From the IMG/VR virus record IMGVR_UViG_3300031753_000007, positions 1-60,168 of that record: a stretch of 60,168 nt of DNA, one strand, 5' to 3'. This document shows, piece after piece, positions 1 through 60,168 of this stretch (positions are counted from its first letter, which is position 1; every line of letters starts with the position of its first letter). The position numbers and the translations under genes were made by a program. Origin of the DNA: a virus (Duplodnaviria; Caudoviricetes). The notes beneath the pieces are model-generated. The model searched no databases. It saw nothing but the letters and a program-made list of their open reading frames with translations, and had not been told where the DNA came from.

Positions 1-251
1 GGCGCGAGCCAAGGGATGCTGCGAAGATTGTGGCAAGCCCGAGGAGCATGGGCATCTGCATCATGTTGAAGCCTTTAAGCAGGAGGGCAACTACAATGAC
101 CTCAGTAATTTAGCCTACCTTTGCAACAGTTGTCATCAGCACCGACATCCCCGGCCGAAGAAGCCTCGGATACGAGTGCCCAAAGTACCGATCCCGTATG
201 AGCAACGTAAACGGGGATTCACTGGCTGCCGTCGTTGGGAACTCGGACTGC
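1..251. repeat. Direct terminal repeat, left copy (circular assembly overlap or terminal redundancy)
   Basis: 1-251 matches 59918-60168 except A128 vs C60045. Confidence 0.97.
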
Positions 252-295
252 TCCCTGGCCAGACCGGGCCGTACACGGATTCGGCAGGCGTCTAA
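1..295 (+). CDS. 3' part of HTH-HNH endonuclease spanning the circular junction
   Basis: Frame starting at base 2 reads ARAKGCCEDCGK..HLHHVEAF..NDLSNLAYLCNSCHQHRH, TAA at 293-295; continues ORF from 59769. Confidence 0.85.
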   Translation, partial: ARAKGCCEDCGKPEEHGHLHHVEAFKQEGNYNDLSNLAYLCNSCHQHRHPRPKKPRIRVPKVPIPYEQRKRGFTGCRRWELGLLPGQTGPYTDSAGV

Positions 296-355
296 TATTG
301 CCTCTTGTTTAATTCGGTGAGGCATGCGATAGTGGGTGTCGTAGCGGAGGTGCTC

Positions 356-568
356 ATGGATCCACTATTCGCAGTGCACCAGCTGAACGATGCCGGAATA
401 GCGAAAGCCACTGCGATCGCTCAGTGTTTTGACGGTCTGCTAATCCAGCTGAGGCAACTCTGCACCGAGAATTCGCGTGAGTTCGCGATCGTCAAGACGA
501 AGCTCGAGGAGGCTGCCTTCTTCGCCAAGAAGTCGATGGCCAACCAGCCTGAGAATACGACGACTTAA
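356..568 (+). CDS. Acb2/Tad1 hairpin-like protein, putative cyclic-nucleotide sponge (anti-defence)
   Basis: GGAGGT SD, ATG 356; SREFAIVKTKLEEAAFFAKKSMA resembles the SRExxxAxTKLEEAxxWA helix of the Tad1/Acb2 hairpin family. Confidence 0.6.
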   Translation: MDPLFAVHQLNDAGIAKATAIAQCFDGLLIQLRQLCTENSREFAIVKTKLEEAAFFAKKSMANQPENTTT

Positions 569-600
569 GCTATTGTGGGCATAGTACTTATAGGCATATC

Positions 601-813
601 ATGCGAGCGAGGCGCAAGTATACGATCAAGCGCGTCCGCGGGCAAGGCGTACGCTTCGCCTGCGACGCATGCGACTGGCAGGTGACGACGCTCGCGTTCG
701 ACGAGGCAGTCGGCAACCTCCGCACCCAAGCTGCGGCTGCCGTCAACCAGCACATTCGCACTGCACATGCGTTCGTGCGCGTACCAGTAAAGATCGAGGA
801 TTCACGCATTTAG
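601..813 (+). CDS. Small zinc-finger-like protein
   Basis: CDAC..HIRTAH (C2H2-like); in-strand gene run. Confidence 0.55.
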   Translation: MRARRKYTIKRVRGQGVRFACDACDWQVTTLAFDEAVGNLRTQAAAAVNQHIRTAHAFVRVPVKIEDSRI

Positions 814-824
814 GAGGAGAACCG

Positions 825-1004
825 GTGATGAGGCAGATCATCCTGGCAGCCGTGCTCGCGCTAGCCGTAGCGGCGCTGGCGGAACTCTGGCCACTCGCGC
901 CTGTGTACGCGGACGGGTCGGATCCGATGCCACTCTGCCGGCCGACGCCCTCGAAGCCGTGCCCTAAGCCTCCAGGCCACAAGGAGATGCACCATGAGCA
1001 GTAA
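825..1004 (+). CDS. Small secreted Cys/Pro-rich peptide
   Basis: AGGAGG SD; hydrophobic leader ending VYA, then DGSDPMPLCRPTPSKPCPKPP. Confidence 0.65.
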   Translation: MMRQIILAAVLALAVAALAELWPLAPVYADGSDPMPLCRPTPSKPCPKPPGHKEMHHEQ

Positions 1005-1224
1005 ACGCAGTCCCGCCGCCCGTGTGCTCGACTACTTCGCAGCCGCCACCCTGCCCGAGGCCGAGCAGCTCTTTGGCCTCATCCGCGACACCATCCGCAA
1101 GCGGAGGGCAGCTGAGGATGCGCCCGCCACCAAGGCCCCCGTCCGCAGGCGCCGCAAGGTGAACGCCAAGTCACAGATAGCTGACGCCACCGCTTTCCCT
1201 GGCGTAGACGCCAAGGCCTCTTAA
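994..1224 (+). CDS. Hypothetical protein with basic tail
   Basis: AAGGAG SD, GC3-rich codons, overlaps upstream stop. Confidence 0.7.
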   Translation: MSSKRSPAARVLDYFAAATLPEAEQLFGLIRDTIRKRRAAEDAPATKAPVRRRRKVNAKSQIADATAFPGVDAKAS

Positions 1225-1225
1225 C

Positions 1226-1411
1226 GTGACGCGCGACCTCGAAGACGAGTCCCTGCTCGCCCACCTGCACGTAGCGGACGAAGCCCTCTACCAAGCGTGG
1301 AAGAAGTCGATCGCTGGCTCGACCACCATGCAGGAGATCAACCGGGCCCAAGGCATCATCCACCGCCTCCTGCGGGAGCTTGAGGCAGCGGCGAAAGTGG
1401 AGGCTAGCTGA
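1226..1411 (+). CDS. Hypothetical protein
   Basis: Tightly packed, GC3-rich codons. Confidence 0.65.
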   Translation: MTRDLEDESLLAHLHVADEALYQAWKKSIAGSTTMQEINRAQGIIHRLLRELEAAAKVEAS

Positions 1412-1412
1412 C

Positions 1413-1640
1413 GTGGCAACGACGGCCACAGGCGCCGCTGTAGTGCCCGAGCCCCGCATCCTGCGCATCCGCATGGGCCTCACGCAGGACGAGCTCGCAC
1501 GCGCCCTGGGCGTCAGCCGGGATACGATCTCGCGCTGGGAACGTGGACGCACCAAGCCGCATCGCGTGTACTTGTGGCGGATGCAGCGGATGTTGCAGGA
1601 GATGCCCCCAACGCCACCATCCGCAGACGAGGAGGAGTAG
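1413..1640 (+). CDS. XRE-family helix-turn-helix regulator
   Basis: RIRMGLTQDELARALGVSRDTISRWERGRTKP, classic HTH_3 pattern. Confidence 0.9.
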   Translation: MATTATGAAVVPEPRILRIRMGLTQDELARALGVSRDTISRWERGRTKPHRVYLWRMQRMLQEMPPTPPSADEEE

Positions 1641-1649
1641 GCTGTCGCC

Positions 1650-2396
1650 ATGGTCCACAGCACAAAGTACCGCCCCGAACGCCGCTCGAAAGGCCAGGCG
1701 AAGCGCAACGCCCTGATGCTGTTCGGCGTCCCCCGCGGCGGCAAGATGGAGCCCAAGGAGCGGCGCCAGGACCTCGCCCTCGTCCTCCGCCTCAGCCAGC
1801 AGGACCGCTTCCGGGCCCTCGCGAACATGGCCCTCTCGCCCATCCATGAGACCACTGCCTTCACCACCCTCATGGAGAAGCTGCAGATTAGCTACCACGA
1901 CCTCTCGCAGGAGTTCAAGGCCCTGCAAACCTCGCTTGGCTTCATCCGCGCCGCCGAGCACCTGCCCGACTTGATGGCACAAACTGCCCTTGACGCAAAG
2001 CACCGTATCGAGAAGTGTCGCACCTGCGCCGGCAAGAAGCTGATCGCGGTCTACGACTACGAAGCGATCGACAAAGCTAAGGCCACAGTCGGCGAGGATA
2101 TCCGCCTAGAGCGTCCCAGCGACCCGAGGCTCGTTCTGCTCAGCGAGGGCAAGGCCACCTGCCCCAAGTGCTCGGGCACCGGCAGCGTGGAGGTGAAAGG
2201 CGACTACGACAAGCTCAAGACCATCTTCGAGACCTTCGGCCTCACCGGCAAAGGTGGTGGCCTCGCAGTCAACCTCGACCTGCGCAATGTGCGCCAGCCA
2301 GAGACGATGGGCGAACTGAGCCGCGCCGTCGCCCCCATCCTCGAAGGCACACCCTCCACGTCCACCGTTCCCCCAGAAAGCGAGTCCGAGCCATGA
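1650..2396 (+). CDS. Putative terminase small subunit with DnaJ-like Cys motifs
   Basis: Position upstream of TerL; CRTCAG and CPKCSGTG; GAGGAG SD. Confidence 0.5.
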   Translation: MVHSTKYRPERRSKGQAKRNALMLFGVPRGGKMEPKERRQDLALVLRLSQQDRFRALANMALSPIHETTAFTTLMEKLQISYHDLSQEFKALQTSLGFIRAAEHLPDLMAQTALDAKHRIEKCRTCAGKKLIAVYDYEAIDKAKATVGEDIRLERPSDPRLVLLSEGKATCPKCSGTGSVEVKGDYDKLKTIFETFGLTGKGGGLAVNLDLRNVRQPETMGELSRAVAPILEGTPSTSTVPPESESEP

Positions 2397-2494
2397 CCAT
2401 CCACATCATCGTCTTCCTGCTCATCGCCATCGCCTGGAAAGTCGCGGACATCGACGACAAGCTCCCCACCAAGCGCAGGCACGACGAGTACTAG
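2393..2494 (+). CDS. Single-pass membrane micropeptide
   Basis: ATGA overlap; MTIHIIVFLLIAIAWK. Confidence 0.6.
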   Translation: MTIHIIVFLLIAIAWKVADIDDKLPTKRRHDEY

Positions 2495-2497
2495 CCC

Positions 2498-2737
2498 ATG
2501 TCCCTCTTCACTCTCTTCGCTGACCTACGTGGCCTGACCCGCGAAGCCAAGCGCATCGCCGACGCCCTCGAACGTGCGTATCCGCCGCTTGCGCCACTTT
2601 CTGCCTACAAGGCCGCAGGCGCGGACGACATCTCCTACGCGACCGACGAGGGCACCGCGAAGCAGGAGCTGATCGACGAACTGCATCGCATGGAGACCGA
2701 AGGCGAGGAAGAGGAAGCGTCTGAGGCGGAGCGTTAA
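2498..2737 (+). CDS. Hypothetical acidic protein
   Basis: TAATG overlap with TerL start. Confidence 0.7.
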   Translation: MSLFTLFADLRGLTREAKRIADALERAYPPLAPLSAYKAAGADDISYATDEGTAKQELIDELHRMETEGEEEEASEAER

Positions 2738-3984
2738 TGTACGCCTCGAAGGTCATCGAAGCCGCCATCGCCCGCTACGAAGCTAAAGCCGGCCACAAGC
2801 TCATCCGCATCTCAAACGACGCACGCGATGGCTGGGTCGAACACCTCGACAAAAGGGTGGCAGCAGCAGGCGGCGACGCCTCCCAACTCGATCTCACGCA
2901 GGAGGAACGCCTCTTCATCCGCAACGAGCGAGTCATGTGCATGACCTCGTTCTCCTACTGGTCTCACTACGCCATGATCCAGCGTGACGGCGGCGGCGTC
3001 TGTAACTTCGACCATCCATGGGAGTCCACGCGCATCCTCCTCCGCTTCATCGCCTCCATCGAGCAAGAGCAGCACGACGCGATCGCGCGCGGCGAGATGA
3101 CCCCCTACTCCATCGCCGGCCAACCCAAGCCCGCTGTCCCCGGCATCTTAGTGGCGCTGAACAAATCGCGTCAGCTCGCAGCCACAACCAGCGGCCGCCT
3201 CATCACCATGCACCGCCTCACTACCCAGCGTGACCGGCGTGCGCTTGCGGCGTCGGTCGACGACGATAAGATCCAGGAAATGTACGACCGCGACAAGCTC
3301 GTCTACTCCCACCTCCCCTGGTTCCTCAAGCCTCCCATCCAGTACGACGAGAAAGCAGGCCACCTACATCTAGCGGATGTAAACAGTCGCGTCCTCTACC
3401 AAGTGTCGAGCCAGAAATCTGGTATCGGTGTCGGCCGCCAGATCGACATCCACCACCTGACGGAGCTGAGCACCTGGCTCAACCCAGGCGCAGTCGAACT
3501 CGACTTCTTCCCCACCATCCCCCGCTCCATCAGCACGTTCGGCCTCGAAGAGTCCACGCCCTACGGCCGCGGCAATTGGTGGCACGAGTGGACCGAGAAA
3601 GTCCGCAAAGGCCACAGTCAACGCTGGCGCTACCTCTTTATCCCGTGGTACGCAGAGCTCTCGAAGTACCGCTCTGCACCGCCAGAAGAGTGGCGTCCCA
3701 GCGAAGCTGCGCTGCTTCATGCGCAGAAGGTCTACGACACCAGCGCCCAATACGTAGGCCGTACCCTCATGCTCCCGCGCGAGAACCTCTACTGGTGGGA
3801 GACGACGCGCGAAGAGTACCGCAAGGGCGATCGCCTCAACTACTTCCTCACCTCCTACGCCGCTACGCCAGAGGAGTCGTTCCAGCACTCGCAAGCGTCC
3901 GCGTTCCCAGCCGACTTCCTGGCTGAAATGCGCGACCGCACGCGTCCCGGTGCGACCTATGAGATCGAGGCCGTACGCGCATGA
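2737..3984 (+). CDS. terL: Terminase large subunit, ATPase half
   Basis: KSRQLAATT (Walker A-like), IHHLTE (Walker B-like), ESTPYGRGNWW (motif III), FIPWY, PEESF. Confidence 0.88.
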   Translation: MYASKVIEAAIARYEAKAGHKLIRISNDARDGWVEHLDKRVAAAGGDASQLDLTQEERLFIRNERVMCMTSFSYWSHYAMIQRDGGGVCNFDHPWESTRILLRFIASIEQEQHDAIARGEMTPYSIAGQPKPAVPGILVALNKSRQLAATTSGRLITMHRLTTQRDRRALAASVDDDKIQEMYDRDKLVYSHLPWFLKPPIQYDEKAGHLHLADVNSRVLYQVSSQKSGIGVGRQIDIHHLTELSTWLNPGAVELDFFPTIPRSISTFGLEESTPYGRGNWWHEWTEKVRKGHSQRWRYLFIPWYAELSKYRSAPPEEWRPSEAALLHAQKVYDTSAQYVGRTLMLPRENLYWWETTREEYRKGDRLNYFLTSYAATPEESFQHSQASAFPADFLAEMRDRTRPGATYEIEAVRA

Positions 3985-4817
3985 CCACAGCGCTCGACAT
4001 CCGCGTCGGCAAGTATTTACTAAGTGCTACGCCACAGGACGACGATGACAGCAGAGGCCTCATCCACGTATGGCAGCCGCCAGTAGCCACAGCTAACTAT
4101 GTGGTTTCGGCTGACCCAAGTTATGGGATTACAGGTTGGCATCGACTGGCGCGCAGCGAGGACGACGTCCGCACTGACAACGGCGCCGTCGAGGTGATTC
4201 GCTGCGGCACCCAAGGTCGCCCCGACGTGCAAGTGGCCGAATACGCTGCCCCCATCGACGCCGAGGACCTCGCCACGGTCGTCAACTTCCTCGGCCGCAT
4301 GTACGGTGGCGCGAACGAAGACGGTCAGGCCCTCGTGATTGTGGAAGTGCAACCCGGCCCCGGCCTCCTGACCCAGCGCGAACTCATCAACCGCTTCGGC
4401 TACTCGAACCTCTTCGTCTGGCAGCACCTCGACCAGCGCACCACCACCCTCACCCGCAGCTACGGGTGGTACAGCAGCAGGCAGTCGAGGCAGATGTTGT
4501 GGATCCGCGGCACCCGCCACATCAACCAGCGCAAGATCACCCTCAACTCCCCCTGGCTGATCGAGGAGATGACCGACCTCGTGCTCGACAACTGGCTGAA
4601 CTTCACCGCCCGTGCCCAGTGGGGCAGCCACGACGACCGCTGCGTCGCGCTCATGATGGGCATCTGGGCCGCCAACCAGTGGTCCTTCGACAACGCTCCC
4701 GAAGAGTCCGCACCCGCTGTCGTAGCCAACGTCCCCGACGCGCAACACTCGGACATGTCGGCGGATGAGATGTTTGAAGACTGGAGCGAGCGTTTTAGTG
4801 CCATCACAGGCGAGTGA
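3981..4817 (+). CDS. terL: Terminase large subunit, RNase H-like nuclease half
   Basis: YVVSADPSYG, IVEVQPGPG, HDDRCVALM motifs; ATGA overlap with ATPase gene. Confidence 0.88.
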   Translation: MTTALDIRVGKYLLSATPQDDDDSRGLIHVWQPPVATANYVVSADPSYGITGWHRLARSEDDVRTDNGAVEVIRCGTQGRPDVQVAEYAAPIDAEDLATVVNFLGRMYGGANEDGQALVIVEVQPGPGLLTQRELINRFGYSNLFVWQHLDQRTTTLTRSYGWYSSRQSRQMLWIRGTRHINQRKITLNSPWLIEEMTDLVLDNWLNFTARAQWGSHDDRCVALMMGIWAANQWSFDNAPEESAPAVVANVPDAQHSDMSADEMFEDWSERFSAITGE

Positions 4818-4821
4818 AGTG

Positions 4822-4849
4822 TTGACAGGCCGTCCCCAAGCGCCATACT
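4822..4849 (+). promoter_or_regulatory. Sigma70-like promoter
   Basis: TTGACA-16 bp-CATACT in intergenic gap. Confidence 0.5.
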
Positions 4850-4959
4850 CTCTCCCCAAGTGTAGTTCATGAAGGAAGAAGTGGACGTGGCCGCGGGGGC
4901 ACGGCAGCATAGGCTGGCGCCCGTGCTCTCGCCACCACGAGCAGGAAGGCAGCCCAACC

Positions 4960-5370
4960 ATGGCCAAGATCACCACCGCCGCCCAGATCAAGCAGCGCCT
5001 TACGCTCGCCATGCCCGCCGAACTCTTCGACGTCTACTCCGAGCGTGCCGCCAAGTTCCACCGCTCCCCTGAGGACGAGATGCTCCAGCGCCTCACTACC
5101 TGCGCCAGTCACGTGAGCCAGCAGCCCATCTACATCGACGATGACAGCCGCCGTCTCCTCGAAGCGATCGCAGGCCGCCAGCTCCGCACCGCCAAGGACC
5201 TCATCGCATGGGCCAACAACCTCTCCACTCTAAGCGTGGCAGGCACAACCGTTCCGCTAAGTGAGCAGCTCCTGCGCCGCCTCGACGGTCGCCGCTTCGG
5301 CAAGCCCCTGCCCGAGTTCGTGCAGCAAGCCGTCATCGACCAGCTCGAACAGTTCACCGGGATGAGGTAA
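4960..5370 (+). CDS. Putative ribbon-helix-helix DNA-binding protein
   Basis: RLTLAMPAELFDVYSERAAKFHRSPEDEM resembles Arc/RHH. Confidence 0.45.
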   Translation: MAKITTAAQIKQRLTLAMPAELFDVYSERAAKFHRSPEDEMLQRLTTCASHVSQQPIYIDDDSRRLLEAIAGRQLRTAKDLIAWANNLSTLSVAGTTVPLSEQLLRRLDGRRFGKPLPEFVQQAVIDQLEQFTGMR

Positions 5371-5375
5371 ATCAC

Positions 5376-5684
5376 ATGATCAAGCGTACCGTCGTAATGC
5401 CCGTCTTCGACATCCACCACAGCGAGCTGACCCAGCCCGAAGCTCCCAGCGACCAATTCTCCCGCATCCAGCGGGACATGGACGCCGAAGGCTGGATGGG
5501 CCGCGGCTCGATCATGGAGCTCCCCGAGGACGGCCAGCACGGTGGACCCTACGGCGCCGGTGGCAACGCCGACAACTCAGGCGACCCCATCGACTTCCTG
5601 CACGCCAAAGCCAAGGAGTCCTTCCGCATCGCCGGCCCCAAGGACGTCACCGGCAAAGGCAGCTCCCCGGGAGCGAAGCGCTAA
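5376..5684 (+). CDS. Hypothetical protein
   Basis: GAGGT SD, GC3-rich. Confidence 0.7.
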   Translation: MIKRTVVMPVFDIHHSELTQPEAPSDQFSRIQRDMDAEGWMGRGSIMELPEDGQHGGPYGAGGNADNSGDPIDFLHAKAKESFRIAGPKDVTGKGSSPGAKR

Positions 5685-5686
5685 CC

Positions 5687-6076
5687 ATGGCCCGCATCGT
5701 AGACCTCTACTGCCGCTGTGGCCGCCGCGAGAATGACGTGATGGCCGGTGTCGATGAGACCTTCGAGTGCGTCGACTGCCACGAGCCCATGGAGCAGGAC
5801 TGGCTCCCGCGTACGCGTCGCTCCGCACAATGGGATGACAGCACAGCGGTCATGGTGCTGGTGAACAACGATCCCAACTGCCCAGCCGATGTGCGCGTCC
5901 GCTACCCCGGCCAGCACAACTGTCGCGTCCCGGCAGGCTACGAGCGTGTGTACCTACGCTCCTTGGCCGACGTAAATCGCTTTGAGAAGGAGCACCACGT
6001 AGCCAATCACGTGATGCACTTCGATCAGAACGGCCGCTCCATAGATGATCAATGGCGTGGTCGCGATATGACCTAG
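5687..6076 (+). CDS. FmdB-like zinc-ribbon protein
   Basis: DLYCRCG..CVDCHEPM; typical position before portal. Confidence 0.65.
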   Translation: MARIVDLYCRCGRRENDVMAGVDETFECVDCHEPMEQDWLPRTRRSAQWDDSTAVMVLVNNDPNCPADVRVRYPGQHNCRVPAGYERVYLRSLADVNRFEKEHHVANHVMHFDQNGRSIDDQWRGRDMT

Positions 6077-6079
6077 CCC

Positions 6080-8023
6080 GTGGCCGCGATCGCCACCCTC
6101 AATCCGCTCAAGCCCTCCGCCGTACCCAGCGCGGGCGAGACCTATGAGGTCCACCTTCGCGGTTGGCTAACAGAGGCGCTTCAGGAAGGTCAGGCATTCC
6201 TCAGCAATTGCTACGGCTACGGCAAGACCGACGAGATCATCCGCGCCATCATGGGCGAGACCTACGAGGACAAGCTACGTCCGCGCGAGATTTCGAACCT
6301 CACCCTCAACCAGACTGGCAAGATCGGCCTTGACCTCGCGTCGTCGCTGACGGATATCAAGCCCTTCTGGGCCTATAAGACCAATAACGTCCGCTTCGAG
6401 CGCACCGCCGAGATGGCCCAGAAGCTCGCCTCCGCCTGGTACCCTCGCCGCCTCATCGACCTCAAATTCTGCGACGTGATCAAGTTCTCCCTCGCAGCCG
6501 GCACAGGCTACGCTCACAACGTCTACAACGAGGACATGCAAGACCTCGACCTCCAGGCCGAAGACCCCCGCGACGTCATCCCCATCCGCCCCAGCGACAA
6601 CTATTCGATCCAGAACGCCTTCGGTGTGGCCATCCGCCGCGAGCGCACGGTCAACTACCTCAAGCACCTCTACCCAGAGAAGGCGGGGCGCATCAAAGCC
6701 GACCGCTCCGGCAGCTACGCGGGCCTCTCGCAGCAGACCACCGCCCAGCGCCTCGTCGAGTCCCTCGGCCTCTCGTCGGGCTTCATGCAGAACCTCTGGG
6801 CCGCGGTCGGTGGCCGTCCTCACCAGCAGCTCTCCTCGATCCCCACCGCCGACCTCTTCACCATCTACGTCAAGGACGACTCCCTTAACCAGACCGGCAG
6901 CGCTCTCCTCATGGGCGAGCCCCACCGCAACTGGAGCTACATCGTCCAACCCGGCGAGCCCCTCTACCCGCGCAAGCGCGCCATCACCATGACCTCCTCA
7001 TGCATCCTGCGCGACGGCCCATCCATCTACTGGCACGGCCTCTTCCCCCTGGCGAAGCTCACCCTCGACCCCTGGCCCTACTCCCGCGCATGGCTCGGCA
7101 AGTCCCCCCTCCGCGACCTCCTGACCATCCAACGCGAGATCGACCAGACCGCCCGCGGCATCGCCGACAAGTTCCAAAAGTGCTGGCGCCCAGACCTCGT
7201 AGCCGACAAGACCGTCCTCTCGAAAGCCGGTGCCGACCGCATTGACACGCGCCGCGCCGGCCTGCGCATCAACGTCAAGCCCTCGGCCGGAGGCAAAGGC
7301 TTCGAACTCGTCGAGCCCAACATGCAGGGTGCTACGCTCGGCATGGAATGGCTGAAGCTCCTCGTGGAAGCTGCCAAGGAACTCAGCGGCACACAAGAGC
7401 TCACCTCCCTCGTCCAGCTCGGCCAGATCCCCTCCTCGGAAACGATCGAGCGCATGATCGAGTCTTGGTCCCCCGCCATCCGCCTCCGCTCCCGCGTGAT
7501 GGAAGCCTTCATGCGTGAGATGGCCATGATGGTGCTCTCGAACTTCTTCCAGTTCTACACCATCGCCCAGCGCGTCGCCTCCCTCGGCCCCGCAGGCCTA
7601 GACTTCGCAGACGCCGACCACGACCCCGGCACCCTCATCCCTGACTTCCTCGACCGAGGCTGGCTCGACTTGAGCGGCTCACCTCTGCCGCGTCCCGTGC
7701 GCGCCAAGGCCTTCCTCGACGAGTTCACCTACGAGATGGCCCCTGGTAGCCTGCTCGCGGCCAGTGAGGTGACCGACAAGCTCATGTACCTGCAGCTCAG
7801 CCGCATGGGCTTCGTCGACCCGTTGACGTTGCTGGAAAAGTTGGGCATCAACAACATCGCCCCAGCTAGCATGAAGGACCAGGCCGGCACGACCATCATG
7901 GAGCGCCTGCAGTGGGCTCAGAGCGTCGGCTTGAGCATGGCAGTCGGCCCTGCAGGCGCATCCGCCGCAGGCCGCAAGGCCACAGCCCAACAAATGCCCC
8001 GCATGACCGTGAAAGAAAGTTGA
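6080..8023 (+). CDS. Portal protein (P22-like size)
   Basis: 647 aa between terminase and capsid genes; GKSPLRDLLTIQREID, ELSGTQE portal-like segments. Confidence 0.85.
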   Translation: MAAIATLNPLKPSAVPSAGETYEVHLRGWLTEALQEGQAFLSNCYGYGKTDEIIRAIMGETYEDKLRPREISNLTLNQTGKIGLDLASSLTDIKPFWAYKTNNVRFERTAEMAQKLASAWYPRRLIDLKFCDVIKFSLAAGTGYAHNVYNEDMQDLDLQAEDPRDVIPIRPSDNYSIQNAFGVAIRRERTVNYLKHLYPEKAGRIKADRSGSYAGLSQQTTAQRLVESLGLSSGFMQNLWAAVGGRPHQQLSSIPTADLFTIYVKDDSLNQTGSALLMGEPHRNWSYIVQPGEPLYPRKRAITMTSSCILRDGPSIYWHGLFPLAKLTLDPWPYSRAWLGKSPLRDLLTIQREIDQTARGIADKFQKCWRPDLVADKTVLSKAGADRIDTRRAGLRINVKPSAGGKGFELVEPNMQGATLGMEWLKLLVEAAKELSGTQELTSLVQLGQIPSSETIERMIESWSPAIRLRSRVMEAFMREMAMMVLSNFFQFYTIAQRVASLGPAGLDFADADHDPGTLIPDFLDRGWLDLSGSPLPRPVRAKAFLDEFTYEMAPGSLLAASEVTDKLMYLQLSRMGFVDPLTLLEKLGINNIAPASMKDQAGTTIMERLQWAQSVGLSMAVGPAGASAAGRKATAQQMPRMTVKES

Positions 8024-8043
8024 CCGCTTAGGAGGCTTTCGCA

Positions 8044-8376
8044 ATGGCAGGAACCGCAGGCAAGCACGCCCCCTTCATGGGCTCCGTCACCGCCACCAAC
8101 ACCGCCCAGTCCCTCTTCAGCCTCCTCCAAGGCGTCTGGTCCGACATCACCGACCACATGTGCTTCATCCAGATCCAGCTCGACGTCTCCGCAGGCGGCA
8201 CGACCCTCTACATTGGCAACTCGAACGTCGCCTCGAACATGTGCGGCGCTGCCCTCGTCGCCAGCCAGATCGCCCAGCAGCTCGGCTTCGACTCTAACAT
8301 CCTCATCCCCAAAGACATCTACCTGCTCACCTCGACCGCCAGCGCCCAGGTGAACATCATCGCATTGGGGAGGTGA
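8044..8376 (+). CDS. Small beta-rich virion protein
   Basis: AGGAGG SD; TLYIGNSNV; head-gene context. Confidence 0.55.
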   Translation: MAGTAGKHAPFMGSVTATNTAQSLFSLLQGVWSDITDHMCFIQIQLDVSAGGTTLYIGNSNVASNMCGAALVASQIAQQLGFDSNILIPKDIYLLTSTASAQVNIIALGR

Positions 8377-8380
8377 CGTT

Positions 8381-9721
8381 ATGCGACGCCTACTTACCCT
8401 ACTTACGTTACTTACTCTAAGTGGCCTAGCTGCACACGCTCAGATGGGCAACACAGTCACCGTACCTTTCGCTGGCGCACCCTCCGGCTCCTGCTCGGTG
8501 ATCATGTACGCCATCAACACCTCTAATGGCGACTTCTACGACTGCCCATCAGGCTCATGGGTTAAGGTAGGCAGCTCAGGCGGTGCAGGCGTCTCCAGCG
8601 TCGGCCTGACCGTCAACAGCACCAGCCCATCCGGTATCTACACGGTCACCGGCAGCCCCGTCACTACCACCGGCACCCTCAACATCAATCTAGCAGGCAC
8701 CTCAGGCGGCGTCCCCTACTTCTCCAGTGGTACCGTCCTCTCCTCCTCAGGTGCCCTCACAGTGAACGTCCCAGTACTCGGAGGAGGCGCAGGCGCCACG
8801 CCCACCCCCAGCGCAATCGAGACCCACAGTGCCACCGCTGTCACCAACACAGGCACTGGCGGCTACACCCTCAATGGTACCGGCAACCAGATCACCTCTA
8901 CCCAAGGCACCATCACGACCTCTGCCCCCTTCACCACACATACCGTCACGTGGAACGCAGCTGGCGTCGCCTTCACGAACTGGCTCTCCAACCTTACCTG
9001 TACAGCTGCCGCTACAGGCTCGATTGCGGCAGGCTTCGGTACTGCTGGTACGCAATGGCAATTCAAGTATGGTGCCGCTAATTGCGCCAGCCCCCAATTA
9101 CTAAGTCCAGACGGTACTGTGGCACTTCCAGCCTATGCCTTCGGCGCAGCAACCGGCACAGGCTTCAGCCGCAATGGCGCCAACATCGTAGTTAGCATAG
9201 CGGGGGGAGCCCAGATATCACTGACGAGCTCTAGTGGAGTATCCCTAAACTCAGGAGATTGGTATGTCTGGTCTTCTACAAGTGATCCGACTGCCGCCCA
9301 CGACACATCGCTAGCGCGATCGGCGGCTAAGTCCGTACAGATCGGCGTCAACGGCGACTCGACCGGCAATATCAAAGTAGCTGCTTATAAAACAGATACT
9401 AACTGTGCAGCAGTCGGCACGGCAGCCAATCCTTCTGTGGCCTCCTGCACAGGAGCTACGGCTGGCTCCTTCTCCTGTGCCACGAACGCTTCTACGGGTA
9501 CCTGTACAGTGAACACGACCGCGGTGACAGTCAATAGTGAGATATTCATCGAGGGCCGTAACGATACGACTACAGGTACGCGCCTTGGCGTAACCTGTAA
9601 TACAGGCATCACCACGGCTCTTCCAGAGATATCAGCAGTCGTCGCGGCCACCAGCTTCACCATTAACTTAGGCACGTTCACTTCGAATCCTGAATGCTTC
9701 TCTTACTTCATCGTGAACTGA
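8381..9721 (+). CDS. Gly/Ser/Thr-rich fibre-like protein with Sec signal peptide
   Basis: GGAGGT SD; MRRLLTLLTLLTLSGLAAHA/Q leader; 10 Cys; GVSSVGL fibre-type motif. Confidence 0.65.
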   Translation: MRRLLTLLTLLTLSGLAAHAQMGNTVTVPFAGAPSGSCSVIMYAINTSNGDFYDCPSGSWVKVGSSGGAGVSSVGLTVNSTSPSGIYTVTGSPVTTTGTLNINLAGTSGGVPYFSSGTVLSSSGALTVNVPVLGGGAGATPTPSAIETHSATAVTNTGTGGYTLNGTGNQITSTQGTITTSAPFTTHTVTWNAAGVAFTNWLSNLTCTAAATGSIAAGFGTAGTQWQFKYGAANCASPQLLSPDGTVALPAYAFGAATGTGFSRNGANIVVSIAGGAQISLTSSSGVSLNSGDWYVWSSTSDPTAAHDTSLARSAAKSVQIGVNGDSTGNIKVAAYKTDTNCAAVGTAANPSVASCTGATAGSFSCATNASTGTCTVNTTAVTVNSEIFIEGRNDTTTGTRLGVTCNTGITTALPEISAVVAATSFTINLGTFTSNPECFSYFIVN

Positions 9722-10554
9722 TGAGGCTACTCCTACTCATCCCGCTGCTCTGCACCATCGCAACAGGCCAGACCTATCAGACATGGCTGAACGCCAAGGG
9801 TGACGTATACGGATGGGTATCGACTAACTCGTGGAAGCCACCTACAGGCCTAGTCATCCTCATTCTCTCCGGCACCTGCCCCACAGGATTCACCGAAGCC
9901 AGCGCTCTCAACGGCAAGATGCTCCGCGGCACGATCGCCGCGAACGGTGACGTGGGCACTACAGGCGGCAACGCGACCATCACACCTACAGGCACAGTGA
10001 GCACTCCAACGCTTACCATGAATGCCTACACGCCAGCTGGCACAGTCGCAGCCCCCGTGTTCACAGGCTCTGCAGGCATAGTTCCAGCACAGACCTTCAC
10101 CGGCTCAGCCGGTACAGTCCCGGCTCAGACTTTCACCGGAACCACAAGCCAAGTCACCTCTGCCACCAGCGCAGGTACGCCCGCAGGCACGAACGGTGCC
10201 ACCGCTACCTCCGGCAACTGTGCCGCTACTAACATCGCCGCAGGCACGGGCTCCACCACTGCCTGTAAGGCGACTGCCCCGAACCTGGCCGTCCCGGCAG
10301 AGACCTTCACCGGTAGTGCTCTCGCAACCCATACGCATACGCTTACTCCAGCTGGCACGAACTCCACAGCAGCCTTCACGCCCGCAGGCACAAACAGCAC
10401 TGCCGCCTTCACTCCAGCCGGCACAAACTCCGCCCCCGCCTTCACCGGCACGCAAGCTACGTTGACCGGATCCGTCAGTCAGCCAACCTTCACAGGCAAC
10501 GCAATCGACCCCAGCCCAGCATGGCTCAAGGTGATCTTCTGCTCCGCGAACTGA
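9721..10554 (+). CDS. Fibre/collar-like protein with signal peptide and TPAGT repeats
   Basis: MRLLLLIPLLCTIATG/Q; PTGLVILILSGTCPTGF and PAWLKVIFC collar-like ends. Confidence 0.65.
   Translation: MRLLLLIPLLCTIATGQTYQTWLNAKGDVYGWVSTNSWKPPTGLVILILSGTCPTGFTEASALNGKMLRGTIAANGDVGTTGGNATITPTGTVSTPTLTMNAYTPAGTVAAPVFTGSAGIVPAQTFTGSAGTVPAQTFTGTTSQVTSATSAGTPAGTNGATATSGNCAATNIAAGTGSTTACKATAPNLAVPAETFTGSALATHTHTLTPAGTNSTAAFTPAGTNSTAAFTPAGTNSAPAFTGTQATLTGSVSQPTFTGNAIDPSPAWLKVIFCSAN
10345..10449 (+). repeat. Three tandem 33-bp coding repeats (TPAGTNSxxAF)
   Basis: TPAGTNSTAAF, TPAGTNSTAAF, TPAGTNSAPAF in translation. Confidence 0.85.
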
Positions 10555-10625
10555 GGTAACATATGCAAATGCTTGACACGACCACTCATGACGTGCGTAA
10601 ATCGGCGCAAGCGGAGGACTAGCCA

Positions 10626-10814
10626 ATGGCCAAGAAGTGGATGCAGGCTGCCACCAAGAAGATGGAGGAGCACGGCACCAAGGGCAGCCTCACGCGCATC
10701 GCCAAGCGTCACGGCGAGAGCCCAATGGAATTCGCTCGTGAGCACTACCATTCCAAGGGTAAGGTCGGCGCGAAGGCACGTTTCGCCGTCAACGCCCAGA
10801 AGAGGTCGAAGTGA
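10626..10814 (+). CDS. Small basic protein
   Basis: GGAGG SD; MAKKWMQAA..AKARFAVNAQK. Confidence 0.8.
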   Translation: MAKKWMQAATKKMEEHGTKGSLTRIAKRHGESPMEFAREHYHSKGKVGAKARFAVNAQKRSK

Positions 10815-11050
10815 GCAACGGGGACGACGATATGGCCTCCTCAAAGAGCAGCACGCTCAGCGCCATCGGCAAAGAAATGCGCGACAATCCACCTGCGGTG
10901 CTTAACGCCACTCGTCGTAAATTTGGCGTCGCCCGGGCAGAGAAGCAACGCGTCGCCATCCTCTTGAGCAAAGGCCGTCAGGCCGGCGTCAAGATCCCTA
11001 AGCCCTCCTCGGGGGGCGGTAAGTCAATGTCCAACGGAGGAGGTTACTAG
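10811..11050 (+). CDS. Small basic protein
   Basis: KQRVAILLSKGRQAG; GTGA overlap, alternative ATG at 10832. Confidence 0.75.
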   Translation: MSNGDDDMASSKSSTLSAIGKEMRDNPPAVLNATRRKFGVARAEKQRVAILLSKGRQAGVKIPKPSSGGGKSMSNGGGY

Positions 11051-11051
11051 C

Positions 11052-11273
11052 ATGGCACACTACAAGGCACATGCGCATGAAGGCCATCACATGGCCCACA
11101 GCAAGCGAGCCGACCACCACGCCTCGCACCACGGCCACGAGCACTTCGGCAAGTCAGGCGGTGGCCACGGCGGCCTGCACACGAAGCTCGTCTCCAGCCC
11201 CATGAGCCCAGGCATGACGCCCAAAGGTGGTGGCAAATCGATGCACGGCAAGTCTCACGGCCACAACAAGTAA
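11052..11273 (+). CDS. His/Gly-rich basic protein
   Basis: GGAGG SD; 17 His in 73 aa. Confidence 0.8.
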   Translation: MAHYKAHAHEGHHMAHSKRADHHASHHGHEHFGKSGGGHGGLHTKLVSSPMSPGMTPKGGGKSMHGKSHGHNK

Positions 11274-11288
11274 CACACGAGGCGCATC

Positions 11289-11654
11289 ATGTCGGCAGCT
11301 CCGGTCTCGCTCAACGGTGGTCCCCCGCTTCCACCCAACCTCCAGCCTCAGCCACAGCCCACCGTGGCCGGTCTGGCAGGCCAGGGACCATCGCAGAATC
11401 CGGAGCAGCCTGGCGGTAGCGCCTCCCTACAACAGGCCGTCATTCAGCGCCTCATGTTTGTCGAAAGCGCCCTGAACGACGTTGGCAAGATGATGCCAGC
11501 CGCGGCACCTGTCGTAGACGGCTTGGTGAATCAGTTGCGCAAGGGTATGGGTGCGGTGCTCGCGCAAGGTGCGCAGCCTCCGCCTGCCCAAGGCCCCCCA
11601 ACCGGCTCCATGTTGATGGCCGGTGGCGGGATGGGTCAAGCGCCAAGTTCGTAG
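11289..11654 (+). CDS. Pro/Gly-rich head-module protein
   Basis: GAGG SD; helical core with disordered ends, upstream of scaffold. Confidence 0.7.
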   Translation: MSAAPVSLNGGPPLPPNLQPQPQPTVAGLAGQGPSQNPEQPGGSASLQQAVIQRLMFVESALNDVGKMMPAAAPVVDGLVNQLRKGMGAVLAQGAQPPPAQGPPTGSMLMAGGGMGQAPSS

Positions 11655-11727
11655 CAAGTGCAGTAGCTCCAAGTAACTAGGCACTGGCACCCCTCACGGG
11701 TAGGTGCTGGCAGTTCAAGGAGGAAGT

Positions 11728-12534
11728 ATGGCAGTAGACGTCAAGCAGTACGTGGACCAGCTGGCTCAGACGGCAGGCCTCTCTGACGAAGAGAAGGCAG
11801 GCATTCTGAAGGCTTTGGGAAACGAGAAGTTCGCCAAAGGTCTGCAAGAGGGAGTCGAGCTGCGCTCGGACTACTCTCGCAACATGGACGCCATCAAAGC
11901 CGAGCGGGACAAGCAGGCCAAGTTTTACCAGGACATGCTCGTCTGGCAGAAAGCGGAAGAGGACCGCCTCGCCGCAGCCTACAACCAGCTCAACCCAACC
12001 GTGAACCCACAACCGCAGCCCAACACATTCGATCCCGAGGCCTTCAAGAAGTCGCTCCTCGACGAGTTCAACAAGTCCGCCGCCCAGAAGGAGGCTAACT
12101 ACATCTCCCTCCTGAAGGATGCGGTCTCGCTTGGCACCCGTCATCTGTACGAGTTCAAGGAGCCTCTCGACACCGAAGTACTGGCTAAGACAGCCGTAGA
12201 CAAGGGCATGTCCCTGCGCCAAGCCTACGACGAGATGGTCGCCCCTCGCCGCACCGAACTGCAGCAGGCCGACTTCAAGGCCAAGCTAGCCGCGGCCAAA
12301 CTCGAGGGCGCCCAGGAGTTCGCGAACACGCACAAGATTCCACTCGACACTTCACCGCGCGAGTACCACCCCATTCTGGATAAGCCCTCCGGCGCCGTCA
12401 CGGACTACGTACCCAACAGTGGCCGCCTGACCCCCCAGAGTGAGCGTGTCCTCCGCGACAACTTCGCCTCGGAGTGGGAAAAAGAGGGAGCCCGTCAATC
12501 CGCCCTAGAGCGGGTCGGCACCTCTGGCACGTAG
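11728..12534 (+). CDS. Capsid scaffolding protein
   Basis: AGGAGG SD; RSDYSR motif, coiled-coil, directly before MCP. Confidence 0.75.
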   Translation: MAVDVKQYVDQLAQTAGLSDEEKAGILKALGNEKFAKGLQEGVELRSDYSRNMDAIKAERDKQAKFYQDMLVWQKAEEDRLAAAYNQLNPTVNPQPQPNTFDPEAFKKSLLDEFNKSAAQKEANYISLLKDAVSLGTRHLYEFKEPLDTEVLAKTAVDKGMSLRQAYDEMVAPRRTELQQADFKAKLAAAKLEGAQEFANTHKIPLDTSPREYHPILDKPSGAVTDYVPNSGRLTPQSERVLRDNFASEWEKEGARQSALERVGTSGT

Positions 12535-12599
12535 CACGCGACACCACAAGATGACGTCACAGGCGTCTCCTGATCGGGTCCGTGCGCAATAGGTAAATT

Positions 12600-13685
12600 G
12601 TGGCAGAACTCGATCAGTTAAACGTAAGCACCCGTCGCTATATCCGCGACAACCCTGCCCTGGTCGATGACTGGTCGCAGAACGATCCGCTCATCGCCTA
12701 CCTCAAGCTCAATGTCCGCGAGAGCTACACGGGCGGCACCCTCATCCAGGAAGGCTTCACCTTCGACGGTCTGATCGGCAGCTCCTACCTCAAGGGCAAG
12801 GAGTTCAACATCACTGAGAAGCAGGTCGAGCAGGCGAAGCAGTTCACCATGAAGTTCTTCGAGGTCGGCGTCACGCTCTCGCAGGAAGACGTCGAGGTCC
12901 TCAACAAGGGCCCGCTCGCAGTCTTCAACCTCATCGACAGTCGCATGACCACGGCCTACCAGACGCTTGGCGTCCAGATGGCCATCGCTCAGTACCTCAA
13001 CGGTATCAATGCGGGTTACACGCCCAACTTCAACGGTCTGCCCGAGGCCCTGAACGACAACTCGACCAACTCGTGGGACGGCAATACCTATCCTACCTAC
13101 GGCGGCATCACGCGCGGTGGCCAGGTGGGCAGCTCCCTCAACTCGACGCCCACCAACGTCGCCGGCCCGATCCTCTACACGACGCTAGAGAACACCTACG
13201 GCAACGCTGAGTTCGGCAACATCCAGCCCAACCTCGGCGTGACCACTGTCAAGGGCTACTCCTACATCAAGGAGAAGTTCCAGACGCAGCAGCGCTTCAA
13301 CGATACGCAGGACCCGGCGATCGGCTTCAACGGGATGAAGTTCAACAGCGCTACCCTAATCAAGTCGCGCTACGCTCCCGGCTCCGACATCGGCCAGACC
13401 TCTCCGCAGACCACGACCAACAACACGGCCGTCCAGTACCTGCAGGAGATGTCAGGAGGTGCTGTCACCGCCTACCCGACCATCACCACCGAGACCTTGT
13501 GGTGGCTCAACGCCCGCAAGCCTTTCCTGAACTTCTACATCTCAGACTCGCCTAAGTTCGGGTTCGGCTTCACCGGCTTCAAGCCGGCACAGGGCAACAC
13601 CAAGGTTGTGGGACAGGTGCTCGCCGCATGCGCGATCACCCTCGACCCAAGGTATCATCAACAGTTGTATGGAATCTCCGCATAG
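12600..13685 (+). CDS. Major capsid protein
   Basis: 361 aa; GGTLIQE, FNGLPEA, TYGGITR, GFNGMKFNSA, PRYHQQLYGI; position after scaffold. Confidence 0.85.
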   Translation: MAELDQLNVSTRRYIRDNPALVDDWSQNDPLIAYLKLNVRESYTGGTLIQEGFTFDGLIGSSYLKGKEFNITEKQVEQAKQFTMKFFEVGVTLSQEDVEVLNKGPLAVFNLIDSRMTTAYQTLGVQMAIAQYLNGINAGYTPNFNGLPEALNDNSTNSWDGNTYPTYGGITRGGQVGSSLNSTPTNVAGPILYTTLENTYGNAEFGNIQPNLGVTTVKGYSYIKEKFQTQQRFNDTQDPAIGFNGMKFNSATLIKSRYAPGSDIGQTSPQTTTNNTAVQYLQEMSGGAVTAYPTITTETLWWLNARKPFLNFYISDSPKFGFGFTGFKPAQGNTKVVGQVLAACAITLDPRYHQQLYGISA

Positions 13686-13775
13686 TCCTGATTCCATTGG
13701 ACTTAGCGGTGTAGTGAAAGGTGAGCTAGCCGAGCTCCCCATGCACGAGTTGCAACCGGCAAAAGGAGACCACCA

Positions 13776-14366
13776 ATGCCTTATGGACGTATAGATCCAA
13801 CCATGTACGTGGGGCCGTTCTCGAACATCGAACGCATGAACGCCACCACGCTCTACAAGCCCGGGGAGCTCGGCTCTCAGATCCAGGTTAACCAGCGCGG
13901 CTACCAGCTCGTGCAAGTGGACAGCGGCGCAACCGCATCCACTGGCGCAGGCCACGCCCCGCAAGGCGGCGACCTCGCCTTCTGGAAGGACAAGACCAAG
14001 TGGCTCGTCACTAACGACCGCGTACAAGCGGCAGGTGGCGTCACCAATTCCCGCAACATGGTGGCAGGCGTCTTCTGCTCGATTACGCAGGGCGCATCGG
14101 GCACCGCCTCGATCACCCCAGGTAACTTCGGCGTGATCCAGCAGCGTGGCCAGCATACGGGCGTCCTCACCTCAGCCTCGACCGTCACCGCAGGCCTGGC
14201 GCTGATCGTCAGCTCCTCGTCCACTGTGCCCGACGCCACCAACAGCGCGATCGGCGTCGCTCCACTCACGCCCATCGTAGGTATCGCCACCGCCGCCAAC
14301 GGCGCCGTGACCGCCACCTACACCCCTGCCACTCTTGGAGGCTGGGACTTGGTCGACGTACCGTAA
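13776..14366 (+). CDS. Capsid decoration/cement-like protein
   Basis: Follows MCP; YQLVQVD, GNFGVIQQRG. Confidence 0.6.
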   Translation: MPYGRIDPTMYVGPFSNIERMNATTLYKPGELGSQIQVNQRGYQLVQVDSGATASTGAGHAPQGGDLAFWKDKTKWLVTNDRVQAAGGVTNSRNMVAGVFCSITQGASGTASITPGNFGVIQQRGQHTGVLTSASTVTAGLALIVSSSSTVPDATNSAIGVAPLTPIVGIATAANGAVTATYTPATLGGWDLVDVP

Positions 14367-14379
14367 AGGAGGAGACGCA

Positions 14380-14628
14380 ATGGCCGTACAGACACCGGAC
14401 GCCAACTCACGTTTCGATAACGTGGTTGGCAACATACGCCAAGTCACGGCACGCTTCGCCTCCGTGGCCAATAACGATACCTGGGCAACTGGCCTCGGCA
14501 CTATCACCTCGCTCTCGATGGATTCTGGGACATCAAGTGCGATCGGGGCCACGACCTCAGGGGGCACTGTAACCTTCGTGACAGGCGGCACAGTCACGGG
14601 AGTTCAGGCCCAGATCCAGGGATTCTAG
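14380..14628 (+). CDS. Small virion protein
   Basis: AAGGAGG SD; beta-rich. Confidence 0.65.
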   Translation: MAVQTPDANSRFDNVVGNIRQVTARFASVANNDTWATGLGTITSLSMDSGTSSAIGATTSGGTVTFVTGGTVTGVQAQIQGF

Positions 14629-14649
14629 CGCTCAGGAAGGAGACGCAGT

Positions 14650-15585
14650 GTGCTCAGCACATACGACGGTCTGGTTCGCCAAGTATTGTTGCGCTGCCCC
14701 TCTGCGTCTCTTTTCCTAGCAAGAGAATGGCTGGACTACGCGTTCCGTCAACTCTGGGACACGCGTCTCTGGAGCTGGCAGCGCCGCTTCAGCCAGTTCC
14801 TTCTCATGCAGCAGTACGGCACGGGCCTCGTCAACGTTACCCGTGGTTCCACCACCGTCATAGGCGTCGGCGCGACCTTCACCTCCTCGATGGTGAACGC
14901 CCAGTTCCGTGTCGGCACTCAGACTCCCATCTACACCATCGCCAGCTTCACCAGTGCCACACAGATCGACCTCAACCAAGTGTGGGGTGGCAACAGTGCC
15001 AATGGCGTCACTTACTCTATCTACAACGCCTATGTCACCGCTCCAAGCGACTTCCAGAACTTCGTGACCGTTTGGGATCCCCTTTTTAACTGGCAACTTG
15101 AGACCAACGTTACGCAGGAAGAGCTGAACGCATGGGACGCCCAGCGTGCGAATACGGGCACGGCCTATGTAGTCGCAAGCCTTTACTACGACGTTAACGT
15201 GAACAATCCGCCGCTGCCGATGTTCGAGATCTGGCCGCACCAGCGTGCACAGTACGTATACCCCTTCATCTATGTGTCGCGTCCACCTGACCTCAGTGAC
15301 CCTGGCGCAACGCTTCCTCGTTATATAAGAGGCGACGTGCTCTTAGAGAGTGCACTCGCCCAATGCGCTCGTTGGCCCGGTCCTGCACGCGACGCAGCGA
15401 ACCCATACTTCAATCTTGCGACTGCCACCATGCACGACAAACGCTACGCCGAGATGGTCCGCCAGATGGAAATCACGGATGACAACATCATGGAAAATGA
15501 TGTGACCTACGTAAGTCTGTCGGCAATGCCTTTTGCCTCAATTCCCTATGGAGACGCGCGTTTCCTTCAAAATCATGATATCTGA
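14650..15585 (+). CDS. Head-tail adaptor/ring protein 1 with inserted beta domain
   Basis: N-terminal helices (WLDYAFRQL..WSW), FEIWP..YVSRPPDL..LP adaptor pattern. Confidence 0.65.
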   Translation: MLSTYDGLVRQVLLRCPSASLFLAREWLDYAFRQLWDTRLWSWQRRFSQFLLMQQYGTGLVNVTRGSTTVIGVGATFTSSMVNAQFRVGTQTPIYTIASFTSATQIDLNQVWGGNSANGVTYSIYNAYVTAPSDFQNFVTVWDPLFNWQLETNVTQEELNAWDAQRANTGTAYVVASLYYDVNVNNPPLPMFEIWPHQRAQYVYPFIYVSRPPDLSDPGATLPRYIRGDVLLESALAQCARWPGPARDAANPYFNLATATMHDKRYAEMVRQMEITDDNIMENDVTYVSLSAMPFASIPYGDARFLQNHDI

Positions 15586-15607
15586 CACTTACTAAGGAGG
15601 CACCACA

Positions 15608-15805
15608 ATGGCACAACGACGTGGACCGATCGAGACCCCGGACGACTTCGTACCCGGCAAGGACGCCTATGACGCAACTGAGGACTGTACCTACGACGGC
15701 CTCGACGGTGAACCCTACTCCAAGCACAAGGGCACAGGCGGCAAGATCAAGGAAGTTACGCTGGATCAGGAGGGCGTCTTCGGTCGCGTCCCCCAGGAGG
15801 ACTGA
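15608..15805 (+). CDS. Small acidic protein
   Basis: AAGGAGG SD. Confidence 0.7.
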   Translation: MAQRRGPIETPDDFVPGKDAYDATEDCTYDGLDGEPYSKHKGTGGKIKEVTLDQEGVFGRVPQED

Positions 15806-15809
15806 GCCA

Positions 15810-18800
15810 GTGCGCCTGCGCCTCGCCGTTCTCGCTGGCCTCCTCGCTCTCGTGTGCCTGCCTGCGCACGCCGTGGACATCTATGCCCGCTACAATGGCA
15901 ACTGCATGCAGGGAGGATCGCCGGTCACCGTCAATGGTATCCAGTCCTCGCAGAAGGTCATGCAGTCGTTCCCTGGCGCGGGCTGCTCGGTCACTGTCTT
16001 CCTACATGGCACGCTGACGCTCGCATCCATCTTCTCCGATGCCGGGGGCCTGTTCCCTCTCGCCAATCCGTTCAGCGCTACTTCCACAGGCATCGCGGCT
16101 TGGTACAGTGCTGACGGCCGCTACGATGTGCAATACGGGGGCACCTCGATCACCTCTCCCTTCACTATCTCTGATATCGGTCTCTGCTTCTCTTGCGTAG
16201 GTGGCACAGGTACAGTCACATCCTCTGGCAGCCCCGTCGCGGGCAACATCCCTAAGTTCACCAGCCCCACGAACATCGCGCCCGCAGCAGCAACCGATCT
16301 CATCGCCCTCTGGAGCGGCACCTGCAACGCCAGCACCTTCCTGCGCGGCGACGGTGCCTGTGCCACAGCTGGAGGCGGCACCCCAGGCGGCTCTAACACG
16401 CAGCTTCAGTTCAACAACTCCAGTGCCTTTGGGGGCATCACCAACGTCGCAGGTGGCTCCCTGTTGGCTTCCGGTGGAGTCAGCACCACACCCAGTTTCC
16501 AGGTCAAGGCCATCTACGATACGCGCGACTGGATGACCTGCGACGGTTCAACCGACGCCAGCTCCGGGATGAACAGCCTGCTCTCAGCCATTGGCACGGC
16601 CGAGGCCTCCATTCGTTTCATCGGTTCCTCGAACGCTAGCGCCGCCTGTCGCATTGGTAATACCTTCTTCCCCGCTAACGTATCGCTTGATTTCTCGGGT
16701 GGTGGCGCTCTGCAGCTCATCAGCTCCTCCACTGTCATCGGTGGAGGCAGTTATGTCAACGGCACGAGTGTCGAATGTGGCACGGGCACGACCTGTAGCC
16801 TTCCTGCTCTAAGCGTCACAGCAGGCAATACGATCGTGGTCATGGAGGCGCCCTATCCAGGCTTCACTTTCAAAACAACGAAGGTGGCCGACTCTTGCGG
16901 CAACTTTTATATCCACGTTTTCCAGTCGCTTGCCAATCAGCCGCGTAACCAGGGTGCATGGGTCGCTTCAAATGTTAGCGCTGGTGGAGGTACCTGCATC
17001 ATCACCGCTACCACCAATGGCTCTGTGACCACCCATATGATGCTCGCTGCCCAAGTGACTGGTATGGGACCAGTGACTGCCCTCGATACCAGCGCCTCCG
17101 CAAACAGTACAGGCACAACCATGAGCAGTGGCGCTGCTACGACACTCACAGGTGCCTTCCTGCTTGGCTTTGGTGGCCAGCCCTTCACGTCAGAAACATG
17201 CACCGCGGGCGCTGGTTATACACAGCCAGCAAGCGTGGCTGGCCAGTCTACGAATGGCCATATCTGCGCTGAGTATAAGAACGTCTCAAGTGGAGGCTCG
17301 ACCACTGCCACCCAGACCATTACTTCCGACCCTTCCCCCGGCACTTGGGTCTACAGCCTGATCTCGCTTAAGCCTGGCAATGCCACAGGTACGATCTGGG
17401 GCGGCATCATCAATCCAGATCGCCACCAGATCTTCCTGAACGCGGACAGTGCCACTGGCCATGGCGTGATCGACTTTACTGGATCCCCCATCACGTTCGA
17501 CATTTACCCGGAGTGGTGGGGGGCGTCTTCCAATGCGACCGGGGCTACAAACACACCTGCCATCCAAGCTGCGATCTGGGCAGCTTATGGCGGCGGCCAA
17601 ACTCAGGCGCGTACCAATGCCAGTGGTCTCGCCGTCTACAATCGGCCCCTGCGCATCACCAGCTCCTACCCGATCAATGGTGAGCTGAAGATGTACGACG
17701 TGATCGGCTTCCAGATGTTGGGCGTGAACCGCCTCTTCTCCGGCTTCACCCAGAACACAGCTAACCTGCGCATCATTGACGGCCAAGCCATTGCGTATGG
17801 AGAATTCTCCGATCTCAACTTCACGAACGCCGCTAGCTCAACCAATGCCCAAGTCGACTTAGACTTCAATGGGACCTCGACGCCTAACGATCTGCGGCCG
17901 CAGTTCATAGACTTCCATCGCGACAACTTCGTCGGCAACAATCAGACCGATGTCGGCGTCCTCATCGCTAAGTCGGGGGGCACCGCCCAAGGCTCCAATA
18001 TCCAATGTTACGACTGTGCGTCTGTCGGCTTCACGGGAGCTGCATGGCAGATTGGTGGCAACAATACCGGGCGTAACGCTGGGCGATTCTATGCGTTGAA
18101 TGCCCTCGCACTTGGCTACACCGGAGACATCCAAGGATGCCCTCTCTATGGCATCGCTGTCTATGGAGGAGGCTACATTAGCGTCGGCGGCGACACCGGC
18201 ACCGGCATGACCACCATGGAGAACGGATTCTCCACGCAGACCGGCTTCGACATGTACTGTGAGGCGACGCAGGGCCCCTGCATCATGGATCACGTCCGCT
18301 CCGAGAGCCGCCGCCTGATCGCAGGCAGCAATATCCACGTGAAGGATAGTCGTACGCTGAATCAGTCGGCCTTCCCGACGCCAGGCAACACTTTCCCAGT
18401 CTTCCCTACCGTGGGCTCGATCATTCAAGGCTCCGCGGTCGGCGGCGATGGCCACTACTATAAGGTTACAGGCCAGACATCAGCCTTTGGCGGTGTGGGC
18501 ACGCCAGCGGCACCTGTATTGGCGAGTAGCGGCAGCACAACCACTGTGGCGAATACCAACGAGACCGTCGCAGGATCACTTACAATCAAGGCTTTCACCG
18601 CGCTGGAAACGGTCACGCAGGCCGTCACCGGAGCCTCTGGCACCTTGCTGAATCTGCCCACTTCTACGGGCACCATCACCGGCTCCGTGGCAACTGGCAC
18701 GATCGGTAGCGGTGATACCATGACCCAAGCTACGTCGGGCGTTACCTGCACGTCCAGCAATACTCCTACGGGGACGCAGTCGCTGCTCTGTACCAACTTC

Positions 18801-20279
18801 TCGGGCACCGCCGACAACAGTCACACATGGACGGATGGCACGACAAGTGGCACTTACGCACCAACGGCCGCTCCAACATTCTCCGTGTCCAGCCCTCCTA
18901 TGTTGATCACTGCTCACACAGGAGCCCCGGACAACTCGCATGACTGGGTAGGTGGCACCAGCGCTGCACACTATACGCCCACAGCTGTCCCGGCTGGCGC
19001 TGGCTACACCGTGAACGCCTTCGCCGGGTTCCGGGCCTCCATTCTAAGTGGCACTAACGTAGGCTGCTACGGCGTGGTCGTATCGAATACCGCAACCGTG
19101 ATCACCGTGTCCAGCTGGCTGACTAACTACCAGTTCGTCCCCTGTACAGCCCCCGACAGCACATCTAGCTTCGTAGTAGAGCCCAATTGGGGTACTCAGA
19201 CGACAAGTGGCGGCATGACTTGGGCTGACATGGCTGAGAATGGGATTGAGAATAATCTGGGCTCTGGCCTAGGTCTCGCTGTCATCGAGGATACGGATGT
19301 GCCAGGCGATACTATCTCCATAGCAGGCCCCTATGTCAGCCTAAAGAACACGAGCGTCACCCGTAACGACTGGCTTGTGCTACCATCAGGCAATGCCTTT
19401 AATTCGCATTCAGTCAATGATCTTGACCTAGACGTCTATAACTCGATAACGATTACGCAAGCAGGTCACACACGCTATCAGAACTGGGCTATCCCTCGAC
19501 TTACAACAGGAGGAACGCCTACTACATACAATGGCACCCTCTCCCATTACGTCGGCACTAAGCCGATGATCTGGAGCTGCGGCGACGAGACTACCGGGAT
19601 TGCCTGTAACGATACATGGATCGGGGGGCGCACCAACTCGAATGCGGCGCATGACGCCACGCTGACAATCCTAGAGTACGGTGGCATGCTGGGCCGCGCG
19701 ACACCGTTCGGTACGAATCAAGCTGGTACGGATACGGACATGACAGGTGGACCGTCAACAGGCAGCGCGAATGGTGGTGCAATTAACTTCTGGACCTCTA
19801 ATCCTGGAGGGTCGGGTACAACCGTCAACTCTGGCCTGAAGCGGTGGCTGGTCTCGACCGCTGGGCACTTCTTCACGGGCCTTGACAACACCTATGACAT
19901 AGGGGCGACGGGAGCCAATCGGCCACGCAATATCTATGCTGCCACCCAGTTCATCTCGCAGGTAGCGACAGGTACGGCACCTATCGTGGTGTCGTCGACC
20001 ACACCGGTAGCTAACCTGACGGCTGTACCTACGACCTACAATCATTCAGGTACGCAAGCCACTGGCGCTCATGTCGTACAGGACCGCTGTACGCTCGGGA
20101 CGAGCTGCTCGGTGACGCTGACGGGATCTGCTGTCTACACGAGCTCAAGTACCTACGACTGTGTCGCCATTGACCGTACGGGGGCGAATGCGATTCAGTT
20201 CGCACCGTCGTCAGGCAGTGCCTTCGCACTTACAGGCACGGGGACGGATGCGATCTCATATGTCTGCGTGGGGAACTGA
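15810..20279 (+). CDS. Large tailspike/fibre (beta-helix, depolymerase-like) with Sec signal peptide
   Basis: AGGAGG SD before GTG 15810; RLRLAVLAGLLALVCLPAHA/V; head-binding-like VTVFLHGTLTLASIFSD..NPF..GRYDV; PEWWGA..NTPAIQAAI beta-helix cap; PGGSNTQLQFN, DNTYDIG fibre motifs. Confidence 0.75.
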   Translation: MRLRLAVLAGLLALVCLPAHAVDIYARYNGNCMQGGSPVTVNGIQSSQKVMQSFPGAGCSVTVFLHGTLTLASIFSDAGGLFPLANPFSATSTGIAAWYSADGRYDVQYGGTSITSPFTISDIGLCFSCVGGTGTVTSSGSPVAGNIPKFTSPTNIAPAAATDLIALWSGTCNASTFLRGDGACATAGGGTPGGSNTQLQFNNSSAFGGITNVAGGSLLASGGVSTTPSFQVKAIYDTRDWMTCDGSTDASSGMNSLLSAIGTAEASIRFIGSSNASAACRIGNTFFPANVSLDFSGGGALQLISSSTVIGGGSYVNGTSVECGTGTTCSLPALSVTAGNTIVVMEAPYPGFTFKTTKVADSCGNFYIHVFQSLANQPRNQGAWVASNVSAGGGTCIITATTNGSVTTHMMLAAQVTGMGPVTALDTSASANSTGTTMSSGAATTLTGAFLLGFGGQPFTSETCTAGAGYTQPASVAGQSTNGHICAEYKNVSSGGSTTATQTITSDPSPGTWVYSLISLKPGNATGTIWGGIINPDRHQIFLNADSATGHGVIDFTGSPITFDIYPEWWGASSNATGATNTPAIQAAIWAAYGGGQTQARTNASGLAVYNRPLRITSSYPINGELKMYDVIGFQMLGVNRLFSGFTQNTANLRIIDGQAIAYGEFSDLNFTNAASSTNAQVDLDFNGTSTPNDLRPQFIDFHRDNFVGNNQTDVGVLIAKSGGTAQGSNIQCYDCASVGFTGAAWQIGGNNTGRNAGRFYALNALALGYTGDIQGCPLYGIAVYGGGYISVGGDTGTGMTTMENGFSTQTGFDMYCEATQGPCIMDHVRSESRRLIAGSNIHVKDSRTLNQSAFPTPGNTFPVFPTVGSIIQGSAVGGDGHYYKVTGQTSAFGGVGTPAAPVLASSGSTTTVANTNETVAGSLTIKAFTALETVTQAVTGASGTLLNLPTSTGTITGSVATGTIGSGDTMTQATSGVTCTSSNTPTGTQSLLCTNFSGTADNSHTWTDGTTSGTYAPTAAPTFSVSSPPMLITAHTGAPDNSHDWVGGTSAAHYTPTAVPAGAGYTVNAFAGFRASILSGTNVGCYGVVVSNTATVITVSSWLTNYQFVPCTAPDSTSSFVVEPNWGTQTTSGGMTWADMAENGIENNLGSGLGLAVIEDTDVPGDTISIAGPYVSLKNTSVTRNDWLVLPSGNAFNSHSVNDLDLDVYNSITITQAGHTRYQNWAIPRLTTGGTPTTYNGTLSHYVGTKPMIWSCGDETTGIACNDTWIGGRTNSNAAHDATLTILEYGGMLGRATPFGTNQAGTDTDMTGGPSTGSANGGAINFWTSNPGGSGTTVNSGLKRWLVSTAGHFFTGLDNTYDIGATGANRPRNIYAATQFISQVATGTAPIVVSSTTPVANLTAVPTTYNHSGTQATGAHVVQDRCTLGTSCSVTLTGSAVYTSSSTYDCVAIDRTGANAIQFAPSSGSAFALTGTGTDAISYVCVGN

Positions 20280-20972
20280 ATGCCGTACGCGCAAGTCACC
20301 CTCGCCCAGCTCCGTAGTTACTTCTACGAGCAGGTCGGCGGGAACACGGCCTTCTGGAGGACGGATGAAGTCGACCGTATCCTGCAAGAGAGCGTGCGCG
20401 TGTTCAACTGCCTCACTGGCTTCTGGCGGGGCCGCGTCAACTTAGGCCTCACGGTCGCAGGGCAGCACTGGTATAACGTCCCGTCAGGTCTTACCTATAT
20501 CCTGCGCGTAGAGGCAGATCAGGTACCACTCGGCTCCTCCTCGTTATGGGATCTCGACTATGGGCAGCCTGCATGGGAGAGTGAGACTGCGAGCGCAAGC
20601 GACCCAGCGCCTAAAGTGTTTGCTCCCGCGGGCGTCAACCTGTTCGCTCTATGGCCTGCGAGCTTTGCAGGCACCGAGAGCCTCGTAGTCGATGGCGTCA
20701 CACCCGCTCCCGTGCTCACGACGGTCGGCTCCATCGACCTCGGCCAGAGCGAGCTGACGACCATCCTCAACTATGCCCAGCACATCGCGCAGTTCAAGGA
20801 AGGCGGGCAGGAGTTCGAGGCCTCGCAGCTCTGGCTGCAGGACTTCCTCAAGGATGCTGGCGGACGCAACGCCATACTCATGAATAGCAGTAAGTTCCGC
20901 AATTGGATGGGGTTGACGGATCGCAAGAAGCGTCCCATCCATAAGCCTGAGCAACGCGTAGGAGCGAGGTGA
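20280..20972 (+). CDS. Head-tail adaptor/ring protein 2
   Basis: TLAQLR..FWRTDEVDRILQES..GQHWYNVP..LWP. Confidence 0.7.
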   Translation: MPYAQVTLAQLRSYFYEQVGGNTAFWRTDEVDRILQESVRVFNCLTGFWRGRVNLGLTVAGQHWYNVPSGLTYILRVEADQVPLGSSSLWDLDYGQPAWESETASASDPAPKVFAPAGVNLFALWPASFAGTESLVVDGVTPAPVLTTVGSIDLGQSELTTILNYAQHIAQFKEGGQEFEASQLWLQDFLKDAGGRNAILMNSSKFRNWMGLTDRKKRPIHKPEQRVGAR

Positions 20973-22036
20973 TGGCCGTCACCGACCAGGAAGTCGAGGC
21001 CAACGTTATCTACCGCCTGCTGGAGAATGGCAACGCAGACGCTTCCCCTGCGCCTGTGACGGCCATCACCCTGACGCTCTCTGGCGGCGCCCATACCTAC
21101 AAGTTCTTCAACGTCTGGTTCCCGATCGGTGCAGGCGTCTCCATCCTAGGCCAGAGCTATACCGAGACTGTCATCATCAACAACATCGGTGCCGCCTCGA
21201 TCCTTGTGCAGGACAACTTCGGTCACAGCCAGGTTATCCCCGCGCTGACGCAGGCGAATGTGTCTCTAGTATCCACAGGCGATGGCGTGACCTTGCTGCA
21301 GATCCTGATCGGCGCGGTGAATCCCGCTGACACGGTCCAGATGATCGCATGGAGCCCGTTCATCCAGAAGACCGGGACAGGCATCAACCTGATCCCCTTT
21401 GCGAATCAAGGCTTCCTCGGTTGGGGCCAAGATATCGGCGTGACTGCCACCATCATTCCCATCAATCCCCTGTTGACCACCATGTTCACTGTCCAACAGA
21501 TCTTCGACTCGATGAACCGGGTGCAGCAGAAATTCCTGCTCGACACAGGTATACACTGCGTGCGTACGACGATCGGTGGGGTCGTGGGCCAAGGCACCTA
21601 TGCGTTGCCTGTGGACAGTACACGTCCCCGTCGCCTCACCTGGACCGACTCGACTGACCTCAAGACACGGGCCCTCACGCAAGTCGACACTTGGGAACTT
21701 GACCAGGGCTTCCCAGACTGGCCCAGCGATCAAGCCATCCCCATCGTATGGTGGGAGACCACGCTTCCGCAGCAGCAGGTGGGCCTCGCTAAGACGCCAG
21801 CGAACAACGGCACCATTGGCCTGCTCTACGTGCAGCTCGCCGCGACGCTCGCGGGCACAGGCGTGACGCTGGTGGTCCCGGACGACTGGAGCCCTTACAT
21901 CCTGTGGGGGACGCTGGCGGAGTTACTCAGTGCTGATGGCCAGTCCTTCGACCCTCTACGCGCCCAATACTGCCGCCGTCGCTACGAGGAAGGCGTGGAA
22001 CTCGCACGCTTGGTGCTGGGAGGGAGCTGGACGTGA
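20969..22036 (+). CDS. Head-tail adaptor/ring protein 3 with inserted domain
   Basis: MNRVQQKFLLDT..GQGTYALP..VPDDWSPYILWGTLAELL. Confidence 0.7.
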   Translation: MMAVTDQEVEANVIYRLLENGNADASPAPVTAITLTLSGGAHTYKFFNVWFPIGAGVSILGQSYTETVIINNIGAASILVQDNFGHSQVIPALTQANVSLVSTGDGVTLLQILIGAVNPADTVQMIAWSPFIQKTGTGINLIPFANQGFLGWGQDIGVTATIIPINPLLTTMFTVQQIFDSMNRVQQKFLLDTGIHCVRTTIGGVVGQGTYALPVDSTRPRRLTWTDSTDLKTRALTQVDTWELDQGFPDWPSDQAIPIVWWETTLPQQQVGLAKTPANNGTIGLLYVQLAATLAGTGVTLVVPDDWSPYILWGTLAELLSADGQSFDPLRAQYCRRRYEEGVELARLVLGGSWT

Positions 22037-25000
22037 GTCAGTACAACCATGCGCTTCGTAAGTTCGCAGACACTGGCCTCCAGCTGCGCCTGCCCGTCGA
22101 CTTAGTACCAGCTACGCAATATAGCCGCTTGACTAATGCGCTCCCCGTGATCGAAGGTGAGATCCGCACGCGTGATGGGCTGACGCTGATAAAGGACGTC
22201 TTCACGCAGGCGGCTATCGCCACTCTCTCGCGTGCGAATATCGGCACCCTACTGGCTACGACAGCCACCACGATCTATCCCCACGGCTACGTTGTAGGCC
22301 AAGGCGTCACCATCGTGGTCGTAGGCAATGACCCAATGGGGGGCAACGTAATCGAGATCGGTACCTTCTTTGTCACCATTACGGCAATTCCATCGCCTAC
22401 TCAGTTTCAGTGGGCGGTAGGTCAAGGAATCCCAGGCACTTGGTCTGGTACTCAACTGATGGCTAATGTCTTCGCTCAAGCCACAGGGGCAGGGCCAGTG
22501 CAAACACTCAACGCGACTGTCATCACCAATATCTTCCGCCTGAACCAGTCGCTGCCCAGCGTCCCGAGTGACCAGATCGTGGCCATGAGTGGGCGGCTTT
22601 ACCGTTCCAACCTGAACACGACAGCTCCAACGTCTGTAAGTTTCGTCATCAACGCCTTAGGCATCTCGATCAACATCATCACGGTAACACTAACGGCACC
22701 ACCTTTCACACTTCCCCTTGGTACGCTGGTCACGCTCTCTGGCCTCACCACTAACCCTGGACTCAATGGCGCTACCTTCTTCGTCTCCCAGATTACATCT
22801 ACGACGGTTAGCGGGTTCATCTCGCAGTTACCTGTGCCCAACCTAGCGGAGACCGGGCAGATCACGGGACAGACTCTAGTACAGCCTCCGTTCGAGGAGC
22901 TGGTGCTGCCATCCATCGCAGGTGAGCCGCCATCGACGCAGAATGGCTTCTCTCCGCGTCCACTCTCGATCATCGAGTTCCGCTTCACGGACGACCCTGC
23001 ATCGTGGGCAATCATCGCGAGCCCGAGCGTGATGGCTAAGTACCGTGAGCAGGCAGGCAGCTTACCATTCCTCTTCTTCGGCTTGGGGAACTATGTGCCT
23101 ATCCTGCCCGCTACGGCTACGGCAGGTGCGGCAGGCAGCTTGAACTCGACAGGAGGAGCTAACTATGACTGGCGCTACACTTACTACGACGGCTATGTGA
23201 ACACGGAGGGTAATCCCTCGCCAGGCACGGTTGCGGGCTCGGTCGATGTCAAGAACTCGACAGCCCAGACCAATCCCGACCCTAACTTCAACGGGGGCGG
23301 CTCATTTCCGTTCACGAACTCGGCCTTCACAGGCGTCTCGAATACAGGGGGCACAGGCACTGCGACTCAGTCCGATGCGACCACGTTCCACCAGACCAGC
23401 TGTCGCTGGCGGGGCTTCGCCAATCCAGTCACCACACCCTTCTTGATCACACTAAGCGTTACGTGGCAGGTCACCATCGTCCATACGACCCCAGCTCCTG
23501 TGCAAGGGCAGCTCAACTACTCGACCGATGGAGGTGTGACCTTCCACAACTTCGCTGTCGTCTCTAACGCCTCCTCGGGGACGCTGGTCTCGACGGTGAA
23601 CCTGCCGCTCTCGACTGACTTCACGCAGGTCCAGCTGCAGGCATATGGCTTCTGCAACGTCGACGTTGCTACCCACATGACAGGCAGCTCCGTCACCATC
23701 CTCATCTCGAACATCGAGATCGACAGCAACCTGAGCCCGACGTCCGGTGCTATCCCAGTCGTAAACCAAACTGGCGTGGTCTGTGTGCAGGCACCTACAG
23801 TCAATGATGGGCGCATCACGGGCATCCGCCTCTACCGCCGCGGTGGGTCGCTGCCTGATTTCTGGCGTCTGGTCGGCACCTTCAACCTAAGTGCCCTTGT
23901 GCGTGGGGGCTGTGGCGTCGGCTTCCTCCAGATCATCGACAACGTGCCCGACAGCCAGCTCTCTACACAACCCTTCCTCCAGCTCGACAACGACATGCCC
24001 GTCTCGTCGATCTCCACGCTCAACCAGCCGCTCAACTTCGTCTGGGGGCCAGTGGGACTAGAGGCGCGCGTGCTGGGTGTAGGCGACCCCAACCGCCCTG
24101 AGTGCGTCTACTTCTCGAAGCCAGGCAACCCGGATGCGTGGCCTCCCGAGAACTTCCTCGAAGTGTCGGAGCCCGGCACGCCCATGGTCGCAGGCTGCGT
24201 CTACAACAACCAGAACTTCGCCTTCTCCCGCGAGCGCATTTATCAGCTCATCGAGGGTTACATCGCGAATGTCACCTTCACTCCCTTCGTCACGCCCTCA
24301 GCACATGGCCTCTTTACGCCGTGGGGCCTCGCGGTCGGGCCAGCGATCTACTTCGTGTCGAAGGATGGCATCTACGAGACCATCGGTGGCCAAGAACGCT
24401 CGATCGTCGAGAATGATATCAAGCCACTGTTCCCCACTTACGATACGCCGGGGCAGGACGTCGAGGGTTACGAAGCGGTTGACATGACGAAGCCTGACAA
24501 CATCCGCCTGCGCTATCACAACGATGAGCTTTACTTCACTTACACAGGCGCGACCACAGGCACTCGCCAGATGCTCGTGTATGACATCCTCAAGAAGCGG
24601 TGGCGCGCAGGCCGCTTCTCCGCTGGCATCAGTGAGGTCTACTCGCAGCCTGACATCACCAGCTCACTCCTGCTAGGGACCGATGGGGGCGCGTACTACT
24701 CGGCTGGCGGCAACTTCGATCCCTTCGAGCTGGATGTGATCGAGAATGCGATCATCCTAGCCGCGGCTACGGCTACGACGCTCACGCCGGGCAGCTACTA
24801 TGCGCGCATGAGCCGTTTCACAGCAGTGGGTGAAGTCGCACTCTCGAACGAAGTCGCAGGCCTCGCCATAGATGCAGCACATGGCATCTTGGTAGTGTTC
24901 CCCAGCGCTCCGGCAGGTACCACTAAGTGGCGTGTGTACTATGGCACGACACTCGGCCAAGAGAACCAGTATATGGAGTTCATCGAGGCCACCGTCGCGG

Positions 25001-25749
25001 GCTTTGCCAATCGCACTACGCTCATCACGGCGCCCGGCACGGCAGGCTCGGTACCTACGGTGAATGCAGACCATAACATCTCTGTGGCGCTGCGTACGGG
25101 CGCGAACGACGAGGGCATCCCCCTCAACCGCAAACAGTATGGGAATGTGATCTTCGACCTAGACCCAGGCGGTGCGACGAACGCTGCGCCTGTGACCATC
25201 ACGCCTTACATCAATGGCGAGACTGCGAACCAAGCCACGATCACTGTCACGGGTACGGGACGCCAGCAGGTGGCACTCGACTTGAACGACTACTTCGCCT
25301 TCAACACGGAGTATGAGGTCAAGTGGGAGAGGACGGATGTGGGCGGGGGCGTCATCACGGCACCTATACTCTATCAGTACGACACGTTGTGGTTCCCTGA
25401 GCCAGTTGGCGTTCTCCACTGGCAATCGCAACCTACCTCCTTTGGCTTCCCAGGATATGTGCACTGTCGCGACGCTTATATCGCCATACGCTCGACTGCC
25501 ACTGTCACACTTACTATGACCATCGACGGCGTGACGGTACAGACTTATACCATCCCCTCGACAGGAGGCCAGCGTCTCAAGCAGTACGTACCATTCGCAT
25601 CGAATAAGGGCCTGCTCTATCAGTTCGCACTGGATAGCACGGCTGAGTTCCGCATCTATGAGCCCGATCTTGAGACGCGTGCGAAGCCGTGGCTTGGCAT
25701 CTTAGGCTACAGCGTACAGCGCGTGCTCGGTGGGGAGGTCGCAACGTGA
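22033..25749 (+). CDS. Tail nozzle/stabilisation protein with inserted domains
   Basis: LTNALPVIEGEIRTRDG, VYFSKPGNPDAWP, IYFVSKDGIY, LVYDILKKRW beta-propeller patterns. Confidence 0.75.
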   Translation: MSQYNHALRKFADTGLQLRLPVDLVPATQYSRLTNALPVIEGEIRTRDGLTLIKDVFTQAAIATLSRANIGTLLATTATTIYPHGYVVGQGVTIVVVGNDPMGGNVIEIGTFFVTITAIPSPTQFQWAVGQGIPGTWSGTQLMANVFAQATGAGPVQTLNATVITNIFRLNQSLPSVPSDQIVAMSGRLYRSNLNTTAPTSVSFVINALGISINIITVTLTAPPFTLPLGTLVTLSGLTTNPGLNGATFFVSQITSTTVSGFISQLPVPNLAETGQITGQTLVQPPFEELVLPSIAGEPPSTQNGFSPRPLSIIEFRFTDDPASWAIIASPSVMAKYREQAGSLPFLFFGLGNYVPILPATATAGAAGSLNSTGGANYDWRYTYYDGYVNTEGNPSPGTVAGSVDVKNSTAQTNPDPNFNGGGSFPFTNSAFTGVSNTGGTGTATQSDATTFHQTSCRWRGFANPVTTPFLITLSVTWQVTIVHTTPAPVQGQLNYSTDGGVTFHNFAVVSNASSGTLVSTVNLPLSTDFTQVQLQAYGFCNVDVATHMTGSSVTILISNIEIDSNLSPTSGAIPVVNQTGVVCVQAPTVNDGRITGIRLYRRGGSLPDFWRLVGTFNLSALVRGGCGVGFLQIIDNVPDSQLSTQPFLQLDNDMPVSSISTLNQPLNFVWGPVGLEARVLGVGDPNRPECVYFSKPGNPDAWPPENFLEVSEPGTPMVAGCVYNNQNFAFSRERIYQLIEGYIANVTFTPFVTPSAHGLFTPWGLAVGPAIYFVSKDGIYETIGGQERSIVENDIKPLFPTYDTPGQDVEGYEAVDMTKPDNIRLRYHNDELYFTYTGATTGTRQMLVYDILKKRWRAGRFSAGISEVYSQPDITSSLLLGTDGGAYYSAGGNFDPFELDVIENAIILAAATATTLTPGSYYARMSRFTAVGEVALSNEVAGLAIDAAHGILVVFPSAPAGTTKWRVYYGTTLGQENQYMEFIEATVAGFANRTTLITAPGTAGSVPTVNADHNISVALRTGANDEGIPLNRKQYGNVIFDLDPGGATNAAPVTITPYINGETANQATITVTGTGRQQVALDLNDYFAFNTEYEVKWERTDVGGGVITAPILYQYDTLWFPEPVGVLHWQSQPTSFGFPGYVHCRDAYIAIRSTATVTLTMTIDGVTVQTYTIPSTGGQRLKQYVPFASNKGLLYQFALDSTAEFRIYEPDLETRAKPWLGILGYSVQRVLGGEVAT

Positions 25750-26168
25750 CCTTCAAGATGCAACCCGACGTGATCGTGCGCGTGGACGATCCTCAGCACG
25801 TGGCGCAGAACACGAACAAGAACATGCAGCGCATCTTCACCGCCCACCAGACGCTCGATGGTACGGCGATCAAGGCGCCGACATTGGGCGGTGGATTCGC
25901 GGTGAACTCGGGCTCGCTGACGGTCACAGGCTCGAAGACGGGCATCGCTTCCGGCCTGACGGCGGTCACGCAGGTGGTGGCGTCGATCGACAATGGCGCG
26001 ACGGCCACGAACTTCTGGGTGACGGCTAGGGTGACGCCTACGAATGCGGCACAGGTGGACGTGTTCGTCTGGCAGCCGACCGCGGCCGGGAACAATACGC
26101 CGATCGCAGCGACGACGCCAGTGACGGTCAGGTGGTGGTGTTCTGGGACCTCGACCGCGTCGCAATAG
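25746..26168 (+). CDS. Small tail protein
   Basis: GTGA overlap, GGAGGT SD. Confidence 0.6.
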   Translation: MTFKMQPDVIVRVDDPQHVAQNTNKNMQRIFTAHQTLDGTAIKAPTLGGGFAVNSGSLTVTGSKTGIASGLTAVTQVVASIDNGATATNFWVTARVTPTNAAQVDVFVWQPTAAGNNTPIAATTPVTVRWWCSGTSTASQ

Positions 26169-26198
26169 TCTTGCCAGCGAAGGTGGATAGGAGCCAGA

Positions 26199-26861
26199 AT
26201 GGCGCGAGGTGACGACATGACGCTGCTGGAGAGGTTGGCTGGGACCCCACCGCCGTCGCCCCCCAGCGCTGTGCCTGCTGAGCCGCCTGCGGCCGTGGTG
26301 CCGACGCACGGCAACATCCGCCTCGTCCCCTACAACGCCATCTACGACCCTCAGGCTGACGCCTTCCTCGCCTATATGTGGCAGCGCCTGCAGCGCGACG
26401 ACGTGGTCGACTACTACTTCCCGGGCCAGAAGGAGACGGGTTTCGCCACCTTCGTGCGCATGATGAGTGGGGATGCGCAAGTGGCGCTCGTGATCACTGA
26501 CGCGACCAACGGCCAGTGGAAAGACACAGTGGCAGGCTTCGTCACGTGGACGCCCTCGCATATGGGCGCAAGCGAGGTGATCATCGCTGGCTTCATCTTC
26601 TTCCGTGAGTTCTGGGACCACCGCACAACGGACAACACAGGCGCCGCGGCCTTCGACTACTGGTTCACCCAGACCAAGGCGCAGGTGGTGCTGGGCGTGT
26701 GCCCGGCGTTGCATATGACCGCCTTGCGCTACAACAAGCGTATCGGCCTGCACGAGGTGGGACGCATCCCACAGGCGCATCTCTACCACGGCGAGCCTTG
26801 TGATGCAGTGCTCGTGGCGATCACACGGAACGAGTGGCTCGCTCGTAAGGGAGGCAACTAG
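26199..26861 (+). CDS. GNAT-fold protein of the tail/ejection module
   Basis: ALRYNKRIGLHEVGRIP GNAT motif; same position as P22 gp14/T7 gp13. Confidence 0.75.
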   Translation: MARGDDMTLLERLAGTPPPSPPSAVPAEPPAAVVPTHGNIRLVPYNAIYDPQADAFLAYMWQRLQRDDVVDYYFPGQKETGFATFVRMMSGDAQVALVITDATNGQWKDTVAGFVTWTPSHMGASEVIIAGFIFFREFWDHRTTDNTGAAAFDYWFTQTKAQVVLGVCPALHMTALRYNKRIGLHEVGRIPQAHLYHGEPCDAVLVAITRNEWLARKGGN

Positions 26862-27479
26862 ATGCCGCTTGCTGCCGCAGCAGGACCGGCGATTGGCAAG
26901 GGGCTGGCGGGAGCTGGCCTCGGTGCTTCGGGCGCGAGTGGCAAGAAGGCCTCGAACGCCGCCAATAAGCTCGCGCAGCAGCAGCTGCAGCTTCAGCAGG
27001 GACAGTTCGGCCTAGCCAAGCAGCAGATGGGCCTGGGCAATCAGGCGCTTGGTGGCGCCTCGAACTACTGGAGCGCTCTGCTCTCTGGGGACCGCAACGC
27101 AGCTCAGAACGCTGTGGGCCCTTACGCTTCGATGATCGGCTCTACGGCGGAAGGTGGCCGTCAGGCGATCCAGGCACTCACGCCGCGCGGAGGCGAGCAG
27201 AACCTCGCACTGGCCCAGAACTACAATCAGGCGCAGAATCAGATCGCACGCCTGTACGCTGGGATGCAGCCACTTGCGGCGCAGGGCCTCGGGCAAATTG
27301 GTGGCCAGTACCTCGGGTCTGCCGCTGGCTTCAATCCGAATGCGAACATCGGTGCTGGTGCAGGCATCTATGGGCAGGAGATGCAGAGCGCTGGCCAAGC
27401 GGGTGCGGGCTTTGGCAGCCTGCTCTTCAACCAGTTGAACAAGGCGCGTAACGGTGGTGGGGGCGGAGGCAAACAGTAA
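26862..27479 (+). CDS. Putative ejection (internal virion) protein 1
   Basis: Ala/Gly/Gln-rich, AANKLAQQQLQLQQ; position after GNAT. Confidence 0.7.
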   Translation: MPLAAAAGPAIGKGLAGAGLGASGASGKKASNAANKLAQQQLQLQQGQFGLAKQQMGLGNQALGGASNYWSALLSGDRNAAQNAVGPYASMIGSTAEGGRQAIQALTPRGGEQNLALAQNYNQAQNQIARLYAGMQPLAAQGLGQIGGQYLGSAAGFNPNANIGAGAGIYGQEMQSAGQAGAGFGSLLFNQLNKARNGGGGGGKQ

Positions 27480-29225
27480 ATGGGCAGCGGTCTAGCCAAC
27501 GTGCTCGGTGGGGCAGCAGAGGGCTTCGAGCAAGCCCGCCAACAGGACCTCACGCGCCAGTTCGCCGATGAACAGAACCGCCGCAACCTCGCCGCCGACT
27601 TCCTGGGCAAGATCGCCTTCGACGAGAATGCGCCGCCCGAGATGCGCAACGCCGCCCTCCAGAGCCACCTCCAGCTAGCCCAGCAGGACTGGAAGCGGCC
27701 GATGGACCTGAAGAAGATCTTCGATCCGGTCTTCCAGGCGCATACGCAGGCACAAGCGGCTAAGACAGCGGCGGCACAGGCTCCCGCGCCTCCGGTCACG
27801 CAGACGTTCACTCCACCACCTCCGCTACCTACGCCCCCATCCCCGCCCTCCGCAGCTGCCGGCGCTCCTTCCGGCCAGATGGGCCCACCGTCTGTCCAGC
27901 AGGCGGCAGCTGCCCTTCCTTTGCGGCGTCCTCCAGCGCCTCCACAGGCTGGACAGGTACAGTTCACGCCTCCACCTGGGCCTACGCCTCCTCCTGTGCC
28001 ACCAGAGAGCATGCTGGGATCGCCGGAGCGCACGACGCAGATTGCGGCGGCACGCACCGCAGCGTTGACTGGGGCCGCGGCCGGCGCAGAGATGAAGACG
28101 CCCATCTACACGCGCAACCCTGATGGGACCTTCACCGTGGTGGGCATGAGCGGGGCTGGGGCTCAGATGCAGGGTGGCATCCCCAACGCCATCTCTCCCT
28201 ACATGATGCAGGGACGCGGGTTGAGGCAGATCACCTATCTCGACCCGACGACGGGGCAGCCTCAGCCAGGCGTCCACAACCTGTTCACAGGCGAAGTGCT
28301 CGACCAGCAGGGCCACGTGGTGCCAGGCGCGGTACCCTTTGAGTCGTCACTCTTGCCCTCCGTGTCAGGCGAGAGCATGGCGCCATCAGGAGCGATCACG
28401 CGCACGCGAACGCCTATACTGCGGCCACCGGGAGGTGCTCCAACTCCAGCAGGGGGCGGAGGACGTGCTCCCACAGCCCCAGCGGCACCGGGCGGTACTG
28501 GCGGTGCAGCCAAAGGAGCTGCTACGAAGCTCCCAGTCACGACCGCTGACTTCCAGTCGATCAAGGACCCCGTCACGCGCGAGGCCCTCGATTGGGCCAC
28601 CCTCGGCCAGAAGCCCACAGGCGGCATCATGGCAGAGCGCCAGGTCGAGACGCGCATGAATCAGCTAGGGCTCGCGAAGGCCCTGCCGGTGCCTCCTGCG
28701 CTCCAACGCACTATCCAGGAGCAGTTCGTCGCCCGCAACTCCGCCATCGGCCTGATCGATGACATCATGGCCAACAAGAGCACCTTCAGCAGCTTGCTCG
28801 GCGGCGGCAAGATCGCCATCGCCTCACGTCCAGATGGCAGCGGCTTCGTGCAGCGCCTCATGCCCCTGAGCGACCAAGAGGCCCGTGTCGTCGGTGACTT
28901 TGAGCAGCTGGTCGAGCATGCGAACCTCTTGCGTGGGCCACTGGGGGCGACAGGTTTTCGCGGGGCACAGGCGTGGGGTGCGTTGCAGGCTCAGCGTGGC
29001 AATCCAGCAGGTGACCCACGTATCACGACGCAGGTGATGAGTGGCATGCGCGACAGGCTGGTGGGACTGAACTCTGCCGATAAGCTAGTGCTCACGGGAG
29101 GTGGGATGAGCGGCGCTGCAGCCGATCCGTACGAGGGCCACACCGCCACCAATCCTGCTAATAAGCACCAGATCAAGTGGACGCAGGGGCACTGGGTGGA
29201 CGCTAAGACGGGAGAGCCGATCTAA
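27480..29225 (+). CDS. Putative ejection protein 2
   Basis: GLANVLGGAAEGFEQARQQ start, Pro-rich linkers, C-terminal ATNPAN..W motif. Confidence 0.65.
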   Translation: MGSGLANVLGGAAEGFEQARQQDLTRQFADEQNRRNLAADFLGKIAFDENAPPEMRNAALQSHLQLAQQDWKRPMDLKKIFDPVFQAHTQAQAAKTAAAQAPAPPVTQTFTPPPPLPTPPSPPSAAAGAPSGQMGPPSVQQAAAALPLRRPPAPPQAGQVQFTPPPGPTPPPVPPESMLGSPERTTQIAAARTAALTGAAAGAEMKTPIYTRNPDGTFTVVGMSGAGAQMQGGIPNAISPYMMQGRGLRQITYLDPTTGQPQPGVHNLFTGEVLDQQGHVVPGAVPFESSLLPSVSGESMAPSGAITRTRTPILRPPGGAPTPAGGGGRAPTAPAAPGGTGGAAKGAATKLPVTTADFQSIKDPVTREALDWATLGQKPTGGIMAERQVETRMNQLGLAKALPVPPALQRTIQEQFVARNSAIGLIDDIMANKSTFSSLLGGGKIAIASRPDGSGFVQRLMPLSDQEARVVGDFEQLVEHANLLRGPLGATGFRGAQAWGALQAQRGNPAGDPRITTQVMSGMRDRLVGLNSADKLVLTGGGMSGAAADPYEGHTATNPANKHQIKWTQGHWVDAKTGEPI

Positions 29226-31021
29226 TGGCGGCACCTCCACAGCTTCCGAGCGGATACCAGCTTGACCCCCCAGCTGGCGCACCTAAGCCTCCTGCTGGCT
29301 ATCAGTTTGATGGCACGCAGCCGAATGGCGACACCTACCAAGGCGGCTTCCTGCACCACTTGGGCTCGTCACTGTGGAATGCGGGTGTGGGCCTCGTCAA
29401 TGCGGTCACCAATCCTGCAGGTGGACTCGCTGGGTCACTCGTGCAGAGTGTCTACAACCAGACTGGCGGATGGGGACGGCCGAGCCAAGCGGCTCAAGAA
29501 TGGCAACAGCGCACAGCGGAGGGGCGTTCCCTGCCGTACAGGATCATGGCTCCGCTAGCTGAGACCGTGACGCCATTGAATGTGCAGGCGCAGGAGGAAG
29601 CGGCGCGTCGTGGAGATGTAGGTGGTGTAGCTGGCGAGGCTGTCGGAGCTGGCACGATCGCGGCCGCTCCACTTGCGGTGGAGGGTGCAGCTCGCGCTGC
29701 AAATCGTGTCATCCCCTCGACCACGCGCGCAGGCGCAGGTCTCCAAGCGCTTGAGACCCGCTACGCCGACCATCCTGTCGAGCCCAACCAGTTCGCCGCT
29801 GCGACCGCCAAGATCCAGCAGGAACTCGATACCGTGGGTGCCAAGGTGCCCGACCGCATCCAGCACGTGATGGACCGCGTGCAACAGGCCGACGCTGAGG
29901 CGCGCGCAGGCGTCCAAGGTGGCCAGGGCCCGCTCACCTTCAAGGAAGCCCGCACCATCCTCAAGCAGTTCAACGATCAGATCGACTTCCGCAATCCGAA
30001 CCCGACCGACCGCCTCTACCAGCGGGCGGCAGGGGCGCTCGACCAGGACATCACGACCAGCGTGGCGCAGCCCTCGCAGGTGGCGCCTAAAGGCTTCCTG
30101 CCAGACTACCTGCGCATGGCGAATGAGTACCGGCGTGGGAAGCAGATCATCCGGGCCGGAGAGGCTGCGGGGCCGTTCATCGGTGGCGGCGTGGGAGCTT
30201 ACTTGGGGCGTGGCGCAGGTGGAGCTGTGGCGGCGGAAGCCGCTGGAGGTGGAGCGCTTCTCGGTCGTGTCGTAGGGAAGCCTACAGTCGGGGCTATGAC
30301 GCGTGCTCTGATCGAGCGCCAGGGTGGGGCACCTAACATCTCACTTCCGCCAGAAGCACCTGCACCACCTGTACCAGCTGCAGCTGCCCCAGCCGCGACA
30401 CCACCGCCAGCGCCCCCTGCGGAGGTCTCAGGCGCACCTGGAGGCGTCGAGCGCCGCACCGACATCGCTGCTCGCCAGCACTTTGCTCAGCTCTCACCCC
30501 AGGAGCAATATGAGGCTGCCTTTACTAACCACGTGACTGGGTTGCCCAACGCTCGCGCCTTCGACTGGATACGCCAACGGGAACCAGCAGCGCCTTCGTA
30601 TGGCTTCTCCGACGTCGCTGGCCTGAAGTGGCTGAACGACACGCACGGAATGGAGGCGGGGAATGCGCTACTCCAAGCCAAAGCACGTGCTCTCCAAGAA
30701 GCGGGCATTTCCTCTTTTCATACGGGTGGGGATGAGTTTACCCATGTATCGCCGGATCCGGTTAATCTTAACAATCGGCTGGCGGCTGCGAACCAGAACC
30801 TCCGCAACGCCGTGATCGAGTTCAGGGACGCGAAGACTGGGCAGCTCCAGCACTACACTGGCGCTGAGTTCCGCTACGGTGTCGGGTCCTCACCCGAGCA
30901 AGCACAGGCTGGCATGATGGCGCGCAAGGCGGCAGGGAAGGCGACGCGTGGTACGCAGGGCATGCTACGGCGCGTTCCGCCACCTGCGCCACCGCCCGGT
31001 CCTGTCGAGGCGACGCCATGA
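29225..31021 (+). CDS. Putative ejection protein 3 with C-terminal GGDEF domain
   Basis: LPSGYQLD/PPAGYQFD N-terminal repeats; VTGLPNARAF, SDVAGLKWLNDTHG, HTGGDEF (30725-30739). Confidence 0.85.
   Translation: MAAPPQLPSGYQLDPPAGAPKPPAGYQFDGTQPNGDTYQGGFLHHLGSSLWNAGVGLVNAVTNPAGGLAGSLVQSVYNQTGGWGRPSQAAQEWQQRTAEGRSLPYRIMAPLAETVTPLNVQAQEEAARRGDVGGVAGEAVGAGTIAAAPLAVEGAARAANRVIPSTTRAGAGLQALETRYADHPVEPNQFAAATAKIQQELDTVGAKVPDRIQHVMDRVQQADAEARAGVQGGQGPLTFKEARTILKQFNDQIDFRNPNPTDRLYQRAAGALDQDITTSVAQPSQVAPKGFLPDYLRMANEYRRGKQIIRAGEAAGPFIGGGVGAYLGRGAGGAVAAEAAGGGALLGRVVGKPTVGAMTRALIERQGGAPNISLPPEAPAPPVPAAAAPAATPPPAPPAEVSGAPGGVERRTDIAARQHFAQLSPQEQYEAAFTNHVTGLPNARAFDWIRQREPAAPSYGFSDVAGLKWLNDTHGMEAGNALLQAKARALQEAGISSFHTGGDEFTHVSPDPVNLNNRLAAANQNLRNAVIEFRDAKTGQLQHYTGAEFRYGVGSSPEQAQAGMMARKAAGKATRGTQGMLRRVPPPAPPPGPVEATP
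30663..30815 (+). CDS. Candidate overprinted basic peptide (+1 frame) inside the GGDEF domain
   Basis: GGAGG-6 nt-ATG; local drop in GC3 of the host frame. Confidence 0.35.
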   Translation: MRYSKPKHVLSKKRAFPLFIRVGMSLPMYRRIRLILTIGWRLRTRTSATP

Positions 31022-31290
31022 TCAAGCACATCAGCGACCTCAAGGATAAGCCACGGCGTGCTGGAACGTGGCGCGTGCTCTCGCATGAGGAGGCGGCTCG
31101 CGTGCGTGCCCAGGACACAGCCGAGCGCAATGCCCATCGCTTGCCACCGGAGGCCTACACCAAGTTCCTCCTGCAGGCGAAGCACGGTGAGATTGCACCA
31201 GGCGAGGCAGACCGCCGCGTCGCCAAGTACGGTGGCAGTACTAAAGTGCAGCCCATCAGGCCATTCCCACGACCCCCGCGGGGCACCTAA
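31018..31290 (+). CDS. Hypothetical basic protein
   Basis: ATGA overlap with the GGDEF gene. Confidence 0.7.
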   Translation: MIKHISDLKDKPRRAGTWRVLSHEEAARVRAQDTAERNAHRLPPEAYTKFLLQAKHGEIAPGEADRRVAKYGGSTKVQPIRPFPRPPRGT

Positions 31291-31291
31291 G

Positions 31292-31546
31292 ATGGGCACG
31301 ACGCCCCTCGCCACAGAGCGCCGCTGGCATGGCACACGCTGTGCTCAGGTGGTCGACCTGCTGCTCCAGGGCCTCTCGAACAAGGAGATCGCGGGCGACA
31401 TGGGCATCGCTGAGCGCACGGTCAAGGCCTACGTGCACCGCCTGATCAACGAGTACAACGTGACGGGCGGTGTCAAACGCGTGAAGCTGGCTGTTCTGCT
31501 CTACCGTGAGCAGCTGGCCAGTGAAGCGAACAAGGAGACTGAATGA
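31292..31546 (+). CDS. Stand-alone LuxR/GerE-type HTH regulator
   Basis: LLLQGLSNKEIAGDMGIAERTVKAYVHRL. Confidence 0.9.
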   Translation: MGTTPLATERRWHGTRCAQVVDLLLQGLSNKEIAGDMGIAERTVKAYVHRLINEYNVTGGVKRVKLAVLLYREQLASEANKETE

Positions 31547-31770
31547 ACACGATCCTCAACTCGATCCACACGCATCCGACGTATTGGGCCCTTGGAGCCT
31601 ACTACCTGTTCTCGAACGCAGTCAGCGCCCTACCAACGCCTGCACAGGGGAACAATGGCGCCTACCGTTGGCTATTCGACTTCTCCCATGGCCTCGCGGG
31701 CAACATCAGCCGCATCGTAGCCACGCGTTATCCACAAGCCGCCACAGGCTCTGTGGCCACTAAGCCGTAG
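31543..31770 (+). CDS. Holin-like small membrane protein
   Basis: AVSALPTP..YRWLFDFSHGLAGN; lysis-cassette position. Confidence 0.55.
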   Translation: MNTILNSIHTHPTYWALGAYYLFSNAVSALPTPAQGNNGAYRWLFDFSHGLAGNISRIVATRYPQAATGSVATKP

Positions 31771-31777
31771 ATACGCG

Positions 31778-32041
31778 ATGCGCTCCCTCTCCATGGCGCA
31801 GTGGAAGATGGGATGGGGATTCCTGCTTCTAGCTGGCATCTTGGGCCTTTGCGCCAGGATCGCTTTGGGCCACGTAGAGCAGCAGACCTCCTACGGTCTG
31901 ACAGAGATCATTGGCATTCTGGCAGTGCTCGCGGGGCAATGGGCCAACTGGGCCTTTGGGGAAAGCCGTAGCTCCTCGAAGACTGAGCCCACCGCGTCAT
32001 TAGAATCAAGCAGTTCCGCAAGTCGTAACGAGCCGCAATAG
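31778..32041 (+). CDS. Two-TM holin-like protein
   Basis: Two hydrophobic helices, WAFGES. Confidence 0.55.
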   Translation: MRSLSMAQWKMGWGFLLLAGILGLCARIALGHVEQQTSYGLTEIIGILAVLAGQWANWAFGESRSSSKTEPTASLESSSSASRNEPQ

Positions 32042-32082
32042 GCCGTTACGCCTTCGGAACACTGTGCTAGTAACCTAAAGAT

Positions 32083-32604
32083 GTGGCCCCTAAGGACGCG
32101 AGGTTCTCAGATTGGTTCGAGTGGATCCTGAGCATCGTGGACATGACGCCTGAGAACCGACGCTTCATCGACACTTGCTCGGTAGCGGCGCGCATGGTGG
32201 CGCACCCCTATCCGGATGCAGTCGCCTGCGAGGCTGCGCTAGAGTCGAACTATGGGCATTCGCATGCAATGCTCGTGGGCAACAATCCGCTGAGCCTCAA
32301 GACCTTCGAGCATCCCACCTACGGCCAAGTGTCGTTGCCCGCCAAGGAGTTCCTGCACCCAGATTGGATCCCAAACGATGGCTTTCTCATCCACTATCCG
32401 TCGCTAGCGGATTGCTTCGCCGATCGCCTGGCGACGCTCGTCCGCCTCAAGCAGATTTACCCCACTTACAAGGAAGCGTTGGAGGCCGACACTGTCGATG
32501 GCTACATCACAGCGGTCTCTAAGACGTGGCTGCACGACTTAGACAGGAGCCTCAAGGTGATGATCATCTATCGTAGGTACATCACCGATCACTTCAACAC
32601 GTAG
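32083..32604 (+). CDS. GH73/FlgJ-like glucosaminidase
   Basis: ACEAALESNYG, NNPLSLK, YPSLADCFAD; true start may be ATG 32143. Confidence 0.75.
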   Translation: MAPKDARFSDWFEWILSIVDMTPENRRFIDTCSVAARMVAHPYPDAVACEAALESNYGHSHAMLVGNNPLSLKTFEHPTYGQVSLPAKEFLHPDWIPNDGFLIHYPSLADCFADRLATLVRLKQIYPTYKEALEADTVDGYITAVSKTWLHDLDRSLKVMIIYRRYITDHFNT

Positions 32605-32614
32605 GAGGCACGCG

Positions 32615-33118
32615 ATGGGCCTTGACAGCTTTTCCGAAAGTCGCCTGAGCGAAGTGCACCCGATGCTGGCAGAGAAGATACGGGCGATGGCGGATGCGCT
32701 CGAAGCCCAGGGCGTCTCGATCCGTGTGACCCAAGGCCTACGTACGTGGGACGAGCAGGCAGCGCTCTACGCCAAGGGCCGCACTGCTCCGGGGCCTAAG
32801 GTCACCAATGCTTCAGCTGGGACGAGCTGGCACAACTACGGGCTTGCTGTGGATGTCGTGCCCATGACGCCGCTAGGGCCAGACTGGAACACGTCGCATC
32901 CGGTGTGGCAGGCGATCATTACAACGGGCGAGGCACAAGGGCTCGTGGCCGGCGCGAAGTGGCGCAGCTTCCCTGACTACCCACATTTCCAGCTCACGGG
33001 GACACTACCCGTCTCACCTGATGAAGGCGTACGTGAGGCTTATGAGCAAGGTGGGGTTACGGGTGTGTGGACGGCTGCGGGGCTCGCATTGCCTAGCGAT
33101 GGCACGGTCTCTGCCTAA
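32615..33118 (+). CDS. M15-family (L-Ala-D-Glu) peptidase endolysin
   Basis: RTWDEQAALYAKGRT, SWHNYGLAVD, DYPHFQ. Confidence 0.93.
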   Translation: MGLDSFSESRLSEVHPMLAEKIRAMADALEAQGVSIRVTQGLRTWDEQAALYAKGRTAPGPKVTNASAGTSWHNYGLAVDVVPMTPLGPDWNTSHPVWQAIITTGEAQGLVAGAKWRSFPDYPHFQLTGTLPVSPDEGVREAYEQGGVTGVWTAAGLALPSDGTVSA

Positions 33119-33477
33119 GGCGCAGGGGGCGCCACATGCGACATCTCTGTCGTAGTGAAGCGCAGGATGAACCCTAGCGAATGCGTGAAGCGATCGGCGC
33201 TGAAGCCAATCCATGGTGCGACGGCGTAGCTGACAGGCGGGATCAGGTGGCCCGCAGCCTCACCCAGGAAGTGGGGCCCCACAATCCAGACCGTCCAGCA
33301 CAGCCCATCGACGAACAAGCGCCACCCCAGCTCTCGATTGTTGTACGCCCACCACACCCAGAAGCTTGAGATCGAGTTCGAGGTCGCTGCGATCGAGCCG
33401 CGCGCCTGGACGAGGATCTGCAGCACCACACCCAAGTGGAACAGGAGCCACACGTACAGGGCTTGCTCGGAGTTCAC
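33115..33477 (-). CDS. Multi-pass membrane protein
   Basis: About three hydrophobic segments. Confidence 0.65.
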   Translation of the reverse strand: MNSEQALYVWLLFHLGVVLQILVQARGSIAATSNSISSFWVWWAYNNRELGWRLFVDGLCWTVWIVGPHFLGEAAGHLIPPVSYAVAPWIGFSADRFTHSLGFILRFTTTEMSHVAPPAP

Positions 33478-33551
33478 ATCCCCCAGCCTAGTGGGCTCAG
33501 GTGAATGACCGCTAGATTACTGATGAGCCATGAGCGCATACTCGACCTGCG

Positions 33552-33755
33552 ATGCTCACTCCGCAAGAGGCCCACGACCTGCAGGACCTGCTCCAGCTGC
33601 TCATCTACTACGTTGACCTGTATGACCTTGGCGACCTGGGCCACATGACCGGCGAGAGGCGCAAGGAGCTGGCCATGTCCGCTATCCGTCAGCTTTCGGC
33701 CAAGATCGTGTCGCTCACGCCACCTTCCATCACGCCTTGGCAGAGCACGCGATAA
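33552..33755 (+). CDS. Hypothetical helical protein
   Basis: GC3-rich codons. Confidence 0.55.
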   Translation: MLTPQEAHDLQDLLQLLIYYVDLYDLGDLGHMTGERRKELAMSAIRQLSAKIVSLTPPSITPWQSTR

Positions 33756-33848
33756 CCTCCCCTTGAGGCGTCCCTACAGCATCAACCCTGTTCACTTCTG
33801 CTCAGACTTGCGATATGACGTGGGATAGCTTGGGGCAGGAGGCGACAG

Positions 33849-34016
33849 ATGCTATGTGAATTTGCCTATGAGATGCCCAGCCTAGAGGAGTGGGCAGAGC
33901 GGCGGGACAACGCTGAAAAGGAGAGGCCTCGCCAAGATGGGATGCCAGCAAAAGTGGGCACCCAACCCGATGGAGAGGCCCCAACTCACGTGCCTAGTGT
34001 GCCCAGGCGTGCGTGA
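33849..34016 (+). CDS. Hypothetical 55-aa protein
   Basis: AGGAGG SD; MLCEFAYEMPSLEEWAERRD. Confidence 0.45.
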   Translation: MLCEFAYEMPSLEEWAERRDNAEKERPRQDGMPAKVGTQPDGEAPTHVPSVPRRA

Positions 34017-34025
34017 ACTCTTACG

Positions 34026-34211
34026 CTACCACTGCGGCTTGACGCGCAGGGACTCGAGCTGTGTGTATGTGACATCGGTGCCCTGGACCTTCTGCAAGGC
34101 GGCGATCGCAGCCTCTATGCCGGCGATGACTTCGGTGGCTACCTCGCTCACCTTCGCTTGTTCGAGGACTGTACCCAACAGACTCAGTACGAGCGCTATG
34201 ACGTTGATCAT
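34026..34211 (-). CDS. Small protein with hydrophobic N-terminus
   Basis: ATGA overlap. Confidence 0.65.
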   Translation of the reverse strand: MINVIALVLSLLGTVLEQAKVSEVATEVIAGIEAAIAALQKVQGTDVTYTQLESLRVKPQW

Positions 34212-34579
34212 GGCTTAATCACCCCCTTCATGTCTGTGATCGCCTGATTCGCGTTGGCGATCGCACTGGTCAGCGCAGCCTGCGCACTCTTCACGGGCGA
34301 GCACTTGGCGTTCGCATCCGGGGGCTGCAGCGAGATCGCCCAAGAGCAGTAAGTCTCGACGCTCGTGATGAGCAGGGCCTGTGCGCTGATGCCGCGGTTG
34401 ATCGTCTGGCAGATGGTCTGCGTGGGGTTGGGAACGCAGGACGGCGCGTACTGGCTCTGGGCGGTGACCAGCAGCCCACTGAGGGCCGCGGCCGTGTCAC
34501 GGGCCTGCTTCTCGATAGGTGAGCAGGCCGTGAGCACGAGCAGCGATGCCACGATGAAGCTGATGAGCGTGATGCGCAT
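34208..34579 (-). CDS. Lipoprotein (possible spanin)
   Basis: AGGAGG SD; lipobox LTAC. Confidence 0.7.
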   Translation of the reverse strand: MRITLISFIVASLLVLTACSPIEKQARDTAAALSGLLVTAQSQYAPSCVPNPTQTICQTINRGISAQALLITSVETYCSWAISLQPPDANAKCSPVKSAQAALTSAIANANQAITDMKGVIKP

Positions 34580-34586
34580 GTGCCTC

Positions 34587-35108
34587 CTAGACTGGTGGAT
34601 TGGTGACGATCTGGAGCGAGGTGAGCACGGAGGTGGCTTGGACGTCGAACTTCAGGGATGCGCTTAAGCCGGCGACGCTTACGCTGAGCACTTCGGTGCC
34701 TGCGGCCACGCCGGTCACATCCTCGCTGCCTAGCGTCGGGTCAGGAGCGATGGTTGCAAGCGTCGGGTCCGCCACGCTCCACGAGGGTGGGTTGGCAGTG
34801 AAGTCGATGGGGAACGGCTGACCGTGCTGGTCGAGGCCTTGGACGCTCGCGATGGTGGTCTTGCCGATCTCAAGGGGCATGAGGATGTCCTCCTGGATGA
34901 TGATGTCGATGTGGTCGAGCCGCGGGGCCACAATACCATAGATAGCCCGCACGTTGGCAAGGACTTCCTCGACTATGACCGAGAGCGTATGACAGCGCAG
35001 GGCAAGCTGGCCAAGCGCGTGCTCGCAGTCGGCGTCGAGCTGGCTGAGCTTGGCATCGATGGTGTGGGACAAGGCGAGGAGTTGCTCGTGGAGGGCTTCA
35101 TTCTGCAT
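34587..35108 (-). CDS. Coiled-coil plus Ig-like domain protein
   Basis: DQHGQPF..PSWSVADPTLATI..VTGVAAGTEVLSVS. Confidence 0.6.
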   Translation of the reverse strand: MQNEALHEQLLALSHTIDAKLSQLDADCEHALGQLALRCHTLSVIVEEVLANVRAIYGIVAPRLDHIDIIIQEDILMPLEIGKTTIASVQGLDQHGQPFPIDFTANPPSWSVADPTLATIAPDPTLGSEDVTGVAAGTEVLSVSVAGLSASLKFDVQATSVLTSLQIVTNPPV

Positions 35109-35109
35109 A

Positions 35110-37809
35110 TTACGCCGTCTTTTCCTCCACCACATCCAGTGCCTCCACGTTCAGCATCTCAAGAGCGTCGTCGTGCCAGCAGGAGCCCGTCTTGTACTCC
35201 ACGCCGATCGAGAGGCCACCAAGCTCTGGCACTGGCGCCTCCATCTCCTGCTTAAGCAGCCTCGCTGTGTGCATCAGGTTCGCCTCTTCCACTTCGCATG
35301 TCAAGGAGTCGTGTGTGCTCGCGAGGAGGATGCCTTCCTCTGCCAGTGGACGCAAGCGCAGGAGGACCTCTTTGAGCATGGCCGCAGCCGTGTCGCGTGG
35401 CAGGAAGGCGATGGCTGACTTGGCGTCCTCCCCCAAGGCCCAGCGCTTGTACTTCGAGTCCCAGCGGTACACCTCCCAGAAGCTCATCTCATAGCCGAAT
35501 GGATTGCGCAGCTTGCACTCGCGGGAGGCACGGTCGAGCGTCGCTTTCTGCCAGTCGCGTATCTTGGGGAATAAGTCGAAGTAGAGCGCTTGGAGGCGCT
35601 TCGCCTCGGCCTCCGACATCTCGTACATATCCGCCATCAGGCGCGGGCCCATGCCGTAGTTAGTGCCATGCACAGTGTGCTTGGCGTCATCATAGACCTT
35701 GCGGTTGGCGTGCTTGATCTCCGCGAACGCCTCGGCTAGACTCTCGTCTCCCCATGCAAGATCGGCCGGCCGTCCAAGGATGTGACTAGCCATGAAGCTG
35801 TGAACCCCGAGGCGAGCGAGTCTCTGGTAATCCGAATCTCCAGCAAACCAACCAACGAGGACTGCTTCAATACCGCGCCAATCTGCTTCGAGGATGACTT
35901 TACCAGCTCCTGCAGCGACGCACTTACGGAATCCTTGAGCAACATACTCCTCCTGCTTGTCCTGGATCGTCGCCGAGATATTGGGGCGACGCCAAGAAAT
36001 TCTGAACATACGTCCCCAGAAGCCGGGCGTAGCGTGGATGCGGCCATCGCGTCCGGGCTGCCAGCCTTTCACATACGTCCCCAGCACCTTCGACAGCTGG
36101 CGGCACTCGCGCACGATCTGCAGCACGGCTGAGAACTCGACATCGCGGGGCTTGCGACTGGCACGTAGCTTCTTCTGCAGCTTCTTGAGCGTGTCATCGT
36201 CGACCGTGCCCTTCTTGGTCTTGCGATTGACGCCGATGCGCTGGCCGTAGTAGCGAATGAGGTCGGCTACCTGGCCTGCCTCGCCGGGGCTACCTGGGTT
36301 GAAGGGTTCGACGAGGCAGTAGCGCTTGGCGGCGTAGACCTCGTACTCGCTGATGAGCGCTTCGCCTGTGGCAGCGATCTCTTCTGGCGAGAGGTCCTTG
36401 CCGAGCACCTTGAACTCGCGCAGCACGAGCGCTGGCCAGCGCGGGTCATCCGCCTTAGGAGGCTTCTTGTAGCCGTCCTTCTGCTTGGGCCGCTTCAACT
36501 CAAGAGGCACGATGCGCTGGAGCTCGGCGTCGCGGGCGTCCCACTTCGCCTGTAGTTCGGCCTCGAACGCGCGCGCGGTCTCTTGCGAATATGGGAGGCC
36601 ATTCTGGCTCATGCGCGTCAGCACTTCGTAGGTGTCGACTACGTGACGCTCGAACAACGTCCACTGGCCCTTCGAGCGTAGGTCACGCTCGATGCCGTCG
36701 CCGTTGCGCTTGAGGGCGAGTGCATCGTAGGCGCTGTAAACCTCGGGTTGGCTGCTTGACAAGTGCTTCCAGGGCTCGCCGGGCCAGCCGTAGAATGGCG
36801 ACACGAACTCCAGCGACCTGCACTTGAGCTTGGTGGGCAGGTTGGGCTGGAGATGCTTCCACAGCTTCATCCAGTCGTAGACGCGGCCGTTGACGGGGGC
36901 ACCTGCGGCAGTGAGGCGTGGACAGTCGAAGTCTTCATTCCACACGCCCTTGCGGCCATGGGAGGCGAGCATGCGCGTGGCGATCTCCTTGTAAGGGGAG
37001 GCCCACGGGAACGAGACCGCTAAGCCGTCGTAGCACAAGCTGGCACGGATGATGGTGTAGGAGATGTCGCGCTGTGGTGCAGCCTCGTCGTCTTCCTCCG
37101 CCAAGTCCTCCTCCTCGATCTCACCGCTCTCTGGCGTCTCGATGTCGAAGTCGAGGCGGTGCGCGTCGGGTACGTACCCCCGCTCGAAGGTGAGCATGTC
37201 GTCGAGGCTGGGATGAGGAAGGATGGGCAGCGCCTCGCGCACGAAGCCGTGCTTGGCGATGTCGATGGCACGCTGGATGGCCCACATGAATACGCCCGAC
37301 AGCCCCTGGAGGCCTTGCATGATCGCACTGGGATGGAAGGTGCCGATGACCCAGGTGCCGTCGTAGGGCCCGTCGAGAATGTACCCTTGCACGTGGGAGA
37401 TGGTCGTCTTGCCAGCGCCATAGGCAGTGAGCGCGCGTAGGGCTACATTGCCCAGCGCCACGAACACGCGTGGCCGCGCCTCCTCGAACATACGCTGGCG
37501 GTGGACGGCACAGTGGGCGACTGCACCAGCCTCCCACGGTGCCCCTTCAAGCCAGTTGCGCGGCGGCCGGCAGTTCACCGTGTTGTGGATGATGAAGTTC
37601 GAGCGCTCCAGGCCTGCGCGTTGCAGGAGGCGATTGAGCACGCTGCCGGCTGGTGCGTTGGGCCGGAAGGGCGCACTCTCGCGTGCCTCATGCTCTCCCA
37701 GTGCCTCGCCGATCAGCGCCACCTTGTAGTTGCCATTACCTTCCGGTGGCGAGAAGCTCTCGCCTTGGGTGGCGAGCACACATCCCGAGCACTCAGCGGG
37801 CTTGAGCAT
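35110..37809 (-). CDS. polA: Family A DNA polymerase with N-terminal family-4 uracil-DNA glycosylase domain and 3'-5' exonuclease
   Basis: CSGC/GEALG/NCRPP/FHPS (UDG); FDIET, NEDFD, YSAYD (exo); ADWRGIE, AKHTVHGTNYG, THDS (pol motifs A, B, C). Confidence 0.95.
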   Translation of the reverse strand: MLKPAECSGCVLATQGESFSPPEGNGNYKVALIGEALGEHEARESAPFRPNAPAGSVLNRLLQRAGLERSNFIIHNTVNCRPPRNWLEGAPWEAGAVAHCAVHRQRMFEEARPRVFVALGNVALRALTAYGAGKTTISHVQGYILDGPYDGTWVIGTFHPSAIMQGLQGLSGVFMWAIQRAIDIAKHGFVREALPILPHPSLDDMLTFERGYVPDAHRLDFDIETPESGEIEEEDLAEEDDEAAPQRDISYTIIRASLCYDGLAVSFPWASPYKEIATRMLASHGRKGVWNEDFDCPRLTAAGAPVNGRVYDWMKLWKHLQPNLPTKLKCRSLEFVSPFYGWPGEPWKHLSSSQPEVYSAYDALALKRNGDGIERDLRSKGQWTLFERHVVDTYEVLTRMSQNGLPYSQETARAFEAELQAKWDARDAELQRIVPLELKRPKQKDGYKKPPKADDPRWPALVLREFKVLGKDLSPEEIAATGEALISEYEVYAAKRYCLVEPFNPGSPGEAGQVADLIRYYGQRIGVNRKTKKGTVDDDTLKKLQKKLRASRKPRDVEFSAVLQIVRECRQLSKVLGTYVKGWQPGRDGRIHATPGFWGRMFRISWRRPNISATIQDKQEEYVAQGFRKCVAAGAGKVILEADWRGIEAVLVGWFAGDSDYQRLARLGVHSFMASHILGRPADLAWGDESLAEAFAEIKHANRKVYDDAKHTVHGTNYGMGPRLMADMYEMSEAEAKRLQALYFDLFPKIRDWQKATLDRASRECKLRNPFGYEMSFWEVYRWDSKYKRWALGEDAKSAIAFLPRDTAAAMLKEVLLRLRPLAEEGILLASTHDSLTCEVEEANLMHTARLLKQEMEAPVPELGGLSIGVEYKTGSCWHDDALEMLNVEALDVVEEKTA
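35736..35945 (-). CDS. Candidate overprinted 69-aa protein (+1 frame) inside polA
   Basis: AGGAGGAGT-ATG; host-frame third positions become A/T-rich over this span. Confidence 0.45.
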   Translation of the reverse strand: MLLKDSVSASLQELVKSSSKQIGAVLKQSSLVGLLEIRITRDSLASGFTASWLVTSLDGRPILHGETRV

Positions 37810-38003
37810 CAGGCGCCCGCTTCCTTGTGTTCAAGCGGGTCGATGCGTTGATGGCAGAGACACTGGCACGCGTGCAACTCACAGTCACAGTTGGGATCAA
37901 GCGTCTCGTGGATGCGCTGGTGGTCTCCGTTCCAGCACGTCTTCGAGAGCATCTGGCCGGTGAGCGGGTCGAGGGCGAGTGAGCGCTGCATGATGCAGGT
38001 CAT
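37809..38003 (-). CDS. Small Cys-rich protein
   Basis: CDCELHACQCLCH; coupled to polA start. Confidence 0.6.
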   Translation of the reverse strand: MTCIMQRSLALDPLTGQMLSKTCWNGDHQRIHETLDPNCDCELHACQCLCHQRIDPLEHKEAGA

Positions 38004-38335
38004 CGCACCACCTCCTCTGGCCACAGCCAGCCACCGCGGTCGCGCGGGCTCATGCGCGTGATGTGCGGCACCATGGTGAAGGTCTTGATGCCACGCTCGC
38101 CAGGGCGCACTACGATCAGCGATACATGTGGGCAGGCGTGCTCAGAGAAGACCACGTGCACGAGGGCGTCGCGCGTGTGCTCGGCTTCGCGGTAGAGCAC
38201 GTGGCAGCCTACGATGGGGATGAGGGGATGAGTGAGGGTGGGGACGACGGCGGGCCAGCATTCTCCTTCCACAGCCATGAGAGAGTCTCCCTTGTGGCCG
38301 GAGAGCTGGGGCTCCTCAGCCAAGATGTCGTGCAA
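38000..38335 (-). CDS. Hypothetical protein
   Basis: IVGCHVLY..ALVHVV..VSLIV..W.WP pattern; start uncertain. Confidence 0.6.
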   Translation of the reverse strand: MHDILAEEPQLSGHKGDSLMAVEGECWPAVVPTLTHPLIPIVGCHVLYREAEHTRDALVHVVFSEHACPHVSLIVVRPGERGIKTFTMVPHITRMSPRDRGGWLWPEEVVR

Positions 38336-38441
38336 TTTACCTCAATGGGGGAGGATCCTGGGGGAGGAGCCGTCCACCATCCTATAGGCCGCGTTGCCTG
38401 TCTGGTCTGGCACGTGTACAGGACATGTTACTTTGGTAACC

Positions 38442-39191
38442 TCAGCCGTTTGCGTGCTCAGCAGCGTAGCTCTGCTTGCGTGTCGCGATGAAGTGGGCAT
38501 AGTACTCGTCGCTGCCCACCTTGCAGCCCCACTTGCGCTCGAAGGTGGCTCGGTCGGCGTCCGCCAGCTTGCACAGGCGCTCGTGCTCCTCGCGCGGCGC
38601 GTGCCTGATGGTGGCCGATCCCTCGTGCAGGAAGGGGACGTCGATGGCGATCGCGTCGATGCCCAGCGCGTGCATGCGGAGGTGATAGTCGAGGTCGCCC
38701 GCCCACGCCCACATGCTCTCGTCGAAGCGGCCGACGCGCTTCCACACCTCGCGGCGGATGAGGAAGCAGCTGAACGACGGGTGCGGCGACTTGCTCGATG
38801 GGTTCGCGTGCTCCACTTGGGCAAAGTCGTTCACTGGCACGCCTGTGACGAACGGCCCACCATCTTGCACGAGGAGGCGATAGGTGTCTGTGCGCAACGT
38901 CACATCGTTATTCACGATGAGCGCATAGTCGAGGCGCAGGCTGTCGAAGGCCAGCGTAAGCGCCTCATTCCACACACGATGGAGGGATACGGGCTGGAGG
39001 TGGGAGATGACCGTGGTACGCAGCGGAAACGAGCGCAGCCACTGTCCGGTGCCGTCGCCTGAGGCGTTGTCGATGGTGTACAGCCAGACATCTCCGATAT
39101 CTTGCGCGAGGATGCTCTGGACGCACGCCTTCGTCATACTAAGTCCTCTAACTATTGGCATAATCACGAGATTAATATGGCTACCCTCCAC
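38442..39191 (-). CDS. GT2-family glycosyltransferase
   Basis: IDNASGDGT, VNND, FSCFLIRREVWKRVGRFDE. Confidence 0.92.
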   Translation of the reverse strand: MEGSHINLVIMPIVRGLSMTKACVQSILAQDIGDVWLYTIDNASGDGTGQWLRSFPLRTTVISHLQPVSLHRVWNEALTLAFDSLRLDYALIVNNDVTLRTDTYRLLVQDGGPFVTGVPVNDFAQVEHANPSSKSPHPSFSCFLIRREVWKRVGRFDESMWAWAGDLDYHLRMHALGIDAIAIDVPFLHEGSATIRHAPREEHERLCKLADADRATFERKWGCKVGSDEYYAHFIATRKQSYAAEHANG

Positions 39192-39195
39192 TTAC

Positions 39196-39792
39196 TCAAT
39201 TATGCACCGCAAGAACCTGACTTACTCTGCCATGGCGTATGCCACGCTCCACGAGCTCCTCGATCATGCGACCGTCCGCATCCGCGTAGCTCTCGCCTGT
39301 GGCATCAGGGAAGCCGTGGAACCACTCGCGCCGCAGGAGGAAGCTAGTCTTGTCGATGCAGCAACGCTTAGGCGATGCCTCCAGCACCCAGTGGCCACCG
39401 GCGCCGCCTGCTATGAGGTCACAGTACACGAGGTCCCAGTGCTTACCCTGGGCGGCTGCCATCATGCGCTCTACGAACCAGGGCACATAGTAAGAGTCGT
39501 CTGAGGGAAAGCACAGCCACTCACCACTCGTATTGGCTACGCCGATCTCCGTAGCCTTGTAGAGCGAGTACTTGTGCATGGCACCTTCGATCTGCGCGTC
39601 GTCCCCCATCCGGCAGTGGTGGATACGCCTGTCCATAGAGCACAGGTCTATGTTATCGAGGCGGTCGGGCTCGCTGTCGCTGTTGTCGACCACGAGTGCT
39701 TCCCACGCGTCCCAGGTCTGCTGCACAAGCGATGAGAGGCAGGTCCGCAATGCCTTGGGGCGGTTGAAGGCGGTGATGACGAAGCTCAGCAT
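39196..39792 (-). CDS. GT2-family glycosyltransferase
   Basis: SFVITAFNRP..LVVDNS..GEWLCFPSDDSY. Confidence 0.92.
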   Translation of the reverse strand: MLSFVITAFNRPKALRTCLSSLVQQTWDAWEALVVDNSDSEPDRLDNIDLCSMDRRIHHCRMGDDAQIEGAMHKYSLYKATEIGVANTSGEWLCFPSDDSYYVPWFVERMMAAAQGKHWDLVYCDLIAGGAGGHWVLEASPKRCCIDKTSFLLRREWFHGFPDATGESYADADGRMIEELVERGIRHGRVSQVLAVHN

Positions 39793-40514
39793 GCGCCCCC
39801 TAGCCTGCGCCGATGGGCTCGGTACATGTCACGGTGGTCGTAGGGCTCAGGGGAGAAGCCTAGGTGTGCGGTGATCGCGTCGTTGTCTGGCCGTGGGCCC
39901 TCGCTCGCGTCGTGTGGATAGCACACGCGGTAGCGTGAGTCGTGGCGGAGGAGGATGCCTGCGTGGCGCAGCGTCTGGCCTACCCAAGTGTCCTCATACG
40001 CCAGCTCCACAGGCGCATCCTTCACCGCCTCCATGGCATGCCTGCTTAGCCAGTAGCCTGCGCCGCCTGACGCTTGGGCCCAGCCGTCGCGTGCGAAGGG
40101 GAAGCCTACGTAGTCGTGGGCTGCGTAGCCGGATGCGAGAAGGCGTGGGATGTCCACATAGGTGTCCGTGTCCACCTTGAACACGTGGTCGTAGCCTTGC
40201 GCGTGCGCCCAACGCATGATCTCCCTGACCTTCAGCGCTAGGTGCTTGAAGTCCCAGGGCACGGGTAGCAGGACCTCGTCTGCCTGTGGAGTGTAGATGA
40301 TGCGGTGGCTCTCTCCAAGCTTCGAGTGGTAGTGCGGGAGACGCTGGGACCATGCGCTATCGAGCGCCTCGTTCGCTGGCGCAGGCGTGCCGTCGCCCAA
40401 GAAGAAGCGACAGTCGATGCCGAGGTCCTGCCGGAGCCATGTAGCGCGTGTGGCGTCGTGGTCGCCGTTGGTGGCGCTCTCGGGCCAGCTGGAGATGGCG
40501 AGGAGTGCTCTCAT
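39786..40514 (-). CDS. GT31-like (Fringe/beta-1,3-galactosyltransferase-type) glycosyltransferase
   Basis: FKVDTDTYV, ASGGAGYWLS, EDTWVG. Confidence 0.8.
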   Translation of the reverse strand: MRALLAISSWPESATNGDHDATRATWLRQDLGIDCRFFLGDGTPAPANEALDSAWSQRLPHYHSKLGESHRIIYTPQADEVLLPVPWDFKHLALKVREIMRWAHAQGYDHVFKVDTDTYVDIPRLLASGYAAHDYVGFPFARDGWAQASGGAGYWLSRHAMEAVKDAPVELAYEDTWVGQTLRHAGILLRHDSRYRVCYPHDASEGPRPDNDAITAHLGFSPEPYDHRDMYRAHRRRLGGAC

Positions 40515-41323
40515 GCGTACCTCTCGCGGATGCGGCGCGTCCACCGGCCGTCACGGTCGTACTGGTGGAGGATGGCGAAGGGTTCAAGCGTACCTGGAGC
40601 GCACACTCTACCATTCTCGATGTCGAACACGGGCGCCTCATCCGTGTACATCCCTGTGAAGCGCTCGGGGCCTGAGAGGAACCAGCTGCAGGTGGCAATG
40701 AAGCCTTCGCGCATGCGGGGGATGCGCGTGACAGCTGCAAGCGGGGGCTGGCGTAGCAGGTGGTTGACGTAGGCCTGGTCGTAGCCCCACCCGGAAGCGC
40801 TCATGGCTAGCTCGCATGTCATCGCGAGCAGCTCGATGACCGCGTGACGTGCGCCTACGATTGTTCCTGCACAGAGGACGGGCTCATCCAAGAGGCGCGT
40901 GAGGGCGTCCTGGCCTAGCGTGGTGAGGATCCAGTGCCGGTTGGTGGGCTCGTCCCGGATGCGCAGGCATTCGCTGGCGCCGATGAGCGTATGCGGCGCG
41001 AGATGCGCCACGAGCCATGGCACAGGGTCAGCCTGGAACACCAGATCCCGTACATCGCAGTAAAGCACATAGCGGTAGGAGCGCGTGCGCAGGAACTCTA
41101 GCACTGGGATGTGGCGGGCGGTACCGTAGTCTTGGGCGACGTCTGCGGTCACCGGCCTGAGCTGCCAGCCGTACGCGCGCAGGCGATCGGTCGCGTCAAG
41201 CGTCACGTTCTCGGTGAACATCACCTTCTCCCCACCGTAGCCTGAGCGGTCAACGGAGACCACGAATGGCCTGATCTCCTCCCAGCCGTAGCCCTTGATG
41301 GAGCCGATCAGCACGTCGTTCAC
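40511..41323 (-). CDS. GT-A fold glycosyltransferase
   Basis: CDVRDLVFQADP, LCAGTIVG, DQAYVN, HQYDR. Confidence 0.75.
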   Translation of the reverse strand: MNDVLIGSIKGYGWEEIRPFVVSVDRSGYGGEKVMFTENVTLDATDRLRAYGWQLRPVTADVAQDYGTARHIPVLEFLRTRSYRYVLYCDVRDLVFQADPVPWLVAHLAPHTLIGASECLRIRDEPTNRHWILTTLGQDALTRLLDEPVLCAGTIVGARHAVIELLAMTCELAMSASGWGYDQAYVNHLLRQPPLAAVTRIPRMREGFIATCSWFLSGPERFTGMYTDEAPVFDIENGRVCAPGTLEPFAILHQYDRDGRWTRRIRERYA

Positions 41324-41329
41324 TTACGG

Positions 41330-41737
41330 TTACTCCTTCACGGCGAATGTAAGATAGACGCGACGCACGCCGAGGATGCGCTTCCACCAAGGTACGCGCT
41401 TGTCGATGTCGTACCAAGTCTTGCCACCGTCATCACTAAATACGCTGCTAAGGCGCGTCGACTGCCACACAGGGTTGCCTCCATGACTATCGGAGTGGTC
41501 GATGTACTCCCGCGTCTTCGTAGGGTTTGGGAGCGGATTCAGCAGCTTGTATCGCGCCAGCCTATTGAAGATGGTCAACACGATATCCGCCGACCCTCCG
41601 CTGTGCCCTTGGGCGGCGAACGTCTCCATTAGCTCCAACACGGCCTTCCCCGCCATATCTCCGTAGCAATCGCCGTTCGGGTCAAGCAAACCGGCCTCGG
41701 CCAGTTCACGCTTTGCATGCTCGATTAGTGTGCTCAT
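41330..41737 (-). CDS. Conserved phage hypothetical protein
   Basis: HAKREL..FAAQGHSGGSA..QSTRLSSVF. Confidence 0.75.
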   Translation of the reverse strand: MSTLIEHAKRELAEAGLLDPNGDCYGDMAGKAVLELMETFAAQGHSGGSADIVLTIFNRLARYKLLNPLPNPTKTREYIDHSDSHGGNPVWQSTRLSSVFSDDGGKTWYDIDKRVPWWKRILGVRRVYLTFAVKE

Positions 41738-42258
41738 CGCCTGCCTCCCACGTAGAAAATCGTCTCTTGGCCGTACTGCGTGGCGCTCGGGAAGGTCTCC
41801 TCCTCATGCGCCAGAAACGCGCCATAGTGGGCGACGAACATGTCAGTCAGGTCGTAATGGCGGAAGGAGATATCAGGCACAGCTGGCGTCACGTTCTCAT
41901 TCCATGCGATCACATGCGTCTCTGGAGAGAAGGGTGTGAAGATGACCAGCGCCACCTTGTCCGCGGAGGCGAGTGCATTCTGGAGGATCAGCCGCCACCT
42001 CAGGTCGTGCTCCAGCACGTGGCGTAGGAGGATGCCTTCAACCGCGGACACATACTCGGTGAGATCCGCCACCGCATCCACCTGATCCCATGGCGTGCCG
42101 TCGATGAGGCGATAGCCTTGAGGGAAGAAGCGGCGTGCGTAACCGGGGCCACCGCCCCAGTCTTCCACTGGCCCGCCAGCGAGGAAGCGTGCAGCTTTCT
42201 CGTAGCTCGTGTCGTCGCCGTAGCGTTCGCCCTGGTGGTGCCATTGTGGGGCGGTCAC
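41734..42258 (-). CDS. Class I SAM-dependent methyltransferase
   Basis: VEDWGGGPG, LLRHVLEH. Confidence 0.8.
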   Translation of the reverse strand: MTAPQWHHQGERYGDDTSYEKAARFLAGGPVEDWGGGPGYARRFFPQGYRLIDGTPWDQVDAVADLTEYVSAVEGILLRHVLEHDLRWRLILQNALASADKVALVIFTPFSPETHVIAWNENVTPAVPDISFRHYDLTDMFVAHYGAFLAHEEETFPSATQYGQETIFYVGGRR

Positions 42259-42971
42259 GCCTTCACCCGCAGGGGCAGCTCTGAGCGGAACGTGTTGTAG
42301 GTCACGACATGCGCCTGCTTATGCAAAACGTCATCCGTGCCCCGCGCCTCCAGCCACTTACTTCCCACCTCGCCTTTGCCCCCGCCCGTATGCGTCGCAC
42401 TCACCCCCACCACCTGCGTACGCATGCCCATCCGATGAGCCATGAGGCACACCCACAGATCAGTGCAGTGCGAGCTGTTGGGATATGCGCCGAGTGGCCA
42501 GCCGCCACACCGAACCAGAAGGTCGCGGCGGACGAACACAGCACAACTATCCACCACCGCCACGCGCTTTGAACCGATGAGGCGCTGGCCGTGGGCTTCG
42601 GCATCGGTGAGATTCGACCAGACGTCACAACGCGCAAGTTGCGTGTAGCTGTAAGGAATCTTGAATATGTCGTCATGTCCTAGTCCTGTAGCGCCTACGA
42701 AGCCTACCACGCCCACGTTTGGCCACTTGAACTCGTCGAGCACGCGTGCTTCCCACCCTTGGTCGTGGATGCTAAGGTCTGAGTGGCAGTAGCCGATGAC
42801 GTCCGCATGCACTTCCTCATAGCCCCACTGCAGCTTGTAGAGGAAGCCTGCCGCCTCACCTTCTACGAGACTGTAGACGTGTACCGGGAGATCGGTGAGC
42901 AACGCTTCCTGCGCGAGTGGCAAGGCCATGGTGGATGGCACCACCAGCTCCATCGTGAGCCCTGGCGTCAT
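42255..42971 (-). CDS. GT2-like glycosyltransferase
   Basis: YCHSD, GVVGFVGA, VAVVDSCAVFVRR, HCTDLWVCL. Confidence 0.8.
   Translation of the reverse strand: MTPGLTMELVVPSTMALPLAQEALLTDLPVHVYSLVEGEAAGFLYKLQWGYEEVHADVIGYCHSDLSIHDQGWEARVLDEFKWPNVGVVGFVGATGLGHDDIFKIPYSYTQLARCDVWSNLTDAEAHGQRLIGSKRVAVVDSCAVFVRRDLLVRCGGWPLGAYPNSSHCTDLWVCLMAHRMGMRTQVVGVSATHTGGGKGEVGSKWLEARGTDDVLHKQAHVVTYNTFRSELPLRVKA
42401..42676 (-). CDS. Candidate overprinted two-TM protein inside the GT2-like gene
   Basis: AGGA-7 nt-ATG; WRWWIVVLCSSAATFWFGVAAG and ALICGCASWLIGWAC. Confidence 0.35.
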   Translation of the reverse strand: MTTYSRFLTATRNLRVVTSGRISPMPKPTASASSVQSAWRWWIVVLCSSAATFWFGVAAGHSAHIPTARTALICGCASWLIGWACVRRWWG

Positions 42972-44652
42972 GCCATCTCCCCATCGAACTCACGCTTGCA
43001 CTTAGTGCACCGGAGGGTAACGATGAACACGCCATCGCCATCTGCGTTCGAGTGGGCAAAGATGAAGCGCACCACTTGGAGGTGCAGGCGTCCATGCAAG
43101 CACTTAGGCCACTTACTCTGCTTGGTCATGCTTCCCCTCCAGTTCGGCAATGCGGGAGCGCAGCACCGCAACTTCAGCCTGCAAGGATTCCACTTGTTTT
43201 CGCAGTTCGGTGACGGCTGACCCGAAGCTATAAAGCTGTCCTTCTACTGAGCCAACGCGTAACTCATAGCGTTTGCCAGCCTCGGAATCGCTACCGATGT
43301 AAGTTGTGCTCATTGCGCAACCTCTCATTCTCTTCCTTCAGCGCGGCTATCTCGTGGCGGAGCGGCTCACTCCAAACGATCTCGTACCACTTGGCGATGC
43401 ACAAAGCGTACTGTTCTGCGAACTCGATTGAGGCCTTCCAGTTCGGGTGCCAGATAATCGGCTTCGTTCCCTGTAGGCGATTGATGATGAAATATTGCTC
43501 AGCAGGCATTGGCTTGGCTGCGGACACGGGCTGCTCGGGAGTGGCGGCACTAATCACATCCTTCTCACAAACTGGTGTACATCCCGCCTTCGCACACCAC
43601 GCATCTTTCTCGTGGACTTCGTTAAAGTTTGGATATGCCGAATTTTCGGGCAACTTCATCCACTGCTTCTTGGCAGACTCCGGCGCTAGCGGCTGCGGAG
43701 TGGAGTGCCCCGTACACCAGAAACAAGTTCCTTCAGCGGACAATTCAGCACCGCAGGTCGGACACCGCGTCTCCTGGTTCACTGGGCACGCTCCCACCAA
43801 TTTCTGATATCTCTTGGTATCCACAGAACGCGAATGAACCAGTACCAAAGCCCGTGCTTAAAGTTAGAGTCTGCATAAGCGTCTGCTGGAGTCCACTCAG
43901 GTCCGCCCTTGTAAAGTCTGGGAATGAAGTTCACTCGCCCTCCGCAATTTCCTTCTTGGCTAGTTCTTTTGCCGCTTCCCATGTGTAGACGTAGTGCCGC
44001 CAGAAGTCATCGACCTGATTCAGGTGCGGATATTTCTTCAAGCAGGCGCGACAGTACTTCTCGTACATGGGGACCATTTGCTCACAGTTGATACAAACTG
44101 AATAGCTCACTCTCCCTCCTTTGCTTGCAGCGCCAGCAGACGCTCAACTCGCTCTTTGAACTTTAGCTGTTCCTGATAGATGCCGTAATCTTCTGCACAG
44201 GGTAGATAGTTGATGGCAAATTGCAGCGCCTCCACCAGTTCCCGATCTCCAGCACGCTTCCCGGCTGCGTAGGCGGCTTGCCAGACGATCCATTGCTCTT
44301 CAATCCGATCATCGACGTAGCGTCCGCCATAAGGATGCTTTGGCCTAACTTGCCATTCCAAGGGAACAATCTGCCACTTCTCGAACTCCGCCCGCTCCTC
44401 ACTCATCCCTTTTTCCCTTCAACAGTTCGATAATCTTGTCGAGCCTAGAGCAGACTAGCCATCCTAGGAAGATCAGCAGCGTGCCCAGACATCCCAACTC
44501 CCAGCGGACTTCTGCGTCGATCACTTCTCCTCCATGGCATCGAGCTGCGAGCGATACGTGATGCGCTCGCCACAATAGCACCCTGCGCAGTAGACGCGTG
44601 CCGCCCAGATCGCACGGCAGAAGCGGCGGTCGCGACGCTCGGTGAGGCTCAT
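42968..44652 (-). other. Run of small, often Cys-rich accessory ORFs (e.g. 43113-43313, 43291-43782, 43779-43934, 43931-44110, 44107-44406, 44399-44524, 44521-44652)
   Basis: Mostly overlapping start/stop junctions; visibly lower GC than flanks. Confidence 0.6.
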
Positions 44653-46349
44653 ACGGATGCCTCCTGGGCGAGGCCATCACGGAACCACTTGCGGAAGCGT
44701 GGACCGAGCGCCTGCCAGTCAAGGTGTACCACGTGTGCGCGCCAGTCCTCCTTCTCCTCAAGCATCACCGCCGCACGCAGCACCCAGTCGTCTACGTTGT
44801 ACACAGGGCGGAGGGCGTTATGGGGACCTTCAAGGCGCCATGCCTTGGGCTGGATGAGTAAGGCGCCTAATCCACAGGTGCTCATGAGACTGGCGCCGGA
44901 GGCGTAGTTGCCGTGGAGCACAGGGACGCCGCACGCGAGGCTCTCAAAGGTCGCATAACCGAAGCCCTCGCCTAAGCCGATCGCAAGCGTCAGGTCGCAG
45001 TCGCGGTAGCACGCGGCCATCTGCTTGTCGCCCGCTGGTGGCAGCGTGACCTCGACCACGTCTTCTAAGTGGTAGTCCGCGAGCAAGGCTGGGATGCTCC
45101 ACGCTCTAATGAGCACGTCGACGTGCCACCATGCAGAGAAGGTCGTGCCTTCGGTGGCGAGTATGTCGCGCAGTTTGGCACATACGGCTGCGGCAAGGCC
45201 CCAGTCTTTGCGTGCTTGGTTCGTGCCCACGACGCCGATGCGAACGTGACGCGCTACCTCCGCCTTCCGGGGCATACGATACGTACGGTACGGACAGTCC
45301 TTGTGATGGGCCCACGGTGGAGCGAAGCAATCGTGCTTGGGATCTACGCCGCAGGTACAGTCTGGCACAGCGACGCCGGCACCCACGGGCAGCGCACCCT
45401 CGCGGCGCATACGCTCGACATCGGCCACCGCGGCAGCCGTCGACTCCTTGTGGCTCATGAGCGCCACCGCTACCTCCAAAGGATCTCGTGCAGGGCTCTC
45501 CGCTTCGCATGGAGGGTCAGCGGGTGCGACCCGACTTACGACTGGTGCTTCCAGCCCTGCGTCTAGCGCCAGAGGATCACGATCAGCACGATCAGGAGGG
45601 TCGCCAGTGCCATCGCCGCCACCCACACGAGCTCCTCGTCGGTCATCGTGCGCCCCCTTGGCCAGAGGAACGTGTGCCGTGTCTGCTAATGTCCCCGGTA
45701 CGGCACCTACGGGAACCGTGTCGACCACTGGGGTGACAGTGGTGGCAAGGGGCACCTCCTTTCCCTCGGCCAGAGGCTTGAACACGTGCAATTGCATCCC
45801 GTGGGGCATCCAAGTCAGGTCACGCTTGGCAGCCTCCACGTGGCCGATCGTGGCACGCACCACCTCCACTGCCCACGGCGAGGTGACAAGGATGCGATCG
45901 TAGCCGAGCAGCACCTCTCGGCTGACTGCTGTGAGAGCCCCGCCTGGGCCCTCGTGGTCCTGTGGAAAGTAGCCCCACAGGCCGATGTGGTGACGCAGCC
46001 ACATGAGGTCAGCGCGCTGGCGCTCATCCGCCACGTGCTCGGGGCGTGCCAGCCACAGCATGCGCGTGAGGTCGAAGATCGTGAGCACGATCCCCGGCGT
46101 CTCGCCTGCGAAGTCGCGCCAGCACGCGACGAGGCTCAACTCCCCGTACTCATAGTCGCCACTTGGATAACGTCCTAGGTGGTACTGCTGCCACGGGAAG
46201 CACACGCTGCCTGTGCCGAGCAAGCCCAGCGTGGCTACCCTCCACTCCGGCTGGCTGCACATGAGCGAGGCGAGGTCCCGCGTGATGCGTCCGAGGCCAC
46301 TGGACGTGTCAGGCGCATCCGAGAGCAGCATGAGCGGCACCTGTTGCAT
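44649..46349 (-). CDS. GT4 (GT-B) glycosyltransferase with long interdomain insertion
   Basis: SDAPDTSSGLGRI, MPHG, GTNQARKD, EGFGYATFESLACGVP. Confidence 0.88.
   Translation of the reverse strand: MQQVPLMLLSDAPDTSSGLGRITRDLASLMCSQPEWRVATLGLLGTGSVCFPWQQYHLGRYPSGDYEYGELSLVACWRDFAGETPGIVLTIFDLTRMLWLARPEHVADERQRADLMWLRHHIGLWGYFPQDHEGPGGALTAVSREVLLGYDRILVTSPWAVEVVRATIGHVEAAKRDLTWMPHGMQLHVFKPLAEGKEVPLATTVTPVVDTVPVGAVPGTLADTAHVPLAKGAHDDRRGARVGGGDGTGDPPDRADRDPLALDAGLEAPVVSRVAPADPPCEAESPARDPLEVAVALMSHKESTAAAVADVERMRREGALPVGAGVAVPDCTCGVDPKHDCFAPPWAHHKDCPYRTYRMPRKAEVARHVRIGVVGTNQARKDWGLAAAVCAKLRDILATEGTTFSAWWHVDVLIRAWSIPALLADYHLEDVVEVTLPPAGDKQMAACYRDCDLTLAIGLGEGFGYATFESLACGVPVLHGNYASGASLMSTCGLGALLIQPKAWRLEGPHNALRPVYNVDDWVLRAAVMLEEKEDWRAHVVHLDWQALGPRFRKWFRDGLAQEASV
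45563..45646 (-). CDS. Nested single-TM micropeptide inside the GT4 insertion
   Basis: AAGGGGG SD; MTDEELVWVAAMALATLLIVLIVILWR with GC3-rich codons. Confidence 0.6.
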   Translation of the reverse strand: MTDEELVWVAAMALATLLIVLIVILWR

Positions 46350-46353
46350 GCGC

Positions 46354-46650
46354 CTATGCCTTGGCCGCGAGCTTATGCGCCGCTTTGGCCTGCTGCGCCC
46401 GCCACACCTTCCACCTAGTCTGCTGGGCCTCGCGGATCGCCTGGCGGCCGGCCTTTGACATCTTGGGACGCATGGACACGACCTTGCCGCGGCCCTGGCG
46501 TGCCTTGGTCGCGTGCACCGCGTGCTCGGTGCCGTTGAGTGCTGCGAGCGCCCGGTCGCATGCCTCCGCGCGAGCACGTGCCTTGGCACCCTCGTGCTTG
46601 AGCTGAGCGATGATCGCGCCGTAGATTGCATGGCTCTGCTTGGCGTTCAT
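46354..46650 (-). CDS. Basic coiled-coil, nucleoid-associated-like protein
   Basis: N-terminal coiled coil plus KMSKAGRQAIREAQQTRW. Confidence 0.6.
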   Translation of the reverse strand: MNAKQSHAIYGAIIAQLKHEGAKARARAEACDRALAALNGTEHAVHATKARQGRGKVVSMRPKMSKAGRQAIREAQQTRWKVWRAQQAKAAHKLAAKA

Positions 46651-47225
46651 TGTGGGATCCTCCGGTCGACGCGGGCGCGGGCCTCGACAGCCTTGCCGCA
46701 CGTAGGGCACGTCATGCTCTCGGCGGGCTTGCCGTTGCCGTTCGCTGGGAAGTTGCGCGCGCCGTTCACGGTGAACGCGGGCTTGCCTTCCTGTTCGGTC
46801 TCGGCATGCTTACAGTAGCCGTCCCACTTGACCACCGCCTTGAACGCTTTGCCTTCGGCGGCCTCGATGGCAGCAGCCTTGTCCTGATTCGTCCGCGCGC
46901 TCCGCTCGGGCGCCCCCACGGGATAGACCGCGCGCAGGTGGTCGGTCATCATGCTCACGTTCACGCCCTGGCGCTGGAAGGGCTTGGCGCTCACGCGGTC
47001 GAAGTTGAGGGTGCGGCCCTCGAACTCCCCCGACGCGACGGTCTGGGTCATGTTGGCGCTGAGATAGCCCTTGTCGGTGGCGGCGAACTCGGGCTTGCCC
47101 TGGATGAAGGTGTAGGTGCCCTCGGGGATTGGCGGTGGGAACCCGGTGGCGTCCGCGTAGGTCGCATCGTCTGCGATCTGGATATCCTCTTCGACTAGCT
47201 TCAGGTTGGAAAGGTCCGGTGACAT
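46647..47225 (-). CDS. Putative ssDNA-binding protein
   Basis: PIPEGTYTF..GRTL; position in recombination module; C-terminal CPTC. Confidence 0.55.
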   Translation of the reverse strand: MSPDLSNLKLVEEDIQIADDATYADATGFPPPIPEGTYTFIQGKPEFAATDKGYLSANMTQTVASGEFEGRTLNFDRVSAKPFQRQGVNVSMMTDHLRAVYPVGAPERSARTNQDKAAAIEAAEGKAFKAVVKWDGYCKHAETEQEGKPAFTVNGARNFPANGNGKPAESMTCPTCGKAVEARARVDRRIPQ

Positions 47226-47276
47226 TGCGTGTATCTCCTTGTGCCCTGGTTGGGCGGTTGCATGTATCTACTTATG

Positions 47277-47295
47277 CTTACGTATAAGTACGTAC
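47277..47295. repeat. 19-bp direct repeat, copy 1
   Basis: CTTACGTATAAGTACGTAC. Confidence 0.9.
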
Positions 47296-47310
47296 CACTT
47301 GTCCGCGTGC

Positions 47311-47895
47311 TCAGCAGCTGCACGAGAAGTAAGTCGGGCGCGTCGTGAACTTCTGCCCGGTTACGTTCTCTACATGATCCCAGAACTCAGGCGGGATCTC
47401 TCCGCGTGCGTCACGTCCCGAGAAGTGCAAATACTCCCCGTCCATATAACTCGACCCGTAGTCGAGCCCGCCCACCTGAGTTTTGGCGCCAGTAATCACA
47501 TTCATGACCGTGTCGTAGTCAGGGCAATCGGCGCCGCTGATGAATTCGCGCAACCACTTCTCCGAAGCCGACTTCGATTGGCTTGCTAAACCCGGCTCGT
47601 CCGCGAAGGCCGGATGCGTCCATACATGTCGCAGCGAATTGATCTGCCTCGGGTACACCACTAGCCAGAAGCGCTCCCCTGGCATCACAGGTGCCTTCAG
47701 GAAGGGGTCGACGATGCCGACCGGGTCCTTTGTCGTGCCATCTACGCCTACGTCCTGTCCGGGGTAGAGCTTCTCCTGCGCCACCGTGGGCTCGACCGCT
47801 AAGTGGATTGCATCGCGCTTCTCCCCTTCGCCAATGATCGTGCCCAGCGTCGCCAGCGCATCCGTGTGTACGCTTCTCTTCTCGGCATCCGCCAT
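47311..47895 (-). CDS. Conserved phage hypothetical protein
   Basis: AGGAG SD; RDAIHLAV, GIVDPFL, SLRHVWTHPAF. Confidence 0.8.
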   Translation of the reverse strand: MADAEKRSVHTDALATLGTIIGEGEKRDAIHLAVEPTVAQEKLYPGQDVGVDGTTKDPVGIVDPFLKAPVMPGERFWLVVYPRQINSLRHVWTHPAFADEPGLASQSKSASEKWLREFISGADCPDYDTVMNVITGAKTQVGGLDYGSSYMDGEYLHFSGRDARGEIPPEFWDHVENVTGQKFTTRPTYFSCSC

Positions 47896-47913
47896 CTTAC
47901 TTCTCCTACGCCA

Positions 47914-47932
47914 CTTACGTATAAGTACGTAC
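47914..47932. repeat. 19-bp direct repeat, copy 2
   Basis: CTTACGTATAAGTACGTAC. Confidence 0.9.
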
Positions 47933-48051
47933 AATACTAGATATAGCGAGAGGCGGCGACGTCCGCTAGCCCGTCAGCCACCACATCAGCGCTGCGAAGG
48001 CGAGCGCCACCACAGCGGCGACGACGATCAGGCGCTCCTCGTGGCTACCGA

Positions 48052-49125
48052 TCACTTCACCACTCCCGTCAACGCAAGCTCCGCCGCTTTCTGCTGCCTC
48101 GCCTCGATCTCCTGCACGATGTCCCAGAGCAAGGTCTCCGCACCAAACTTCCCTTTCTTGTCCTTGTCGAAGACGTAGTAGTCGGGGATGCCGTTGAGTG
48201 CGCTCGTGGGGATACGCGAGTTGCACAGGTGCAGCACGTCCTTCGTGACCGCATTAAAGGTCTCGTAGAAGCTAGTGAGGTAGACGCGGAACTCGCCGGT
48301 GCGACCGTCCGCGCTGGGCCACTTGCTAACGCCTAGGCATGGCCCAAACCAACGTGGTGCGTCGTCAGTCGCAGCGTGCCCCGCGAGCTTCGGCCCGAAC
48401 ACTGGCGTCCTGCGCACGTCATCCTCGCCACGATCCTTGTGCGCCGTCCACAGCACGTAGTCGACGCCGGGGATGTTGCGGCTATAATTCACCGCTTGCT
48501 CGATGCGGCGTTGCGCGATGCCATAGGAGGAGCGTGAGGCGCCGGCCACGTCGACCGTACCGTCCTTGAAGCGTACCGCCACGTCCTCACCGATCTTGGT
48601 GCCCGAGGCGCTCAGGTCGCTCATCCGCCCCATCAGGCGCGAGCTGAAGCCGGTGAGGCCCTCGTACATGAGCACACCAATCTTCTTTGAGTCGATGCCA
48701 TTCGCTGGGTTGAACACCTGCCTAGCGCGTATAGGCAGCACCGCCTTACACTTCGCACACGGCACACTCGTCTGCGTCGCCTTCCCTTGGTCGAATGCAC
48801 GCGTCTGGCAAGCGGCGCATTCGGCTATGTAGCGTACGAGCGTAGGTGCCTGTAGAGGCGAGGTAGGGTCCTCAGGGTTTTCTGGCCAGTACCCTCGGGA
48901 GGCATCCAGAATGGTCTCGAAGGGATAAGGTGTGTCACCAATATCCCAGCTATCGAGCGTGCCCGCGATCTTGTGATAGGCGATGGACGCGAAGCCACCG
49001 TCCGCGTTGTAGAGGCGTCCACGCTTGCCTGTGGCACGGTGCAGTCCTGTCAGGAAGGTGCCGAGGAGCGACGTCTTCACGTGGCCGGACGGAGCCCATA
49101 CGCAAATCAGCTGCTTAACCATCAA
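48052..49125 (-). CDS. Sak4/AAA_24-like P-loop NTPase with zinc insert
   Basis: WAPSGHVKTS (variant Walker A), LMYEGLT, WTAH, GPKLAG; CAAC..CAKC. Confidence 0.7.
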   Translation of the reverse strand: MMVKQLICVWAPSGHVKTSLLGTFLTGLHRATGKRGRLYNADGGFASIAYHKIAGTLDSWDIGDTPYPFETILDASRGYWPENPEDPTSPLQAPTLVRYIAECAACQTRAFDQGKATQTSVPCAKCKAVLPIRARQVFNPANGIDSKKIGVLMYEGLTGFSSRLMGRMSDLSASGTKIGEDVAVRFKDGTVDVAGASRSSYGIAQRRIEQAVNYSRNIPGVDYVLWTAHKDRGEDDVRRTPVFGPKLAGHAATDDAPRWFGPCLGVSKWPSADGRTGEFRVYLTSFYETFNAVTKDVLHLCNSRIPTSALNGIPDYYVFDKDKKGKFGAETLLWDIVQEIEARQQKAAELALTGVVK

Positions 49126-49379
49126 AAGTCCCCGCCTGCCCCACCACCGCCTGTCGTGCCACCGTCGAAGCCATCGAAGGTATCGGTTGAGGGTGTGTCA
49201 GGCGTTGGGTCAGGCGCTGAGAATGCATCCGCCACCACCTCGGCCGCCGCCACGACGCCCAGCATGCCAATGCCCGCGTCATCATCCTCAGGTGGAGGCG
49301 TATACACATGTGTCGCGTGCCTGCGATCGTAGACCACGTGAATGCCTTGCCTGCGCCTCTCGATGCCATCCCAGCTCAT
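49122..49379 (-). CDS. Small protein with WDGIERR start and Gly-rich C-terminus
   Basis: AAGGAGG SD; FDGFDGGTTGGGGAGGDF. Confidence 0.75.
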   Translation of the reverse strand: MSWDGIERRRQGIHVVYDRRHATHVYTPPPEDDDAGIGMLGVVAAAEVVADAFSAPDPTPDTPSTDTFDGFDGGTTGGGGAGGDF

Positions 49380-50061
49380 GTGTCGCCTCCTTTATTCGCC
49401 TTGCTCCTCATGCCAACGTCTAATGAACTGCTCGGCATCCGCTTTGGTAGCGAAGGAGCTATGAGTCATCCGATCACGCTGGCCGTCGATCGTAAGTACC
49501 CCCTCGACGATGCGGAAACGATTAGCGGTGTAAGCATCGGCTAGTTCTTCGACAATGCGCAAACGATGCATTTGTTGCCTCCTGTTATGCCGCCTTACTC
49601 CTCAAGCCGTTGCTCCTCGACCTCGACGATGCAGTCTAACCGACGCAGCATGTTCGCTATGTCAAGAGCTACGCCTGCGTTACCGATCTGCCAGAACTTG
49701 CGCCAATGCCCACGCTTGTCCTGCTTACTGAACACGCCGATGTATTCATTCACTACGAGCCTGAGATGGTGAGTCATCTGCGTATCGCTATGCCGCCTTA
49801 CTCTCGCACTCCGTGCACGTCGTCCACAAGGCGAGTGCATCGTCGCACTGACAGCACATCCTCTCCCTACAACCCGTGCACTCGTGGTAGTGGTTCTGAT
49901 TCTTGTACCCTGGCGCCACCCACTCGTTGTTGGCCCAGTCCTGCAGCCACGTCGACAGATGCTCCCGATGCCGTACGTAATCCTCTGGTGATGCTGCCAT
50001 CGTGTCCTCATCTCTCTTGGGGGAGGGCTTTTCAGGCACGACTTACACAACTTATCTCGTG

Positions 50062-51324
50062 TTACTCACCACCTTCTATCGCATGGTGATCTTTCCTGGG
50101 CAAATAGAGCCCACTGCCCTGCATGTCCTCCGCCACATTATGCGTCCAACACGCATCCCACATGGCACACTTACTCGGATAGTGGCACGAGCGCTCGTTC
50201 TGCGCGTAGTGCTCGTCTAAGCCAAAGCCTTGATCGGCGGCGATAGTCGCATTCGCCAGCTCGACTTGGCGCGTGATCGCCACGATCTGCTTCACCTTGG
50301 CCTCGATCCTTTCAGCCGAACGCATGATCGGTGGCACCGTGATGAACTGGTCCTCCACGACCTCCTCCGGCAGCCAGTTCACCCAGTAATCGACCGCACT
50401 TGAGGCGCCTAGTGGGCTCATAGGGAAATGTTCACGCCACACTGCGAAGCGTCCCCATCCCTTACGCTTGGTGTACTCCCACGCGTACTCAAGCTGCCTG
50501 AGCGGTGGATCCGCCTCACACTTGTAGCCCCAGATGAGCGGGGAGGAGTCGCGGTAGCCTATGACGGTGCCCACGCTGTCCTTCACTGGCATCCTGCGGC
50601 CCTTCACGAGGCCCTCGATGATGACGCCCCCGAACTCATGCCCATGCCGGCGCTCAGCCGCGAGCAGCTCCGTCATCAGCTGCATGTCCACTTCCCAGGT
50701 ACGCATCCAGCGCTCGTCGGCGGTGCCCACGGTCTTGAAGTTCACTACGAAGAGGCGGTGGTCGTACTTGCGCCTCACCACAGCATCTGCGCGTACCGCC
50801 AGCGTGACGTCATCAGAGAGAAGCACACGATCTTCAGCTTCAATTTCCACCACTTCGTATTCCGCTTGCCATTTCGGCCAGCGTACTCTAGCCCACGCAA
50901 GTACCAGAGCCTCCACAAGAGCCGATTGCTCCTCAATAACTGCTTGCTCATCGCCTGCCTCCTCGATCGCCAGACCACGCTCCTCGACCTCCGCCAGATA
51001 ACTTGACCTTGATTTCTGTGCGGCCTCGGATGCATTGCCTGTTGCCAGCAAGTACTCGAGGCCTTTGTGCACGTAGATCCCTGTGGCCAGTGGCAACGCA
51101 TGCTTCCTGCGCTCCCACCCACGCGTAGCAGCCACAAAGCGTATCTCCGCCTTGCACGCCTCACAGTGCGTGCCTTGAGGTGCCTCGTTCCACTGCTTGC
51201 CACAGCTAGTGCACACCCAATGGTCGACGCTGGCGTTCGGTGCCTCGTACTGAAACCATCGCAACCTTGGACACCTTTGCCAAGCAGCTATAGCGCTACG
51301 GCTGGTTACGATTCCGCCGCTCAC
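50062..51324 (-). CDS. PD-(D/E)XK (Cas4/RecB-like) exonuclease
   Basis: SRSAIAAWQRCPR, GIYVHKGLE, EAE, RADAVV, NFKT, SCHYPSKCAMWDAC. Confidence 0.85.
   Translation of the reverse strand: MSGGIVTSRSAIAAWQRCPRLRWFQYEAPNASVDHWVCTSCGKQWNEAPQGTHCEACKAEIRFVAATRGWERRKHALPLATGIYVHKGLEYLLATGNASEAAQKSRSSYLAEVEERGLAIEEAGDEQAVIEEQSALVEALVLAWARVRWPKWQAEYEVVEIEAEDRVLLSDDVTLAVRADAVVRRKYDHRLFVVNFKTVGTADERWMRTWEVDMQLMTELLAAERRHGHEFGGVIIEGLVKGRRMPVKDSVGTVIGYRDSSPLIWGYKCEADPPLRQLEYAWEYTKRKGWGRFAVWREHFPMSPLGASSAVDYWVNWLPEEVVEDQFITVPPIMRSAERIEAKVKQIVAITRQVELANATIAADQGFGLDEHYAQNERSCHYPSKCAMWDACWTHNVAEDMQGSGLYLPRKDHHAIEGGE
50775..50951 (-). CDS. Candidate overprinted 58-aa basic/aromatic protein inside the exonuclease gene
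   Basis: GAGGAGG-6 nt-ATG; host-frame GC3 drop. Confidence 0.4.
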   Translation of the reverse strand: MSKQLLRSNRLLWRLWYLRGLEYAGRNGKRNTKWWKLKLKIVCFSLMTSRWRYAQMLW

Positions 51325-51853
51325 GATCTGCCTCCAAGTGGTGCTTGCGGCAGAGCCATCTTATTTCCAGCGGCTTGCTGTAATCGTCGTGGTGACGAAC
51401 ACCCATCGCATCGCACTGAGCGACCTCGCATACTTGAGCGACGGGATAAGCATGAAGGGCCATCATTCTGGCAAGATGTCGGTCTTTGTGGCGTTCTCGA
51501 TAGGCCTTGTAATACATCAAGACACGCTCTCGGTTGCGGAGGCGCCATGCCTTTATACGAGCCCGCTTCTTGACGGGGTCCTGTAGGTCGGCATCCGTCC
51601 GAAACCTTTCTAAGTAGGCCAGCCACTTTTGTGGGTTGTTGCGACGGAAGCGCTCGCGGCGCTTGCGTGAATCGCATTTGTGGCAGTAAGCCCGAGCTAT
51701 GATCCGCGTGCGATTGCGGTAGGGTATGCGCACTAGGCCAAAGCAATCGAGGACAGCTAGAAGGCGTTGACATGAAGGGCAGACTTTGGTGACCTTTGAC
51801 CATGCCTTCAGCTCGGATGTCGTGAACTTTGCTTTCCATGTATCTCTTTGCAT
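51296..51853 (-). CDS. HNH homing-endonuclease-like protein
   Basis: CPSC..YCHKC zinc finger; HHDDYSKPLEIRWLCRKHH. Confidence 0.85.
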   Translation of the reverse strand: MQRDTWKAKFTTSELKAWSKVTKVCPSCQRLLAVLDCFGLVRIPYRNRTRIIARAYCHKCDSRKRRERFRRNNPQKWLAYLERFRTDADLQDPVKKRARIKAWRLRNRERVLMYYKAYRERHKDRHLARMMALHAYPVAQVCEVAQCDAMGVRHHDDYSKPLEIRWLCRKHHLEADRERRNRNQP

Positions 51854-51859
51854 CTAGCC

Positions 51860-51889
51860 AATATAGCGCAATATCACCACTATTTTCAA
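51860..51889 (-). promoter_or_regulatory. Promoter for HNH gene (probably leaderless transcript)
   Basis: TTGAAA-18-TATATT-6-ATG. Confidence 0.55.
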
Positions 51890-51953
51890 GCCACCAGCAC
51901 AGTCGATTGCAACGCTGCCAAGCGGAGATGGCGCTCCTCGACGTGGTGATCAT
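51880..51953 (-). pseudogene. Orphaned duplicate of the exonuclease N-terminus
   Basis: MITTSRSAISAWQRCNRLCWW vs IVTSRSAIAAWQRCPRLRWF. Confidence 0.8.
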
Positions 51954-52478
51954 TTCCTGAACACCTGCTCGTCGACCGCCTTCACATGCTCCACCAGCTC
52001 CGCGAGCTGTGCCGCGATCTCCCGCAGCAGCACCATGGTCACGTAACTGATATCTAGCTGGGTTGCACTGGCAACGTCTACGATACCTATGACGCGTATC
52101 TCGTCGGCAGTCACTGCGTCTCCTTCGCCTGTCGCAGCGCCTGCACATACTCGATCAGCGCCGCCCAGACTTCCGCTTCGAGGTAGATGGTGTTGGTGAC
52201 GCGGACGCCATCCTCGGTCGTGAGCACGAGCCCGCGGTCGTCGCGGTCTACGTACACGCCATCGCCTATGTAAGCCTTCGTCCCTGTCCGGCTCACTTAG
52301 CCTCCTGCGTTTTCGCTGCTTCATTCAGGCAATTCGCACATTCGACATCGTCAAGTACAGCGGTAGCACTCACGCTGATGCCGAACGCACGACCGAGCTG
52401 CTCCAGCTTCATTGCATGCAGTAGGCAGCTCGGTACGTCTTTGCCCGGCCAATGTACGATCAACACAGCTGCGGTCAC
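51950..52478 (-). other. Three small coupled ORFs (52293-52478, 52111-52296, 51950-52114)
   Basis: GTGA overlaps; YIGDGVYV..NTIYLE motif in 52111-52296. Confidence 0.7.
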
Positions 52479-52732
52479 TTAGCCTCCTGTTTGCGCGCCC
52501 GCACCAGCCCATCGGTCACCAGCTTGCGTATGACGCCTGAGACGCTCACCGGCACTCCGTAGCGCTCGGTCAGGCGCTCCGCCTCCCGCTCGATCAGGCG
52601 CTTGAGTCCCTGCGGGATGCGCATCTGGAACTGAATCATGGCCTCGTCCTCGCGGGCGGTGTAGAGTGCGGCGCTCTCTGCGGAGGCGTCGCCTGCGTTG
52701 TCATCTCTTGTCGTGTGGGTGTCTCGTGTCAC
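52475..52732 (-). CDS. Ribbon-helix-helix regulator
   Basis: IQFQMRIPQGLKRLIEREA..SVSGVIRKLV. Confidence 0.75.
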   Translation of the reverse strand: MTRDTHTTRDDNAGDASAESAALYTAREDEAMIQFQMRIPQGLKRLIEREAERLTERYGVPVSVSGVIRKLVTDGLVRARKQEAK

Positions 52733-52739
52733 GCCAGCG

Positions 52740-52769
52740 ACTCTACGCGTCTGTGCCCTACGTTGTCAA
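52740..52769 (-). promoter_or_regulatory. Sigma70 promoter of the leftward operon
   Basis: TTGACA-18-TAGAGT-7-GTG. Confidence 0.7.
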
Positions 52770-52860
52770 GCGGCTAGATATGGTGTGCCACCTTAGCATG
52801 CACGCAATAGGTGGTGTAAGTGGCGGAGAGGTGTGCACTTTTGCACAGGCGTGTAAATAC

Positions 52861-52869
52861 TGTGGATAA
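52861..52869. promoter_or_regulatory. Consensus DnaA box
   Basis: TGTGGATAA in the intergenic region upstream of the helicase-like gene. Confidence 0.4.
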
Positions 52870-53032
52870 GGTAGCAAACCTCTTGCCATAACTGTAGAGC
52901 TGGGTGTAGGGTGTCGGGCACGAGCGATCGAAAGCAGTTCAGGCTGCGATTCGCGTAGCTTGCACAAGAGGACCGGGTTGGCGGCCTTATCCCGCTAGCC
53001 CGGACTCTGCCCTTGATAAGGAAGGGAGCCCC

Positions 53033-54202
53033 TTGACTGCCCAAACACTCGACCCCAAGACGCTAGAAGCACAAGCCCGCTTCGACGACCTTTGCAATCA
53101 CCTCCGTAAGTGGTTCTACAACCCAGACATAGAAGCCCTCCGTATCGTCCTCGCCATCGCAGCCTCTCAGTACTACCCAGGCGATCCAGCATGGCTGTTC
53201 ATCATCGGCCCACCCGCTACCGGTAAGACCAGCCAGAGCATCCAGTCTGTCAGCACAGCTCCCCATGTCTGGCCGATCGGCGACCTGACACCTCAGACGC
53301 TCCTCAGCGGCAAGCGCAAGCAGAAGAACGATGGTGAACTGTCTCTTCTCCAGAAGATCGGCTCTGGCACTCTGTTGATCAAGGACTTCACTACCCTCCT
53401 CAGCAAGCGCCCCGAGGATCGCATGATCATCGTGGCCCAACTGCGCGAGATCTATGACGGTTTGTTTGTTAAGGATACGGGTGAAACCGGTCGCTTACGC
53501 TGGGAAGGCAAGATCACGATCATCGCTGCATGCACGCCGGCCCTTGAGCGCCAATGGGCTGTGCTACGCGATCTCGGTGAGCGCTTCATGACTGTCCGCT
53601 GGGGGCGTGACAAAGGCATGGCTTCAGGGCCTATGTCCCTGCGTCAACGCTTGCACGAGAAAGAGATAGGCATCCAGACGGCCGCTTTGGGCAAGGCACT
53701 TTTAGCGGATCTCCCGCCGACGCGCCCAACCTTTCCCAAGGCTTATGAAGAGCGCTTATGTGCCCTGGCCGAGATTGTTGCACTTGCCCGCGGCCATGTG
53801 GTGCGTGACGGCGTCGGCGACCGCCCCATCATCGATGTGCCCGACGCAGAGGGCACGAGCCGGATTATCAAGTCCTTAGCTGCAGCCGTCGAGGGCCATG
53901 CTGCCCTGTTCCACCGTGAAGTGACCAAAGAGGATATGAAGCTAGCCGTCAGGCTGGCTACGGACTCAATCCCACATAAGCGCTTCCAGGTGCTCTCCTG
54001 CATTCCCCTGGGGGCCTCAATCAGCCTCGCGCACCTCCACAACATGCACAAGATGGCGGCCACAAGTTTGGAGTGGCACCTGGCCGAGTTGGTCGCCCTC
54101 AACCTGCTCGTTGAGAAGAAATCTGGCAAGGGAGTGGACGACGTGGAGTTCGCCCCAGAGTTTGCGGACATTTGGGCCATTGCTTTCCCGTCAACAACTT
54201 AG
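53033..54202 (+). CDS. AAA+ (MCM-like) replicative helicase candidate with C-terminal winged helix
   Basis: IIGPPATGKTS, LLIKDFTTLL, LREIYDG, ERF. Confidence 0.75.
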   Translation: MTAQTLDPKTLEAQARFDDLCNHLRKWFYNPDIEALRIVLAIAASQYYPGDPAWLFIIGPPATGKTSQSIQSVSTAPHVWPIGDLTPQTLLSGKRKQKNDGELSLLQKIGSGTLLIKDFTTLLSKRPEDRMIIVAQLREIYDGLFVKDTGETGRLRWEGKITIIAACTPALERQWAVLRDLGERFMTVRWGRDKGMASGPMSLRQRLHEKEIGIQTAALGKALLADLPPTRPTFPKAYEERLCALAEIVALARGHVVRDGVGDRPIIDVPDAEGTSRIIKSLAAAVEGHAALFHREVTKEDMKLAVRLATDSIPHKRFQVLSCIPLGASISLAHLHNMHKMAATSLEWHLAELVALNLLVEKKSGKGVDDVEFAPEFADIWAIAFPSTT

Positions 54203-54293
54203 AGTCTCCACATCTATACCAGAGGCACTCGCGCCCACCGCCCTTTATTTTTCTTTTTGTGCTCTCTGGTATAAATGTGGGTAAACTTTAAGC
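54197..54293. repeat. Imperfect inverted repeat (arms about 32-35 bp) around a T-rich spacer
   Basis: CCACATCTATACCAGAG-GCAC vs reverse complement CCACATTTATACCAGAGAGCAC. Confidence 0.8.
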
Positions 54294-54556
54294 TAACGCC
54301 GGGCGCTTGCTGCTAACCCCACAGGCGCATGTGCTCAAGCGGACACTGACAGTCGTAGAGCGTATGCCGGCAGAGCCAACACCACACGCCCTCATGTGTC
54401 GCCTGGGCCCGCAGGCGTCGGCTGGGCAGACGCAGGCCATGTTGCCGGCACATCGCTTCCTCCTGGCGTGCCAGCTCTGGAGGCAGGGTGAGGCGTAGGA
54501 TAGGCCGCCGTGCGCGTCTGGACGGGTGCCAGTGCGCTGCTGACCTCTGGACCACG

Positions 54557-54946
54557 CTACGCATCGTCCCTGGCCTCCTGGGCCTCCTGCTGGGCCCTAG
54601 CCAGCTCCTCAGCGGCGTACGCCTCCTCGGTCCACTCCTCCAAGGCCTCCAGCTCATCTTGGGCCTGCTTGGCGTACCAGTGCTCATGGCACCAGCCATC
54701 ACGCCATGCGTCCTCATCACACTCCCAGCACAGGAACGTGCTCCACGTCTCGCGGTAGCCCATGCTCTCCACACCAGTCTCGTACTCCACGAGTCTGCCA
54801 CGCTCGCTTATGGGCTTTGGATCCGGCACCTGAGCATTCGCAACATCGGTCCACCCGCTTAGATCCTCGCGGTCCTCCGCCGACAGCTGCCTCAGCTGCT
54901 CGACACGCTCAGCTGCCACATACTGCATCTCTTGGTCATGTGTCAT
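54557..54946 (-). CDS. Acidic hypothetical protein
   Basis: AAGGGG SD after AT-rich stretch; CWEC..CHEH. Confidence 0.7.
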   Translation of the reverse strand: MTHDQEMQYVAAERVEQLRQLSAEDREDLSGWTDVANAQVPDPKPISERGRLVEYETGVESMGYRETWSTFLCWECDEDAWRDGWCHEHWYAKQAQDELEALEEWTEEAYAAEELARAQQEAQEARDDA

Positions 54947-55159
54947 ATGCCTATATCCCCTTATTTACTATATACATACGTTAAGTAATGAGGCGTATCA
55001 GGCGCGCGAGGCGCCTGTGGCGGATGCGCCAGTCGTGCCTGTGGCGGTGGCGCCTGTGCCTTTGGTAACTAGCCCAACCGCCTCCCCCACCGCTACCCTC
55101 ACCCGTGGATGCCCATCCCCCGGCCTGCTCCCAGCTTCTGCCAGTGGCGTCCACGCCCG

Positions 55160-55255
55160 ATGGCCGTCCTCTCGACCCTCGTCTGGTACGTGTGGCTCTC
55201 CGTAGGCATGTTCGCGCTCATCCTCGCTATCGTGCTCAGCGGACACGAGGACTAG
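55160..55255 (+). CDS. Single-TM micropeptide
   Basis: MAVLSTLVWYVWLSVGMFALILAIVLSGHED, GC3-rich, no SD. Confidence 0.45.
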   Translation: MAVLSTLVWYVWLSVGMFALILAIVLSGHED

Positions 55256-55326
55256 CGCCGCCACAGCTCAACGAGTCCGGCCAGCACCACTAACCCAAAC
55301 AGGACCAGCGCTGTTGCTTCCCACAT
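55252..55326 (-). CDS. Single-TM micropeptide
   Basis: GGAGGT SD; MWEATALVLFGLVVLAGLVELWRR. Confidence 0.6.
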   Translation of the reverse strand: MWEATALVLFGLVVLAGLVELWRR

Positions 55327-55342
55327 GTCTACCTCCGTGTGC

Positions 55343-57613
55343 TCACCGCTTGATCAGCCCCAGCTCGACCGCCTCCCGATACGTCGGCACCCTCCCCAGC
55401 ACGCGACTGCAGAACGCCTGTTCCCTCCGCACCTCCGCCATCAGCGCCAGCGTCTCCGCGTCGTACTCCACATGCCCGCAGTCGTTACAGCTCGGCCACG
55501 CGCCCTCATCCGCAGGCATCCAGTCGCCTGACCCACACCGCGGACACACGCCCTCCGCGCCACCCCATGGCTCGCTCATCGCGTCACCTCGCTCTCACTT
55601 ACAGCCACTTACAAGCTCCACTTAGTACCTTATCCGCTGCGGCTCCTCGCCACCGCCGCAGCTATGATCCAGTGCACACGTCTGACACACGCGCACGCCG
55701 CACCCCTTACACACGATCACCTCCACCTTGCCCTTGACAGCCGGCATCTCACACATGCCACACTTAGGCGCCGTCACCACGTCCACAATCGCACCCAACG
55801 TCTCGAATAAGTCGCCGCGATAGATATCGCCGCCCATACGCTCCATAAGTGCCCCCTCCTGTATCGTGTGCTATCTCAACCCCTGCGCCATCAGCCACGC
55901 AAGCACGAATGCTGCTAGGCCCACCACCACAAACATCGCGAACACCTGCCCCGTACGCTCACGCTCCTTATGCTCCTGCCACACGATCCAGCGCAGCGTC
56001 TCCACTTGCACCGCCACGCAGTCCCGCTGCCACGTCTTCCGTTCCAGCAAGCGCTCGATTTGTGGCAGATGATTCGCCATGACTTACTCATTTAAGTTGC
56101 TCGATTAAACTAGTTTTCGGGACATGGGCCACTATATCCGTGGTAATTGAACATCTCCTCGCCTTCTGGCATCGGTTTTCCGCACAACTTGCAGACGGCG
56201 TTTCCAGATGGTCCAGAGTCCGCAGTTTGAACAGCGGAATTGCTTGTGGGTCCTAGTTTTTCGTTTTGCCCAACGATGCCACTGGATGTAACCTTCGGGG
56301 CATACTGTGTGCTTACATCGCACTCTTCCTCCTCACGAAGCAACCGATTCTTAATTTCCATATACACGGCTCCTGCCGTTTTGTCGTCATCTTCGCAATC
56401 GCTAGCAATAGCCATGCAATCTTTTATGGCTTGCTGCCTGTCCCCTAAAAATCGACTTTCATAGCCAAGATGTGCGGCGTATGCCTCCGCGAACGAATAG
56501 CGATCTTGCGGATCTTGATCGGTCCAGAACTCCGCCTCGAACTCCTTTGCGGTCATATCTCCTCCGTGTCGTTGAGAGCCAAGGGGCAAAATTCCTGATA
56601 GTTGGCCCGATTGTTCGCCTCTTGCGGGCAGTCTTTCCAGTTGCAATCGCCATCCCTTCCGGCATGACAATGCTTGTGCGATTCGTTCGAACAGCACGCA
56701 AAGCAGCGTTCACAAACTGGGCATCCGCTCTGCGTAGTGTGCCCGCATTTCTGCTGGTAGGGTTGTCCCGTAAGTCTGCAATATCTCTGCTCTTCGTCGT
56801 ATGTCCACGTAGACATGCTTCGTCGCTGGAGTTCTACAACGAATTGTGCATCTAGTTGCTCAGCATTGCGCCGTGCTCGCTCTAGATCGTTCATTGCGCC
56901 ACCTTCTGGCCCATAACGCGGACCTCGGCATTGTGGCCCCTTGCACGGAGATTGGCAGCAATGGCGAACGCCTCAGACTTATCCAGTGTGCTCGTATGCC
57001 AGTACTGATCCCGGTAAACTTGGTAGTAGGTTCGCATTTTTGATCCCTCCAAACTCAATTAATCTCGCTCATCAAACCAGTTCCCAGCCCAACCCACCAG
57101 CACCGCGCCAACGCCCTCCCCATTCCAGGCGCGGACGCGATGCTCGGAGGTTCAGACGTGCGAGGCTTGAGTTCCCCCCGAAACTTGTGCGTCGGCCGCT
57201 TGCATGAGTTCGCTGTAATCCTTGGCTTCAACCAGCGCACGCCACTCCGGCGTGATGAACTCACGGATGATCCAGCCAATAAGATTGCCCTCTGCCGCCG
57301 TCTTACGATAGGTGATGAACGTCAGTGCAGACGGCATCTCCCGCAGCTCCGATCCGCGCAGCACATTCCCGCATAGAATCAGCTTGGCTGCATCCTGAGC
57401 GCTAAACCCTCGCACCGTTCGCGTGTGCCTATGCTGCTTCTCGTTGTGCGTCTCTTCAGCTAGCAGCTTGTTAAGATCATCCGACCACGAGATATTCTCT
57501 GCGTAGTCGCGCAAGCAAAGCCGCTCATCCATCGACGCGTTGTTCTGATACGTTTCGTTGATGATGTCGCGCAACCCGCGCCACATCTTGTCGATATGCT
57601 CATGTGTTCTCAT
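55343..57613 (-). other. Early accessory ORF run (55343-55579, 55622-55846, 55871-56080, 56110-56556, 56553-56894, 56891-57037, 57152-57613), many Cys-rich
   Basis: SD sequences and overlaps; lower GC from about 56080 to 57620. Confidence 0.65.
56132..56323 (-). CDS. Nested zinc-finger-like ORF inside 56110-56556
   Basis: GAGGAGG SD; CKHTVCPEGYIQWHRWA..THKQFRCSNCGLWTIW. Confidence 0.55.
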   Translation of the reverse strand: MRCKHTVCPEGYIQWHRWAKRKTRTHKQFRCSNCGLWTIWKRRLQVVRKTDARRRGDVQLPRI

Positions 57614-57646
57614 TGCAGTCTCCTCGCACGCTGTAGTAACTTCCCC

Positions 57647-57676
57647 AGCCCGCCAACTCCCGGAGCGGACGGGCTA
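57647..57676. other. Intergenic GC hairpin
   Basis: AGCCCG..CTCC/GGAG..CGGGCT; no clear U tract. Confidence 0.35.
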
Positions 57677-57686
57677 GGCAGGCTAC

Positions 57687-58199
57687 TTATGCCAGCAAGT
57701 CACTCGGACAATGCAGCATATTAGCTGCGTGATACCACGAGCCCGCGCGGACAGCCTGCAGTACGTCGCCGAGACTAGCAGCGGTATAACTGTGACGGCG
57801 TAAGTAATCCAAGCGCTCCGACGCGCTGTAGCACTCCCTCCATATCTGCTCGCACTCTTCGTCCTCACGGCGGCTGAAGTCTTCCTCATCCAACACAGGG
57901 TAGTCATTCGCCCGGTCGCACAGTTCCCTTGCCTTAGTGAGCGCTGTCTGATTCGTGCTGTGAATAGCTATCCACTCGACCCAGCCCACAGCCCAGTGAC
58001 CCTCGCGGACCACCTGTACGGTAGTCTCATCTTCAAAGTCGCCTGCTAAGGCAAGCAGAGCCTTGGACGCCACAGCAAAGTTGCTAGCCTCCAGTACGTC
58101 AGAGTCCCGCGACTGCCCGAACCCAGCGCCGTACCATCCTTCCCACGTCGCACCCATGTAACACTCAGGATGCGTCCATTCCTTCACTATGTGTGTCAT
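57687..58199 (-). CDS. Conserved phage hypothetical protein
   Basis: RDSDVLEASNF, HWAVGWVEWI, DYPVLDEEDFS. Confidence 0.8.
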   Translation of the reverse strand: MTHIVKEWTHPECYMGATWEGWYGAGFGQSRDSDVLEASNFAVASKALLALAGDFEDETTVQVVREGHWAVGWVEWIAIHSTNQTALTKARELCDRANDYPVLDEEDFSRREDEECEQIWRECYSASERLDYLRRHSYTAASLGDVLQAVRAGSWYHAANMLHCPSDLLA

Positions 58200-58387
58200 C
58201 TCGCACCCCCGTGCGCCTGTCCCATCGTCACGAGCACAAACGCCAACTCCGCCAGCACCAATATCGTAAGTGTCATCATCGCGTCACCTCCACATGCCGC
58301 CAGCACCACGCAACCACGGCGCCGGCCATCATCGTCGCCCCAGTTGCATACCCTGCCAGAAAGACCACCATCCACACGGCCTCATGG

Positions 58388-58819
58388 TTAGCCATTGGAC
58401 ACCTCCGCGTTCGCAGCTGGCAGCAACTTCGCCATGTTCGCAGGGTTGAGGTAGACATGCGCCGTAGCAGGCTTCCCACAGAACGTTCCCGCCTCTACCA
58501 GCGCGAAACCTTCTGGCAGCACCTTCAAGCTCACATTCCCCACATGATCGACCTTCAGCACTTCACTCTCTTGATTCGCCATTCCCCGCGCGGCCACTTC
58601 GAAGAACGGATGCGTCCGTGTAGGCAGTGGCTTCCGTACCATCGTCGCGAGTTCAACCAGCGCGAACTCACTCCGTGACCCGCCATCCCAATAGCTGTTT
58701 ATGTTGACGCAACCAGGGAACGCCGCAATCGACGCCCGCAGTTTGCGATAGGAAGGAAACGCCGCTAGGACAAGCCGCTTCACTTCTGGCGCCTGTCTAA
58801 GCTCTATCGACTGGTACAT
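58388..58819 (-). CDS. Hypothetical protein
   Basis: GAGGTGA SD; SYWDGGSR, FCGK. Confidence 0.75.
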   Translation of the reverse strand: MYQSIELRQAPEVKRLVLAAFPSYRKLRASIAAFPGCVNINSYWDGGSRSEFALVELATMVRKPLPTRTHPFFEVAARGMANQESEVLKVDHVGNVSLKVLPEGFALVEAGTFCGKPATAHVYLNPANMAKLLPAANAEVSNG

Positions 58820-59171
58820 GTTGCTCACCTCGCACGATGAGATTGAACTTCGTACCACGCCAAGCGCTGGCCAGACGCGGTACGCTGGTCACTCCCCGAC
58901 TACTGTCGACAGTTCACGCATCAAGGGAACTGAAACCACCAGCTGGAAGCGCTCATCCTTGAGTTCCTGTACGTGCTCAGCATCCCAGCCAACCCAACCC
59001 AAGCGATATGCCAAGAGCCAGCCCTCAATCTCGTTCAACCTGCTTTGTGCGGTCTGCATGGAATCCTCCGTCGAGACACCGCGAGCATACGCCATCGCCA
59101 GTACGTTGTCAATACCCTGTCTAACTTTATTTGTGCCAATCCTGTGCAAAACGAGCTGGCCACCTGGTCAC

Positions 59172-59201
59172 TTGACAGGGAACACTTACGGGGAATATCG
59201 T
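59172..59201 (+). promoter_or_regulatory. Sigma70-like promoter
   Basis: TTGACA-18-TATCGT upstream of ORF 59239. Confidence 0.6.
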
Positions 59202-59238
59202 CTGGCCGTCCTGAAGGTTTTAAGCAGGCGCCAGAGGC

Positions 59239-59505
59239 ATGTCGACTCAACCACTTGAGGACATCTTCGCTACCCCTCCAGCAGATGATTGGACGTGGAG
59301 CTATCCTTCAGGCTCGCAAACCTGGAGGTGCTACCATTGCGGCAGATGGCAGCGTACTTATGTGCGTAGCGGGTCTAACCTTATGGATTGCACGTTTGAG
59401 GATTGCCGGCGTCAGTCTGAGCTTGAGTCTCGTGTGCGACCAGCCGGCCGTGGACGCCTAGCACGGCGTGAGCGTGAGTTGCGGCGCGGCCTTGCGCTAC
59501 GTTAG
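59239..59505 (+). CDS. Small Cys-containing basic protein
   Basis: GAGG SD; CYHC..CTFEDC. Confidence 0.55.
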   Translation: MSTQPLEDIFATPPADDWTWSYPSGSQTWRCYHCGRWQRTYVRSGSNLMDCTFEDCRRQSELESRVRPAGRGRLARRERELRRGLALR

Positions 59506-59768
59506 CTCCCAGCTATTGTCCATTCGCCTTAGTTCTCACCCCCTCCACCTAGACCACCCCACACCTCGCGTCCCCACTCCAGTTACTAACATTACCTAAG
59601 TCACTGTTACTCACATTTATTAGTCGGGTGTCGCCCGGATTGTCCAGGGGTGCCGGCAGGGGAGGGGGACATGTGGATGCACTTCATTGTGCTCAGAAAA
59701 TAATCGGCGGAACTAAAAATAAGCGTCAACCGTATTCTTGTGGCTAGACATATGATATCGTATGCCGC

Positions 59769-60168
59769 ATGGTTAAGCCGTCCGCTCGACGTAAAGAGGC
59801 TATTCAGCTACGGAGACAAGGCCTTTCTTACCGGCTGGTTGCCCAGGCAATGGGGATCACAAGACAGGCTGCCCAACAGCTAGTTCAAGTTCACCCTGCG
59901 GCTCGGACACTCATCAAGGCGCGAGCCAAGGGATGCTGCGAAGATTGTGGCAAGCCCGAGGAGCATGGGCATCTGCATCATGTTGAAGCCTTTAAGCAGG
60001 AGGGCAACTACAATGACCTCAGTAATTTAGCCTACCTTTGCAACCGTTGTCATCAGCACCGACATCCCCGGCCGAAGAAGCCTCGGATACGAGTGCCCAA
60101 AGTACCGATCCCGTATGAGCAACGTAAACGGGGATTCACTGGCTGCCGTCGTTGGGAACTCGGACTGC
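59769..60168 (+). CDS. HTH-HNH endonuclease, 5' part (completes at 295 across the junction)
   Basis: LRRQGLSYRLVAQAMGITRQAAQQL HTH; CEDC, HLHH, NLAYLCNRCH. Confidence 0.88.
   Translation, partial: MVKPSARRKEAIQLRRQGLSYRLVAQAMGITRQAAQQLVQVHPAARTLIKARAKGCCEDCGKPEEHGHLHHVEAFKQEGNYNDLSNLAYLCNRCHQHRHPRPKKPRIRVPKVPIPYEQRKRGFTGCRRWELGL
59918..60168. repeat. Direct terminal repeat, right copy
   Basis: Matches 1-251. Confidence 0.97.

Follow-up and report, generated by a model that had tools for sequence, protein, structure and literature searches.

Each fibre- or tailspike-like gene of the window, the whole 60,168-nucleotide stretch of viral DNA analysed here, encodes an N-terminal leader of the Sec/signal-peptidase-I type. 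The window is a complete short-tailed podophage genome of 60 kb from soil, with phages of Tunturiibacter (Acidobacteriota) as distant relatives, and the genes that begin at 8381 (protein 1), 9721 (protein 2), and 15810 (the spike) are its sole genes of this kind; no leaderless fibre or spike candidate was seen among the structural genes examined. The best explanation of the three is that they form the host-recognition gear, one β-helix tailspike and two fibre-like proteins (Table 1). Secretion signals on all three host-recognition proteins suggest folding away from the cytoplasm, the site of the remaining particle assembly. It is probable, if only slightly so, that the three proteins are exported, folded with disulfides in the periplasm, and joined to particles at lysis. 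A literature search found no paper on secretion leaders of such phage fibres or tailspikes.

Table 1. Features of the window discussed in the text (a slash marks the predicted cleavage site)
Feature	Position	Strand	Basis
Fibre-like protein 1, 446 aa, N-terminal Sec-type leader	8381..9721	+	ORF and Shine-Dalgarno
Protein 1 leader, residues 1–20 (MRR, LLTLLTLLTLSGLA, AHA/Q)	8381..8440	+	leader rule
N-terminal "Cys-loop" module of mature protein 1 (C38...C55)	8441..8575	+	small β domain, pLDDT 74–84
Conserved protein 1 C-terminal domain (...NPECFSYFIVN), six invariant Cys	9383..9718	+	pLDDT >90
Fibre-like protein 2, 277 aa: leader (9721–9768), collar-like core, repeats, ...KVIFCSAN end	9721..10554	+	start evidence, homologues
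Leaderless 311-aa tail protein directly before the spike; candidate docking platform	14650..15585	+	PHROG tail and tail-fibre N-part matches
65-aa ORF before the spike start	15608..15805	+	own Shine-Dalgarno; GC by codon position 0.68/0.42/0.73 (normal)
Tailspike-like protein with leader, 1489 aa	15810..20279	+	GTG start, AGGAGG
Tailspike leader, residues 1–21 (..LPAHA/V)	15810..15872	+	leader rule
Mature spike N-terminal domain, residues 22–130, Cys pair C32/C59	15873..16199	+	pLDDT ~90 at residues 60–125
Spike C-terminal domain (...ISYVCVGN)	20037..20276	+	45.7 % identity to BgManors32 gp48 end
Two SU10-adaptor-like genes right behind the spike	20280..22036	+	PF24175, E 5.8e-6 and 1.1e-10
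Lysis genes: small membrane/leader-type ORF (31778) and two leaderless endolysin-like genes	31778..33118	+	domain matches: Glucosaminidase-like 9.5e-5 (below Pfam cut-off), Peptidase_M15_4 1.6e-11
Lipoprotein-type rule-positive ORF	34208	-	leader rule

Leaders and translation starts

Leaders were called by a crude rule of our own together with inspection. The rule asks for an n-region of net positive charge, an uncharged h-region of 10 residues whose mean Kyte-Doolittle hydropathy is at least 1.8–1.9, and small residues at −3/−1. Five of the 84 called ORFs in the window are positive (8381, 9721, 15810, 31778, and 34208); besides the three fibre and spike genes, these are 2 of 81 ORFs, both close to the lysis genes.

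The leaders read MRRLLTLLTLLTLSGLAAHA/QMGNT in protein 1, MRLLLLIPLLCTIATG/QTYQT in protein 2, and (GTG)RLRLAVLAGLLALVCLPAHA/VDIYA in the spike. Shine-Dalgarno sequences lie ahead of the protein 1 start (GGAGG) and of the GTG of the spike. The ATG of protein 2 overlaps the preceding stop (TGATG); codons 2–50 hold no other in-frame start, and an alternative ATG upstream, at 9694, keeps the leader too. Before the spike start, the 5′ part of the long ORF (15621–15809) is overlapped by the separate 65-aa gene in another frame. All three leader genes lie inside the late structural operon, in which one start is coupled and stops directly adjoin starts.

It is very improbable that the leaders are an annotation artefact, whether because the true starts lie downstream or because the leaders are chance hydrophobic stretches. 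An ATG in protein 1 and a GTG in the spike, both at codon 22, would allow such a reading, but Shine-Dalgarno sequences occur only at the leader-including starts, and none was found before the internal start candidates of the three genes. The internal start codons are not conserved among homologues, and the leader rule was positive in none of 120 members of a control tail-protein family. The signal peptides claimed for the three proteins in the preliminary description are borne out as canonical leaders with supported starts; translation starting past them, which that description had named as a possible refutation, appears unlikely from the sequence around the starts.

Conservation of the leaders

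Rule-positive leaders are present in 103 of the 120 protein 1 homologues listed (of 511 at E ≤ 1e-3), in 125 of the best 150 protein 2 homologues (of 613 cluster representatives at E ≤ 1e-3), and in 35 of 39 spike homologues, the 4 misses being N-terminally truncated or without K/R. The control just mentioned is the leaderless tail-protein family next door (14650). The share of members with a small-x-small site directly before a Q is 78, 72, and 64 % for the 8381, 9721, and 15810 families and 9 % for the control. The leaders have been kept in the three families despite sequence drift, and the homologues are not leaderless, as they might have been if the original idea were wrong, because the leaders are conserved across such large families. 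The feature is common to hundreds of uncultured relatives and to several cultured phages (Tunturi_1 gp12, gp13, gp14 ("tail spike"), and gp16; BgManors32 gp48; BcepNY3 gp50). With near-identical search patterns, family loci numbered 3 in 185,579 species genomes and 21 in IMG/VR; the family is phage-borne rather than cellular.

Some spike relatives do lack the leader. In the sister phages L041, L047, and L053, the position behind the tail protein is taken by leaderless homologues with the same N-domain, and the leader is therefore dispensable for the protein's job. Leaderless copies begin exactly at the predicted cleavage site (MQRVQGW... aligns with .../KLQGWC...).

The hydrophobic N termini could also go unused for Sec export and be retained through the usual cytoplasmic assembly, whether to tether the protein to the cytoplasmic face of the membrane, to mark it for assembly or timing, or to insert into the host envelope at infection. 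We regard this as improbable. In favor of retention, the cysteines of many Cys-rich phage tailspikes (P22 gp9) stay reduced, leaderless homologues work without the segment, and the tailed phages studied so far are all known to assemble in the cytoplasm. However, a retained tether would not require the conserved small residues at −3/−1, or the Q so often present at +1, that hundreds of divergent leaders show, and the start of the leaderless copies at the cleavage site also speaks against it. Six invariant Cys in the 105-residue domain of the 8381 family would likewise be hard to explain if the compartment were reducing.

Folds, modules, and cysteines

The 15810 protein is supported as a β-helix tailspike by its AlphaFold2 model (residues 1–1150), which gave 36 Foldseek matches to the PDB at E ≤ 1e-3, with CBA120 TSP2 (1.2e-7) at the top and tailspikes of Acinetobacter and Klebsiella phages and of Sf6 among the others. 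Its N-domain matches the N terminus of the leaderless KT1 tailspike with an hhalign probability of 98.4 %. A P22-type head-binding domain was looked for in this region and not supported: Pfam gave nothing at E ≤ 10, the hhalign probability against the P22 gp9 N terminus was 0.14 %, and the sole hint of this type was a language-model lead (0.91). From the earlier interpretation the leaders stand as real, canonical, and conserved, whereas the "head-binding-like" label (P22 type) for the domain that follows the 15810 leader is not supported.

Protein 1 has no match in Pfam or PHROG. Its AlphaFold2 model (mean pLDDT 71) gave 32 Foldseek matches in BFVD at E ≤ 1e-3, to phage proteins named "K1 capsule-specific polysaccharide lyase C-terminal domain," and only weak matches in the PDB, to C-terminal parts of phage depolymerases and tailspikes (best E 0.03). 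The C-terminal end of the ...NPECFSYFIVN type recurs in 100 of 120 homologues, with six Cys columns 99–100 % conserved. By a strict motif, the Cys-loop module heads 13 of 120, 4 of 150, and 1 of 39 members of the 8381, 9721, and 15810 families, and the same N-modules are found on differing fibre bodies. Protein 2 has no Pfam match at E ≤ 10; its Atlas leads are Gp10_C and Collar (0.89–0.90). The genes for proteins 1 and 2 are oddly placed, with the portal on one side and the scaffold on the other. The 311-aa tail protein shows PF24175 SU10_adaptor on some of its homologues.

The mature proteins 1 and 2 and the spike contain 10, 4, and 29 Cys (an odd number in the last), in agreement with the earlier counts for the first two. 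Their Cys densities (2.35, 1.53, and 1.98 %) are about 4-fold higher than the 0.49 % (30 of 6146 residues) of 21 other structural-module proteins, and Ser plus Thr make up 28.8, 29.5, and 24.1 %, as the description of all three as Ser/Thr-rich implied. Leaderless homologues are Cys-rich too (KT1 2.0 %, L041 2.3 %, L047a 1.7 %), so Cys density alone is no sign of export. Of 16 leader-bearing copies of the spike N-domain, 12 have both members of the Cys pair and 4 have neither; the pair occurs in 0 of 5 leaderless copies (Fisher p = 0.006, uncorrected for kinship), a weak test because the 5 represent about three independent lineages. The invariant Cys of the 8381 C-terminal domain and this leader-linked pair are what folding under oxidising conditions would lead one to expect. 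Among the ORFs scanned, none looked like a helper for disulfide formation or export.

Export, docking, and known systems

For the favored route of periplasmic folding, we propose that each protein would be synthesised late, carry a Sec leader that can be cut off, and be threaded into the periplasm of a Gram-negative host, where signal peptidase I would cut at AHA/Q, ATG/Q, and AHA/V. Folding and trimerisation, with disulfide bonds, would take place there, and heads and tails would be assembled in the cytoplasm, apart from the exported proteins. The two sets would stay apart until holin breaches the inner membrane, or would come together in the lysate, and the exposed N-terminal modules would dock on the tail. 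Against this route stand the leaderless homologues at the same locus, the odd Cys count of the mature spike, and the lack of a phage-encoded helper among the ORFs scanned. That the three proteins are exported, cleaved, and disulfide-bonded, that they belong to the virion, and when they join it are what we infer. Display on the infected cell, the other route first suggested, found no specific support.

The cultured podovirus Cellulophaga phi18:3 (Pachyviridae; KC821620; homologues in phi46:3) encodes consecutive large proteins, gp085–087, that start, like the window's three proteins, with leaders of the Sec type (such as MKKTIYILSILLLTISGVSA/Q), and its GenBank record lists all three as "structural protein, experimental MS/MS proteomics." RefSeq names gp086 homologues pectate lyase. 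The phi18:3 proteins have no sequence similarity to those of the window, and the host belongs to Bacteroidota. Their Cys number only 0–3, which makes disulfides irrelevant in that case. The record documents neither cleavage nor route; the MS/MS presence is silent on both and could also reflect co-purifying material. Virion membership of the window's three proteins is plausible, given that they are the sole fibre- or spike-like set, that leaderless sisters occupy the same locus, and that the phi18:3 proteins were detected.

An unlikely but credible alternative is that the exported proteins never join the particle and act as free or envelope-bound enzymes or adhesins of the infected cell. They could cut or mask host exopolysaccharide or receptor from within the envelope, with easier release, progeny that do not stick to debris, or superinfection exclusion as the benefit. 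This reading accounts for the leaders and the Cys patterns equally well, and the odd placement of 8381 and 9721 between portal and scaffold and the movement of the module among unrelated phages also speak for it. A parallel is gp40 of Xanthomonas phage PBR31, an esterase that has a leader and resembles hydrolases associated with tails; its authors propose that it is a lysis aid. Another is Pantoea stewartii WceF (Foldseek E 6e-5 to the spike), an exported tailspike-like β-helix glycanase; unlike the spike gene, its gene is described as a cellular one in an exopolysaccharide cluster, outside any phage structural operon. However, this alternative leaves the phage without a recognisable receptor-binding protein, and the N-terminal modules are shared and exchangeable like anchor domains. 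The spike N-domain is also that of leaderless tailspikes at the same locus, and the phi18:3 counterparts were detected in virion preparations.

The favored route can be set beside four further groups of proteins. Tunturi_1/2 (gp11–gp14; PP887698, PP885685) are cultured Acidobacteriota podoviruses with a major capsid protein 28 % identical to that of the window and the same gene order: gp11, a leaderless tail protein, precedes the large leader-bearing gp12, with an N-domain homologous to that of the spike (39.6 % identity for Tunturi_1), as the 311-aa protein precedes the spike. Their gp12, gp13, and gp14 all have leaders and contain 20, 10, and 21 Cys; the spike bodies are unlike the window's. 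A term search of the main text of the Tunturi paper found neither "signal peptide" nor "mass spectrometry." Burkholderia BgManors32 gp48, BcepNY3 gp50, and Bcep1 gp51 are myovirus fibre/spike genes adjoining baseplate genes, with Sec-type leaders and the ...C(V/A)GN C-terminal domain of the window's spike, but the tails of these phages are contractile, their hosts are Pseudomonadota, and the likeness is confined to the last 80–100 residues.

Classical tailspikes of the podovirus type (P22 gp9, Sf6 gp14, CBA120 TSP2, and Klebsiella and Acinetobacter phage depolymerases) share the right-handed β-helix fold of the window's spike and its modular layout, in which an N-terminal anchor, a spike body, and a C-terminal domain follow one another. 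Unlike the spike, they are leaderless, and both their folding and their attachment take place in the cytoplasm or lysate; the spike N-domain shows no detectable likeness to the P22 Head_binding type. Exported endolysins, both fOg44 Lys44 with its true signal peptide and the SAR endolysins, are made late, use host Sec, and wait outside the cytoplasm until holin fires (PMC6116005). These are lysis enzymes and not particle parts, unlike the window's putative virion proteins, and SAR domains are without a cleavage region, whereas the window's leaders have one.

Predicted leaders on the fibre and spike genes

Three genes of the structural module, encoding two fibre-like proteins (protein 1, 446 aa; protein 2, 277 aa) and a tailspike-like protein (the spike, 1489 aa), had been described in a preliminary description as beginning with signal peptides, and all three starts (8381, 9721 and 15810) are as described there. 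Good Shine-Dalgarno sequences precede the starts of protein 1 and the spike, the start of protein 2 is coupled to the preceding stop codon (TGATG), and the DNA 5′ of the spike gene is a separate 65-aa gene in a different frame. Shine-Dalgarno sequences are lacking in front of every internal start candidate, and codons 2–50 of protein 2 contain no in-frame start at all. That the starts are mis-annotated and translation begins downstream is thereby very improbable. Dual-start isoforms were also ruled out, as the internal starts are neither conserved nor preceded by a Shine-Dalgarno sequence.

Leaders were called not with SignalP but by a simple rule that asks for positive charge in the n-region, a hydrophobic 10-residue stretch without charges, and small side chains at −3 and −1. 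The rule flags 5 of the 84 called ORFs of the window, namely the three fibre and spike genes, a small ORF in the lysis region and a lipoprotein-type ORF. In proteins 1, 2 and the spike, respectively, the n-regions are short and positive (MRR-, MR- and (M)RLR-; net charge +2, +1 and +2), the best 10-residue windows of the h-regions have mean hydropathies of 2.45, 2.82 and 2.93 with zero charged residues, and the c-regions have small −3/−1 residues (AHA/Q, ATG/Q and AHA/V), a pattern kept across the families. A lipobox has Cys at +1, which is absent from all three leaders; the Cys in the protein-2 leader follows P-L-L and belongs to no lipobox. The Tat signal reads S/T-R-R-x-F-L-K, and the paired Arg is found in protein 1 only, the homologues of which have a single K/R. 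SAR proteins have a weakly hydrophobic, Gly/Ala-rich N-terminal helix that stays uncleaved on a muralytic enzyme; this class was rejected because the leaders are Leu-rich with AxA-type sites and a muralytic domain is absent. By sequence criteria, the leaders are predicted to be Sec-type signal peptides cleaved by signal peptidase I.

The homologues carry leaders as well. For protein 1, 511 homologues were found at E ≤ 1e-3, with 103 of the best 120 flagged by the rule; the 17 unflagged are mostly N-truncated or have a visible leader that the rule missed, and about three (P0079, P0120 and P0158) look genuinely leaderless. Protein 2 matched 613 cluster representatives (125 of the best 150 flagged), and the N-terminal third of the spike found 39 proteins, of which 35 are flagged and 4 are truncated or without K/R. 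In the control family, that of the leaderless 311-aa tail protein whose gene adjoins the spike gene, the rule flags none among the best 120 of 282 homologues. The leaders are conserved and therefore not due to chance. The leader sequences vary freely but retain the n-h-c pattern. The alternative that these N-terminal segments stay on the proteins, unused for export, is improbable. Sites of the small-x-small type with Gln directly after them are present in 64–78% of the three families (proteins P0003–P0431) versus 9% of the control family. This Gln at +1 resembles the Gln-after-signal-peptidase rule of Bacteroidota; here it is also found in a phage of an Acidobacteriota host, in gp12, gp13 and gp16 of the cultured Tunturiibacter podovirus Tunturi_1.

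Folds, cysteines and sister spikes

Pfam and PHROGs gave no match for any of the three proteins, PDB sequence searches gave nothing useful, and a tblastn search of 50,697 phage records with proteins 1 and 2 as queries had no match. An AF2 model of spike residues 1–1150 (mean pLDDT 62; confident blocks at 60–125 and about 570–860) matched 36 PDB chains in Foldseek at E ≤ 1e-3. Phage tailspikes and depolymerases make up almost the whole set, with CBA120 TSP2 the best (1.2e-7) and Acinetobacter and Klebsiella phage spikes, Sf6 and Dettilon represented; the set also includes WceF, an exported enzyme of bacterial origin. The TM-scores are low (0.09–0.15 by query) because the model is multi-domain and of that mean pLDDT. 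The modelled spike body has the features of a right-handed parallel β-helix and is predicted to be of the tailspike (depolymerase) type. The model of protein 1 (mean pLDDT 71) runs from the leader helix through a small β module, a low-confidence Gly/Ser/Thr-rich shaft and a β-sandwich to a confident C-terminal domain. Its BFVD neighbors are phage proteins that have a ‘K1 capsule-specific polysaccharide lyase C-terminal domain’, and its PDB matches are weak (best E 0.03, a Klebsiella phage depolymerase). For protein 2 the Atlas gave leads only, to T4 Gp10_C and tail-collar clusters (feature 0.89–0.90; structure TM 0.31–0.39); assignment to Collar (PF07484) or Gp10_C (PF21939) was rejected, as no Pfam match was found at E ≤ 0.01 or E ≤ 10. 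On the strength of the structure neighbors and Atlas leads, all three proteins are of phage fibre or spike kinds.

The preliminary description had also placed a head-binding-like domain directly after the spike leader. A conserved N-terminal domain does lie there, homologous to the far N-terminal end of the leaderless tailspike of cultured Pseudomonas phage KT1 (hhalign probability 98.4%) and of Tunturi_1 gp12, but it is not of the P22 type: hmmscan found no PF09008 at E ≤ 10, and hhalign of its profile against P22 gp9 residues 1–130 gave a probability of 0.14%. The lone hint of that type is an Atlas feature match (0.91) to a cluster with PF09008 in 73% of its members. Complex prediction for the tail protein (alignment A5) with this domain (residues 22–130) scored 0.00 twice, in runs without controls, and is neutral on binding.

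Cys residues number 10 and 4 in mature proteins 1 and 2, as in the preliminary description, and 29 in the mature spike. In the three proteins Cys density is 1.5–2.4%, and in 21 further proteins of the structural module it is 0.49%; the value of this density as an indicator of export is reduced by leaderless homologues that are Cys-rich too (0.3–2.3%). The C-terminal domain of protein 1 (about 105 residues, ...NPECFSYFIVN) recurs at 50–85% identity on very different bodies and ends 100 of the best 120 homologues, with six Cys columns 99–100% invariant.

Sister phages have this spike with and without a leader. Scanning IMG/VR with alignment A5 gave 28 loci, mostly on 58–68-kb contigs; the 311-aa tail protein as a single query found nothing there. 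In 20 of the 28 loci the tail protein is followed, no more than 1.5 kb in the 3′ direction, by the start of an ORF of 250 aa or longer, and in 7 of these 20 that ORF has the spike N-domain, which follows the tail protein in every such sister locus examined. The spike is leader-bearing at four of the seven loci (L033, L034, L052 and L057) and leaderless at the other three (L041, L053, and L047, where a tandem pair is present). Leaderless proteins begin with MQR(V/I)QGW..., and this start coincides exactly with that of the mature leader-bearing proteins. Of 16 leader-bearing sequences, 12 have both Cys32 and Cys59 of the N-domain (precursor numbering) and the other 4 have both replaced; being kept or replaced together is the pattern expected of a disulfide. 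The pair is found in 0 of 5 leaderless sequences, KT1 included (Fisher p = 0.006, with kinship ignored and the leaderless sequences representing about three lineages). These comparisons suggest that the protein in this slot is a particle spike, with or without a leader, and that the leader travels with a disulfide-type feature. The tandem genes of L047 (8426–13140) share the N-domain and lie 3′ of the tail protein; the second product, 757 residues long, contains just 2 Cys and has an insertion of about 70 residues inside the N-domain.

Genome context of the leader-bearing genes

The window is the entire record, with about 60% G+C and no tRNA genes found in its 60,168 bases. A direct terminal repeat of 251 bases marks the record as a complete genome, one that either has terminal redundancy or is a circle whose assembled ends overlap. 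The gene order is that of a short-tailed phage. Because the capsid protein is 28% identical to its counterpart in Tunturi_1 and Tunturi_2, cultured podoviruses of Tunturiibacter (Acidobacteriota), a Gram-negative soil bacterium of similar type is the probable host.

Features of the genome and their coordinates in the window
Feature	Coordinates	Strand	Remarks
Direct terminal repeat	1-251 and 59918-60168		one mismatch (position 128)
Portal gene	6080-8023	+	phrog_156
110-aa leaderless ORF	8044-8376		immediately 5′ of protein 1
Protein 1	8381-9721	+	fibre-like
Protein 2	9721-10554	+	fibre-like
Two small basic ORFs	10626-11050		adjoin 73-aa ORF
73-aa ORF	11052-11273		His-rich and Gly-rich (MAHYKAHAHEGHHMAHSKRADHHASHHGHEH...)
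Probable scaffold gene	11704-12534	+	by position only
Major capsid gene	12600-13685	+	phrog_9953, E 7.9e-15
Tail protein, 311 aa	14650-15585	+	between major capsid gene and SU10-adaptor-like pair
Spike	15810-20279	+	tailspike-like
Two SU10-adaptor-like genes	20280-22036 (20280-20972, 20969-22036)	+	direct PF24175 matches
1238-aa protein		+	next in order
Gly/Ala/Gln-rich internal-type proteins		+	next after 1238-aa protein
598-aa internal-type protein	29225-31021		GGDEF match at residues 436-556
Lysis cluster		+	two leaderless endolysin-like genes; after the internal-type proteins
Replication genes		minus	
Family A DNA polymerase	35110-37809	minus	PF03167 E 2.5e-17; PF00476 E 5e-26
Glycosyltransferase cluster	38442-46631	minus	at least 4 or 5 genes
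GT2 genes	38442-39191 and 39196-39792	minus	
Weak Galactosyl_T match	39786-40544	minus	
Glyco_tranf_2_5	42255-42971	minus	
GT1/GT4	44649-46631	minus	includes ‘GT4-conflict’ match

Several features of the genome deserve mention in their own right. The tail protein and the two SU10-adaptor-like products may be three paralogues; the former is linked to PF24175 via precomputed matches of some of its homologues, and its residues 58–130 match the PDB entry ‘distal tail protein gp20’ (E 6e-4). The His-rich, Gly-rich ORF and its two basic neighbors lie between the fibre gene pair and the scaffold gene. The 110-aa ORF may encode a fibre partner or chaperone, a suggestion made by eye rather than by formal comparison with the small leaderless β-rich ORFs seen 5′ of the fibre gene in L017 (552–785) and 3′ of the spike gene in L008 (12814–13134). 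The GGDEF (diguanylate cyclase) match is below threshold (E 1.7e-4; 21.8 bits versus a cut-off of 23.8), and the DNA polymerase has an N-terminal uracil-DNA-glycosylase-superfamily domain. The glycosyltransferases could serve in DNA modification, in conversion of host polysaccharide or in glycosylation of the Ser/Thr-rich fibres.

Phage and cell genomes were compared using near-identical search patterns for the protein-1 C-terminal domain on both collections. One-genome-per-species collections (185,579 species; narrower alignment A3) gave 3 loci, one in a Terracidiphilus MAG and two on phage-sized contigs of a betaproteobacterial MAG; the domain as a single query found nothing in these genomes. 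IMG/VR gave 21 loci. Leader-bearing spike and fibre genes are grouped together in those loci, and in L007 the group is flanked by capsid and tail genes, in a phage otherwise without detectable similarity to the window. The IMG/VR excess, the grouping and the presence in a dissimilar phage argue that the leader-bearing module is, as judged from sequence, a mobile phage host-range cassette. A protein-2-like gene lies directly 3′ of the C-terminal-domain gene in 6 of 24 loci (L005, L006, L015, L017, L020 and L023); because this pairing is frequent but not general, the idea that the domain is a dock for protein 2 was dropped.

A candidate route of assembly

Cultured phages provide precedents. Leaders are found on Tunturi_1 gp12, gp13, gp14 (‘tail spike’) and gp16, on Burkholderia phage BgManors32 gp48 (‘tail protein’) and on BcepNY3 gp50 (‘tail fiber protein’), the C-terminal domain of which matches that of the window's spike. 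The Cellulophaga podovirus phi18:3 has typical leaders at the N-termini of gp085, gp086 and gp087, which GenBank annotates as ‘structural protein; annotation based on experimental MS/MS proteomics analysis’; leaders are likewise present on the homologues in phi46:3, and relatives of gp086 go under the name pectate lyase in RefSeq. The GenBank annotation shows that leader-bearing spike-like proteins can occur in virion preparations, and it speaks to presence only, not to cleavage or route. In the mostly non-subscription literature covered, no tail fibre or tailspike of a tailed phage is described as having a leader; the phage signal peptides found there belong to endolysins, spanins, Lom and an esterase. 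It is possible that the proteins are exported and never join the particle, acting as enzymes or adhesins of the infected cell. The presence of an exported enzyme among the Foldseek matches would suit such a role, and the proteomic annotation in phi18:3 and the shared slot of leader-bearing and leaderless spikes point to the particle; we consider this alternative unlikely.

The best fit to the whole pattern, which we favor by a modest degree, is a route of export, periplasmic folding and late docking. The three proteins would be exported by Sec, lose their leaders, fold oxidatively and trimerise in the periplasm, and dock on finished particles after the holin opens the membrane. The endolysin-like genes of the window are leaderless, and lysis therefore looks holin-gated. 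A broader proposal is that many soil and aquatic tailed phages use two compartments, with capsid and tail built in the cytoplasm and receptor-binding proteins exported by Sec, folded in the periplasm (here with disulfides) and added at the holin breach, such that gain or loss of leader and Cys pair would switch the route of a tailspike. We regard the case for this generalization as evenly balanced.

If receptor-binding proteins are exported, completion of the phage would require host Sec, signal peptidase and disulfide machinery, which would add to the host factors that a phage depends on and to the points at which resistance can arise. Stabilisation of spikes by disulfides would help to explain phage persistence in acidic soils, and recombinant depolymerases of this type would need periplasmic expression. 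The cultured examples (Tunturi 1–3 on Tunturiibacter and phi18:3 on Cellulophaga) make the export question directly testable, and the sister spikes with and without leaders offer a natural comparison for the effect of the leader. Tailed-phage morphogenesis is taught as wholly cytoplasmic. The two-compartment route, if true, would be an assembly pathway undescribed for Caudoviricetes, one in which the last step to infectivity would depend on the Sec and Dsb systems of the host.

Follow-up and report, generated by a model that had tools for sequence, protein, structure and literature searches.

The C-terminal domain of a 598-aa protein from an uncultured podovirus is a genuine compact GGDEF domain, since family-profile and fold searches agree on this assignment. 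The domain is joined by a flexible linker to an all-alpha body, and the gene lies in the structural late operon, at the place where P22, T7, and SU10 encode ejection proteins. The sequence comprising this locus, called the window here, is viral DNA of 60,168 nt (IMGVR_UViG_3300031753_000007:1-60168) representing a genome that is about 95% complete. The target gene and its segments are arranged as follows.

29225..31021, plus strand: target gene, 598 aa, ATG start, specifying the N-terminal body, a Pro/Ala linker and the GGDEF module (ORF; alignments)
29225..30364, plus strand: N-terminal body, all-alpha (profile A2 positions 1-401, E 3.8e-163)
29618..29689, plus strand: Gly/Ala-rich, moderately hydrophobic segment, residues 132-155, candidate membrane-active helix (hydropathy)
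30164..30274, plus strand: glycine-zipper-like segment, residues 314-350 (sequence, alignment)
30335..30436, plus strand: Pro/Ala-rich flexible linker, residues 371-404 (sequence; pLDDT <50 at residues 382-416)
30437..30535, plus strand: conserved helix before the cyclase, residues 405-437 (invariant columns)
30536..30970, plus strand: compact GGDEF domain, residues 438-582 (Pfam, PDB profile, Foldseek)
30725-30739, plus strand: GGDEF motif, residues 501-505 (sequence)

The PF00990 search, named as a check in the original prediction, gave a divided result: 21.8 bits (E=1.7e-4) with the whole protein and 24.5 bits in a six-frame search, at a cut-off of 23.8. A profile built from the target and seven homologues retrieved 21 PDB matches with E<=0.01, headed by the Thermotoga maritima cyclase 4urs (4.2e-8), and all 21 are GGDEF proteins by name or by Foldseek descriptions. 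When the AF2 model, in which the GGDEF region (residues 455-590) has a pLDDT of 73-93, was compared with the PDB by Foldseek, all 50 matches listed were GGDEF cyclases, 49 with a probability of 1.00 and one with 0.98, and TM values to the target reached 0.64. The domain occupies about 180 C-terminal residues, and the whole module about 190.

The conserved motifs of the target are TGLPNARAF (438-446), D463, K468, N471-D472, G475, GGDEF (501-505) and ARKAAGK (566-572). The reading frame and the motifs are as given in the original prediction, the motifs at the residues quoted there, and the Pro/Ala linker precedes the domain. GGDEF, D463, K468, N471, and K568 are invariant in nine full-length module-bearing proteins (that of the window and eight relatives) and are also retained in the fragment P0008; the GGDEF motif is carried by all ten family members. 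The catalytic residues of the target align with their equivalents in 4urs. Mean pairwise identity is 56% for the module versus 34% for the carrier, the module being under stronger constraint than the carrier.

A very unlikely alternative is that the module has lost catalysis and binds nucleotide or oligomerises instead, for instance to detect GTP once inside the cytoplasm or to hold subunits together, without producing a second messenger. Binding roles are well documented for degenerate GGDEF domains, the GGDEF domain of FimX is among the fold matches, and the truncated first helix would fit. In relatives lacking the module, furthermore, the slot precedes a tail with weak resemblance to a SHOCT-like domain (P0025, E 0.0047). 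The motif, however, is usually lost from non-catalytic GGDEF domains, and here all residues for catalysis are invariant although the bodies of these proteins are only 24-55% identical.

In the GGDEF family, an RxxD inhibitory site located five residues before the GGDEF motif is typical, but not obligatory. Matches to R..D occur in the target only at residues 128, 179, 410, and 444; none was found between residues 448 and 500, that is, none at the I-site position upstream of GGDEF. Compared with 4urs, about 10-15 residues are missing from the first helix and from the loop carrying RxxD, the latter being deleted in the target. The first helix of the GGDEF domain is thus truncated. Apart from GGDEF, Pfam gave a single match in the protein, to CHASE3 (16.5 bits, cut-off 28). 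The prediction of a compact domain devoid of a sensor and of an RxxD inhibitory site was therefore correct.

The body spans about 370 N-terminal residues and contains two Gly-rich, weakly hydrophobic segments. Its AF2 model has a mean pLDDT of 75.7, rising above 92 at residues 160-320, which form a helical bundle. In the first Gly-rich segment, hydropathy peaks at 1.37 (19-residue windows beginning at residues 132-135), and G137 is almost invariant among 72 body-family members. The glycine-zipper-like segment, in which G320 and G324 are invariant in all nine module-bearing proteins, forms a long hairpin of two helices in the model (H292-330 and H334-363). Pfam, PHROG and Foldseek searches revealed no recognisable enzyme fold in the body and no second enzymatic domain in the target, and no LPD domain was detected in it by Pfam.

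Searches with the body defined a phage-only family of 270 representatives; full-length homologues of the target show 33-48% identity. The module is absent from 144 of 150 listed relatives and should therefore be dispensable for the core role of the protein. Because GGDEF-bearing members are scattered across the body tree, the module behaves as an optional cassette, and sister pairs with and without it are P0001 and P0021 as well as P0003 and P0023. The original prediction had proposed a survey of homologues for swapped C-terminal effectors: an optional cassette was indeed revealed, but no other recognisable enzyme was found in the slot among the homologues surveyed. It had also designated the target as the last gene of its block, which has to be corrected, since one more gene follows.

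31018..31290, plus strand: 90-aa ORF, overlapping the target stop codon by ATGA (profile A2 positions 393-436, E 3.6e-11)

This ORF encodes the conserved C-terminal tail of the family members without cargo (motif at 31135-31263), and full-length stand-alone homologues of it are P0101 (56% identity), P0128, and P0123. The ancestral C-terminal tail of the family is a separate gene in the window.

Modules related to that of the target were detected in two further settings. The 2,658-aa polyvalent protein P0156 contains one with 34% identity over 175 aa (E 3e-22); in Pfam, P0156 scores 28.2 bits for GGDEF and 26.7 bits for LPD39, slightly below the cut-off of 27. Common to the modules of P0156 and the window are the helix in front, the shortness of the first helix and an Asn at the specificity site discussed below. 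The second setting, with a more distant relationship, is that of stand-alone GGDEF proteins of about 155 aa from siphophages of the Yuavirus/Vojvodinavirus group (Bordetella phage FP1 gp39, Pseudomonas phage Aergia gp80), which are 35-38% identical to the target over residues 406-509 and show the same combination of helix and short GGDEF domain. Unlike the target, they are specified by separate small genes in early/replication regions, possess an AGDEF motif and are devoid of a hairpin of about 20 residues between the last strands. They constitute a separate clade with a support of 100/100. In the available text of PMC8471281, these proteins are annotated as diguanylate cyclases and discussed in connection with biofilm. 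In the helix preceding the cyclase, E409, R410, R411, R417, and P425 are invariant, and helices are modelled at H410-421 and H425-432. This helix is assigned to the mobile module, as it is common to the stand-alone YuA-type proteins and P0156. The same type of module is present in the carrier protein, in giant polyvalent proteins and in stand-alone phage genes.

Less uniform is the residue determining substrate specificity. GTP is specified by an Asp that recognises guanine by its Watson-Crick face; the window has Asn480 in its place. Seven of the ten family modules have Asp at this position and three have Asn (window, P0002, P0019); Asn is also found in P0156, while both stand-alone phage proteins keep Asp. 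Purine preference is determined by the residue found here, and relaxed specificity needs GGDEF, not GGEEF, as shown in the accessible part of Hallberg et al. (2019, PMC6456294). For the Asp-type relatives, c-di-GMP is the likely product. The specificity of the Asn-type enzyme of the window may be relaxed and its product is uncertain, because Asn480 stands in place of the GTP-specifying Asp. An active and delivered module could consequently make a hybrid or another purine cyclic dinucleotide, such as 3'3'-cGAMP or c-di-AMP, by which cyclic-nucleotide immunity would be jammed, decoyed or triggered prematurely, the purpose being this interference and not a change in motility or biofilm. This would agree with Asn in the window, P0002, P0019, and P0156, with the GGDEF motif in ten of ten family members, and with the interference with host nucleotide-based responses proposed by Iyer et al. 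in the part of their paper available (PMC5512222). On the other hand, Asp in seven of ten modules and in both stand-alone proteins indicates that the ancestral product was probably c-di-GMP, and the available text of PMC6456294 does not consider Asn there. A product other than c-di-GMP is regarded as rather improbable.

Upstream of the target, the following genes are located.

20280..22036, plus strand: two tandem SU10-type adaptor proteins, 230 aa and 355 aa (PF24175)
22033..25749, plus strand: 1238-aa tail or virion structural protein (homology to Tunturi_1 gp31)
26199..26861, plus strand: 220-aa GNAT-like acetyltransferase, first gene of the block (phrog_4470)
26862..27479, plus strand: 205-aa Gly/Ala/Gln-rich protein, 20% Gly (ORF, composition)
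27480..29225, plus strand: 581-aa Ala/Gly/Pro-rich protein, upstream neighbour of the target and presumed member of the ejection block (ORF, composition)

The adaptors score 27.3 and 42.7 bits with PF24175 (Pfam cut-off 27), and the 1238-aa protein is 34% identical to Tunturi_1 gp31, a 'virion structural protein', over residues 664-1236. For the GNAT-like protein, the match to phrog_4470 has an E of 3.7e-7 and that to Pfam Acetyltransf_3 is weak; a GNAT is encoded at the equivalent position in the metagenome locus L005 and in Tunturi_1 (gp34). The places of the 205-aa and 581-aa proteins are taken in L005 by ORFs of 212 aa and 569 aa, respectively, and no family was found for the 581-aa protein in Pfam or PHROG searches. 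All genes between 26199 and 33118 overlap or abut, forming one tightly packed operon, and the overall order is adaptors, large tail protein, four Ala/Gly/Pro/Gln-rich proteins and lysis genes. The block is syntenic in L005 and Tunturi_1, and the capsid protein as well as the proteins of 1552 aa and 1238 aa have homologues in Tunturi_1. Electron microscopy has shown Tunturi 1-3 to be podoviruses (PMC11924767, part available).

This arrangement resembles that of known ejection proteins. In P22, gp14, gp7, gp20, and gp16 are likewise encoded after adaptor and needle genes, and the ejection proteins demonstrated in SU10, gp20-24, are encoded by five genes in a row (PMC9509320, part available). The genes for P22 gp7/gp20/gp16, SU10 gp20-24, and T7 gp14-16 are also found at the end of the late operon, in similar number and of similar sizes, and their products share with the target a low-complexity, helical composition. 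In contrast, no sequence, profile or fold similarity to these proteins was detectable. Using hhalign, the target family matched P22 gp16 and gp20 with a probability of <1%, and PF16928 had no match in the window. With the body, Foldseek found nothing in the PDB (best E 0.34); in BFVD, the best E was 7.5e-3, to uncharacterised proteins only, and the weak fold matches include two lytic-transglycosylase proteins. A sequence search detected no body homologue in any cultured phage, and Tunturi_1 gp37, the positional counterpart, did not match the target by BLASTP or profile search. Like these lytic-transglycosylase matches, two other results are weak leads towards ejection: five of the 72 body-family members match tape-measure PHROGs and one a 'DNA transfer protein', and in a language-model comparison the 581-aa protein lies next to the P22 gp20 family and the target next to the gp16 family, which is also the order of these genes in P22.

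The original prediction of a putative ejection protein thus agrees with the gene position in a podoviral structural operon, but not with the searches against P22 gp16, gp20 and PF16928. Since homology to any proven ejection protein is lacking, virion delivery of the target is proposed here by analogy. A folded cyclase would have to unfold to traverse the tail channel, which counts against ejection. The products of 26199-31290 could instead serve in assembly or be accessories on the outside of the tail, in which case the target would never enter a host. Besides the lack of homology, this possibility could draw on Pfam detecting no peptidoglycan-hydrolase or lytic transglycosylase domain in the block and on the annotations of the Tunturi_1 counterparts ('lytic tail protein', 'hypothetical'), which are without Pfam support. 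It is nevertheless given little credence, as the low-complexity, helical, Gly-zipper composition differs from that of fibres or spikes, the place after adaptor and tail protein agrees with P22 and SU10, and some family members match tape-measure and DNA-transfer PHROGs.

The late expression of the gene has another implication, namely that the enzyme might just as well work in the cell where it is made. Whether or not the protein is packaged, delivery with the DNA would then have no signalling role, and c-di-GMP might be raised before lysis so as to favour aggregation or matrix around the burst or to turn off receptors against superinfection. Because the gene is part of the late structural-lysis operon, far more copies would build up in that cell than one virion holds. 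The related YuA and Vojvodinavirus stand-alone proteins, moreover, are non-structural products of early/replication-region genes, and the available text of PMC8471281 ties them to hyper-biofilm lysogens, by correlation only. A cytoplasmic enzyme, however, needs no flexible tether to a protein of the structural block. The occurrence of the same type of module in a giant polyvalent protein, one of a class for which injection is predicted, and the retention of the fusion in nine diverged proteins (window and eight relatives) also argue against action in the producing cell, which we consider unlikely.

The reading preferred here, tentatively and at somewhat less than an even chance, is a late podoviral protein that is packaged and ejected and whose optional GGDEF module makes a cyclic dinucleotide in the new host. 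Gene order shows late synthesis from the structural operon. By analogy to P22 gp7/20/16, T7 gp14-16, and SU10 gp20-24, the protein would be packed inside the capsid with the other products of the block. At infection, it would exit through the tail, the body joining a trans-envelope conduit with its Gly-rich helices in the membrane. In the cytoplasm, the tethered GGDEF modules of adjacent subunits would meet and, considering the conserved catalytic residues, could convert two purine NTPs to a cyclic dinucleotide. As the RxxD I-site is absent, the enzyme should escape product inhibition, a consequence of I-site loss that is established GGDEF enzymology. The resulting early burst might, speculatively, alter motility, matrix or surface receptors of the host or perturb nucleotide-based immunity. 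A further-reaching version, to which only a slight chance is assigned, is a mobile, feedback-free cassette of helix and mini-GGDEF that phages place in different delivery vehicles, namely the carrier of about 400 aa, giant polyvalent proteins or a stand-alone early gene; the Asn-type product would be a purine cyclic dinucleotide other than c-di-GMP that jams or decoys host cyclic-nucleotide immunity at DNA entry. If true, the Asn-type cassette would be a virion-borne counter-defence working before phage gene expression.

The concept as such is not new. GGDEF domains were already described in 2017 in phage proteins for which injection was predicted (Iyer, Burroughs, Anand, de Souza, Aravind 2017, J Bacteriol, PMC5512222; part available), and regarding the target as the best candidate for a new system was an overstatement. 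The polyvalent proteins described there resemble the target in carrying GGDEF within a phage protein whose gene lies among those of the virion and for which injection is predicted; they were proposed to interfere with nucleotide signalling in the host. Of the features by which they were recognised in the available text, encoding among virion or packaging genes is found in the gene order of the target, and a shared effector domain in the homology of its module to that of P0156. They differ by combining several disparate activities in a giant polypeptide, whereas the target has one enzymatic domain on a carrier of about 400 aa without LPD, belongs to a carrier family of its own with an optional module, and has its ancestral C-terminal tail split off. 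Bacterial diguanylate cyclases (T. maritima 4urs/4urg, PleD 1w25, WspR 3i5c, DosC 4zve) share fold and active-site residues with the target, which in contrast has no sensor or receiver and no RxxD, is about 10-15 residues shorter, contains Asn for Asp and is fused to a structural-block protein. T4 Alt, an ADP-ribosyltransferase, and the N4 virion RNA polymerase are head-packed, injected and act before phage expression (PMC5512222, part available); their chemistry is different and their delivery has been shown experimentally, whereas that of the target is predicted.

New are the body family of 270 representatives, the optional cassette, the gap in conservation between module and carrier, the relatives in P0156 and YuA-type phages, and the separate tail ORF. 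The two-domain version is experimentally simpler than giant polyvalent proteins, as the module of about 190 residues can be expressed alone. The natural Asp/Asn variants offer a ready-made comparison of specificity, and the sister proteins with and without the cassette (P0001/P0021; P0003/P0023) are matched controls. Should injection and activity of the protein prove true, the phage would alter a global bacterial second messenger before expressing any gene of its own, a kind of takeover documented so far only for other chemistries, those of T4 Alt and the N4 RNA polymerase.

The record, which is the entire IMG/VR entry (60,168 bp, about 95% complete), contains genes for a portal, a major head protein, a terminase-like protein, a fibre-like protein, large structural proteins and a lysis cassette. 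Tail tube, sheath and tape-measure genes, tRNAs and EAL or PilZ partners were not found in the window. Its closest cultured relatives are the Tunturiibacter phages Tunturi_1 and Tunturi_2, with 28% identity in the capsid protein; a 1238-aa protein shows 34% identity to Tunturi_1 gp31, a 'virion structural protein', and a 1552-aa protein matches Tunturi_1 gp12 with its N-terminus. Tunturi 1-3 are described as podoviruses from electron microscopy (PMC11924767). Related loci were detected neither among IMG/VR records nor among genome contigs; therefore, no prophage copies are available and no host could be assigned. The plus-strand genes from 26199 to 33118 abut or overlap, and a promoter and terminator scan of 20000-35500 stayed at chance level. 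The following features were considered:

20280-20972 and 20969-22036, plus strand: SU10-type adaptors, two tandem paralogues (27.3 and 42.7 bits, cut-off 27)
26199-26861, plus strand: GNAT-like acetyltransferase, 220 aa, first of the block
between the GNAT and 581-aa proteins, plus strand: Gly/Ala/Gln-rich protein, 205 aa
directly before the target, plus strand: Ala/Gly/Pro-rich protein, 581 aa
29225-31021, plus strand: target, 598 aa
31018-31290, plus strand: 90-aa ORF with the tail motif of the carrier family, its ATG overlapping the TGA of the target (ATGA)
31292-31546, plus strand: small LuxR/GerE-type HTH protein (Pfam GerE, E 9e-11)
after the LuxR-type HTH gene, plus strand: two small hydrophobic proteins, then two cell-wall hydrolases
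35110-37809, minus strand: PolA (family A DNA polymerase) with an N-terminal uracil-DNA-glycosylase-superfamily (UDG) domain

The same order (large protein, GNAT, about 210 aa, about 570 aa, target homologue) is repeated in L005, a syntenic metagenome locus whose homologue is cargo-less, i.e. without GGDEF, and by position also in gp31-gp37 of Tunturi_1. Tunturi_1 has one adaptor match (gp30), the window two. A GNAT-type gene comes first in the presumed ejection block of all three (L005, 6820-7656; Tunturi_1, gp34). By BLASTP, the GNAT, the 581-aa protein and the target showed no similarity to their positional counterparts in Tunturi_1, and profile A3 had no match in the entire Tunturi_1 record. 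The LuxR-type gene is absent from the corresponding place in L005; a 162-aa 'LuxR' ORF beginning at 31058 and overlapping the 90-aa ORF most likely starts at ATG 31292, which would give 84 aa. L005 also holds an orthologue of the PolA-UDG fusion (12206-15616, minus strand), whose Pfam matches to intein splicing and LAGLIDADG domains are weak and below threshold. Elsewhere in the window, a 660-aa protein (44649-46631, minus strand) has a GT4 glycosyltransferase domain at its C-terminus and a weak 'GT4 in conflict systems' match (E 5e-4, below cut-off).

The target ORF and its GGDEF domain were found as originally predicted. All motifs are located at the residues indicated for them: TGLPNARAF at 438-446, D463, K468, N471-D472, GGDEF at 501-505 and ARKAAGK at 566-572. 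The RxxD inhibitory site (I-site) had been described as missing and, since there is no R..D between residues 448 and 500, a canonical one is indeed absent. The domain call is weak from the single target sequence, but it is solid once relatives are included. For the target alone, PF00990 reached 21.8 bits (cut-off 23.8, E 1.7e-4), and 24.5 bits in a six-frame Pfam search of the window; 19 of its 20 PDB matches at E<=1 were GGDEF proteins, the remaining one, a pseudopilin (E 0.17), being dismissed as chance. With a profile of the target and seven homologues, 21 PDB sequences were obtained at E<=0.01, all of them GGDEF proteins, the best being the Thermotoga maritima cyclase 4urs (4.2e-8). An AF2 model has pLDDT values of 73-93 across residues 455-590, and all 50 matches listed by Foldseek are diguanylate cyclases, 49 at probability 1.00 and one at 0.98. 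Compared to 4urs, the domain is shortened by about 10-15 residues, with the RxxD-bearing loop and the greater part of the first helix missing. A CHASE3 match (16.5 bits, cut-off 28) was dismissed as a helical-bundle artefact.

GGDEF, D463, K468, N471, K568 and R575 are invariant in nine full-length module-bearing proteins, the window's and eight relatives, and are likewise kept in the fragment P0008. A GGDEF domain that merely binds a ligand or oligomerises without catalysis is improbable beside this conservation. At the position that reads the Watson-Crick face of the base, seven of ten modules have Asp, and three, including the window's, have Asn. According to the available text of Hallberg et al. 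2019 (PMC6456294), Asp at this specificity position enforces the use of GTP, Ser or Thr leads to synthesis of hybrid cGAMP, and relaxed specificity requires GGDEF and not GGEEF; Asn does not come up in that text. Based on these rules and the distribution of Asp and Asn, c-di-GMP is the expected product of the family, and the Asn-type enzyme of the window possibly has a relaxed purine specificity. A product other than c-di-GMP, aimed at nucleotide-based immunity, would overlap with delivery of a cyclase at infection and appears rather unlikely. With a turnover assumed to be of the order of 0.1-1 per second, about ten injected copies would, as a back-of-envelope estimate, produce tens to hundreds of molecules each minute. 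For a cell of femtolitre volume, this corresponds to an increase of roughly 0.1 to 1 micromolar per minute, enough to fall into the range used for signalling.

The original prediction had also placed the target last in its block, which is wrong, since the tail of its family lies in the 90-aa ORF that follows. Cargo-less relatives carry a conserved motif of about 45 residues at the C-terminal end; it is missing from the target and present in ORF 31018-31290. Profile A2, built for the body family, accordingly matches in two parts, positions 1-401 at 29225-30364 and positions 393-436 at 31135-31263 (E 3.6e-11). Homologues of the entire 90-aa protein also occur on their own, namely P0101 (56% identity over the full length), P0128 and P0123; the two-gene arrangement is therefore a conserved organisation, and a sequencing error can be discounted. 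A weak resemblance of this tail motif to a SHOCT-like domain was seen in the homologue P0025.

Searching 1.84 billion sequences with profile A2, which covers the body alone, revealed 270 body-family representatives at E<=1e-3 and 74 at E<=1e-10. Most full-length members comprise 400-480 aa. With a local HMM made from the GGDEF columns of the family itself, the module was detected in six of 150 listed representatives, and likewise in three proteins known from earlier searches (P0003, P0005 and P0008, the last a fragment). A survey of homologues for swapped C-terminal effectors, as had been suggested, bore out the presence of other inserts in the slot occupied by GGDEF, but KTSC and a weak SHOCT-like match were the sole recognised families: among ten long members, Pfam identified no family in seven, KTSC in two and the SHOCT-like match in one. 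Unrecognised or non-GGDEF inserts occur in P0021, P0023, P0024, P0025, P0048 and P0149, with KTSC in P0048 and P0149; P0004 has an additional C-terminal extension of about 140 aa beyond its GGDEF module, and P0025 a GE-GPE type motif of a kind known from tape-measure proteins.

For a tree of the body region, 36 rows were used, nine module-bearing (window and eight relatives) and 27 near-full-length cargo-less, the other listed matches being omitted. The GGDEF label required eight changes, at least six of them forced by well-supported branches, and clustered no more strongly than it did after random shuffling, a value as low being reached in 325 of 500 shuffles. For P0001 and P0003, the sister proteins are cargo-less, with 100/100 support. 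In the module tree, the ten fused modules form one clade (100/100) apart from stand-alone YuA-type proteins. The window module pairs with that of P0002 (83/94), whereas the window body pairs with P0001 and P0021, and mean pairwise identity is 56% for the module versus 34% for the body. Together, these observations point to a module type that arose once and was then repeatedly lost or exchanged laterally; the GGDEF module behaves as an optional cassette on the carrier. Distant stand-alone versions, with 35-38% identity to the target over residues 406-509, are encoded in the early region of Yuavirus and Vojvodinavirus siphophages. Among longer proteins, one relative of the module was found in 8000 scored: P0156, a protein of 2,658 aa that scores 28.2 bits for GGDEF and 26.7 bits for LPD39, the latter just under the cut-off of 27. 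Over 175 aa, its module has 34% identity to that of the window; the helix in front of the domain, a short first helix and Asn at the specificity position are common to both.

Is the carrier an ejection protein? In P22, the series gp14, gp7, gp20 and gp16 comes after the adaptor and needle genes, and the presumed ejection genes of the window similarly lie downstream of the adaptor. The block also resembles the gp20-24 region of SU10, consecutive genes whose products disappear when the particles are emptied and were thereby shown to be ejection proteins (PMC9509320). This likeness is to be read as analogy, not homology. The language-model neighbours were the P22 gp20 family for the 581-aa protein and the gp16 family for the target, in P22's gene order; these leads were not confirmed by hhalign, in which the 72-member body alignment had probabilities below 1% with gp16 and gp20, nor by PF16928, which had no match in the window. 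With the body model (mean pLDDT 75.7), Foldseek matched no PDB structure (best E 0.34). Its BFVD matches were all weak (best E 7.5e-3) and concerned uncharacterised phage proteins, of which two among the 50 listed carry a lytic transglycosylase. PHROG matches among the 72 members were to phrog_3292 (unannotated, eight), tape-measure (five) and 'DNA transfer protein' (one); together with the language-model neighbours they are softer hints of an ejection role. Packaging of the target in the virion and its ejection are considered slightly more likely than not, and a target that is never ejected has a slim chance. In its disordered N-terminus (29225-29320, residues 1-32), a short peptide motif occurs in tandem, PSGYQLD and PAGYQFD, and is also duplicated, spelled differently, in the corresponding segment of P0001-P0005. 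The motif may serve as a signal for incorporation or docking.

In the proposed mechanism, the target would be made late and packed into the capsid as a conduit protein, the tethered cyclase would enter the host cytoplasm at infection without feedback inhibition, and proximity within the oligomeric conduit would switch it on. A predicted complex of two copies of residues 405-598 scored 0.12 (mark 0.42; alignment of nine rows), which argues neither way on self-association. The chain as a whole is given slightly less than an even chance. A late product could act in the producing cell instead, which seems unlikely. The claim that this was the best candidate for a new system has to be narrowed, since GGDEF domains in polyvalent proteins of phages and prophages, 'not very widespread', appear already in the available text of Iyer et al. 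2017 (PMC5512222), with interference with host nucleotide responses as the proposed role. Literature searches found no experimental test of GGDEF-bearing injected phage proteins, no paper joining GGDEF with ejection proteins, and nothing relevant on c-di-GMP with internal virion proteins. What is new is the minimal two-domain architecture on a carrier family not described before, the on/off behaviour of the cassette and the split tail ORF, and the linking of one module type across three contexts.
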